From Haloferax volcanii DS2 (GTDB lineage: Archaea; Halobacteriota; Halobacteria; Halobacteriales; Haloferacaceae): a stretch of 32,000 nt of DNA. Each line of letters opens with the position of its first letter. Positions within the stretch are counted from its first letter, which is position 1. Location of the stretch: the NCBI RefSeq assembly GCF_000025685.1, contig NC_013967.1, positions 1,050,001 to 1,082,000 on the forward strand. The letters run 5' to 3'. The notes beneath the pieces were generated by a model. That model had not been told where the DNA came from, made no database searches, and worked only from the letters and a program-made list of their open reading frames with translations. The translations under genes were made by a program, and so were the position numbers. Shown in pieces: positions 1-32,000 of the stretch.

Positions 1-838
1 GAGGACGCGAAGGCGGGTGAGATACGGCTTCAGAAGCATCGGAAGAACTGGGTACTGCACGTCACCGTCGAGTACCCGGTCGAAGAACCAGCGACGGGGT
101 GACGCCACGCACATCGGCTTAGACATCGGAGAAACCGCCCTCATCACGGGCTGTGCCCTCAAGGATGGTTCTCCGACTGATCCGTTCGTGTGTAGCGGAA
201 GCAGAGCGAAGCATCTCCGCAAAGAGATGCACACGACCCTGAAACGACTCCAAGAGCGTGACGCATCCGAGTGGCGGATTGAAGACCGATTCAGCCACTA
301 CCAGAACGCGCTCACCGACATCGTGGAGAAAGTGTCTCGGCAAGCCGTCGAGTACGCCCAACAGTTCGAGAACCCGGTGTTGGTGATGGAGGACTTAACG
401 TACATCCGTGAACGGCTTTACGGGAAGTACATGAACCGTCGCCTTCACTCGTGGGCGTTCGCCCGACTCCAAGGGCGCATCGAGGACAAGGCGACGGAAG
501 CAGGCATTCCGGTCGAGTACGTGAATCCGGCGTACACCTCGCAGACGTGCCACTCGTGCCACCGTATCGGTCGGCGGGACTCACAAGCCGAGTTCCGGTG
601 TCCGAACGACGACTGCCACGTTTCGACGTTTCAGGCCGACATCAACGCTTCCGCTAATATCGCACGACGGGTTGACCCGTGGGGAGAGAGCGTCCCGCTT
701 GACAAGGCGGAACGCGATGACTCGCCACGGGATGGGAGCAGTTGTGACACCGCCACGACTCACCGTGAGACGAGCGTACCAGCGCAGATGACGCTCACGG
801 CCTACGAAGAGTCGAAACCCTCTGCCAGCGACTACTGA
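1..838 (+). pseudogene. tnpB: IS200/IS605-family (IS1341-type) TnpB/OrfB RNA-guided endonuclease gene, 5' end outside the window and frameshifted
   Basis: Frame 1 (nt 1-99) reads EDAKAGEIRLQKHRKNWVLHVTVEYPVEEPATG and then hits TGA at 100-102. Frame 2 continues GDATHIGLDIGE... to the stop at 836-838. The RuvC-like motifs are present: IGLDIGE, VLVMEDL and FQADINASANIARR. So is the zinc finger CHSCH...CPNDDCH. One extra G in the run at 96-99 accounts for the frame change. Confidence 0.8.
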
Positions 839-862
839 CTGGTATTCCCCATGCGTGGGAAG

Positions 863-882
863 CCTCGCCGTTTACGGCGAGG
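863..882 (+). other. Perfect 8-bp stem with TTTA loop; candidate IS right-end / omega-RNA scaffold hairpin
   Basis: cctcgccg (863-870), ttta, cggcgagg (875-882) are exact reverse complements. A smaller ccca/tggg hairpin at 848-859 precedes it. Confidence 0.6.
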
Positions 883-963
883 AGGATGTCACCAGACGGG
901 TCTACTTACCTGACTGTCAGGTACCCCGCGAGGTTTTCACCCCGCATCTCCTTCAGGTAGGTA

Positions 964-2475
964 ATGAGCGGTCGCCCCCGGGTTCCACTGGTCTATCGCG
1001 TCGTCAGAGACCGGACGGCGCAGACCTCGCCGATTGCCGTGGTGCTTCTGTTAGCGATTACGGTCGCCGGGACGACTGCCGTCGTCGCGCTCGGCGGCCC
1101 CGCCCTCGACGAGACGAAACAGGCGTCCCAACTGACGCGCGCCGAGCACTCGATGACGCTGTTCGACTCGCGAGTCGCCATCTCCGCGCTCGGCGAGGGC
1201 GAAACGCAGTACGTCGACCTCAGCGGCACCGGCGGCGGCGCCTACGTCGTCGACGACGACAGCGGCTGGCTGAGCATCACGCACAAGAATCACACCGACG
1301 ACGGCGACGACCAACCGCTTTACAACGAGTCGCTCGGGAGCGTCGAGTACCGCAACGGCGACGCCCGCATCGCCTACGAGGGCGGCGGCGTCTGGCGCAC
1401 GCAGGACGGCGGCACGACGATGGTCTCGCCGCCGGAGTTCCACTACCGCGGGGCGACGCTGACGCTCCCGGTCGTCCGTGTCTCCGGCGACGGGTCGTCG
1501 TCAGGAGACGTGTCGGCGCGGGTCGCGGCGACCAAACGTGCCCGGAGCATCTATCCGAACGAGACGGCGGCGTACAACGAGACAGCGGGCAGTTACGACA
1601 ACCCGGTCAGCAACGGCACAATCGTCGTGACGGTCCACAGCGACCACTACCGAGGGTGGGCGGCGTTCTTCGAGTCGCGGAGCGAGGGGACCGTGACGGT
1701 CGACGACGCCAACCAAACCGCGAGCGTGGAGCTGGAGACCCTCGGCCTCGTCGGCGAGTTCCAGATGCCGAACGAGGGCACCTCGGTCGACGTGCGCGGA
1801 ATGGCCGGGAATCACAACGTCTCGGCGTTCACGCTCACGCTCTCGAACGACCAACACCTCCAGAACATGGAGTGGGGGATGTACTACGACGGCGACCAGC
1901 GCGACCTCGAACTCCACGTGCAGGCGGACGACAAGTGCAAGGGCGGTAGCTACGACGGCACGTTCGACCTGACGCTCTACTACGCCACCGAAGACGGCAA
2001 GTACCACGGCTGGCAGGCGACCGACCTCGACCCGGACACGAGCGACGCGGTGAGCATCGACTGCTCTGCGAGCAACCCCGAACTCAGCGTCGACTTCACC
2101 AGTTCGGAGACGATGACCTACGGTGACATTCAGTCGGACAAGGGCTTCGGTAACCAGAACAAGTGGCAGTTCGCCCCCGAAATCACGGACGGCGAGGCCT
2201 ACGACAGCGTCACCTTCGACGAGCACGCCGCCGACAGCGGCCAGACGTTCTCGAAAGCCGACGGCGACACCGCCCCGATGGCGTTCGTCGTCAACCACTA
2301 CTTCTCGCTCGCCGCCCCGCAGTTCGAACTGACCGTCACTGACGGGCCGGGCAACAGCCAGAGCGTCGACGAGTCCGGCTCGCGCGGCGAACTCGACTAC
2401 GACCAGGCCGAGGGCGGCCAGTTCATCACCTTCCTGCACGTCACGGAAAACGAGGTCGAAGTCGACGTCGAGTGA
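964..2475 (+). CDS. Large (503 aa) type IV pilin-like protein with archaeal class III signal peptide
   Basis: The N-terminus MSGRPRVPLVYRVVRDRTAQTSPIAVVLLLAITVAGTTAVVAL has a charged region, an R-x-A-Q motif and about 20 hydrophobic residues. The body is acidic and Thr/Asp-rich with at least 7 N-x-S/T sequons. It lies convergent to the pilus-like operon. Confidence 0.75.
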   Translation: MSGRPRVPLVYRVVRDRTAQTSPIAVVLLLAITVAGTTAVVALGGPALDETKQASQLTRAEHSMTLFDSRVAISALGEGETQYVDLSGTGGGAYVVDDDSGWLSITHKNHTDDGDDQPLYNESLGSVEYRNGDARIAYEGGGVWRTQDGGTTMVSPPEFHYRGATLTLPVVRVSGDGSSSGDVSARVAATKRARSIYPNETAAYNETAGSYDNPVSNGTIVVTVHSDHYRGWAAFFESRSEGTVTVDDANQTASVELETLGLVGEFQMPNEGTSVDVRGMAGNHNVSAFTLTLSNDQHLQNMEWGMYYDGDQRDLELHVQADDKCKGGSYDGTFDLTLYYATEDGKYHGWQATDLDPDTSDAVSIDCSASNPELSVDFTSSETMTYGDIQSDKGFGNQNKWQFAPEITDGEAYDSVTFDEHAADSGQTFSKADGDTAPMAFVVNHYFSLAAPQFELTVTDGPGNSQSVDESGSRGELDYDQAEGGQFITFLHVTENEVEVDVE

Positions 2476-2528
2476 GCGGGTCCGCCCGCCCACCCGACGG
2501 TCGCGGTCCGAGTCGGGTCCGGTTCGAC

Positions 2529-3299
2529 TCAGTCGGCGAACGTCATGTCGACCGACGTCGAGACGACGTGAACGCGGGCCGTCCCGTTCACGTAACACGA
2601 GACGCTCGGGTACGCGTCCGGCGGCTCAACCACATCGTCGCAGGTCACGTCGGGGCGGCTCGATAGCTCTCGTTCCCAGAGCGCCGCGCGCGGGGAGCGA
2701 ACGGTCAGGTTCACGTCGTACGAGCCCTCGGTCCGCGCGGCCAACACGTCGCTCATAGCCTTGTCGGCGCGGATGAGGAACGTTCCCGACCCGCCGACGG
2801 CGGTCGTCGCCTCCTCGTCGGGCCGCGTCACGAACGCCGGAATCAACACCCGCTCGTCGGTGAGCACAAGCGAGGGCCGCCGGACGAACGTCCCGGTGTC
2901 GCCGCGAGTCCGGAAGAGCGCGTCGAACGCGTAGACGACTCGCTCGTCGCTGGAATCGCTCTCGTAGACGATTGGCGACACCTCGTAGGTGTTGGTGAAG
3001 TTGACCGACGGGTCTCCCGTCCGCTCGCCGGAGACGACGAACTCGACGGGGCGGTCGAGCGTCAGGCTGGCGTCCTGAAGTTTCACCTCGGTCGCCCGAC
3101 TCGGCGCGCCGCGGTCGGCGATGTCCTCCATGTTGTCCCCGAGGATGTCGAGGGCGCGTTCGGCGTTGTTGACGCGCTCGACGTCGCGGGCGTCTTGGAG
3201 GCCGGTCATCCCGACGGCGGTGACGAGGCCGACCATCGAGAGGACGATGGCGAAGACGAAGACGAACCCGAGCGTGTCGCTCACGGCGCGATTGCTCAC
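2529..3299 (-). CDS. Pilin-like protein (256 aa), last gene of the pilus-like operon
   Basis: GTG start at 3299 overlaps the upstream stop as GTGA. The N-terminus MSNRAVSDTLGFVFVFAIVLSMVGLVTAVG matches the archaeal pilin N-terminal pattern (R-A-V-S followed by a hydrophobic helix). Confidence 0.75.
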   Translation of the reverse strand: MSNRAVSDTLGFVFVFAIVLSMVGLVTAVGMTGLQDARDVERVNNAERALDILGDNMEDIADRGAPSRATEVKLQDASLTLDRPVEFVVSGERTGDPSVNFTNTYEVSPIVYESDSSDERVVYAFDALFRTRGDTGTFVRRPSLVLTDERVLIPAFVTRPDEEATTAVGGSGTFLIRADKAMSDVLAARTEGSYDVNLTVRSPRAALWERELSSRPDVTCDDVVEPPDAYPSVSCYVNGTARVHVVSTSVDMTFAD

Positions 3300-3805
3300 G
3301 ACGCCACCTCCACGCCCGACGATGGGTCGTAGGTGATGGTCACGTCGCCGCCGTCGACCCGGCTCGCGGCCAGCGAGGTCTCCGTCTCCACGGAAACGCG
3401 GACTGTCACCTCGGGGTCGGTCGAGGTAAGTACGAGTTCGTTCGACGCCGGCAGCACCTCGATGGTGTATGTCGTGCCGGCGACTCGCGGCGGCAGCCGA
3501 ACCCTCGCCTCGACCCGCGACTCGCCGGGGGCGGCCCCGATTCGGTCGACCGATTCGATGCCGGCCGCGAGCCGGTTGCCGACGACGTCGAGTTCCGTCT
3601 CCGTGACTCGCTCGCGTTCGTCGGAGACGAACCCGCCGGCGGCGACCATCAACCCCGAGATGAGGACGACCGTGATGGTGAGCGTGAGGACGTAGCCGAG
3701 CGCCGTCGAGACGCCGCGGTCGGTCGAGCGGGGCCGAGCGCGGCTCACGCGCCTCTCGCGCCGAGCGCGGTCAGCCCGGTCGCCCGGAAGCGTCGGCGGC
3801 GTCAC
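3296..3805 (-). CDS. Pilin-like protein (169 aa)
   Basis: GTG start at 3805 overlaps the upstream stop as GTGA. After an Arg-rich leader comes DRGVSTALGYVLTLTITVVLISGLMVAAG, a class III signal-like motif plus hydrophobic helix. Confidence 0.7.
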   Translation of the reverse strand: MTPPTLPGDRADRARRERRVSRARPRSTDRGVSTALGYVLTLTITVVLISGLMVAAGGFVSDERERVTETELDVVGNRLAAGIESVDRIGAAPGESRVEARVRLPPRVAGTTYTIEVLPASNELVLTSTDPEVTVRVSVETETSLAASRVDGGDVTITYDPSSGVEVAS

Positions 3806-4797
3806 GCAATCTCACCCGGCGCGACCCGAAGCTCTCGGGAGACGTACATCTCGCCCGACTCGTAGACGTACGAGACGGTGACGGCGTACAGCGCCTCCTG
3901 TGCGACCGGCGACGACCCGCTTCCCGCGGGTTCGTACTTCGTCGCGTCGAAGACCGTGGCGTTCGTCTCGTTCACGTACAGTTCGTAGGACCCCTCGGCC
4001 TCCGACGCATTCCGATACGAGACCGTGACCGAGCCGTCGAGGTCGGTGTGGACCGCGTCGAGCGGGTCGCAGGCGGTCCCGTTGAGTCGGCCGTCGGCGA
4101 CGTCAATCGTGACGTAGTCACCCGCGTCGGCCGCGACGCTACAAGTCGTCTCCACGCCACCGGCGTCCTCGACGGCCACGAAGACCCGAGACGAGTCCCG
4201 GTAGACCGCGGTTTCGACCGCGTTCGTCTCGTCGTCGACGACGAGGTGGAACGACGACGCGTTCGACGTCGAAAGCGAGTCGCGCGAGACGTTGAACCGG
4301 ACGCCGCGAACGCCGACGTCGCTCGCGAGCGTCCAGTCGGCCGTCTCGTTCCCGTCCGTGAAGTTCCGCGCCGCGTCGGGCTGGGAGATTCGCGTGCCTC
4401 GGACGTGGCTGACACGCTCGGCGTCCGTCGCGGCCCCCCTGACCGCGGCGAGCGTCGCGGCCGCGTCGCTCCAGTTGCCGAACGCTTCGTCGAACGAACC
4501 GGCGAGTTCGCCGTACGTGCCGCCCTCGCGGTTGACCTCGTCGAGGAGCGTCCCCGCTCCCGCCTCGACTGCGCCGCCGTGATTCACCGCGCCGTCGAGG
4601 TTCGTGTCGGTCGTGCGCGTGGCGAGGTTTTCGGTGTAAATCGCGGTGTTGAGCGTCAGCGCGAGGCCGACGAGGAGCACCGCGATTGCGAGCGCGGCGA
4701 CGAGCATCAGCTGGCCGCGGTCGTCGCCGCCGAGACGTGGGGAGTCGTCAGCCGCGTCGCTCGCGCGCTCGAACGCGTCGTCGGTCACATCCGCCAT
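3802..4797 (-). CDS. Pilin-like protein (331 aa), heavily sequon-decorated
   Basis: ATG at 4797 overlaps the upstream gene by 13 nt. DDRGQLMLVAALAIAVLLVGLALTL is an archaellin/pilin-type R-G-Q motif plus hydrophobic helix. There are 9 N-x-S/T sequons: NWS, NFT, NET, NVS, NAS, NGT, NAS, NET, NAT. Confidence 0.75.
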   Translation of the reverse strand: MADVTDDAFERASDAADDSPRLGGDDRGQLMLVAALAIAVLLVGLALTLNTAIYTENLATRTTDTNLDGAVNHGGAVEAGAGTLLDEVNREGGTYGELAGSFDEAFGNWSDAAATLAAVRGAATDAERVSHVRGTRISQPDAARNFTDGNETADWTLASDVGVRGVRFNVSRDSLSTSNASSFHLVVDDETNAVETAVYRDSSRVFVAVEDAGGVETTCSVAADAGDYVTIDVADGRLNGTACDPLDAVHTDLDGSVTVSYRNASEAEGSYELYVNETNATVFDATKYEPAGSGSSPVAQEALYAVTVSYVYESGEMYVSRELRVAPGEIA

Positions 4798-5417
4798 ACG
4801 ACCACCTCCACGTCGACGACGGCGTAGAGCGGTCCCGCGCTCCCGTCCTGTATGAAGTACGTCTCGTCGGTCTCGGCGGCGACCGATTCGAGCGTCGTCG
4901 TCGTCTCGACCGCGCGGGGGTCGCCGCCCGGCGACGTGCCCGGTTCGGTCAGCGCGTCGTCGTCAGTGAGCGTCACGAGTCGGGTCCGCGAGACGGCGTG
5001 GTCGCTCGGCTCGCCCATGTACACGAGGCGAGTCGTCCGCCTGACCTCCCGGTCGCGCAGGTAGTGCAGGTAGACGTTGAACGCGATGCCGCGGTCCAAG
5101 AAGGACTCGTCGAGCATCTCCCCGAAGGCGGTCGGCGGGCCGCCGTCGACGTAGTAGCCGCGCGCGTCGATATCGTAGAAGCTCCCGTTTTCGGGGTGCG
5201 TGAACAGCACCGTTCGCTTCAGCGCGCCGGTCTCGGCGGCCGCCGTCAGGACGCCGTCGGCGACGGCGGCCTGCTGGTTTTCGATGTGTTGGCTCGACGT
5301 GCTCGCGGTCAGGGGCGTCACCGCGGTCACTTGCAGCGCGAACGTGACGCTGGCGAGAAGCACCATCGCGGCGACGATGGCTTCGAGCGCGTGGGCCTGT
5401 GCGCGGGACACGGTCAC
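4785..5417 (-). CDS. Pilin-like protein (about 210 aa); internal GTG start chosen
   Basis: The ORF-track entry 4785..5804 has an Arg/Pro-rich N-terminal 128 aa that overlaps the upstream gene and looks non-coding. GTG at 5417 forms a GTGA overlap with the upstream stop and yields VTVSRAQAHALEAIVAAMVLLASVTFALQV, an R-A-Q motif plus hydrophobic helix. Confidence 0.65.
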   Translation of the reverse strand: MTVSRAQAHALEAIVAAMVLLASVTFALQVTAVTPLTASTSSQHIENQQAAVADGVLTAAAETGALKRTVLFTHPENGSFYDIDARGYYVDGGPPTAFGEMLDESFLDRGIAFNVYLHYLRDREVRRTTRLVYMGEPSDHAVSRTRLVTLTDDDALTEPGTSPGGDPRAVETTTTLESVAAETDETYFIQDGSAGPLYAVVDVEVVVWRM

Positions 5418-5914
5418 CACACCCTCACCGATAGCTCGTGGAGGTCGCCGTCGAGGAGAACGGCCCGCCGGGCGGTGACGACGCTCCGGGTGGTCGGGAC
5501 CGGCTCGCCGGTCGTCTCGACGACGCTTCTGTTCTGTGAGAGCGTGACGTTGAGCCCGTAGGACGCGCCGATGCCGGTCGCGGTGTTGGGGTCGGCGCTG
5601 CCGTAGTCGCAGTCGCCGGGGGGCTCGTCGGGCGAGTCCCCGTCGAAGAACGCCTCGGTACAGACCGGGTCGAGCACGTCGGGGTTCTCGTCGTCGACGA
5701 GCAGGCGCTGGGTGAGCGAGTCGGCGGCGCGGTTGGCGACAAGCGGGCGGTCCTGTTCGGCCTCGAAGGGGTCGAGAATCTGCGGGATGGTGCCGACGAC
5801 CCACGCGACCGCGAGGAGGAAGATGCCGACGCCGACGGCGAAGTCGATGGTCGTCTGGGCGCGGGCGCTCCGACCGCTCGTCTCGCGGGCGTCGTCGCCG
5901 CCGCGTCGCCGCAT
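5414..5914 (-). CDS. Pilin-like protein (166 aa); internal ATG start chosen
   Basis: ATG at 5914 overlaps the TGA (5916-5914) of the upstream membrane-protein gene by 1 nt. The N-terminus MRRRGGDDARETSGRSARAQTTIDFAVGVGIFLLAVAWVVG has an A-R-A-Q motif plus hydrophobic helix. The longer track ORF (to 6694) is an off-frame overlap of the upstream gene. Confidence 0.7.
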   Translation of the reverse strand: MRRRGGDDARETSGRSARAQTTIDFAVGVGIFLLAVAWVVGTIPQILDPFEAEQDRPLVANRAADSLTQRLLVDDENPDVLDPVCTEAFFDGDSPDEPPGDCDYGSADPNTATGIGASYGLNVTLSQNRSVVETTGEPVPTTRSVVTARRAVLLDGDLHELSVRVW

Positions 5915-7956
5915 CAGCCGACCACCATCCACACCGCGAGCGACAGCGTCTGGAGGATGACGACGAACTTGACCCCCGACTGGAGGTCCGCGTTGCGGAT
6001 GTAGCCGCTGATGAACCCGGACAGCATCGCCTGGATGGTGACGCCGTGGAAGAACAGAAGCGACAGCAGGTCGGGGTCGATGCCGCCTCCGAAGCTCGGG
6101 CCGCCGGTCGTCGCGCCGCCGGAACTCGACGCCTGCGACGAGAGCCCGGCCATCACGTCGAGGAACTGCGTCTTTAGGATGGCCATCACCGCGAGCAGCG
6201 TCACGTACGTCATGAGGATGATGGCGACCTGCATCCGGGTCCGCGAGATGCGCTCGCGCTCGATGTCGTCTTGGTTCTCGGAGGCTTGGGCGGCGGTCGT
6301 CAGCACCTCGGTAATCTGGCTCGACGCCTCCTGTGCCTTCGTGATGAGTTTGACCGTCCGGGCGAGCCGCGGGATGTGGTATTTGTTGTTGAACTCGACG
6401 AGCGCCTCCTTGAGGCTCATCCCGTAGTGGACCTTCGCGTGCATCACCTCGAACTCGTCGGCGAGTTTCCCAGAGGAGGTGTCGGAGACGGTCTTGATGG
6501 ATTCGAGGAGCGTCTGGCCGGTGTCGTTCGCGCTCGACAGCTTGCGGAGGTTGTCGGAGAGCTTTCCGGTGATGGCCGCCCGCGAGTGGACGTTCCACTC
6601 GTGGAAGGCGGTCAGCGGCACCGCGACGAGGTAGACCGGGACGTAAAACCAGATGAACGTCCCCCAGACGGGGTTGGCAATCATCCCGTCCCACGTCGTC
6701 GGGGCGGCCCCGCCGGCGACGGAGACGCCGAGGAGCGCGAGCGCCGCCGGGACCGTCAACGCGAGGGTGAAAAGCGGATGCCGCTTGAAAAACAGGTGCG
6801 GGCGGCGCAGGAGCTCTCTCGTCTTGAACGTCCCCTCGCGGGACTTGATGCGCGAAAAGAGGCTGAACTCGCCGACGTAGCTCTCGACGAGCCCCATGTG
6901 GACGAGGCCCTCGCGCTGTTGGCCTTGCAGGCGGTCGCTCTCGTCGTCGGGGCTGAGAAAGCCGTCGCCGATTTCGTCCTGTTTAACCGTCGAGACGAGG
7001 ACGAGAAAGCCGACGCCGGTCAGCGGGATGAGCCCGTAGACGGTCGCGTACAGCAGCCTCGACTGAGCCTCACCGAGCATGCTCATGATGACGAGGATGA
7101 TGATGAGAAGCAGCGGAAACAGCGACAGCGTCATGTACATCTCGCCGAACAGCTCCATCGTCTCCAGCGTCTGTTCCTGCTGTTGTTTCGCGGTTCGGAG
7201 GTGCTTGTCCTTCTTGTCGTCGAGGAAGCCCTGCATGTCGCCGCCGGAGTTGACGATAGAGAGCATGTCCGTCAGGAACTGCGAGAGCTCGTCCGAGGGG
7301 GTCAAAAGCGCCTGCTGGCGGATGGCGTTGCGGTAGTCGGTCCCGAAGTACTCCGTCTCCTGGACGATGCTCTGGAACTCCCGAGAGACCTCGCCGTAGG
7401 TGTCTTCGGCGCGGGCCATCGCCTCCAGAATCTCCAGTTGGTTCAGCCCGCCCACCGAGAGGGCGTACATGAACGAGACGGCGTCCGACAGGAGCATGTT
7501 TATCTCGCGTTTGCGGGCGGACGCCGTCGAGTACGGGATGGCGACGAGGGTCCCGAACCCGCCGGCGAAGCCGAGCGACCCGAAGACGAGCCCCGAGACG
7601 ACGACCGCCGCGGGCATCGCGAGCGACCGAAGCGTGTCCGCCGTGGCCTCGCTCCCGACCGGAATCCCGAGGCTCACCGAGTCCGCCGAGACGAGCCCGA
7701 GCGCGAAGACGCCGTAACCGACGAGCATCCCGACGAGCCACGACACGAGCCCGACGAGCACGCCGACCGCGAGCGCTCGCGAGAGGTAGAGTTCGACGGT
7801 GTCGGGCATCCGGGCCTGCTGGAGTTTCGTTTCGATGTCGGAGACGAACTCCCCGTCCTCGTCGAAGAGGAGCTGAAACAGCGGGTAGAACGCGTCGCCG
7901 AGGGTGTCGGTACTGCGGTCGAGTCCGCCCGAGGTCCTCGAGTCGAGATTGCTCAT
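5914..7956 (-). CDS. Polytopic membrane platform protein of the TadC/FlaJ/PilC (type II secretion system F) type, 680 aa
   Basis: Multiple long hydrophobic segments alternate with two soluble helical regions, as in FlaJ/TadC proteins. The ATG at 7956 directly abuts the TAG (7957-7959) of the ATPase gene. Confidence 0.8.
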   Translation of the reverse strand: MSNLDSRTSGGLDRSTDTLGDAFYPLFQLLFDEDGEFVSDIETKLQQARMPDTVELYLSRALAVGVLVGLVSWLVGMLVGYGVFALGLVSADSVSLGIPVGSEATADTLRSLAMPAAVVVSGLVFGSLGFAGGFGTLVAIPYSTASARKREINMLLSDAVSFMYALSVGGLNQLEILEAMARAEDTYGEVSREFQSIVQETEYFGTDYRNAIRQQALLTPSDELSQFLTDMLSIVNSGGDMQGFLDDKKDKHLRTAKQQQEQTLETMELFGEMYMTLSLFPLLLIIILVIMSMLGEAQSRLLYATVYGLIPLTGVGFLVLVSTVKQDEIGDGFLSPDDESDRLQGQQREGLVHMGLVESYVGEFSLFSRIKSREGTFKTRELLRRPHLFFKRHPLFTLALTVPAALALLGVSVAGGAAPTTWDGMIANPVWGTFIWFYVPVYLVAVPLTAFHEWNVHSRAAITGKLSDNLRKLSSANDTGQTLLESIKTVSDTSSGKLADEFEVMHAKVHYGMSLKEALVEFNNKYHIPRLARTVKLITKAQEASSQITEVLTTAAQASENQDDIERERISRTRMQVAIILMTYVTLLAVMAILKTQFLDVMAGLSSQASSSGGATTGGPSFGGGIDPDLLSLLFFHGVTIQAMLSGFISGYIRNADLQSGVKFVVILQTLSLAVWMVVG

Positions 7957-10900
7957 CTACGCTCCCTCGCCGGAGTCGGAGCCGCGCTCGCCCGCGTCGT
8001 CCGGGGGGTCGTCGGCATCGACCGCCTCGAATCCGCCCCACGTCTCGTCTTCGTGGCCGCCCTCGTCGTTTCGGCCCGGTTCGTCGTCCTGGTCCGCGGT
8101 CGACCCCGACTCCGACCCCGGTTCCGCTCCCGACTCCGATCCCCCCTCGATACCGAACGCGCCGAAGAAGTCGTCGAGGTCTGCGCCGTCGTTGGGGTCG
8201 GAAAACGAGACGCCGTCGTCGTTGAACCCGAACGGGCCGTCGTCGTCTCCGAAACCGCCCGGTTCGTCGTCGGCGTCGGTGTCGTCAGAGGCGGTGTCGT
8301 CGGTGTCGCCCTCGTCGGCGTCGCGTCCCGCGTCCAGCGCCGGCGTCTCGCTCTCGCCGTCGAGCGACGAGGGGCCGCGGTCGCCGTCGATTTCGGGCGT
8401 GTCGTCGCCCGCGTCCAGTTCGGCTCGGTCGCGCCCCTCGTCGAGTTCTGGGTCGCCGCTCGACGCGTCGAGCGAGTCGAGTTCGTCCCGCTCGCCGGGG
8501 GTCGCCTCCACGTCCGGGGCGTCGCGCATGTGGTTGAGCGCCTCCGCGACCTCGCCCACGTCGCGGTCGCGGTAGTCGGGGAACAGTTCGTCTTCGGCCC
8601 GGCGGAGGATATCCTTCGCCAACTGCCGGACGTGTTCGGGCGGGTCGGGCCGGGGGACCATCGCCTCGCTGTCGGGGTCGATGTTGATGTGGACCGATTC
8701 CATCTCCCGGAGGTCTTCGAGGCTGCGTTCGAGGTCGTCGGTCGCCATCAGCCCGAGGATGGTGTCCTGGTCGTTGATGAACGCCTGAAACGTCGCTGCG
8801 ACCTGCGTGTAGGTGTTGAGCCCGCGGTCGATGAGGTACGCGAGGGTGACCTGTCGCTTGAATATCTCCAGTTCGACCGTCTCCTGATTCCAGCCGCGGT
8901 CGAACTTTATCTCTTCGAGCGTGTTCGACGAGCCCATCTGGAGGAACTCGTCGGTCTCGGCCTGCCACTGGTAGACGTCTTGGACGTTAATCTCGTCGTT
9001 TTCGGGGTCGTAGTGGTTGATTTCGGTGAGCGATTTGTTCCGGCGCACCTTGTTGCCGCCGACCCGCGTCGAGGTCTGGATGGACACGAGGTCGAGGGCG
9101 GTGAACATCGTCTTCGAGACGTTGATGGGCGCGGTCGTAAACCGCTTGAGCACCTCCCCGACCGAGTCCGCGTGGAACGTCGTGTACGTGGTGTGACCCG
9201 TGGACATGACCTGAAACAGCGTCCGCCCCTCCTCGCCGCGAATCTCGCCCATGACGATGTAGTCGGGGCGCTGGCGGAGGGCGGCTTCGAGCAGGTCGAA
9301 CTCGTCCACGTCGCCTTTGTCGTCGTCCGCGAACGACGGCCGGGTGACGGAGGCAATCCAGTTTCGCTGGGGCAGTTCGACCTCGCGGGTGTCCTCGATG
9401 GAGACGATTTTCGTGTTCGACGGGATGAAAAGCGAGACCGCGTTGAGCGAGGTGGTCTTCCCCGATGCCGTGCCGCCGGCGAAGATGAGACTCTTGTCGT
9501 TTTCGATGCAGAGCCAGAGGAACGCCATCCCCTCCAGCGAGAACGTCGACCAGTTGATGAGGTCGATTGGCGTGAAGGGAACGTCCTTGAACTGGCGGAT
9601 GGTGTAGTTCGTCCCGTGGTCCGACACCTCGCGGCCGAGCGTGAGCTGTGCGCGTGACCCGTCGGGGAGCGTCGCGTCCACCTGCGGGCGTCGCTTCGAG
9701 ATGCCTTTCCCGGAGCGCTGGGCGAGTTTCACGACGAAGTCGTCGAGTTCGCCTTCGCCGTGGTAGATGTTCGAGATAATCTGCTCGTAGTCGGAGTGGT
9801 AGACGAACACCGGCGAGTTGTAGCCGTCGCAGGAGATGTCCTCGACGTTGATGTCGTGTTTGATGCCGTCGATGCGCTCGTAGCCGATGAAGTCGCGGCG
9901 GAGGTAGTACTGGAGCTTCCGCACCTGGTAGTCGTTCAGGACGTCGGCGTCGTCGGCGAGGACCGCGGACTCGGGTCGGGCCGCGATGCCGTCGATGCCG
10001 CCGAGCGGTTCGTCCTCGTCGGCGGTTCGTGCGCGACCGCCGAAGACTGAGTTCAGCCCCAACCGAGAACCGAGACCGACGAACCGCCCGGAGGTCGCGG
10101 CGGTCGTCGAACCGTCGGCCGACGAGCCGTTGCCGCCGTCGAAGAGACCGCCCAGCCCGAGCCGGGACGCGAGGCCCGACGACTCCGCCGCGCCGTCAGC
10201 GTCAGCGGCCGCGTCGGCGGTCGAACCGTCGTCTCCGGCCGCCGCGGACGCCGACGCCGGCGGGTCGTAGAGGTCGTACCGCGAGAGCAGTTCGTAGGTC
10301 TCGGCCTCGATGACCCGCCCGCGGTTGTCGCGGCCGCCCTCGACGACGCTGTCGTCGCCGTACTTGATGGCGGTCCGAAGCTTGTTGGTGAGGAACTCCG
10401 TCAGGTCGTCTTCGATGCGGTTCAGGTGCGGTTCGACGACGTAGTACTTCTTTTCGTTCTCCTTGACGGAGTGGAAGATGATGACGAACGCGTAGGGTTT
10501 GTTCACCCAGTACCGTTCGACCTCGCGGAAGTGCGTCTTCTTCTCCATCGGGACGGCCTTTTCGAGGTCGTAGCGGTTCGCCAGCGTGGTCGTGCCGTCG
10601 ACGCTGGAGAAAAACGCGTCCTCGTCGAACTCGGGGTCGACGTCGACCGTTCGCTCGTCGACGACAGCGGCCAGTTCCTCGGCGCGCTGGCCGGCCCGCG
10701 CGACCGCGTTCTCGATGTGGTCGGGGTCGAAGCCCAGCGCCGCCTCGCCGTCGAAGGGGACGATTTCGCTCGCCGAATCCCGCGGCCGAGCGCCGTCGTC
10801 CTCGTAGTAGTACTCGCGTTTGTAGTGTTCCCACAGCCAGACGCCCTTGACGACGGGCGTCGTCTCGGGGTCGCAGAAGGCTTCGAACTGCTCATTGAGG

Positions 10901-11259
10901 TTCTTCGCGTGCGCGCCGCGGTCGCCCACGAACGCCGCCACGTCGACCGGGTGACAGTCGAGATACTCCTCGGGGTCGAGGCCGACGCGGTCCCAGTCGG
11001 CCCGGGTCGGCGTCGACGCCGACCCGTCGTCGTCTTCCCACCGGGACGTACCGGGCGCGTCGCGTTGCGTCCGCGGGTCGCTCCCGTAGAGGGATTCGAC
11101 ATCGCCGTCGCTCCCGTACTCGTCGAGAAAGTCGGCCCACGTGTACGACCCGACGCGCGCGTTCGACGCCTGCTTCGGAGCGGCGTCACTCTCCGCCGGC
11201 GACGTCACATCGCCGGATAACGCCTGTTGGTCTCCTCCGTCGGCGTCGTCGGTTGCCAT
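7957..11259 (-). CDS. Giant (1100 aa) PilB/FlaI/VirB11-type secretion ATPase with N-terminal extension, internal low-complexity insert and acidic C-terminal tail
   Basis: Walker A GGTASGKTT is encoded at 9451-9477, and Walker B / Asp-box at RQRPDYIVMGEIRGEEG. The archaeal FlaI-like N-domain motifs EVERYWVNKPYAFVIIF...KKYYVVEPHL and YYLRRDFIGYERIDGIKHDINVEDISCDG are present. ATG at 11259 (MATDDADGG) is preferred to the TTG at 11301 used by the ORF track. Confidence 0.85.
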   Translation of the reverse strand: MATDDADGGDQQALSGDVTSPAESDAAPKQASNARVGSYTWADFLDEYGSDGDVESLYGSDPRTQRDAPGTSRWEDDDGSASTPTRADWDRVGLDPEEYLDCHPVDVAAFVGDRGAHAKNLNEQFEAFCDPETTPVVKGVWLWEHYKREYYYEDDGARPRDSASEIVPFDGEAALGFDPDHIENAVARAGQRAEELAAVVDERTVDVDPEFDEDAFFSSVDGTTTLANRYDLEKAVPMEKKTHFREVERYWVNKPYAFVIIFHSVKENEKKYYVVEPHLNRIEDDLTEFLTNKLRTAIKYGDDSVVEGGRDNRGRVIEAETYELLSRYDLYDPPASASAAAGDDGSTADAAADADGAAESSGLASRLGLGGLFDGGNGSSADGSTTAATSGRFVGLGSRLGLNSVFGGRARTADEDEPLGGIDGIAARPESAVLADDADVLNDYQVRKLQYYLRRDFIGYERIDGIKHDINVEDISCDGYNSPVFVYHSDYEQIISNIYHGEGELDDFVVKLAQRSGKGISKRRPQVDATLPDGSRAQLTLGREVSDHGTNYTIRQFKDVPFTPIDLINWSTFSLEGMAFLWLCIENDKSLIFAGGTASGKTTSLNAVSLFIPSNTKIVSIEDTREVELPQRNWIASVTRPSFADDDKGDVDEFDLLEAALRQRPDYIVMGEIRGEEGRTLFQVMSTGHTTYTTFHADSVGEVLKRFTTAPINVSKTMFTALDLVSIQTSTRVGGNKVRRNKSLTEINHYDPENDEINVQDVYQWQAETDEFLQMGSSNTLEEIKFDRGWNQETVELEIFKRQVTLAYLIDRGLNTYTQVAATFQAFINDQDTILGLMATDDLERSLEDLREMESVHINIDPDSEAMVPRPDPPEHVRQLAKDILRRAEDELFPDYRDRDVGEVAEALNHMRDAPDVEATPGERDELDSLDASSGDPELDEGRDRAELDAGDDTPEIDGDRGPSSLDGESETPALDAGRDADEGDTDDTASDDTDADDEPGGFGDDDGPFGFNDDGVSFSDPNDGADLDDFFGAFGIEGGSESGAEPGSESGSTADQDDEPGRNDEGGHEDETWGGFEAVDADDPPDDAGERGSDSGEGA

Positions 11260-11280
11260 TGTCACCGGGTATTCGGGCCG

Positions 11281-11360
11281 ATGGAAAAGTCTTTTTCCCA
11301 ATTAACTCACAATTTAAGTTCTATTTAAGTTCTATTTTTATACTCATTTATCTATAGTCG
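11281..11360 (-). promoter_or_regulatory. AT-rich promoter region of the pilus-like operon
   Basis: 20 G+C in 80 nt (25 %) within an otherwise GC-rich window, immediately upstream of the ATPase start. On the minus strand it carries several TATA-like stretches (TATAAAAATA, TTAATTGG). Confidence 0.55.
11312..11338. repeat. 11-bp tandem repeat atttaagttct x2 plus a partial third copy
   Basis: Exact copies at 11312-11322 and 11323-11333, followed by atttt at 11334-11338. Confidence 0.9.
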
Positions 11361-11492
11361 GTCTCGACTCCCCGGCCGAGCGCACCGTTAAAGTAGGGAT
11401 TTATCTCCAGCAGGGTCGGCGTATGGCGTGAGTCCCGCGAGCGAAGCGAGTGGAACGCAGGAACGCCCGCTGAACGAACGCAGTGAGAGAAG

Positions 11493-11565
11493 CGGGCGTG
11501 ACGGGATTCGAACCCGCGATCGAGAGGTTAGGAACCTCTCGCCCTGTCCACTAGGCCACACGCCC
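11493..11565 (-). tRNA. tRNA-Arg (anticodon CCT), no encoded CCA, no intron
   Basis: The reverse complement GGGCGTG-TG-GCCT-AGTGGACA-GGGC-G-AGAGG-TTCCTAA-CCTCT-CGATC-GCGGG-TTCGAAT-CCCGT-CACGCCC folds as a cloverleaf. It has a 7-bp acceptor stem, a T-loop TTCGAAT and an anticodon loop TT-CCT-AA. The discriminator base is at 11493. Confidence 0.9.
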
Positions 11566-11591
11566 CACGGCGCTGTCTCTCAGGATCGGTC

Positions 11592-11597
11592 AAAAAT
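11592..11597 (-). promoter_or_regulatory. TATA-like box for the tRNA-Arg gene
   Basis: ATTTTT on the minus strand lies 27-32 nt upstream of the mature tRNA 5' end, the usual archaeal TATA spacing. Confidence 0.4.
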
Positions 11598-11643
11598 CGC
11601 GTGGTTCGCGCTGGGCGGACAGAAGAGAGACAGTGAGCTGTGG

Positions 11644-11919
11644 TCAGTTCGACGATTCCGTCGAAACCGAGTCGGTCGAAACCGAGTCGGCGGAACTCTC
11701 GCTGGTCGCGTCGTCTTCGTCGTCGTCGCCCGTCATGTCCTGCAGTTCGTCTTCGATCTCTTCGCGGCCGCGCTGGAACTCGCCGATGGCCTGCCCGGAG
11801 GACCGAGCGAGCTTCGGAATCTTGTTCGCGCCGAACAGCAAGACGACGATGAGCAGCACGACGAGCAGCTCGGGCCCGCCCGGGAGTCCCGGGAACAGTG
11901 GGGTGATGGTCTCGAACAT
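11644..11919 (-). CDS. tatA: Twin-arginine translocase subunit TatA/E family protein (91 aa)
   Basis: MFETITPLFPGLPGGPELLVVLLIVVLLFGANKIPKLARSSGQAIGEFQRG is the canonical TatA TM helix, hinge (FG) and amphipathic helix, followed by an acidic tail. A TATA-like ctataatt on the minus strand (11943-11950) sits about 25-30 nt upstream of the ATG. Confidence 0.9.
   Translation of the reverse strand: MFETITPLFPGLPGGPELLVVLLIVVLLFGANKIPKLARSSGQAIGEFQRGREEIEDELQDMTGDDDEDDATSESSADSVSTDSVSTESSN
11661..11690. repeat. Perfect 15-bp tandem duplication inside the tatA 3' end
   Basis: tcgaaaccgagtcgg occurs at 11661-11675 and again at 11676-11690. It encodes the doubled DSVST in the TatA tail. Confidence 0.9.
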
Positions 11920-12112
11920 CTATTTCTGCGTTACCTAGTGGCAATTATAGGCTTTTTGCCTTCTACGGGTTCTGGAAAGACGGAATATCGGCGCGTCGGG
12001 ACGCCCGCATCCGCCGAATCGACACGTCTCGGCGCGTCACTCCTACGAAAAGCTTGTGGCCGGTGTGTCGAGCGCAGTCGGTCGGCCGCTGCGGGGGCGG
12101 CCAGCGAGCCCG

Positions 12113-12145
12113 CCGTCGGCGGTTCCCCTGAATTTCCGCCGACGG
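12113..12145. promoter_or_regulatory. 10-bp perfect inverted repeat upstream of the peroxiredoxin gene (candidate operator)
   Basis: ccgtcggcgg (12113-12122) and ccgccgacgg (12136-12145) are exact reverse complements separated by 13 nt. An AT-rich gaaataatg follows at 12147-12155, about 28 nt before the ATG at 12179. Confidence 0.4.
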
Positions 12146-12178
12146 TGAAATAATGTGGGCGGAGTCGAACACCCTCGT

Positions 12179-12679
12179 ATGGTATCAGTCGGCGACGCCG
12201 CCCCGGACTTCACCGCACCGCTCACCGACATCGACGGCGACATCGAGTCGTTCACGCTCTCCGAGAATCTCGACGACGCGCCCATCGTCCTCGCGTTCTT
12301 CCCCGCGGCCTTCACCGGGACGTGCACCACCGAGATGTGCACGTTCCGCGACCAGATGGCGAACTTCGAGGACGTCGGCGCGACGGTGTACGGTATCAGC
12401 ATCGACACGCCGTTCACGCTGACGGAGTTCGCCGAGCAGAACGGCCTCAACTTCGGCCTCATCAGCGACACGAACCGCGAACTCGTCGACGCCTACGACG
12501 TGGCGATGGACTTCGCGGACCTCGGCGTCAACCGCGTGGCGAAGCGCGCGGTGTTCGTCGTGGACGGCGACGGCGAGGTCACCTACGCGTGGGTCAGCGA
12601 CGACCCCGGCGTCGAACCCGACTACGAGGCCGTCGAGGCCGCCGCTGGGAAACTCGAAGCGCCGAGCGAGGCCGCGTAG
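12179..12679 (+). CDS. Peroxiredoxin (AhpC/TSA / redoxin family)
   Basis: MVSVGDAAPDFTAP...PIVLAFFPAAFTGTCTTEMCTF contains the peroxidatic-Cys motif FPxAFTxxCTxE. The ATG at 12179 is preferred to the upstream alternative start of the track ORF. Confidence 0.85.
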   Translation: MVSVGDAAPDFTAPLTDIDGDIESFTLSENLDDAPIVLAFFPAAFTGTCTTEMCTFRDQMANFEDVGATVYGISIDTPFTLTEFAEQNGLNFGLISDTNRELVDAYDVAMDFADLGVNRVAKRAVFVVDGDGEVTYAWVSDDPGVEPDYEAVEAAAGKLEAPSEAA

Positions 12680-12760
12680 AGCCGCGGTACTGCGTAACGC
12701 GGTAGCGCACCTGATTCGGAGCCCAAGTTCTTTTCTCTCCGTGCGACTACCTTGTGGGTC

Positions 12761-13573
12761 ATGAGCGATACCGAAGACACCCTGAACGGCGGCCGCGTCT
12801 ACGACCCCGAGGCGGACCACGCCTTCCCCGACGAGAAGCTCAACGAGGTGCTCCCCGTGCTCCTCGACGACGAGGAGGTGACGACGCTCCTCGAAGCGCA
12901 GAACGTCAACGCGGTGACGCGCAAGGGCTACAACGACCACGGCCCGAAGCACATCGAAATCGTTCTCAACCGCGCACTCCGGCTGTACGACCTACTCAAG
13001 GCCGGCGGCTGCGAGTTCAACGGCGCGGCCGAACAGGGGCTCGACGAGGCCGACGAGCCGGTCATCATCGCCCTCGCGGCGCAACTCCACGACATCGGCC
13101 ACATCGTCCACCGCGACAACCACGCCTACTACTCGATTCCGCTCGCGTCGGACGTGCTCGACCGCTTCCTCCCCGAGTTCTACGACCTCGCCGACGCGGT
13201 TCGCATCAAGGCCGAAGTCCTCCACGCCATCCTCTGTCACCACCGCGAGGAGGACCCGCTCACGCTCGAAGCCGGCGTCATCCGCGTCGCCGACGCGCTC
13301 GACATGGAGCGCGGCCGGTCGCGCATCCCATACGAGAAGGGAGGCCGCGGCATCAACACGCTCTCCAGTCGCGCCATCAAGGACGTCGTCCTCAAGCCCG
13401 GCGAGGAGTCGGCGGTCCTCGTCGAAATCGAGATGCTCAACGCCGCCGGCGTCTATCAGGTCGACAACCTCCTGAAGGCGAAACTCGACGGCTCGGGCCT
13501 CGAAGACCACGTCCGCATCGTCGCGGTCAACACGAAGTCCGACGACCGGCTCGTCGAGCGCATCGAACTCTAA
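12761..13573 (+). CDS. HD-domain metal-dependent phosphohydrolase
   Basis: H...HDIGH...(H)HRE...D signature: GPKHIEIV, LHDIGHIVHR, ILCHHRE, IRVADALD. The ATG at 12761 (MSDTED) is preferred to the TTG at 12752. Confidence 0.8.
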   Translation: MSDTEDTLNGGRVYDPEADHAFPDEKLNEVLPVLLDDEEVTTLLEAQNVNAVTRKGYNDHGPKHIEIVLNRALRLYDLLKAGGCEFNGAAEQGLDEADEPVIIALAAQLHDIGHIVHRDNHAYYSIPLASDVLDRFLPEFYDLADAVRIKAEVLHAILCHHREEDPLTLEAGVIRVADALDMERGRSRIPYEKGGRGINTLSSRAIKDVVLKPGEESAVLVEIEMLNAAGVYQVDNLLKAKLDGSGLEDHVRIVAVNTKSDDRLVERIEL

Positions 13574-13596
13574 CCGGCGCTGTCGAATCGGGTGTG

Positions 13597-13601
13597 AAAA
13601 A
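13597..13601 (-). terminator. T5 run downstream of the mscS-like gene (minus strand)
   Basis: A5 on the plus strand equals TTTTT on the minus strand, about 55 nt after the stop. Oligo-T tracts are the usual archaeal termination signal. Confidence 0.35.
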
Positions 13602-13655
13602 GGCGAGTCGGCGTGTGAACCGGGCGGGGCGGTCCCCCGCGGTCGGTCGTGTGCC

Positions 13656-14564
13656 TCAGTCGTTGGACTGCGCGAGGCGCTCTGCGCCGCCGACCGAGAG
13701 TTCACCGCTGAGGGTGCGGTTCGGGTAGGGGATGTCGATGCCCTCCTCGTCGAACCGCTCTTTGACGGCGGTAACGTACTCGCCGCGGGTCTTGACGAAG
13801 TCGGCGCGGCTGGGCTGGGAAATCCAGATGCGCGACTTGAGCGTGACCGACGAGTCGCCGAGTTCGGTCAGTCTGACCGACGGCTCGGGCGTCGTCATGA
13901 TTCCCTCGTGGTTTTCAGCCTCGTCGAGGATGATGTCGGTCGCCTGCTGGATGTCGTCGTCGTAGCCGATGCCGAACGGCACCTGCAAGCGGAGTTTGTC
14001 CTTCGCGACGGGGTTCTTGATGACGCCGTCGGTGAGCTGCGAGTTCGGCACAGTGAGCAGTTCGTTGTCGAAGGTACGAACGCGCGTCACGCGGAAGGAG
14101 ATGTCCTCGACGACGCCGGCGTTGCCGTCCCATTCAATCCAGTCGTTGATGCGGAACGGCTTGTCGGTGAAGATGAAGATGCCGGCGACGAAGTTGGCGA
14201 TGACGTCCTGCATGGCGAAGCCGATTGCGAGCGTCGCGGCCGCGCCGATGGTGGCGAGCGACTGCAGGATGTTGCCGAGGCCGGCGAACGCGAACCCAGC
14301 GCCGAGGGCGACGAACGCCACGACGAGGGTCGCGATTTTCATCAGGGGCTTTTTCGCGTGTTCGTCCGCGCCGCGCCGGTCGAGGACGCGGTTGAGCGCG
14401 GACGACACGACGGCCTTGCCGACGATGTAGACGACGGCGAAGCCGAGAACGAGACCCAAGAGCGTCCCGAGCGTCTCGGCGTACGGGACGTTCTGCTGGG
14501 TGAGAACCCGGCCGACAGCACCGCCGTCACCCTGCAGTTGGAGCGGGACTACAAGCTCGTTCAT
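13656..14564 (-). CDS. Small-conductance mechanosensitive channel (MscS family)
   Basis: N-terminal TM helices followed by FVAGIFIFTDKPFRINDWIEWDGNAGVVEDISFRVTRVRTFDNELLTVPNSQL, the MscS pore-helix / beta-domain signature. Confidence 0.85.
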   Translation of the reverse strand: MNELVVPLQLQGDGGAVGRVLTQQNVPYAETLGTLLGLVLGFAVVYIVGKAVVSSALNRVLDRRGADEHAKKPLMKIATLVVAFVALGAGFAFAGLGNILQSLATIGAAATLAIGFAMQDVIANFVAGIFIFTDKPFRINDWIEWDGNAGVVEDISFRVTRVRTFDNELLTVPNSQLTDGVIKNPVAKDKLRLQVPFGIGYDDDIQQATDIILDEAENHEGIMTTPEPSVRLTELGDSSVTLKSRIWISQPSRADFVKTRGEYVTAVKERFDEEGIDIPYPNRTLSGELSVGGAERLAQSND

Positions 14565-14809
14565 CGGTGGTAGACCGCTGTCTTCCCCCGTGTCTCTATC
14601 AGGTCCGCGTTCACGCGCTCCGCGAGATCAGCGGCGGCCTCGTCGACCGTCGTGCCCCCGAGCGCCGCCCGGAGGAACTTCGCTTTCACGAGGTTCCGGT
14701 CTGCCAGCTGGTCGTTGAGTTCGCCGACCACCGATTCGATGCCGCTCTTACCCACCCAGACGGTCACGTCGAGGTCGTGGGCCTCCTTCCGCAGCTCCTG
14801 CGTGTTCAT
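14561..14809 (-). CDS. YhbY/CRS1 (CRM-domain) RNA-binding protein, 82 aa
   Basis: LRKEAHDLDVTVWVGKSGIESVVGELNDQLADRNLVKAKF...GKTAVYHR aligns by eye with the YhbY pattern (GxxGlt..v..ei...L..heLiKvk...G.t.vlyR). Its TGA overlaps the mscS ATG as ATGA at 14561-14564. Confidence 0.75.
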   Translation of the reverse strand: MNTQELRKEAHDLDVTVWVGKSGIESVVGELNDQLADRNLVKAKFLRAALGGTTVDEAAADLAERVNADLIETRGKTAVYHR

Positions 14810-14920
14810 GTGTGGCCTCCACTATGTGCCAGAGGGCTTCAATAGTAAGGCTTTGGCGGCCGTTTGGTTGTCGTACACACGCGAGAAGGGGCCGATTCTA
14901 CCGAAATCGCCGTCGGGCGG

Positions 14921-15196
14921 TCAGTAGGGATAGCGCTTCGTCGCCCCGCAGTCGCACCTGACGACGACGTGGCCGCCGGCGCGGGTCCGGACGCGGGCGT
15001 TGACGCCGGGGCGGAGGTAGGCGTCGCAGTCGTCGCAGGAGAACCGGCGGAACGCTCTGGGGAGGCCGCAGCGGTTCCGCTCCGCGACGCGACGGGCGAG
15101 GCGGACATACTCCCGGGCGCGGTCGTGGTCGCGGTCGCTCGCCGCCTCGCGGGCGAGGGCGTGGAGTCGGTCGATGCGCTCCTCCGCGATGTTCAT
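14921..15196 (-). CDS. rnp4: RNase P protein component 4 (Rpp21/Rpr2 family)
   Basis: MNIAEERIDRLHALAREAA...YVRLARRVAERNR...FSCDDCDAYLRPGVNARVR...VVVRCDCG shows the N-terminal helical pair plus a C4 zinc ribbon typical of Rpp21. The ATG at 15196 is preferred to the track start at 15223. Confidence 0.8.
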   Translation of the reverse strand: MNIAEERIDRLHALAREAASDRDHDRAREYVRLARRVAERNRCGLPRAFRRFSCDDCDAYLRPGVNARVRTRAGGHVVVRCDCGATKRYPY

Positions 15197-15305
15197 ACAC
15201 GTTCGGGCGAGCGGCCCGGACAAAGACGTTCCGAACCGCGACGCGGGACCGACACCGAGGAACCGAAGCCGATACTGTGATACCCCGGCCGGAAAAACGG
15301 CGACT

Positions 15306-16367
15306 GTGCGCGTCCTGAACTACCTCGAGTTCGCCTCGCAACTCGACCGTAGCGGCATCGGCACCGCCACCGACCAGCAGCGGGCGGCCCTCGCCACGAC
15401 CGATGTGGAGGTCGTCACCTCCCCGTGGCCCGAGTCGGTCGCCGCGGGTGCCGCGGGCCTCCTGCGGGGCGACGGGGTCGTCCGCGACTACGACGTGGCC
15501 CACTGCAACCTCATCGGTCCCGGCTCGCTCGCCGTGGCCAGACAGGCCAAGCGCAACGACATCCCGCTCGTCCTCCACTCGCACGTCACCCGCGAGGACT
15601 TCGCCGAGAGCTTCCGCGGGTCGACCGCGGTCGCCCCCGCCCTCGGGAAGTACCTCAAGTGGTTCTACTCGCAGGCCGACGTGGTGCTCTGTCCCTCCGA
15701 GTACACGAAGCGAACCCTCGAATCCTACCCGGTCGACGCGCCGATTCGACCGGTTTCGAACGGCGTCGACACCGACGCGCTCGACGGGTTCGAAGACCGC
15801 CGCGAGGAGTACCGAACCGAGTACGACCTCGACGGGATGACCGTGTTCACCGTCGGCAACGTCTTCGAGCGCAAGGGGCTCACGACGTTCTGCACGCTCG
15901 CACAAGAGACCGACTACGACTTCGCGTGGTTCGGCCCCTACGACACCGGCCCGCACGCCTCGAAGACGGTGCGGTACTGGGTCGAAAACGCCCCCGAGAA
16001 CGTCACGTTCACCGGCTGGATAGACGACATCCGCGGCGCGTTCGGCGCGGGCGACGTCTACCTGTTCGCGACGAAAAACGAGAATCAGGGCATCGCGGTC
16101 CTCGAAGCGATGGCCTGCGGGAAGGCGGTCGTCATCCGCGACATCCCGGTGTTCGAGGAGTTCTATACCCACGGCCACGACTGCCTGAAGTGTTCGACCG
16201 ACGCGGAGTTCCGCCGGGCGCTCGATCTCCTCGCCCGCGACCCCGACCTCCGGCGACGGCTCGGCGAGAACGCCCGCGAGACCGCCGCCAAACACAGCCT
16301 CGACCGCGTCGGCGACAGGCTCGTCGAGACGTACGAGGACGCGCTGGCCGGGCGACTCGAAGGCTGA
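15306..16367 (+). CDS. Glycosyltransferase, family 4 (GT-B, group 1)
   Basis: The GTG start at 15306 gives VRVLNYLEFASQLDRSGIGT. The C-terminal half has ...FTGWIDD...LFATKNENQGIAVLEAMACGKAVVIRDIPVFEEF, the EX7E-type GT4 motif. The first 44 codons of the track ORF overlap rnp4 and its promoter and look non-coding. Confidence 0.8.
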   Translation: MRVLNYLEFASQLDRSGIGTATDQQRAALATTDVEVVTSPWPESVAAGAAGLLRGDGVVRDYDVAHCNLIGPGSLAVARQAKRNDIPLVLHSHVTREDFAESFRGSTAVAPALGKYLKWFYSQADVVLCPSEYTKRTLESYPVDAPIRPVSNGVDTDALDGFEDRREEYRTEYDLDGMTVFTVGNVFERKGLTTFCTLAQETDYDFAWFGPYDTGPHASKTVRYWVENAPENVTFTGWIDDIRGAFGAGDVYLFATKNENQGIAVLEAMACGKAVVIRDIPVFEEFYTHGHDCLKCSTDAEFRRALDLLARDPDLRRRLGENARETAAKHSLDRVGDRLVETYEDALAGRLEG

Positions 16368-16466
16368 CCGGCGAGATACTCGACCATCTGGAAGCTGGCA
16401 CGCTAACACACGACAGTCCAGCGGGAAGTCACAACGGTTTATCCCGTCGGGGTCGCACGAACGGCC

Positions 16467-17573
16467 ATGCAGTCGGTCGCCGCGTTCACCGACACGTACC
16501 TACCGACCGTCAACGGCGTCACCTACACGATTCAGACGTGGCGCGAGCGGTGGCACCGCCGCGGCGGCCGCATGGACGTGGTGTTCCCGGCGGACGACGA
16601 CTACGACCCCGAGCCCGGCGAGTACGGCGTCCGAAGCCTTCCGTTCCCGTTCTACGAGGGGATTCGAATCGGCGCGCCGCGCATTCCGGGAGCCGTCGAC
16701 GACGTCGACGTCGTCCACGCCCACACTCCGTTCGGCCTCGGACTGGCCGGACTCCGACTCGCTCGCCGGCACGACATCCCGCTCGTGGCGACCTACCACA
16801 CCCCGACCGGCGAGTACGCCGAGTACCTCAGCTCCGTCGGCGCTATCGAGCGCGGCGTCGAGCGCACCGCCGAGCGGTACGAGCGGTGGTTCTTCGACCG
16901 CGCCGACGCGGTCATCGTCCCGAGCGAGGACGCAGAGCGCCGCCTCGTCGACGAGGTCGGCGTCGAGGCCGAAATCGTCGTCCTCTCGAACGGCATCGAC
17001 GTGGAGCGGTTCGAACCCGTCGAGGGCGACGACTTCCGCCGCCGCTACGACCTCGGCAACGGCCCCCTCATCGGCTACACGGGCCGTCACGGCTACGAGA
17101 AGCGTCTCGACGAACTCGTCCGGGCCGCGGCCGACCTCGACGCGACGCTCGTCTTCGGCGGCGACGGCCCCGCCCGCGACGAGCTGTCAGCCCTCGCCGA
17201 CGACCTCGGCGTGGACGCTCGTTTCCTCGGCTTTCTCGACCGCGAGGAACTGCCGGCGTTCTACTCCGCGCTCGACGTGTTCTGTTTTCCGAGCCCCGTC
17301 GAGACGCAGGGGCTCGTCGCGCTGGAGGCCAACGCCTGCGGGACGCCTGTCGTCGGCGTCAACGAGGGCGCACTTGAGAACACCGTCCTCGACGGCGTGA
17401 CCGGCTACCACTACGAGTCCGGCGATTTAGACGGGTTCCGGCGCGGAATCCGGCGGGCGCTGGCGGAGCGCGAGGAGCTCAGCGCGCGGTGTCTCGACCG
17501 CCGTGACGAGGTGAGCGTCGACCGGTCTGTCGACCGACTCGCCGCGCTCTACGACCGGTTGGCATCGGAATAA
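16467..17573 (+). CDS. Glycosyltransferase, family 4 (GT-B, group 1)
   Basis: FTDTYLPTVNGVTYTI... N-terminus and FCFPSPVETQGLVALEANACGTPVVGVNEGALENTV C-terminal GT4 motif. A TATA-like tttat at 16437-16441 lies about 26 nt before the ATG. Confidence 0.85.
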   Translation: MQSVAAFTDTYLPTVNGVTYTIQTWRERWHRRGGRMDVVFPADDDYDPEPGEYGVRSLPFPFYEGIRIGAPRIPGAVDDVDVVHAHTPFGLGLAGLRLARRHDIPLVATYHTPTGEYAEYLSSVGAIERGVERTAERYERWFFDRADAVIVPSEDAERRLVDEVGVEAEIVVLSNGIDVERFEPVEGDDFRRRYDLGNGPLIGYTGRHGYEKRLDELVRAAADLDATLVFGGDGPARDELSALADDLGVDARFLGFLDREELPAFYSALDVFCFPSPVETQGLVALEANACGTPVVGVNEGALENTVLDGVTGYHYESGDLDGFRRGIRRALAEREELSARCLDRRDEVSVDRSVDRLAALYDRLASE

Positions 17574-17577
17574 AAAA
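17572..17577 (-). terminator. T6 run downstream of the Gly/Met-rich protein gene (minus strand)
   Basis: A6 on the plus strand equals TTTTTT on the minus strand, 26 nt after the TAA of the 17603..18031 gene. It overlaps the stop codon of the convergent GT4 gene. Confidence 0.45.
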
Positions 17578-17602
17578 CAGCGAGACCGACTGCGAAACCG
17601 CG

Positions 17603-18031
17603 TTAGTCGCGACCTTCGAGCGCGTCAGCGATGCGGCGCAGTTCGCGGTTCACGTCGCGGACCTCGTCGCGGAGCTGTCGGACCTCCCGGACGAGCTGTT
17701 CGTCGTTTCCGCTTCCCTGCTCGGGGTCGCGCGGGCCGCCGCCCATACTTCCGGGACCGCCGCCCATGCCGCCGCCACCGCCCATGCCGCCGGGGCCGCC
17801 GCCGCCCATCATGCCGCTCATCATCTGCGCGAACGGGTTGCCGCCGCCGCCCATGCCGCCGGGGCCGCCGCCGCCCATCATCTCTTCGGGGTCGGGACGC
17901 TCGCCTTCCTCGCGCTCTTTCTCGCGGCGCTGTCGAATCTCTTCGACCCGCTCGCGGAACGACTTCTCTTCTTCGCCGTCGTCGCCCTCGCCGGGCGTCT
18001 GCGTCTCGTCTGCGGGTTCGTCGTCAGCCAT
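17603..18031 (-). CDS. Hypothetical Gly/Met-rich low-complexity protein with acidic N-terminus and coiled-coil-like C-terminus (142 aa)
   Basis: MADDEPADETQ...EKEREEGERPDPEEMMGGGGPGGMGGGGNPFAQMMSGMMGGGGPGGMGGGGGMGGGPGSMGGGP...LVREVRQLRDEVRDVNRELRRIADALEG. Codon usage matches neighbouring genes and a terminator-like T6 follows. Confidence 0.65.
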   Translation of the reverse strand: MADDEPADETQTPGEGDDGEEEKSFRERVEEIRQRREKEREEGERPDPEEMMGGGGPGGMGGGGNPFAQMMSGMMGGGGPGGMGGGGGMGGGPGSMGGGPRDPEQGSGNDEQLVREVRQLRDEVRDVNRELRRIADALEGRD

Positions 18032-18091
18032 GAGAGCGAATTGGCCGTCCTCCCGGAAAGTGCTGACGGTCTCTGAGAAGCGTGCCGTCGC

Positions 18092-18838
18092 TCACCCGAA
18101 CGCGCCGAGGCTCGACTGGAGGTCGCGGTCGGTCCCGCCGTCGCCGAGTTCGTGGCCGACGAGGTCGCGCATGTCGACCGCGTAGGTCGTCCCGCGGTGG
18201 TCGAGGACGAGCACGCGCCCCTTCACGCCGCGGACCGTTCCCGTGGCGACGGTCTCGGCGACAGGCGAGCCGGCGAGGTCGAGACCGTAGTCGAACGCGA
18301 ACGTCTCGATGGGGTCGAACCGGGCGACGAGGGCGTCCCACGCCGCGGCGTCGACCGCCCGGCCGAACCCCTCGATTTTGGTCGGGACGCGGATGCGGTC
18401 GGTAATCTCGGTCGCCAGTTCGGCCTCGTACTCGCGGGCGACCCGGCCGTCCGAGAACGTCCGGACGTGGGCCGCGCGGTCCGCCCCCTGCTCGCGCAGG
18501 CGGGTGTCGAGCCGCCACTCGCGGGTGACGCCGACTTTGAACGTGTCGGGGGCGAACGCGGCGAGATAGACCGCGTGGTCCTCGTAGCAGTCCATCTCGT
18601 CTTTCAGACACGTCCCCGTACACTTCGCGCAGACCCACGTGTGGCGGTGGTCAGAACAGTACGGCGCACGAGTATTGTCGCAGGCGACGTGGCGGTCGTC
18701 GTGGATGGTGCCCGCGCAGTGGCGGTCGCCGAGGCGGTAGTCGAGTTCGGTGCCGGGGGCGAGCGCGACCGAGTCGATGCCGTCGCTCGCGCTCACGAGC
18801 AGCGCGGGGGTTCCGGTATCGTAGCCGACGACCTGCAC
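18092..18838 (-). CDS. Conserved hypothetical Cys/His-rich protein (possibly DUF2797-like; assignment from memory, unverified)
   Basis: The central cluster CAGTIHDDRHVACDNTRAPYCSDHRHTWVCAKCTGTCLKDEMDCYEDH has 8 Cys and several His, suggesting metal binding. The remainder is an acidic globular sequence. Confidence 0.7.
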   Translation of the reverse strand: MQVVGYDTGTPALLVSASDGIDSVALAPGTELDYRLGDRHCAGTIHDDRHVACDNTRAPYCSDHRHTWVCAKCTGTCLKDEMDCYEDHAVYLAAFAPDTFKVGVTREWRLDTRLREQGADRAAHVRTFSDGRVAREYEAELATEITDRIRVPTKIEGFGRAVDAAAWDALVARFDPIETFAFDYGLDLAGSPVAETVATGTVRGVKGRVLVLDHRGTTYAVDMRDLVGHELGDGGTDRDLQSSLGAFG

Positions 18839-18962
18839 GCTCCGGGGTAGGGAGTCGCGGTAGAAAGGTGGCTCGCTCCGGGGGCGGGTTTCGGGGTCGC
18901 CCCGGGCGTCGGCCGCGATTGTCAGTGTCGGTGTCGGTCGCGGCTGTGAGCGTCGGCAGCCG

Positions 18963-19910
18963 TTATTCGTATTCGGCGCGAAGCTCTGCTGCGAGTTCCT
19001 CGGCGGCGCGGCGGACGGCCTCGTCGCTCGACCCGTCGGGCTCCCAGCCGAGCGCGGAGAGCTTCTCGATGGAGAGGCGCATCTTCGGCACGTCGCCGGT
19101 CCAGCCGCGGTCGCCGCCGGTGTACTCGAACTCGGGGTCGAGGTCCAGCACGTCGGCGACGATGTTGGCGATGGTCGTCACGGAGGTGGTCGTCCGCGTG
19201 CCGAGGTTGTAGACGTTGTAGTCGCGGTCGGCGTGTTCGACGACGTGGCACATCGCGTCGATGCAGTCCTCGACGTGGAGGTAGGACTTCTCCTGGCGGC
19301 CGTCGCCGAGGATTTCGAGCGTCTCGGGGTCTTCGAGGAGCTTCTCGATGAAGTCCGGGATGACGTTGCCGCGCTGGTTCGGGCCGACGATGTTGGCGAA
19401 GCGGTACATGTAGACCGTGAAGTCGTAGGAGTGGGCGAACGTCGAAAGCAGGCCCTCGTCGGCGAGCTTGGAGGAGCCGTAGATGCTGATGGGTTCGAGG
19501 GGGGCGTAGTCCTCGGGTGTCGGTCGCGGGGCCTCGCCGTAGATGGTCGACGAGGAGGTGAAGGCGATATCCGACACGCCGACCTCCTGCATCCGTTCGA
19601 GGACGTTGTACGTCATCTCGGTGTTCTCCTCGAACAGCTGTCGGGGGTTGCCGTAGTTCGTGTCCGTGTAGGCCGCGAAGTGGAAGACGATATCGAGGTC
19701 CTCGGTGACGGCCTCGGCGACGTCGTCGGGGTCGGTCATGTCGGCCTGTACGAACTCGACGCCGTCGGGGACCTGCTCGCGGTCTCCCTTCGAGAGGTCG
19801 TCGGCGACGACCACGTAGTTGTCCTCGGAGAGGTGTGCGGCGAGGTGAGAGCCGACGAGTCCCGCGCCCCCGGTCACGAGGACGCGCTTGTCGGAGAGTT
19901 CCAGCGACAT
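18963..19910 (-). CDS. NAD-dependent epimerase/dehydratase (extended SDR, UDP-sugar 4-epimerase-like)
   Basis: The ATG at 19910 gives MSLELSDKRVLVTGGAGLVGSHLAAHL, a GxxGxxG Rossmann motif. The catalytic YxxxK is at SIYGSSKLADE. The track ORF's 117-aa N-terminal extension is Arg/Ser/Pro-rich, overlaps the trm56 start on the opposite strand, and was rejected. Confidence 0.85.
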   Translation of the reverse strand: MSLELSDKRVLVTGGAGLVGSHLAAHLSEDNYVVVADDLSKGDREQVPDGVEFVQADMTDPDDVAEAVTEDLDIVFHFAAYTDTNYGNPRQLFEENTEMTYNVLERMQEVGVSDIAFTSSSTIYGEAPRPTPEDYAPLEPISIYGSSKLADEGLLSTFAHSYDFTVYMYRFANIVGPNQRGNVIPDFIEKLLEDPETLEILGDGRQEKSYLHVEDCIDAMCHVVEHADRDYNVYNLGTRTTTSVTTIANIVADVLDLDPEFEYTGGDRGWTGDVPKMRLSIEKLSALGWEPDGSSDEAVRRAAEELAAELRAEYE

Positions 19911-20007
19911 GGCACAGATGATTCGGCCGAGTGATAAGTCCGTTTCCCCTCCGGGCCGCCGCCCGCGTTCCGAAAGCACCACTTTCCCCCGCCGTCTTCG
20001 GAGAGAC

Positions 20008-20550
20008 ATGCACAACGAACCCGAGGTCGCCGTCCTCCGGTACGGACACCGACCGGGGCGCGACGACCGGATGACGACGCACGTCGGCCTGACGGCCCGC
20101 GCGCTCGGCGCGGACCGGGTCATCCTACCGGACAACGCCGGCCATTCGATGGAGACGGTCGAGGACATCACGGGCCGGTTCGGCGGCCCCTTCGAGGTCG
20201 AACTCACCGAAGCGCTCAACGGCGTCATCCGCAACTGGGAGGGAAGGGTCGTCCATCTCACGATGTACGGCGAGCGCGTTCAGGACGTTGAAGCCGACAT
20301 CCGCGAGGCGCACGCCGAGGAACCGCTCCTCGTCGTCGTCGGCGGGGAGAAAGTCCCCTTCGAGGTGTACGAGGGGGCGGACTGGAACGTCGGCGTCACG
20401 AACCAGCCGCACTCGGAGGTCGCGGGCCTCGCGGTGTTCCTCGACCGCCTGTTCGACGGGCGCGAACTCGACCGCGAGTGGGAGGACGCCGAAAACCGGG
20501 TGGTTCCGATGGCGACGGGCAAGAAAGTCGTCCCGGCCGACGAGGAGTAA
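20008..20550 (+). CDS. trm56: tRNA (cytidine56-2'-O)-methyltransferase aTrm56 (SPOUT family)
   Basis: VAVLRYGHRPGRDDRMTTHVGLTARALGADRVIL matches the aTrm56 N-terminal signature (LRLGHRPxRDxRxTTHVxLxARAxGA). ATG at 20008. Confidence 0.8.
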   Translation: MHNEPEVAVLRYGHRPGRDDRMTTHVGLTARALGADRVILPDNAGHSMETVEDITGRFGGPFEVELTEALNGVIRNWEGRVVHLTMYGERVQDVEADIREAHAEEPLLVVVGGEKVPFEVYEGADWNVGVTNQPHSEVAGLAVFLDRLFDGRELDREWEDAENRVVPMATGKKVVPADEE

Positions 20551-20595
20551 TCGGAGCGTCGGCGCGCCCGCTTGCGGTTCTCCGCTGCCCGGGAG

Positions 20596-20627
20596 TAATA
20601 AGACTTAATGGCGTTCCTGACGCCATT
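20596..20627 (+). promoter_or_regulatory. tfe promoter region: TATA-like taataagacttaa followed by an 8-bp inverted repeat
   Basis: AT-rich 20596-20609 lies about 26-39 nt upstream of the ATG at 20635. aatggcgt (20607-20614) and acgccatt (20620-20627) are exact reverse complements with a 5-nt spacer. Confidence 0.45.
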
Positions 20628-20634
20628 TCGCACA

Positions 20635-21165
20635 ATGGCTTTTGAGGAGTTACTGAACGACCCTGTTATCCAGAAGTACCTCCACGAGTTGGTCGGGCCA
20701 ACCGGGATGCCGGTCGCGGCGGCACCCCCGGACGGCGAGGTCACCGACGAGGAACTCGCCGAGGAACTGCGGCTCGAACTCAACGACGTGCGCCGCGCGC
20801 TGTTTATTCTCTACGAGAACGACCTCGCGTCGTACCGCCGCGTCCGCGACGAGGACTCCGGCTGGCTCACCTACCTCTGGACCTTCCACTACGAAAACAT
20901 CCCCGAGAACCTCGAAGAGGAGATGTACCGCCTCCTCGACGCGCTCGAAGAACGCCTCGACTACGAGCGCAACCACGAGTTCTACCTCTCGGAACCCGCC
21001 GGCATCCGCTTCGAGTTCTCCGAGGCGATGGAACACGGCTTCCAGTGCCCCGAGACGGGCGCGCAGCTCGAACCGATGGACAACGACGACCTCGTCGACG
21101 CGATGGAGCGACGCATCGAGGAGCTTCGCGACGAGCTCAACGTCGAAGTGACGGGGACGAACTGA
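20635..21165 (+). CDS. tfe: Transcription factor E (TFE alpha, TFIIE-alpha homologue)
   Basis: MAFEELLNDPVIQKYLHELVG...EELAEELRLELNDVRRALFILYENDLASYRRVRDEDSGWLTYLW is the winged-helix part of TFE. FQCPETGAQLEP is a degenerate zinc-ribbon region. Confidence 0.8.
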   Translation: MAFEELLNDPVIQKYLHELVGPTGMPVAAAPPDGEVTDEELAEELRLELNDVRRALFILYENDLASYRRVRDEDSGWLTYLWTFHYENIPENLEEEMYRLLDALEERLDYERNHEFYLSEPAGIRFEFSEAMEHGFQCPETGAQLEPMDNDDLVDAMERRIEELRDELNVEVTGTN

Positions 21166-21843
21166 ATGGTCGTTCTCGCAACGAAGTGCTACATCGACGG
21201 TGACGCCCGCGAGCGGGCGCTCGACAGCCTCACGTCGCTCGTCGCCAACGACATCGGCGACCTCGACGTGACGTACGACATCGGCGTCCGCGACGACGGT
21301 TTCATCTCCGTGACGGTCTCCGGCGACGACGAGACGGTCGCGCGGAACGTCCTCCGCGAGGAGTGGGGCGAGGTCACGCCGCATCTGTCGGCCGGCGAGA
21401 CCTACGTCGGCACCCTCGAACACTGGGACGACGACGGCTTCGTCCTCGACGCGGGCATCGAGGTGCGCATCCCGACCGAGGAACTCGGCCTCGGCCGCGG
21501 CTCCGCGACCCAGATTCGCGACCGCTTCGGTCTCGTCCAGCATATGCCGCTGACGTTCGTCTACGGCGGCGACGAGGGGCCCTCGCGGCTGGCCGACGAG
21601 CAGGTCGACCGCCTCTACGACTGGACCCGCGGGAGCGGTCGCGTCAACGTCAACAGCGCGACCCGCGGCGAGGTCCGCGCGACGGTCAACCGCGCCGGCC
21701 ACGCGAAGGACATCGTGACCGTCGAGCGCCTCGGCCTGCTCGAACAGAGCATCGTCTGCCGGGACGAGACCGACCCGCCGGGGCTCCTCGCCAGCATCGG
21801 CTCGTACCTGCCGGCGGAGCTGAAGTGCGTCATCGGCCAGTAA
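21166..21843 (+). CDS. Conserved archaeal hypothetical protein immediately following tfe (DUF2110-like; from memory)
   Basis: The ATG directly abuts the tfe TGA (TGAATG at 21163-21168). The 225-aa acidic globular protein has compositional bias consistent with coding. Confidence 0.7.
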   Translation: MVVLATKCYIDGDARERALDSLTSLVANDIGDLDVTYDIGVRDDGFISVTVSGDDETVARNVLREEWGEVTPHLSAGETYVGTLEHWDDDGFVLDAGIEVRIPTEELGLGRGSATQIRDRFGLVQHMPLTFVYGGDEGPSRLADEQVDRLYDWTRGSGRVNVNSATRGEVRATVNRAGHAKDIVTVERLGLLEQSIVCRDETDPPGLLASIGSYLPAELKCVIGQ

Positions 21844-21847
21844 GACG

Positions 21848-22603
21848 ATGAACAGGCGACTCCTCGTCGGTATCGCCGCGCTCGCCCTCCTCCTCGTGAC
21901 CGCCGGGTGTCTCGGCGGCACCTCCAGCGTCTCGAACGACCGGCTCGACGCCGCGCCCGACGGCGACTACGCGTGGACCGCCGAGACTGATGCGCACATC
22001 ACGGTGCAGGACAACGGCCGGTTCCGCGCGGTCTACGAGGTCAACAGCTCCTCGGTCGAGCTCTACCGGTTCGACGGCTTCGGCAGTCGGACGCCCCTTT
22101 CGGTCGAGGCGGTCCGCTACCGCTACGACAACGGGACCGTCCTCAACGGGACCGAACTGAAGGCCCGCGGCGGCGACGTGACGCAGAACGACCGCATCAC
22201 GAACGTCACGCTCCCCGAGGACGCCGGACGCGACGGAAAGCTCGCGTTTAGCTCGTCCTCGACGCCGAAGCGGTTCTCGCTGCCCGTCTTCGTCGAGGGG
22301 AGCTACGAGGTCGTCCTGCCCGTGGACCGCCGCGTCGACTTCCCGATATTCGGGTCGGTCCGGCCGTCGGGCTACGACACCGAAGTCGTCGACGACCGGC
22401 TTCACATCCGGTGGGACGAAGTGACCGATGGGAACGTCGTCGTGCAGTTCTACCTCCAGCGCGACCTCGGTATCTTCGCGGCCGTCGCGGCCGTCTCGGT
22501 GCTGGTCGGCGGCGCGGGGATACTCTACTACCGCCGGCAGATTCGGGCGCTCCGCGACCGCAGACAGGAACTCGGCTTGGACGTGGAAGACGACGACCGC
22601 TGA
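21848..22603 (+). CDS. Secreted lipobox protein with twin-arginine-like signal and C-terminal TM anchor
   Basis: MNRRLLVGIAALALLLVTAGCLGG has an RR motif, a hydrophobic region and the lipobox TAGC. The C-terminus LGIFAAVAAVSVLVGGAGILYYRRQ is a TM helix. The gene starts 4 nt after the previous stop. Confidence 0.75.
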   Translation: MNRRLLVGIAALALLLVTAGCLGGTSSVSNDRLDAAPDGDYAWTAETDAHITVQDNGRFRAVYEVNSSSVELYRFDGFGSRTPLSVEAVRYRYDNGTVLNGTELKARGGDVTQNDRITNVTLPEDAGRDGKLAFSSSSTPKRFSLPVFVEGSYEVVLPVDRRVDFPIFGSVRPSGYDTEVVDDRLHIRWDEVTDGNVVVQFYLQRDLGIFAAVAAVSVLVGGAGILYYRRQIRALRDRRQELGLDVEDDDR

Positions 22604-22659
22604 CGCACGACTGAGCCGCGGTGTCAGCCCGCCGACCCGCGGTTCGCCGGTGTGAACGC

Positions 22660-22665
22660 TTTTTT
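22660..22665 (+). terminator. T6 run after the tfe operon; could alternatively be the TATA-like element of the next gene
   Basis: tttttt lies 57 nt after the stop at 22603 and is preceded by paired ccgcgg elements. It also lies 26-31 nt upstream of the ATG at 22691, so its role is ambiguous. Confidence 0.35.
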
Positions 22666-22690
22666 GCCTCGCAGCGCGCTACCTCGGGGT

Positions 22691-23383
22691 ATGCAAGTCG
22701 CCGTGGTCACCGTCGGGGACGAACTCCTCGCCGGCGACACCGTCAACACGAACGCCGCGTGGCTCTGCGAGGAACTGACGGCGCGAGGCGTCTCCGTCGA
22801 GCGCGTGACGACGGTCCCCGACCGCGTCGCCGACATCGCCCGCGTCGTCAACGAGTACCACGCCGAGTACGACGCCGTCGTCGTCACCGGCGGACTGGGG
22901 CCGACGCACGACGACGTGACGATGGAGAGCGTCGCGGCCGCGTTCGGGCGCTCGCTGGAGCGGAACGCCGACGCCGAGGAGTGGCTGGAGACCAACGGCG
23001 GCTACTCCGCGGCGGACCTCGTGGAGGGGACGACCGACCTCCCCGCGGGGTCGCGGATGCTCCCGAACGACGAGGGCGTCGCGCCCGGTGCGGTCGTCGG
23101 CTCGGTGTACGTGCTCCCCGGCGTCCCCGGCGAGATGAAAGCCATGTTCGCCCGCGTCGCCGACGAGTTCGCCGGCGAGCGGACCCACGTCCGGTTCGTC
23201 CACACCTCGGAGCCCGAAAGCTCGCTCATCGAGCGGTTCGAGGCCGTCCAATCGGCGTTCGACGTGACCGTCGGGAGCTACCCCGGCGACCACGTCAGAA
23301 TTAAACTCGCCGGAGCCGACGAGGAGACGGTCGAATCGGCGGCCGCGTGGCTCGAAGCGCGAGTCGACCTGTACGAAGAGTAG
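22691..23383 (+). CDS. CinA-like / MoaB-Mog-type molybdopterin-binding domain protein
   Basis: MQVAVVTVGDELLAGDTVNTNAAWLCEELTARGVSVERVTTVPD...VVVTGGLGPTHDDVT is the signature of the CinA N-terminal (MoCF_biosynth) domain. Confidence 0.8.
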   Translation: MQVAVVTVGDELLAGDTVNTNAAWLCEELTARGVSVERVTTVPDRVADIARVVNEYHAEYDAVVVTGGLGPTHDDVTMESVAAAFGRSLERNADAEEWLETNGGYSAADLVEGTTDLPAGSRMLPNDEGVAPGAVVGSVYVLPGVPGEMKAMFARVADEFAGERTHVRFVHTSEPESSLIERFEAVQSAFDVTVGSYPGDHVRIKLAGADEETVESAAAWLEARVDLYEE

Positions 23384-23401
23384 GGTCGGCCGGCCGACGG
23401 G

Positions 23402-23515
23402 TCAGCGCTGGAGGTACCAGAGCCACCCGGCGGTCATGAGGATACCCACGAGAAGCACGGTCGCGGCCGTCTCCGAGGTCGGCAACACCTGCTCGCTGGC
23501 TGATAGCGGAATCAT
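23402..23515 (-). CDS. Candidate small membrane protein (37 aa), below the ORF-track length cut-off
   Basis: My own translation of the minus strand gives MIPLSASEQVLPTSETAATVLLVGILMTAGWLWYLQR*, with one clear TM helix and a positive C-terminus. It sits in an otherwise empty gap. Confidence 0.35.
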   Translation of the reverse strand: MIPLSASEQVLPTSETAATVLLVGILMTAGWLWYLQR

Positions 23516-23680
23516 AGGTGACAGTTCCCACGTCCGGTTCTTAAACGGTGAGGTTCTGGCGACAGTTGTCGCGGCGTGAGCGTCAGCGAACCCGTGGGGG
23601 CGCGACCCAGTCGCCTCTCGCCGGCTCCCCTCTCGCCGGCTACCGCGTCGCTTTTCCCCGGGGCGCGGGTTCGTTCAGTC

Positions 23681-24745
23681 ATGCGAATCGGTGTCGTCGT
23701 CAACCCCGTCGCGGGGATGGGCGGCCGGGTCGGCCTGAAGGGAACCGACGGGAAAGTCGCGGAGGCCAGAGCGCGCGGCGCGGAGCCGCGGTCGCCAGAG
23801 CGGGCGCGACGGGCGCTCTCTCGGCTCTTCGAGACCGCCCCCGAGGCGGAACTGCTCGCGTGGGGCGGCGAGATGGGCGCGGCGGCCGCCCGAGACGCCG
23901 GCTTCGACCCCGAGGTGCTCGGCGAACCGTCCGGCGACGAGACGAGCGCGGCCGACACCGTCGCCGCCGCCGAGGCGTTCGTCGACGCCGACGCGGACCT
24001 CGTGTTGTTCGTCGGGGGCGACGGCACCGCGGCGGACGTGGCCGAGGCGCTCGACGGGACCGACGTGCCGATGCTGGGCGTCCCCGCGGGCGTGAAAGTC
24101 TACTCCTCCGTGTTCGCCGTCTCGCCCGAGGACGCCGCCCACGTCGTCACCTCGTTCGAGCGGACCGAGGCCCGCGAGGTCATGGACATCGACGAGGACG
24201 ACTACCGCGACGGCGAGGTCAGGCCGGAGCTTCGGGCGGTCGCGCACGTCCCCGTCGCGGAGGACCTCCAGTCGTCGAAACAGACCGGCGGCGGCACCGT
24301 CGAGTCGCTCGCCGCGGGCGTCGCTGACGACATCCGCTCGACCGAAGGCGTCACCTACGTCCTCGGTCCCGGAAGCACCGTCGGCGCGGTGAAAGCCGAG
24401 TTGGGAATCGACGGCTCGCCGCTCGGCGTCGACGTCTACCGCGACGGCGAGGTGCTCGCCCGCGACGCGACGGAGGCCGAGATTCTGGCGAACCTCGGCG
24501 CGGAGAACGTTATCGTCGTCACGCCCATCGGCGGGCAGGGATTCGTCTTCGGTCGCGGCAACCCCCAACTCTCACCGGCCGTGATTCGACGCTGTGACGT
24601 GTCGGTCGTCGCCTCGCGGTCGAAACTCGACGGGATTCCCGTCCTCCGGGTCGACACCGACGACCCCGACCTCGACGCGGACCTCCGCGGGTGGACGAAA
24701 GTCCGCGTGGGTCGCGTCGAGCGCCGGATGATGAAAACCGAGTGA
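23681..24745 (+). CDS. ATP-NAD kinase (PpnK)-like family protein
   Basis: MRIGVVVNPVAGMGG...LVLFVGGDGTAADVAEAL...PMLGVPAGVKVYSSVFA has the GGDGT motif of NAD kinase/diacylglycerol-kinase-like folds. The ATG at 23681 is preferred to the track start at 23576. Confidence 0.75.
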   Translation: MRIGVVVNPVAGMGGRVGLKGTDGKVAEARARGAEPRSPERARRALSRLFETAPEAELLAWGGEMGAAAARDAGFDPEVLGEPSGDETSAADTVAAAEAFVDADADLVLFVGGDGTAADVAEALDGTDVPMLGVPAGVKVYSSVFAVSPEDAAHVVTSFERTEAREVMDIDEDDYRDGEVRPELRAVAHVPVAEDLQSSKQTGGGTVESLAAGVADDIRSTEGVTYVLGPGSTVGAVKAELGIDGSPLGVDVYRDGEVLARDATEAEILANLGAENVIVVTPIGGQGFVFGRGNPQLSPAVIRRCDVSVVASRSKLDGIPVLRVDTDDPDLDADLRGWTKVRVGRVERRMMKTE

Positions 24746-24792
24746 GCGGCGCACGTCGGATGCGGCCGACTCGGCGCGACGCGCCACCACAG

Positions 24793-24797
24793 AAAAA
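24793..24797 (-). terminator. T5 run downstream of the CMD-like gene (minus strand), inside a 9-bp inverted repeat
   Basis: A5 on the plus strand equals TTTTT on the minus strand. It is flanked by cggccgact (24763-24771) and agtcggccg (24817-24825), in the convergent gap between the stops at 24745 and 24831. Confidence 0.35.
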
Positions 24798-24830
24798 TCG
24801 AGCGAGAGGCCGCTCCAGTCGGCCGTCTCG

Positions 24831-25205
24831 TCAGTCGTCCGCCGGAGCCTGTTGTTTCGTGATGTACTCGACGATTTCGTCCGTTTCGGCCTTGAACCCG
24901 TCGAGGTCGGTCTCGTTCCCGTGGAGCACCGTCGAGAAGTACTTCGTGTCGGCGGCGAGGTTGACTGCCTCCCTGAGTTCCTCGTCCGTGACGCCGCTCA
25001 ACCGCGCTTCCTCGGTGTGGAAGTAGATACAGTACGGACAGTTAATCGCGGCCGCGACGCCGACGCCGATGAGCGCCTTCTCCCGCCCGGACAGTTCGGT
25101 GTCTTCTCCCAGATTGAGGTCGCGGAAGAGCCCCCAACTGTGTTCGCTCGCCGGTTCTGCCAAGTCCTCCATCCAACTCGGGACCTGACCGAGCATTCCC
25201 TCCAT
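24831..25205 (-). CDS. Carboxymuconolactone decarboxylase / AhpD-like family protein
   Basis: LSGREKALIGVGVAAAINCPYCIYFHTEEA is the CMD-family helix with a CxxC motif. Confidence 0.8.
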   Translation of the reverse strand: MEGMLGQVPSWMEDLAEPASEHSWGLFRDLNLGEDTELSGREKALIGVGVAAAINCPYCIYFHTEEARLSGVTDEELREAVNLAADTKYFSTVLHGNETDLDGFKAETDEIVEYITKQQAPADD

Positions 25206-25522
25206 CTCTTGTCGTGTGGCTTTCGATACGATCTTTCTTCCCGTACCTCCGCAGTCCCGTCGCTATGGAGGCGCTTATTACGAGGTTCCGGAGCAGTAAA
25301 GTTATGAATAGTCTGGAAAATCATAATCTGCCCGTATCGACGACGTTCCGGGGAAATTCGGGGTTAATACGCCGGTGCACGGGACGGTCAGCCATTTCCA
25401 TCCCAGCCGCTCGACGTAGATGATTTAATATTCGGAATCGTGTGCAATGAGAACCACTACCCATTATTCACACAGGGTGTAATATAGTGAGATTTAAGGT
25501 CATTGGATGGGTTCTGAATGGC

Positions 25523-26554
25523 ATGGAAACCCGGAAAGTCCAGCGTCTCGGTCCCTCCACGCTGGCGATGACGCTTCCAGCGGAGTGGGCCAAGGAACAC
25601 AACGTCGAGAAGGGCGACGAGGTGACGATTCGAACGAGCGGCAAGGGAACGCTGACGGTTCTCCCCGAATCGGTCAACACCGAAGATTCGAAGGCGACGA
25701 TTCGCGCCGACAGTCTGAACGCGGAGGCGCTCGAACGCGCCATCGTGGCGCAGTACGTCCTCGGGCGACGCGTCATCCACATCGAGAAAAGCGAGGGCGC
25801 GCTCGACTCGGACCACATCAACGCCGTCTACAAAGCCGAGACCCAGCTCATGGGCCTCGGCGTCATCGAGGAGACCCCCGAGCGAATCGCGATTCGCTGT
25901 TCGGTCGACGCGGAGGACTTCACCCTCAACAACCTGCTCGAACGCCTCGAAAACACGGGCAGCACGATGCGCGGCGAGGCCGTCAAGGCGCTCGCCCACG
26001 GCAACCCCGACCTCGCCCAGCGGGCGCTCAACCGCGAGCGGCAGGCGAACAAGATTTTCGTCCTCCTGCTCCGGCTCATCTTCACGTCCTACCAGAACCC
26101 CAACCTCGCGCGGGCGGTCGGCCTCGATTCGGGCTTCCCGCTCATCGGCTACCGCTCGGTGGCGAAGAACCTCGAACTGACCGCCGACAACGCCGAGGAC
26201 ATCGCCAACATCGTCATGGACGCCGAGGGCCACACCATCGACGTCGACCAGTCGACGATGCGGCGCATCCGCGAGTTCACGGACCACGTCGACGAGATTA
26301 CGACGACCGCGGTGCGGGCCGTCGTCGAGCGCGACTACGACCTCACCATCGAGTGCCGAGAGCTGTTCCGCGAGATTAGCGACCGCGAGCGCGACATCCT
26401 CAACGACCTCCCGGAGATGGAAAACCAGAAGCTCCTCCAGATTCGCGAGGTGCTGGTGAGCCTCCAGCAGACCGCGCAGTACGCGATGCGGAACGCCGAA
26501 ATCGCGTCGAACCTCGCGCTCAACGAGGAGTCGGACCACGTCACGATAGACTGA
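25523..26554 (+). CDS. AbrB/SpoVT-domain plus PhoU-domain regulator (phosphate-uptake-regulator-like)
   Basis: The N-terminus METRKVQRLGPSTLAMTLPAEWAKEHNVEKGDEV is an AbrB-type swapped-hairpin. Two helical PhoU-like repeats follow (ERALNRERQANKIF...; ECRELFREISDRERDILNDL...). An AT-rich taatatagtgagatttaagg at 25478-25497 precedes the ATG. Confidence 0.8.
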   Translation: METRKVQRLGPSTLAMTLPAEWAKEHNVEKGDEVTIRTSGKGTLTVLPESVNTEDSKATIRADSLNAEALERAIVAQYVLGRRVIHIEKSEGALDSDHINAVYKAETQLMGLGVIEETPERIAIRCSVDAEDFTLNNLLERLENTGSTMRGEAVKALAHGNPDLAQRALNRERQANKIFVLLLRLIFTSYQNPNLARAVGLDSGFPLIGYRSVAKNLELTADNAEDIANIVMDAEGHTIDVDQSTMRRIREFTDHVDEITTTAVRAVVERDYDLTIECRELFREISDRERDILNDLPEMENQKLLQIREVLVSLQQTAQYAMRNAEIASNLALNEESDHVTID

Positions 26555-26673
26555 GGCGACGACGCCCGCGACACCCGATTCCGAACGTCTCTCTTTCGCG
26601 CTGTTGGAGCCACAGTTTCGACTGTCGGTCGTCGGTCGGAATGATTTTGGTTCGTTGACGTGATTGCCGTCGC

Positions 26674-27132
26674 GTGACATCCTTCGCAGACGTTCGGGAG
26701 CGTTTCTGGCGCGAGTCCATCGACTTCACGGAGACGAAGACGTTCCTTCTCGGTCTACTTCAGGCGGGGATTGCGACCATCGAGTTCGCTCTGATATTCG
26801 TCGTCGTGGCCGGCACTCGTCTCGTGCCCCTCTCGGCAGTCAACACGCGGCCGTCGTCGGTCGTCGTCGCGGTATCCCTCGGCCTCGTCCCGGGGTTCGT
26901 ACTCGGTGCCGGTCTTCCGCTCCTCGTCCAGTATTCGGAGTACGTCAACCGGCTGAACGACAACAAAGCGTTCAGAGCGGTCGGCCCGGTGGTGACGTTC
27001 GGGACGTACTTCTGTCTCTTCTTCTACCACCCCGTCACCAGCGTCCTCTACGCGGTTGCGTACCTGTTGGGACGCATCGCCGTCCTCGTCGGCATCTTCG
27101 GCGGGTCGCAACTCAAATCGGCAATCGCCTGA
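26674..27132 (+). CDS. Hypothetical integral membrane protein (about 4 TM helices)
   Basis: GTG start. The hydrophobic segments are LLGLLQAGIATIEFALIFVVVAG, VVVAVSLGLVPGFVLGAGLPLLV, VVTFGTYFCLFFY and LYAVAYLLGRIAVLVGIFGG. The overlapping 26664 frame is Arg-rich and was rejected. Confidence 0.6.
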   Translation: MTSFADVRERFWRESIDFTETKTFLLGLLQAGIATIEFALIFVVVAGTRLVPLSAVNTRPSSVVVAVSLGLVPGFVLGAGLPLLVQYSEYVNRLNDNKAFRAVGPVVTFGTYFCLFFYHPVTSVLYAVAYLLGRIAVLVGIFGGSQLKSAIA

Positions 27133-27207
27133 GACAGCAGCGACTCGTCGAACAGTCGGCACGCTCACCGTCGGAAACTCAGAGGGGTCACACGGCCGGG
27201 CGTGGCC

Positions 27208-27651
27208 TCAGTCCGCGAGCAACTCCACGGCCTCTTCTTCCTCCTCCTCTGGCGACTGCTTCTCACCGGTCAGCGGGTTCCGACTGGCGATGCGGCAGTC
27301 GAACCCGGGATGCTCGCCGAAGTGCCGGAGTATCATGTGGCGGCGCGACCCGGTGATGCCGGTGCGACCGATGTCCTCGGCGGTGAAGCGCTCGGGCAGG
27401 CGGTCGTACAGGCGGCGCAGCTCGTCGAAACTGGTGAACACCTTCGCGTTGCCGGTGGAGTCCGCGCCGCGGCGGGAGACGACGTAGCTTCCGTCCCGGC
27501 GGTACTCGCCGGCCGTGCGGAAGAACTCCCGTTTCTCGGTCAGCGCCGAGCCGATGGCCTCCTGCAAGTCGGCGGCGGCGTCTCGGGACAGTTCACAGGA
27601 CTGGTCGCCAAAGGAGACGACGATGGTTTCGTCGTCACTCTCGACGGACAC
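27208..27651 (-). CDS. Hypothetical acidic cytoplasmic protein (147 aa)
   Basis: Composition is typical of haloarchaeal soluble proteins, with an EEEEEE tail. I recognise no motif. Confidence 0.6.
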   Translation of the reverse strand: MSVESDDETIVVSFGDQSCELSRDAAADLQEAIGSALTEKREFFRTAGEYRRDGSYVVSRRGADSTGNAKVFTSFDELRRLYDRLPERFTAEDIGRTGITGSRRHMILRHFGEHPGFDCRIASRNPLTGEKQSPEEEEEEAVELLAD

Positions 27652-27824
27652 AGGGTTCTCATTACGGGAGAAGAACTCGATCAGGAGCGTGGGTACTCCG
27701 TGTCATATCATCGACTATCGTAGCCGATGGTAAAGAGTTATCGGCTGAGTCAGGATTCACCGACGATTCTTCGATAGACGCCGGCGGTCGAACGGCCTCC
27801 GACGCCGCGTCTGACGCGGGACTG

Positions 27825-28964
27825 TTACAGGAGGCCGTCGTCGGTGGTCGTGGTCCCGTCGTCTGAGGAGGGCGTCGTCGCGGTCGTCGCGGTCGTCGTC
27901 GCTGTCGAAGTCGTGGTTGCCGTCGAAGTCGCGGTCTCGGACTCGGCCGTCTCGGTCGCCTCGGTCGTCTCCGTCGCCGTGGGTTCGTCCGTCGTCTCGC
28001 TTCCGTCAGACGCCGCCTTGTTCCCGAAGATGTCCGTCTCGAACGTCTTCTCGTAGGTCAGCGGGTCGAGGGGGACGCGAAGCGTCGTGCCGCCGGCGTC
28101 GAGGTTCGCGTAGAAGTCGATGTGCAGGTCGGTCGTCTGGTCGCGTTCGAGATGCGTGACCCACCACTCGTCGAGCCTGTCGTTCTGGATGTGGGTCGTC
28201 GCCTCGATGGTCTCCGTCGACCGCGGAGGGATGACGTACTCGGAGTTCGTGGTCCCCTCGCCCACGGCCACGTCGTTCATGGAGATGTCGTAGCCGAGTT
28301 CGGAGACCGCAATCGGGTACGGCTTGGGGTTGTGGACGACGAACGTGAGTTCGAGCGCCGTGCGCTCGTCCGTGGATTCGCCCCACTCGGCTCTCGTCTC
28401 GTTGACGTACAACACGGGGTCGGAGACGACCGGCGACTCCGCGTTTATCTCGCTGGTCTCCGTGGAGTTGAACGCCGACAGGAGGTCGGTGTCGATGCTC
28501 CGGGTGATCTCGGGCGCTTCGAAGGTCCGGCCGAGCATCTCCGAGGAGATGGTGGCGTTCACGGCGAGGTCGGTGTGCTCGCCGTTCTGGACGTGCGAGA
28601 CCCACCACTCGGGGATGCACTCGTTTTCGAGCGTCGTCCGAAGCGGGACTGCCGTGGTCCCCTGCCCGACAGAGACGCCTTCCTTCTCGCCGGTCGCCAT
28701 CCGAATCCCGTTCATCTCGACGCCGTAGTCGACGGCGAGCCCGGAGAGGTTCGCTGAAAGCGGGTTCGGGTTCGAGACGTACAGGTCGGTCTCGATGACC
28801 GTCGCCGTCTCGTTGACGCCGCCGAACCGGTTGTCGACTCGGTCGACGCTCGGCGCGCCGATTATTCCGGCCGCGAACGCCGCACCGACGACGGCCGCGA
28901 CGAGCACCAGCGCGACGAGCGCGATACGGAGTTTACCGCCGAACAGCGCGGATGTCAGTCCCAT
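27825..28964 (-). CDS. N-terminally anchored protein with two LEA_2/WHy-like domains and a Thr-rich C-terminal tail (379 aa)
   Basis: The ATG at 28964 gives MGLTSALFGGKLRIALVALVLVAAVVGAAFAAG, a TM anchor. Two repeats have the LEA_2 pattern (LYVSNPNPLSANLSGLAVDYGVEMNG; FVVHNPKPYPIAVSELGYDISMNDV), each followed by EWWV(S/T)H. The track ORF's 120-aa N-terminal extension was rejected. Confidence 0.75.
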   Translation of the reverse strand: MGLTSALFGGKLRIALVALVLVAAVVGAAFAAGIIGAPSVDRVDNRFGGVNETATVIETDLYVSNPNPLSANLSGLAVDYGVEMNGIRMATGEKEGVSVGQGTTAVPLRTTLENECIPEWWVSHVQNGEHTDLAVNATISSEMLGRTFEAPEITRSIDTDLLSAFNSTETSEINAESPVVSDPVLYVNETRAEWGESTDERTALELTFVVHNPKPYPIAVSELGYDISMNDVAVGEGTTNSEYVIPPRSTETIEATTHIQNDRLDEWWVTHLERDQTTDLHIDFYANLDAGGTTLRVPLDPLTYEKTFETDIFGNKAASDGSETTDEPTATETTEATETAESETATSTATTTSTATTTATTATTPSSDDGTTTTDDGLL

Positions 28965-29115
28965 CTTGTGGACACACGAGACTGGTGGTACATATGTCGA
29001 ACGGCCGAGCGCGACGGCGGTTCGCGGGACCGTCCCGCACGCCTCGACCCCGACACGTCGCCCCACGGCAGGCGGTGTCGAATGAACTAAGTGCGCACCC
29101 GCGAAGGTCGGAAAC

Positions 29116-29298
29116 ATGGAAACCAAGACGGTGCAATCCGACAAGTCCATCGGCTTTGCGGCGTTGTTCGGCGTACTCACGCTCGTCGGCGCAGGGCTGA
29201 TGGTCGCCGGACCGGACCAGTTGACGAAGGCGCTCGGGTTCATGGTCGCGATTATCGCGGCCTCGCTGGCGGTCTGCGGCGCGCACCTGTTCCAGTAA
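29116..29298 (+). CDS. Small two-TM membrane protein (60 aa)
   Basis: METKTVQSDKSIGFAALFGVLTLVGAGLMVAGPDQLTKALGFMVAIIAASLAVCGAHLFQ has two clean hydrophobic helices joined by a short polar loop. It is divergent from the LEA_2 gene. Confidence 0.5.
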   Translation: METKTVQSDKSIGFAALFGVLTLVGAGLMVAGPDQLTKALGFMVAIIAASLAVCGAHLFQ

Positions 29299-29365
29299 CG
29301 TTGAGTATCAACGCTGAGGAACACGGGTAACCGTTAATAACGCCCATTCCCTAGACGGTCCGAGG

Positions 29366-29590
29366 ATGACTGAGTACACCGACGAGGAACAACGCATTCT
29401 CGCCTATCTCCGCGACAGCGTCAGCCGCGGCGAGGGCTACTTCCGGGCGAAGAACATCGCCGAAGCCATCGGTCTCACCGCGAAGCAGGTCGGGTCCCGT
29501 CTGCCGCGGCTGGCCGAGAAGTCCGAAGACGTCGAAATCGAGAAGTGGGGACGCGCCCGCTCGACGACGTGGCGCGTCACCCGAAGCTGA
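29366..29590 (+). CDS. Small helix-turn-helix (winged-helix-like) protein, 74 aa
   Basis: EEQRILAYLRDSV...YFRAKNIAEAIGLTAKQVGSRLPRLAEKS...EKWG..RSTTWRV has an HTH-plus-wing pattern. The function is inferred from the pattern only. Confidence 0.55.
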   Translation: MTEYTDEEQRILAYLRDSVSRGEGYFRAKNIAEAIGLTAKQVGSRLPRLAEKSEDVEIEKWGRARSTTWRVTRS

Positions 29591-29633
29591 GGCGATTCCA
29601 CGGATTTTTACTGTGGAGGTGTGATGGTATCTC

Positions 29634-30065
29634 ATGACCGTCCGCGTGAAACGAACGTTCGAGTTCGACGCTCCCGGCGAGCGCGTCTGGGAGTTCATCG
29701 CCGACCCGGCCAAGCGAGCGGGGGCTATCAGCGTCGTCGACCGCTTCGACGTGTCCGACGACGGCCGCCACGCGACGTGGTATCTCGAACTCCCGATTCC
29801 GCTCGTCCGTTCGACGGTGACAGTCGAGACGGAAGACATCGAAGTCGACGAGCCGACCCACGTCAAGTTCGTCGGTAAGTCGCGGGTGATGCGGGTGACG
29901 GGCGAACACACTATCGAGGAACACGACGGCGGCAGCCGCCTCGTCAACGAGTTCACCGTCGACGGCCGACTGCCGGGCGTCGAGGCGTTCTTCGAGCGCA
30001 ACCTCGACCGCGAACTCGACAACCTCGAAACGGAGCTCCGACGCGAGTTCGAAGCGACCGCGTAA
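29634..30065 (+). CDS. SRPBCC (START/polyketide-cyclase-like) family protein
   Basis: MTVRVKRTFEFDAPGERVWEFIADPAKRA... is the typical SRPBCC opening (beta strand, then 'a..e.vW..l.D'). At 143 aa the size fits this fold. Confidence 0.7.
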   Translation: MTVRVKRTFEFDAPGERVWEFIADPAKRAGAISVVDRFDVSDDGRHATWYLELPIPLVRSTVTVETEDIEVDEPTHVKFVGKSRVMRVTGEHTIEEHDGGSRLVNEFTVDGRLPGVEAFFERNLDRELDNLETELRREFEATA

Positions 30066-30186
30066 CGCCGGCGACGACCGTCGACGCTCGGTGAGACAGG
30101 GCGAGAAACCGCGAGAGCCGTGCGCTCACGGGGTATGAGAACGGCTGTTGCGGTGGCTTTATACATCGTGGCTCCTAAGCGAAAGT

Positions 30187-30395
30187 CGCCGGCGCAATAG
30201 GCGCTTTTCTCGCCAGTCGTCGGCGACTCCACATCCGCCGCACCCGCCGCAACGTTTCGGGGTCTGTTGCGGCATCCGAAACGACGTGGCCACGTCGTTT
30301 CGCGCTCCCAAGCCCGGTGGGAGCGCACTCCCCTCGTCTCACTTCGCCGACTGGTGACGCGAGATTCGGCGGGAGGCGAATTCGCCTCCGCCTTT
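30187..30395 (+). ncRNA. Candidate structured small RNA of about 210 nt (prediction only)
   Basis: TATA-like tttata at 30157-30162. Five consecutive strong stem-loops follow between 30184 and 30391. The last is a 12-bp stem with one bulge, followed by TTTT at 30392-30395. No credible ORF is present. Confidence 0.3.
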
Positions 30396-30507
30396 TGACG
30401 ACCGCTTCGCTCCGAGCCACGGCGTCGCCGCGCCTCGGCGGCGACCCCCCGACCGCCCGACAGTCCGAGAGCGCACGCTTCTTTCCCCCGGCCCCCGTGG
30501 AGCCACC

Positions 30508-30825
30508 ATGACCGAGACGATTCGAGGCGACGTGCTGCACGCCATTCCACCGGACGAACTCGACGACGAGGACCTGTCGCCCGAACTCCGGGCGCTGGCC
30601 GACTCGCGTCACGTACTCGTCGTTCGGAAGGGCGGCCATCCCTCGATGCTCGACCTCGTCTTGGCGTTCGTCCGCCGCGACCCAATCGAGGCCGTGACCG
30701 TCGTGACCGACCGCCCCGCCGAGGAGGACGAGGAAGTGGCGCTGACCGTCGAGGAGACGGGGATGCCCGGCGTCTACGTCGCGGCCGGCGCTCACGGGGA
30801 GGCTGAATCGACCGACGGACACTGA
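30508..30825 (+). CDS. Hypothetical acidic protein (105 aa)
   Basis: MTETIRGDVLHAIPPDELDDEDLSPELRALADSRHVLVVRKGG... has haloarchaeal acidic composition and plausible alternation of strands and helices. I recognise no motif. Confidence 0.55.
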   Translation: MTETIRGDVLHAIPPDELDDEDLSPELRALADSRHVLVVRKGGHPSMLDLVLAFVRRDPIEAVTVVTDRPAEEDEEVALTVEETGMPGVYVAAGAHGEAESTDGH

Positions 30826-30838
30826 AAACAGCGGACGG

Positions 30839-30843
30839 AAAAA
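30839..30843 (-). terminator. T5 run downstream of the aldehyde dehydrogenase gene (minus strand)
   Basis: A5 on the plus strand equals TTTTT on the minus strand, about 46 nt after the stop at 30889. Confidence 0.35.
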
Positions 30844-30888
30844 GCAGGACTGCTGCGGGGCCGTGACGCGGTGACCGACCGGACGACT

Positions 30889-32000
30889 TCAGTCGTCTTG
30901 CTTTGTCTTGATGTCCGCCGAGAGGCCCTGTGCCATGCGAATCTCCTTGGAGTTGTTGAGCGTCCACGCGGTGCGCTCGGTGACGGCCTCGATGATTTCG
31001 CGGGCCGAGGGGTAGCCGTTGCCGGACTTCTTCACGCCGCCGAACGGGAGGTGGACCTCCGCGCCGATACACGGGAGGTTGCCGTAGGCGAGGCCGACCT
31101 CGGCGTGGTCGCGGAAGTAGTTTATCTGGCGGTAGTCCTCGGAGATGACGGCACCGGCCAGCCCGTAGTCGGTGTCGTTCTGAATCTCGACTGCATCCTC
31201 GATGTCGCCGGAGTATTTCAGCAGGGCGACGTGGGGGCCGAACACCTCCTCGTGGGTGCAGCGGAGGTCGTCGTGGGGGTCGGCCTCGTAGACGAACGGC
31301 CCGACCCAGTGGCCGTCTTCGTGGCCCTCGGGAATCTCGTCGGCGTCGAGTTCGGTGCGGTCGACGAGGACGTTCACGCCCTCCGTCTCCGCGAGTTCGT
31401 TGTAGTTCGTGACTTTCTCCTTGTGGCCCTCCTCGATGAGGGGGCCCATGAACGTGTCCTCGCGGAGCGGGTCGCCCACGGAGACGTTCTTCGCGTTCTC
31501 GACGAAGCGCTCCTTGAACTCGTCGTACACGTCCTCGTGGACGACGATGCGCTCGGAGGAGACACAGCGCTGGCCGGTGGTCTTGAACGACGACATCGTC
31601 GCGGAGTGGACCGCGATGTCGAGGTCCGCCTTCTCCGTGATGACGATGTTGTTCTTGCCGCCCATCTCGCACGCGGCGAGTTTGCCGGGCTGTTGGGCGA
31701 CCTTGCTCGCGACCTCGTGGCCGACCTCGGCGGAGCCCGTGAACAGCACGGAGTCGACGCGCTCGTCGTCGACGATGCTCGCGCCGGCGTCACCGAAGCC
31801 CTGTACCATGTTGAACACGCCGTCGGGGATGCCGGCGTCCTCAAACATCTCGGCGATAATCTGCCCGCACCACGGCGTCTGCTCGGCGGGCTTCCAGACG
31901 ACGGTGTTGCCCTCGACGAGCGCGACGGCCATGTGCCAGAAGGGGATGGCGACGGGGAAGTTCCACGGGGTGATACAGCCGACGACGCCACGGGGCTTGC
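30889..32000 (-). CDS. Aldehyde dehydrogenase family protein, 5' end beyond the window
   Basis: The reading frame stays open to nt 32000 (...GVVGCITPWNFPVAIPFWHMAVAL...). It has the ALDH motifs ITPWNFP and EMGGKN, and the catalytic Cys in TGQRCVSSERI. Confidence 0.9.
   Translation of the reverse strand, partial: KPRGVVGCITPWNFPVAIPFWHMAVALVEGNTVVWKPAEQTPWCGQIIAEMFEDAGIPDGVFNMVQGFGDAGASIVDDERVDSVLFTGSAEVGHEVASKVAQQPGKLAACEMGGKNNIVITEKADLDIAVHSATMSSFKTTGQRCVSSERIVVHEDVYDEFKERFVENAKNVSVGDPLREDTFMGPLIEEGHKEKVTNYNELAETEGVNVLVDRTELDADEIPEGHEDGHWVGPFVYEADPHDDLRCTHEEVFGPHVALLKYSGDIEDAVEIQNDTDYGLAGAVISEDYRQINYFRDHAEVGLAYGNLPCIGAEVHLPFGGVKKSGNGYPSAREIIEAVTERTAWTLNNSKEIRMAQGLSADIKTKQDD

Follow-up and report, generated by a model that had tools for sequence, protein, structure and literature searches.

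The locus lies in a window, the whole stretch of 32,000 nucleotides of Haloferax volcanii DS2 that was analysed, and comprises seven minus-strand genes preceded by a putative promoter, together with a convergent plus-strand gene. Each of the eight genes is an open reading frame (ORF) without internal stops.

964-2475, plus strand: DUF7289+DUF7308 protein, 503 aa
2529-3299, minus strand: DUF7289 protein, 256 aa, last gene of the minus-strand operon
3296-3805, minus strand: DUF7266 protein, 169 aa
3802-4797, minus strand: DUF7261-related protein, 331 aa
4785-5417, minus strand: DUF7288 protein, 210 aa
5414-5914, minus strand: DUF7287 protein, 166 aa
5914-7956, minus strand: pilC4, 680 aa
7957-11259, minus strand: pilB4, 1100 aa
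11260..11491, minus strand: putative promoter and 5' region, AT-rich, between tRNA-Arg and the pilB4 ATG

All ORFs were recovered where an earlier note on this DNA had placed them, as were the abutting or overlapping junctions that it had listed: TAG/ATG at 7956/7957, TGATG at 5914, GTGA at 5414-5417, a 13-nt overlap at 4785-4797, and GTGA at 3802-3805 and at 3296-3299. Chance does not account for the gene layout: the ORFs passing the coding filter have a GC3 of 0.89-0.92, the proteins are present verbatim in databases, and the tight junctions recur in orthologous loci, whose median projected gaps are 0, -1, -4, -40, -48 and -1.5 nt. Judging from gene geometry, translation is probably coupled across the operon. 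Two gene starts are ambiguous. The DUF7266 protein has 150 aa in the DS2 deposit and in independent gene calls, versus 169 aa here, and the shorter start abolishes the GTGA overlap at 3802-3805; the DUF7261-related protein has 328 aa in the DS2 deposit versus 331 aa, and, as read from the sequence, the 328-aa start would swap the 13-nt overlap for a GTGA overlap. The description of all pilin-like proteins as unusually large was overstated, since two precursors have just 166 and 169 aa.

Within the putative promoter region, the 11-nt sequence TAGAACTTAAA is found twice in tandem (11313-11334); this repeat is unique within the window, where 0 chance matches are expected. In most other Haloferax loci, the AT-richest 60-nt stretch (~70-78% AT) begins ~95 nt ahead of the projected start of pilB.

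All eight proteins show verbatim matches to Haloferax volcanii sequences in public protein databases, and the tags HVO_1156 and HVO_1157 are attached to two of these matches. Therefore, the cluster corresponds to HVO_1153 to HVO_1160, with the tags HVO_1153-HVO_1155 and HVO_1158-HVO_1160 assigned by consecutive order. The pilB4-pilC4 cluster was already named and its layout has been in print since 2016 (PMC4858521). Makarova et al. 2016 (PMC4858521) described HVO_1160 as the ATPase of the "PilB4 locus", with extra halobacteria-specific N- and C-terminal domains, took the locus to typify a variant of euryarchaeal type IV pili that has a pilin set of its own, and proposed these pilins as filament components. 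A pilus-like structure built from co-regulated, large FlaFind-positive pilins was also proposed for PilB4-C4 (PMC4371748). The interpretation in the earlier note is right but ordinary, the locus having been described previously. Our analysis adds the Pfam DUF names of the pilin-like families, which the literature search found mentioned in no paper; it also surveys synteny in 80 loci, quantifies the motifs, models two structures and casts doubt on the "major pilin" assignment. The literature searched contained no knockout, filament analysis or processing evidence for the HVO_1153-HVO_1160 locus, and the paper supplements searched gave neither proteomic nor arCOG data for its genes.

Taking the clade 4C locus of Halobacterium salinarum to be its pil-2, orthology of the cluster to pil-1 or pil-2 of that species was ruled out, PilB4 being a separate clade 2 paralogue. 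H. salinarum pil-1 corresponds to PilB3, and clade 4C, which includes PilB1 and PilB2 of H. volcanii, also has an H. salinarum locus (Makarova et al., PMC4858521). Assignment of HVO_1160 as pilB2 was likewise discarded, as Makarova 2016 has HVO_1160 as PilB4. The cluster is no orthologue of a functionally characterised pil locus, which would have contradicted the earlier note, but a paralogue of the studied PilB3-C3.

According to Pfam, PilB4 contains a T2SSE domain (4.6e-31) and shows weak matches to PilB3_N and PilB3_C. Its best PDB match is GspE of Archaeoglobus fulgidus (2oap, E 2.2e-109, residues 446-832), and it also matches the FlaI structure 4ii7 at 8.8e-68. With a Walker A motif GGTASGKT and a Walker B motif IVMGEIR, PilB4 is a PilB/GspE-type assembly ATPase, whose core spans approximately residues 440-835. 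The core is flanked by a halobacteria-type N-terminal extension bearing the PilB3_N-like segment and by a C-terminal tail of ~265 residues, highly acidic in its composition profile. PilC4, whose start codon abuts the pilB4 stop and whose database name is "type IV pilus biogenesis complex membrane subunit", is a polytopic platform protein of the PilC/TadC/ArlJ type, with ~10 hydrophobic segments and a T2SSF match in two stretches (2.3e-25); its matches to ArlJ, UpsF and BasF are sub-threshold. A secretion ATPase with Walker motifs and an adjoining polytopic platform protein place the pair in the type IV filament (TFF) superfamily. Neither protein was assigned to the archaellum: the FlaI equivalog model gave 388.6 bits versus a cut-off of 550 bits, and the ArlJ models gave 36.8-76.5 bits versus cut-offs of 400-570. 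Furthermore, a Pfam scan of the locus found no archaellin or archaellum accessory-gene domains. Assignment to the bindosome assembly system (Bas) also failed, with NCBIfam scores of 175.9 versus 1000 bits for BasE and 34.7 versus 1300 bits for BasF.

The six remaining proteins each show a charged N-terminal stretch, an R-(A/G)-(Q/V)-type motif and a single hydrophobic segment. The class III signal of the TFF superfamily is thereby present in all six, with T at position -2 in the 503-aa protein. The (R/K)-(A/G)-(Q/V) motif claimed previously for all of them holds in five, but the 503-aa protein reads R-T-A-Q. In five of the six pilin-like families, with 44-76 loci per family, the R-(A/G)-(Q/V) motif is near-invariant. 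Among 70 DUF7287 loci, R is found at -2 in 69, and A/G at -1, Q at +1 and D at +5 in all 70; DUF7266 shows R at -2 and A/G at -1 in 76/76 loci; and the DUF7289 family of HVO_1154 shows R at -2 in 60 and V at +1 in 58 of 61 loci. With a FlaFind-like pattern in place of the program itself, the expected cleavage site was picked up in three of the six proteins; in the literature, the FlaFind-positive pilins number only two. A search of the plausible ORFs of the window gave no prepilin peptidase gene, as the earlier note had stated, so that the enzyme would have to act in trans. According to the literature, PibD is encoded elsewhere in H. volcanii.

The Pfam families of the six small genes are DUF7287, DUF7288, DUF7261-like, DUF7266, DUF7289 and DUF7289+DUF7308. 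Bit scores were 144.6 for DUF7287, 209.4 for DUF7288, 111.8 for DUF7266, 246 and 77.8 for DUF7289 and 197.9 for DUF7308, all above gathering cut-offs of 27-27.6 bits (27 bits for DUF7261). In the motifs that follow, the slash separates positions -1 and +1. HVO_1158 (166 aa; DUF7287 at 5e-42) has the motif SARA/QTTIDF, with Asp at +5. HVO_1157 (210 aa; DUF7288 at 7.5e-62) has the motif SRA/QAHALEA, with Glu at +6; alignments of its family show an invariant stretch T-P-L-T-x-S-T-S-S-Q-H-I-E-N-Q after the hydrophobic segment, and it has relatives in 245 species genomes. HVO_1156 (331 aa; motif DDRG/QLML) contains nine N-glycosylation sequons. It scored 24.5 bits against DUF7261, under the 27-bit cut-off and over the N-terminal 46 residues only, although all 26 sampled relatives match this model (best E-value 3.7e-10). 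These results place HVO_1156 in a DUF7261-related family with 949 cluster representatives at E<=1e-3 in full-length alignment, its predicted long head domain lying outside the DUF7261 model. One relative carries three C-terminal Big_1/Invasin_D3 domains.

HVO_1155 (169 or 150 aa; DUF7266 at 3e-32) has the motif DRG/VSTALGY and corresponds by gene position to arCOG03926, which Makarova 2016 (PMC4858521) labelled the "predicted major pilin". Among the models named in the earlier note, T2SSE, T2SSF and haloarchaeal DUF models match, with Pilin_N (PF07790) below its cut-off: HVO_1155 is the sole match among the six (20.6 versus 25.2 bits), the other five having none. HVO_1154 (256 aa; DUF7289 at 4.8e-73; motif NRA/VSDTLGF) is named "secreted glycoprotein" in UniProt. 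HVO_1153 (503 aa; motif DRTA/QTSPIAVV) contains DUF7289 (1.2e-21) followed by DUF7308 (2.5e-58), an architecture shown by 120/120 matches listed out of 644 relatives, as well as seven N-glycosylation sequons. Four of the six pilin-like proteins have two to nine such sequons.

The AlphaFold models of HVO_1157 (pLDDT 90.4; helix 3-63, then an alpha/beta head) and HVO_1153 (pLDDT 86.7; helix 22-76, then beta-rich domains) are both predicted as a pilin "lollipop", a helix of 55-60 residues with a beta-rich head. Foldseek found no resemblance between these two head domains and solved structures, therefore adhesion is unsupported by fold. Profile searches of three of the pilin families gave no matches to PDB sequences, and a low-stringency Pfam scan, prompted by the QTTIDFAVG motif, gave no similarity to TadE, Flp or Class_IIIsignal. 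In profile-profile comparisons among the pilin families just the N-terminal segment aligns, weakly, and BLASTP detected no similarity between the two DUF7289 paralogues of the locus.

The synteny survey covered 80 Halobacteria loci, some of them cut by contig ends. The order pilB-pilC-DUF7287-DUF7288-g331-DUF7266-DUF7289-DUF7289(+DUF7308), where g331 is the gene of the 331-aa protein, is kept across them: each pilin family was found in 76-80 loci (DUF7287 in all 80), pilC in 70 and pilB in 62, and a DUF7289-type gene follows the operon, convergent or co-directional, in 76. Four pilin families are single-copy per locus and none is tandemly expanded, DUF7266 never being tandemly duplicated; DUF7289 is usually present in two copies. 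Approximately 10 loci of Haloarcula and relatives have the pilin cassette without pilB or pilC within 10 kb. Throughout Halobacteria the small genes keep the same order and mostly adjoin the ATPase and platform genes, contrary to the refuting condition on co-conservation set in the earlier note. Together with the T2SSE and T2SSF domains and the conserved class III motif, this kept order bears out the proposal of a type-IV-pilus-like machine, which may be the tip, pseudopilus or secretion-like assembly suggested in that note.

In Archaeoglobus, the supplement of Makarova 2016 (PMC4858521) shows the same six-gene order. The set arCOG06117-04652-07777/06552-03926-02911-02911 listed there matches in gene number, order and relative sizes, with DUF families provisionally mapped to arCOGs by position; judged from gene coordinates, the arCOG03926 counterpart has ~790-960 aa in two Archaeoglobus species. 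The euryarchaeal clade 2 variant (Makarova, Koonin and Albers 2016, Fig. 4B) is the very same locus, with no structural difference, and "system 2" of Sivabalasarma and Albers 2026 is the same PilB4-type variant. This variant consists of an ATPase and TadC module followed by arCOG03926, two copies of the 250-550-aa arCOG02911 protein and another three pilin families.

The PilB3-PilC3/PilA1-6 adhesion pili belong to the same organism and use an ATPase and a platform protein that are clade 2 paralogues of PilB4 and PilC4; their pilins are processed by PibD and have a role in adhesion, and PilB3-C3 alone is known to make visible pili. However, the pilB3-C3 operon has no pilin genes, its PilA pilins being scattered in the genome with a conserved H-domain in common, whereas PilB4 carries long extensions at both termini and is linked to a six-gene cassette. 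The Epd locus of Methanococcus maripaludis (clade 1 / system 1) also carries several pilin-like genes beside ATPase and platform genes, with minor pilins required for piliation and Q at +1 of its pilins, but it differs in a second platform gene, a dedicated peptidase (EppA) and a major pilin that is encoded elsewhere and has no globular head. In bacteria, the GspH-I-J-K set of type II secretion and the FimU-PilV-W-X set of type IVa pili comprise 4-5 different pilin-like proteins, unequal in size and encoded by single-copy, co-transcribed genes, which are thought to cap and prime the fibre, and the acidic +5/+6 residue conserved in DUF7287 and DUF7288 recalls the bacterial Glu5; no sequence or fold similarity to the bacterial minor-pilin/pseudopilin complexes was detected and the likeness is an analogy only. 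The Sulfolobus bindosome (BasEF/BasABC) likewise pairs an ATPase with a platform protein and a small number of pilin-like proteins, and no long filament is seen; its pilin families are different, however, and the PilB4 cassette has no linked sugar-binding proteins.

Laboratory cultures transcribe both pilB4 and pilC4 (PMC4371748), and growth in GMM was the sole condition in which PilB4 protein was detected (PMC7305310). In H. gibbonsii, PilB4-C4 expression is higher than that of PilB3-C3 and drops on HFTV1 infection. The pilB3-C3 deletion strain shows no pili despite transcription of pilB4/C4, therefore any PilB4 fibre is short, rare or condition-dependent. A 2026 preprint reports visible pili from pilBC3 only and calls the role of the other loci unclear.

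On this evidence, the HVO_1160-HVO_1154 operon and the convergent HVO_1153 quite probably form a self-contained type IV filament machine, the clade 2 / system 2 multi-pilin variant, working as follows. The six precursors would insert into the membrane, where the single prepilin peptidase of the genome, PibD, encoded elsewhere, would cut off their leaders. ATP hydrolysis by PilB4 would then act via PilC4, pulling the subunits from the membrane and stacking their N-terminal helices into a surface fibre. Because the families are single-copy, their order is fixed and translational coupling is probable, we infer that most subunits would be assembled, in few copies and at fixed stoichiometry, into an initiation or tip complex. 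The exposed adhesive parts would be the two large glycoproteins of 331 and 503 aa, and the small DUF7266 protein would most likely be the repeating subunit, with condition-specific adhesion as the probable role. The Big_1/Invasin_D3 domains in one relative of the 331-aa protein may be a hint of adhesion. The role of DUF7266 as repeating subunit is doubtful, because of the size of the arCOG03926 counterpart in Archaeoglobus and the lack of tandem duplication.

A tentative alternative is that all six proteins are minor pilins forming a priming or tip complex, and that the bulk subunit is encoded elsewhere (e.g. PilA-type) or only a short pseudopilus is made. The locus-encoded Epd pilins of M. 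maripaludis are minor pilins, which argues for it, as do the fixed composition of the cassette and the tight packing of all in-operon genes, which implies similar dosage. The size of the "major pilin" counterpart in the two Archaeoglobus species, the Haloarcula cassette without an adjacent ATPase and the pilB3-C3 deletion strain without visible pili point in the same direction. A cassette lacking a major pilin would possibly act as a fixed-stoichiometry cap or priming complex, corresponding in archaea to the tip complexes of bacterial minor pilins and pseudopilins, and would either nucleate fibres of pilins encoded elsewhere or constitute a short glycosylated pseudopilus; this would explain the unseen PilB4 pili, the motor-less Haloarcula cassette and the ~800-960-aa "major pilin" of Archaeoglobus. 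However, DUF7266 is small and the sole member with a PilA-type Pilin_N signal, albeit sub-cut-off, and Makarova et al. argue that the locus has its own major pilin and that dependence on PilA is unlikely (PMC4858521).

A bindosome-like or secretion-type assembly is unlikely; here the pilins would make up a short scaffold that places or releases other surface proteins (e.g. glycoproteins or substrate-binding proteins) and has no adhesive role. The sub-threshold BasE and BasF matches of PilB4 and PilC4 lie far under their cut-offs, and the ATPase is nearer to FlaI and GspE-type models. Visible PilB4 pili are unreported, as this reading would have it, and a 2026 preprint proposes wide use of archaeal type IV machinery for display of substrate-binding proteins; nevertheless, the conserved cassette includes no substrate-binding protein or ABC transporter gene, and no cargo candidate co-varies with the locus. 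Slightly less likely still is that PilB4-C4 backs up, with partial redundancy, the motor of the PilA1-6 adhesion pilins, the neighbouring pilin-like genes being accessory. PilB1-C1 is not behind the residual adhesion of the pilB3-C3 deletion strain, and archaeal ATPase/TadC modules are able to swap pilin sets, but PilA pili are absent from that strain in spite of pilB4/C4 transcription, and the six-gene cassette is strictly co-inherited with the PilB4 motor type in most genomes.

As a genome-scan finding, the locus adds little, the operon being named and annotated and its architecture published in 2016. It nevertheless sits in the best genetic model haloarchaeon, and its pilin cassette is widespread, occurring in no fewer than 245 species genomes and, as the literature has it, in Archaeoglobi as well. 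Working it out would reveal the role of a second class of type IV filaments, widespread among euryarchaea, and would also tell if archaea use multi-subunit tip complexes as bacteria do.

All eight open reading frames lie exactly where the earlier note had placed them, with zero internal stops:

964-2475, plus strand, 503-aa pilin-like protein (DUF7289 and DUF7308, Pfam)
2529-3299, minus strand, 256-aa pilin-like protein (DUF7289, Pfam)
3296-3805, minus strand, 169-aa pilin-like protein (DUF7266, Pfam)
3802-4797, minus strand, 331-aa pilin-like protein (HVO_1156)
4785-5417, minus strand, 210-aa pilin-like protein (DUF7288, Pfam; HVO_1157)
5414-5914, minus strand, 166-aa pilin-like protein (DUF7287, Pfam)
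5914-7956, minus strand, platform protein PilC4
7957-11259, minus strand, ATPase PilB4

The GC content is 59-71% in 1-kb windows across the window, and reading frames passing the coding filter show a third-position GC of 0.89-0.92, which is expected of real haloarchaeal genes. The tight minus-strand junctions were likewise confirmed: TAG abutting ATG at 7956/7957, TGATG at 5914, GTGA at 5414-5417, 3802-3805 and 3296-3299, and a 13-nt overlap at 4785-4797. Two of these 'coupled' junctions are altered by alternative starts, both of which retain the signal motif. The DUF7266 protein has 150 residues in the DS2 deposit and in independent automatic gene calls versus 169 in RefSeq, so that the shorter form loses one GTGA overlap; HVO_1156 was deposited at 328 instead of 331 residues, which, as read from the sequence, would give a GTGA overlap in place of the 13-nt one.

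Exact-sequence look-up showed that H. volcanii carries all eight proteins and identified HVO_1156 and HVO_1157, and numbering by consecutive tag order extends the cluster from HVO_1153 (503 aa) to HVO_1160 (the ATPase). The remaining proteins appear in databases under names like "type IV pilus biogenesis complex ATPase subunit", "membrane subunit", "pilin/flagellin", "secreted glycoprotein" and DUF7287, DUF7288, DUF7266 or DUF7289 family protein. The type IV pilus-like interpretation is supported, and the cluster is already known and ordinary in a haloarchaeal genome. The "PilB4 locus of H. volcanii" is the published type example of the second variety of type IV pilus in euryarchaeal clade 2, whose own pilin set comprises a predicted major pilin (arCOG03926), a duplicated minor pilin of 250-550 aa (arCOG02911) and further pilins (Makarova 2016, PMC4858521); the present finding is thus a re-discovery of a named, published locus.

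The PilB4 ATPase contains a T2SSE core (Pfam) at residues ~440-835 and has Walker A and Walker B motifs. Among solved structures it is closest to GspE of Archaeoglobus fulgidus (2oap, E 2e-109), and FlaI and CpaF come next. The core is preceded by an extension of ~440 residues, made of a PilB3_N-like segment and a Gly/Ala/Ser-rich linker, and followed by a tail of ~265 residues with up to 21 Asp+Glu per 50 residues. PilC4 shows T2SSF in two stretches and ~10 hydrophobic segments. No prepilin peptidase was found among the plausible reading frames of the 32-kb window, as had been noticed from the sequence, so PibD, which acts in trans on other H. volcanii pilins, would have to do so here.

The class III signal attributed to the six pilin-like proteins is largely borne out. 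All of them show a charged start and a single strongly hydrophobic segment, and the R-(A/G)-(Q/V) motif is present except in the 503-aa protein, which reads R-T-A before the Gln and has Thr at -2. The description of all the subunits as unusually large is overstated, since precursors of 166 and 169 aa are not exceptional in size among pilins. In alignments against the fetched DUF7288-anchored loci, the proposed cleavage site hardly varies in five families.

Residues around the proposed cleavage site in five pilin-like families
Family; R at -2; A/G at -1; residue at +1
DUF7287; 69/70; 70/70; Q 70/70
DUF7288; 44/44; 43/44; Q 44/44
331-aa family; 68/74; 74/74; Q 74/74
DUF7266; 76/76; 76/76; V 65/76, Q 9/76
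DUF7289; 60/61; 61/61; V 58/61

Position -2 is less strictly kept in the 503-aa family (R 24/50, S 12/50, T 10/50), in a column that may mix both DUF7289 paralogues. Asp at +5 is invariant in DUF7287 and Glu at +6 in DUF7288. Furthermore, across 68 sequences, DUF7288 (4785-5417) shows an invariant TPLTxSTSSQHIENQ at residues ~34-48, directly after the hydrophobic segment. This stretch is conserved much more strongly than the remainder of the protein and may serve for interaction or modification. Of the six, only DUF7266 resembles the PilA-type Pilin_N domain, below threshold. The 331-aa protein matches DUF7261 slightly under threshold and at the N-terminus only; nevertheless, 26 of 26 sampled relatives match this domain, and the family is large (949 cluster representatives at E<=1e-3, full-length alignment).

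Confident AlphaFold models generated from 68-sequence alignments predict the pilin "lollipop" shape for both proteins modeled. The DUF7288 model (pLDDT 90.4) consists of a helix at residues 3-63 followed by an alpha/beta head, while the 503-aa model (pLDDT 86.7) has a helix at 22-76 and then ~30 strands in beta-rich domains. No solved-structure match was obtained for either model, nor for three family profiles, which leaves the head folds uncharacterised.

Synteny was analyzed in 80 loci fetched, with DUF7288 as anchor, out of 245 species-genome loci encoding a relative. The order pilB-pilC-DUF7287-DUF7288-331-aa family-DUF7266-DUF7289-second DUF7289 is kept in these 80 loci, which belong to Haloferax, Halobellus, Halorubrum, Salinigranum, Halosimplex, Haloarcula, Natronomonas, Halomarina and others. 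The pilin families are each present in 76-80 of the 80 loci, pilC in 70 and pilB in 62, some loci being cut by contig ends. The tight junctions recur in orthologous loci; DUF7287, DUF7288, the 331-aa family and DUF7266 occur once per locus and DUF7289 usually twice, the second DUF7289 gene being convergent or co-directional depending on the lineage. About 10 loci show the six-gene cassette without pilB/pilC within 10 kb upstream: six of Haloarcula (L056, L060, L062, L065, L067 and L079), together with L053, L039, L066 and L070; the taxa concerned are Haloarcula species, Halosimplex marinum, Halorientalis salina and some Haloarculaceae MAGs. In three other Halosimplex species (L037, L040 and L048), pilC lies several kilobases away from the cassette. 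These arrangements agree with the published idea that motor and pilin set evolve as separate modules. In addition, the Makarova 2016 supplement lists the six-pilin order arCOG06117-04652-07777/06552-03926-02911-02911 in four Archaeoglobus genomes, so the cassette is probably older than Halobacteria, with the DUF-to-arCOG mapping inferred from gene position only.

Beyond the gene anatomy, the conservation and the modeled shapes, we infer a mechanism in which the six precursors would be inserted in the membrane and trimmed by PibD between the (A/G) and (Q/V) of R-(A/G)-(Q/V), and PilB4 and PilC4 would build a surface fibre by polymerising the subunits through the N-terminal helices. With nine and seven N-glycosylation sequons, respectively, the 331-aa and 503-aa proteins are the best candidates for exposed parts. 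In a 647-aa relative of the 331-aa protein (P0477), three Ig-like domains of the Big_1/Invasin_D3 type exceed the Pfam thresholds at the C-terminus, which hints at an adhesion role, and other long relatives show weak FG-GAP matches; the family would thus appear to have modular adhesin extensions.

The constant single-copy make-up of the cassette and the close packing of its genes point to a complex of defined, low copy number and not to a variable array of major pilins. For the repeating subunit, DUF7266 has been put forward in the literature, but this assignment is uncertain because its positional counterpart arCOG03926 is ~790-960 aa by gene coordinates (2.4-2.9 kb; A. fulgidus 679723..682602, A. 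veneficus 99386..101758, Makarova 2016 supplement), an odd size for a major pilin, and because tandem duplication of DUF7266 was never found among the loci examined. The main rival, in which the cassette encodes nothing but a cap or priming complex, or a short pseudopilus, is a minority possibility beside the surface fibre. A back-up motor for PilA pilins is less likely: the pilB3-C3 deletion strain is without pili though pilB4 and pilC4 are transcribed in laboratory conditions, for which reason PilB4-C4 was proposed to build a separate pilus-like structure with the co-regulated large FlaFind-positive pilins as subunits (PMC4371748). A bindosome-like or secretion role is also less likely; the curated NCBIfam models for BasE/BasF scored far under their cut-offs, as did FlaI/ArlJ of the archaellum, and the locus itself is neither archaellum nor bindosome.

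The second DUF7289 gene, HVO_1153, is preceded by an IS200/IS605-type remnant (17-838, plus strand) that ends ~125 nt upstream of its ATG (gap 839-963). This reading frame is TnpB-like, as it contains a Cas12f1-like TNB domain, and other H. volcanii assemblies show at the same spot a Y1 transposase and a TnpB split into 172-aa and 203-aa reading frames; the sequence natively upstream of HVO_1153 thus derives from an IS element. Kiljunen et al. (2014, PMC4300041) reported a proline auxotroph that resulted from transposon insertion into HVO_1153, at chromosome position 1,051,586 by the authors' coordinate, and the gene is marked 'function unassigned' by Pfeiffer and Dyall-Smith. A proline auxotrophy fits poorly with a surface glycoprotein of pilin type, and a secondary mutation or a polar/IS effect seems more likely.

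At the other end, a perfect tandem 11-nt repeat (TAGAACTTAAA x2, 11313-11334, minus strand) lies 54 nt upstream of the pilB4 ATG, within a very AT-rich stretch (~11290-11365) of this GC-rich genome, and may act as a promoter element or bind a regulator. The 60-nt stretch richest in AT begins ~95 nt upstream of the projected pilB start in most other Haloferax loci, but the repeat unit was seen as only a single copy, in two species. A tRNA-Arg gene (anticodon CCT, 11492-11565, minus strand) directly precedes the putative pilB4 promoter region, and just upstream of it is a 91-aa TatA/B/E-family gene (11644-11919, minus strand) with no apparent connection to the operon. At a distance of 4-9 kb from the operon lie two genes for GT4-family glycosyltransferases and one for an NAD-dependent sugar epimerase/dehydratase (15174-17573, plus strand; 18963-20261, minus strand).

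No knockout, filament or processing data for the PilB4 locus, which represents a widespread second pilus type, were found in the literature searched. Detection of the PilB4 protein was limited to GMM-grown cells (PMC7305310), and in H. gibbonsii expression of PilB4-C4 exceeds that of PilB3-C3 and drops on HFTV1 infection (preprint).

Follow-up and report, generated by a model that had tools for sequence, protein, structure and literature searches.

The stretch of DNA analysed here, called the window, comprises 32,000 nt of the Haloferax volcanii DS2 chromosome (1,050,001-1,082,000). HVO_1187 starts at 1079634 (29634) and HVO_1188 at 1080508 (30508) (Babski 2016, Table S2), so a window coordinate equals the chromosome coordinate minus 1,050,000. 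Between these two genes, which encode an SRPBCC protein and a DUF7526 protein, respectively, lies a gap of 442 nt (30066-30507). The flanking proteins match exactly D4GWU2 (START/SRPBCC) and D4GWU6 (DUF7526), both from Haloferax volcanii. As had been proposed for this region, the gap is crossed only by GC-rich shadow frames. The following features are distinguished.

29634-30065, plus strand: HVO_1187, an SRPBCC gene (Polyketide_cyc2, Pfam) and the constant upstream neighbour of the RNA.
30146-30163, plus strand: promoter with a conserved block TGTTGCGGTGGC (30146-57, BRE-like) and a TATA box TTTATA (30158-63), near-invariant in 13 Haloferax sequences.
30188-30342, plus strand: sRNA500 (HVO_1187s) as annotated (CHR 1080188-1080342, 155 nt; Babski 2016; Jaschinski 2014).
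30188-30224, plus strand: 5'-terminal hairpin P1/P1a, 100% paired in 13 Haloferax species.
30235-30251, plus strand: C-rich single-stranded linker with the direct repeat CCGCCGCA (30235-42 and 30244-51), read from the sequence.
30246-30273, plus strand: helix P2, GCCGCAACG (30246-54) with UGUUGCGGC (30265-73) and loop UUUCGGGGUC, 100% paired in 13 Haloferax species.
30277-30302, plus strand: P3, a 26-nt perfect palindrome hairpin, Haloferax-specific.
30302-30326, plus strand: P4, GCGCUCCCA with UGGGAGCGC and loop AGCCCGG (conserved core CCCGG), from comparison.
30333-30363, plus strand: P5, CUCGUCUCAC (30333-42) with GUGACGCGAG (30354-63), 86% paired, with one compensatory change.
30336, plus strand: dominant mapped RNA 3' end (CHR 1080336), within the C/U-rich tail (Berkemer 2020, Supplementary Table 1).
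30368-30396, plus strand: terminator-like hairpin (30368-92) and TTTT (30393-96), with a published 3' end at 30389 (DSM method).
30424-30445, plus strand: a further inverted repeat outside the RNA gene, with the weak HVO_1188 transcription start site (TSS, 30432) just past its 5' arm.

The hairpin-rich gap holds, with a probability of about 93%, the gene of sRNA500 (HVO_1187s), an independently transcribed, abundant and structured small non-coding RNA; this figure covers both the identity and the anatomy described here. The gene is already known from the literature of 2009-2016 and is neither a new RNA nor a mobile element. The RNomics set of Straub 2009 reportedly includes sRNA500. In the published list, HVO_1187s is sRNA500, located at CHR 1080188-342/F with a length of 155 nt (Jaschinski 2014, Table 1, PMC3956466), and CHR 1080188-1080342 forward is window 30188-30342, the same position and strand. 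It was detected by RNomics, bioinformatic prediction and high-throughput sequencing (Jaschinski 2014, PMC3956466). The row for the forward TSS 1080188 bears the name of HVO_1187s, an RNA that was already known (Babski 2016, Table S2, PMC4983044), and the 70-nt upstream string printed for it, CCGTGCGCTCACGG...AAGCGAAAGTCG, is identical to window 30118-30188. The original prediction had called this RNA a candidate novel one, a description that must be dropped for a published locus that had been found by all three of these approaches and deleted. No entry for the sRNA500 locus was present in the supplements of Laass 2019 or Gelsinger 2018 or in the text of Dallon 2025, and the literature search found no further mention of HVO_1187.

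The proposal that the gap carries a plus-strand structured RNA gene with its own TATA promoter is borne out by the published primary TSS at 30188, which lies 30 nt past the first T of TTTATA. The centre of the TATA box is at -28 of TSS 1080188 (Babski 2016, Table S2, PMC4983044). In dRNA-seq, this start was classified as primary, with a coverage of 1675 on average and the flag e111, while the neighbouring TSSs reached 8-459 (Babski 2016, PMC4983044). The 3' end (TTS) of the HVO_1187 mRNA was mapped to 1080160 (30160), that is, inside the TATA box of sRNA500 (Berkemer 2020, PMC7237163).

At the other end of the RNA, the picture is more complex. An RNA of about 210 nt with an intrinsic-terminator-like end had been predicted; the main species is only about 149-155 nt long (ends 30336-30342). 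The 3' end at 1080336, within HVO_1187s, has a coverage of 17641, far above the rest of the neighbourhood, and a second 3' end at 1080389 (30389) was called by another algorithm, the DSM method (Berkemer 2020, PMC7237163). A hairpin and a T-run do exist downstream, and the published end at 30389 lies beside them, but the dominant 3' end lies upstream of them at 30336. There is no T-run at 30336, and an end at this position cuts the conserved helix P5. Since this end lies upstream in the C/U-rich tail and within P5, a longer primary or read-through form (about 205 nt) may exist beside the shorter abundant form (149-155 nt), and the hairpin 30368-92 with its TTTT is the probable end of a primary or read-through transcript. 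A bacterial-style consensus scan, which is uninformative in an archaeal host, did not call the TTTT hairpin (30368-96) because it has only 4 T.

The original prediction was built on six inverted repeats, referred to here as stems 1 to 6. All of them are present in the sequence, although their coordinates had been set consistently 1 nt too low. Apart from the palindrome (stem 3, listed above as P3), their corrected positions are given below.

30185-91 and 30221-27, plus strand: stem 1, gtcgccg / cggcgac.
30254-60 and 30276-82, plus strand: stem 2, gtttcgg / ccgaaac.
30302-10 and 30318-26, plus strand: stem 4, gcgctccca / tgggagcgc.
30368-92, plus strand: stem 5, ggcgggaggcgaa/ttcgcctccgcc, then TTTT at 30393-96.
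30424-31 and 30438-45, plus strand: stem 6, gtcgccgc / gcggcgac.

The density of inverted repeats in the gap exceeds both chance and the GC-rich background of the window. Within the gap, 14 8-mers have an exact inverted partner at most 30 nt away, compared with a mean of 1.2 (sd 1.9) in 442-nt windows across the 32 kb, of which the best unrelated one reached 5. Against dinucleotide shuffles, the fold z-score of the whole gap was -3.7 for the plus strand and -2.35 for the minus strand; it was -3.0 for 30188-30342 and -4.1 for 30188-30396.

Orthologous loci were fetched by a search with the SRPBCC protein, which yielded 12 other Haloferax species, Salinigranum, Natronomonas, Natronolimnohabitans and uncultured haloarchaea. 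Across the 12 other Haloferax species, a core spanning 30146-30365 is near-invariant, and both flanks diverge. When a six-helix model was laid over the 13-species Haloferax alignment, 95.7% of the cells were paired versus 24-56% in controls with slid partners, and P1, P1a, P2 and P3 were paired in every one of the 13 species (100%). All one-sided substitutions in P1, P1a, P2 and P3 lead to G.U. As G.U pairs are tolerated only in the plus-strand RNA, this pattern of substitutions argues for a function at the RNA level.

The same pattern bears on the extremely improbable reading that the palindromes act in DNA, serving as a regulator's operator sites or as an origin-like element, or are chance GC-rich features. 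Two perfect palindromes with zero spacer (30277-30302 and 30372-89) have the form typical of dimeric DNA-binding sites. However, the region is transcribed at a very high level, the substitutions in P1-P3 are all tolerated as G.U on the plus strand only, the stems covary across genera, and the density of inverted repeats is far above the window background. There is likewise a minimal chance that the transcript encodes a small protein, as some H. volcanii sRNAs are reported to do. The region is crossed by short ORFs (43-69 codons), but the one of 69 codons begins before the TSS, and conservation follows stems and loops. Indels of 1, 2 and 7-9 nt occur in the RNA region within Haloferax; they break any reading frame, and the RNA is therefore taken to be non-coding.

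Comparison of homologues refined the helices one by one. It showed that stems 1 (outer part), 3 and 4 keep pairing and that compensatory changes occur in P1, P2 and P4. Since transcription begins at G30188, the RNA opens directly with P1 (GCCGGCG 30188-94 / CGUCGGC 30218-24) and lacks the first 3 nt of the proposed 5' arm of stem 1. The outer helix of stem 1 is thus genuine, whereas the inner gcgc/gcgc pair that had been proposed within it is found in only 1 of the 13 Haloferax species, H. volcanii itself. It is replaced by P1a (GGCG 30200-03 / CGCC 30211-14), which closes the invariant heptaloop CUUUUCU (30204-10). Two classes of guide RNA were considered for this region and rejected on anatomical grounds. 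A C/D-box guide RNA would carry RUGAUGA, which does not occur in 30188-30396. As for an H/ACA guide RNA, an ACA (30231-33) does follow P1, yet P1 has neither a two-sided pocket nor a GA-type K-turn, and its internal-loop sequences vary between genera.

The linker downstream of P1 holds two copies of CCGCCGCA, which in some homologues vary in concert; the 5' arm of P2 shares nucleotides with the second one. The P2 loop UUUCGGGGUC has the invariant core CGGGGUC. Within Haloferax, all P2 substitutions are to G.U, and compensatory changes appear in Salinigranum and in metagenome homologues, e.g., GCCACAGCG/CGCUGUGGC and ACCGCAGUA/UACUGUGGU. RNAalifold paired the first CCGCCGCA copy with the 3' arm of P2 instead. 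We prefer the putative register with the second copy because it yields 9 bp around a 10-nt loop and is paired in every homologue. Stem 2 had been drawn in the wrong register; it is broken or gapped in 5 of the 13 Haloferax species, and the true helix is 30246-54/30265-73.

Stems 3 and 4 were confirmed as RNA helices. The palindrome of stem 3 measures 26 nt (30277-30302) rather than 24. Where H. chudinovii and H. denitrificans have G in place of A, pairing is maintained as G.U on the plus-strand RNA only. Other genera have a different sequence at this position, and the P3 palindrome is a Haloferax insertion. In P4 (stem 4), a C-G to U-A swap has taken place in four Haloferax species, and in other genera stems of 5-9 bp with a different sequence enclose the same loop.

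The conserved block reaches about 25 nt past the annotated 3' end, through P5, and is followed by the less conserved terminator-like hairpin. P5 is conserved in Haloferax only and is absent from the 149-155 nt species; it is present in the minimum-free-energy fold of 30188-30396. Stem 5 survives as a real, terminator-like hairpin followed by TTTT, but its sequence is clade-specific: at 30368-92 it varies between Haloferax clades, and a hairpin and CTTT are retained. Stem 6 has no part in the RNA; it lies outside the conserved block, and the distant Haloferax clade has no alignable sequence there. Nor can it form in the HVO_1188 mRNA, since transcription of that gene starts at 30432, just past the 5' arm.

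The relationship between stems 1 and 6 had also suggested a MITE-like non-autonomous mobile element with these stems as terminal inverted repeats, since they share the arm gtcgccg/cggcgac. The chance of this is next to none. The 32-kb window holds a single copy of sRNA500, and each homologous locus has exactly one. The segment has no match among 72,556 plasmid records, and the viral contigs searched for the sRNA500 hairpin returned chance matches only. The genomic position does not change from genus to genus, and the proposed right end, stem 6, is unconserved even within Haloferax (distant clade). No target-site duplications flanking the segment were seen in the sequence.

Beyond Haloferax, the 5' hairpin with its own TTTAT/TTTAA box was found at the syntenic site in Salinigranum, a Natronomonas MAG, Natronolimnohabitans (where the loop reads CUUUUCA) and two further MAGs. 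Scanning metagenomes for a hairpin pattern gave 120 stretches, and about 43 of them were haloarchaeal loci whose TATA box is suitably spaced. In a set of 45 distinct hairpins from several genera, 89.9% of the cells were paired, compared with 18-66% in slid controls, and 33 cells had a double change, compared with 12.6 +/- 2.7 in shuffles (0/500). For part of this cross-genus set, the scan pattern prescribed the loop together with six stem pairs, of which three are outer and three inner; the covariation counts as evidence because it is carried by the pairs that the pattern left free, whereas the invariance of the loop is independently backed by the synteny-derived loci only. One of these loci (L020), with the loop CUUUUCA, is an exception to CUUUUCU. 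With a covariance model built from the hairpins, true members reached 41-56 bits, and pattern matches due to chance stayed at or below 27 bits. The model found exactly one member per locus, the window member being at 30187-30225. Of 40 members, 39 have exactly 30 nt from the first T of the TATA box to the first G of the hairpin, which is also the spacing at the TSS mapped in H. volcanii.

A subfamily that includes Haloferax, Salinigranum and five uncultured lineages also keeps P2 and P4, in which the stem sequences vary around the constant loops CGGGGUC and (A)GCCCGG. More distant members share the C/U-rich tail, often ending in a T-run at about 105-165 nt, and the architecture of their 3' halves differs between subfamilies. 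Across genera, the predicted helices P1, P2 and P4 keep pairing through compensatory changes, and their loops are constant. sRNA500 had been reported in 0 other haloarchaeal genomes (Jaschinski 2014, Table 5, PMC3956466). Judging from the comparison of sequences, this statement is contradicted, and sRNA500 is far more widely conserved than reported. The search of Rfam 15 at the gathering threshold found only a tRNA (11493-11565) in the 32-kb window, and no match was obtained at the RNA in eight homologous loci. For the gap itself, a search up to E 10 gave a single chance match of 13.9 bits.

The genes around the RNA are conserved on one side only. Of the metagenome loci found by the RNA hairpin alone, 30 extend more than 1.5 kb upstream, and 29 of these have an SRPBCC gene there on the same strand. 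Conversely, the RNA is present in all 19 of the loci found through the protein that have enough downstream DNA. It starts 45-190 nt past the stop of the SRPBCC gene or of the carbon-nitrogen hydrolase gene that follows it. The downstream neighbour varies by genus: outside Haloferax the DUF7526 gene does not occupy this position, where a convergent aldehyde dehydrogenase gene or a gene for a RIO-like kinase is found instead. The linkage between the SRPBCC gene and the RNA looks selected because gene order is otherwise poorly kept, as the downstream side demonstrates.

This variable side also bears on a possible role of the region as a cis-regulatory 5' leader or riboswitch of HVO_1188 (DUF7526). 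Such a role might be suggested by the arrangement, in which the RNA lies upstream of HVO_1188 on the same strand with a terminator-like hairpin between them. It is very improbable given that HVO_1188 has its own weak TSS at 1080432 (30432), with a coverage of 38 and a 76-nt 5' UTR (Babski 2016, PMC4983044), and the dominant RNA ends at 30336. Moreover, the downstream gene differs between genera and is often convergent, and no Rfam riboswitch matches.

Returning to sRNA500 as a gene in its own right, a bolder reading of the synteny is that it is the founder of a structured RNA family across the class Halobacteria, locked to an SRPBCC-family gene, with the RNA and the SRPBCC protein as functional partners. 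We consider this quite unlikely. If it were true, the partnership, as an RNP or as a regulator and its target, would represent a new conserved RNA-protein system in archaea.

What is known about the function of sRNA500 comes from its deletion. The swarming of the mutant was reduced to 29% of the parent, the strongest swarming defect of the set, and its growth yield after 4 mM paraquat was 129% of the parent (Jaschinski 2014, PMC3956466). These phenotypes are mild, pleiotropic and indirect as to function. A mechanism can be sketched from the anatomy. Transcription from a strong archaeal promoter starts at G30188 and gives an RNA led by the CUUUUCU-capped 5' hairpin, which is followed by the C-rich linker, P2, P3, P4 and the C/U-rich tail. 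The RNA might then act in trans through its constant loops on a conserved partner, most likely a protein (in an RNP or with the RNA sequestering it), that is possibly tied to the neighbouring SRPBCC gene. We put forward this action in trans tentatively, at somewhat less than even odds, on the basis of the conservation pattern, the abundance and the synteny; it is suggested by invariant loops over covarying stems in an abundant RNA whose conservation extends across genera. Fast-evolving antisense regulation of particular mRNAs would be less likely.

The main competitor to a protein partner is a classical base-pairing regulator, in which the C-rich linker (two copies of CCGCCGCA), the C/U-rich tail or the loops would pair with G-rich sites in mRNAs. 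Its targets could be, for example, motility or oxidative-stress genes, whose translation or stability would be altered. Such an activity would fit the changes in swarming and paraquat tolerance upon deletion and the unpaired C-rich stretches in the predicted folds, and other H. volcanii sRNAs have been described as regulators (Jaschinski 2014, PMC3956466). However, regulatory haloarchaeal sRNAs have been published as fast-evolving and species-specific (PMC3956466), whereas the loops of sRNA500 are invariant across genera, and base pairing is judged somewhat unlikely. When sRNA500 was compared by RNAduplex with every 80-nt piece of the 32 kb, no hit rose above the GC-driven background apart from the sRNA's own antisense. 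AGAAAAG, the complement of the 5' loop, occurs in the window on the plus strand only at 25785 and on the minus strand at 12736 and, as the loop's own antisense, at 30210, which is uninformative.

The present comparison corrects the published statement on conservation, as the CUUUUCU-capped 5' hairpin and the covarying stems occur in several haloarchaeal genera. The comparative secondary structure can serve as a seed for an Rfam-type model, and the near-perfect adjacency to the SRPBCC gene offers a first concrete and testable lead to the function of this abundant archaeal sRNA.

Among known RNA families, the only model that scored in the region is Rfam RF03143, the S15-Halobacteria ribosomal protein leader, which aligned to a minus-strand hairpin (30302-35). 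It was rejected as a chance match, with 13.9 bits against a gathering threshold of 49, E = 9.5, the wrong strand and 39 of the 66 model positions missing. A looser likeness can be drawn to other abundant RNAs. The bacterial 6S RNA and Y RNA are abundant, stable, structured and non-essential protein-binding housekeeping RNAs with a conserved structure and invariant unpaired motifs. Their resemblance to sRNA500 is one of analogy and not of membership, since it goes without similarity in sequence or structure. Closer counterparts are found in H. volcanii itself. sRNA132, sRNA308 and sRNA63 are, like sRNA500, about 100-200 nt long and intergenic, with their own archaeal promoters and mild deletion phenotypes (Jaschinski 2014, PMC3956466), and the deletions of sRNA132 and sRNA308 share with that of sRNA500 the gain of yield with paraquat (PMC3956466). 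Unlike most other H. volcanii sRNAs, which were reported as species-specific (PMC3956466), sRNA500 extends across genera with covarying stems and a fixed synteny. The closest system is the published sRNA500 (HVO_1187s), which has the same locus, strand and upstream sequence as the RNA of the gap. The published RNA came with no structure, no function and 0 other genomes; the present comparison finds it nearly unchanged in 12 other Haloferax species, and the family of its 5' hairpin reaches Salinigranum, Natronomonas, Natronolimnohabitans and many metagenome contigs.

Almost always, the gene for sRNA500 (HVO_1187s), a plus-strand small RNA of Haloferax volcanii, is directly preceded on the same strand by an SRPBCC gene orthologous to HVO_1187 or by a pair of genes for an SRPBCC protein and a CN-hydrolase. 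This adjacency was found in 29 of the 30 loci that were retrieved through the 5' hairpin of the RNA and in all 19 of those retrieved through the SRPBCC protein, while the downstream neighbour differs among loci. Besides window 29634-30224, the sample comprised loci L013-L021 and some 30 loci from metagenomes, with L025, L066, and L136 among the latter. Published mapping puts the 3' end of HVO_1187 mRNA at chromosome position 1080160, within the sRNA500 promoter's TTTATA box (30158-30163), and therefore a single T-rich element may serve as both the terminator of HVO_1187 and the promoter of sRNA500.

The loop cores of helices P2 (UCGGG, 30257-30261) and P4 (CCCGG, 30313-30317) are both invariant and are complementary over 5 bp (four G-C pairs and a U.G pair). 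In another subfamily (e.g., L030, L119, and L078), the two motifs are found 4 nt apart within one hairpin. A putative loop-loop contact between P2 and P4 is possible, and covariation is uninformative on it because neither loop varies. The region 30235-30273 contains a direct repeat, CCGCCGCA, at 30235-42 and 30244-51, and its two copies are alternative 5' partners of the 3' arm of P2. In some homologues, both copies change in step with this arm (e.g., GCCACA in L142), and their joint change may point to alternative pairing or to a binding motif that is repeated. A further helix was absent from the six stem-loops of the original prediction:

30333-30363, P5, a seventh helix, CUCGUCUCAC/GUGACGCGAG with an invariant C.C mismatch, conserved in Haloferax

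Its 5' arm contains the dominant mapped 3' end, at 30336.

Two other features of the window were recorded:

11493-11565, minus strand, tRNA gene, the sole Rfam match in the 32-kb window
27825-29324, minus strand, long ORF of 499 codons

Related assemblies have a shorter gene call (379 aa) at this position, so the ORF probably carries a 5' extension. Its C-terminus is an extreme low-complexity tail rich in Thr, Ala, Glu, and Asp.

According to Jaschinski et al. 2014 (Table 5; PMC3956466), sRNA500 occurs in no other haloarchaeal genome. This absence is in fact contradicted by the alignments of homologous loci (A1-A3), in which sRNA500 is near-invariant across 12 further species of Haloferax and can be recognised in four or more additional genera or lineages.
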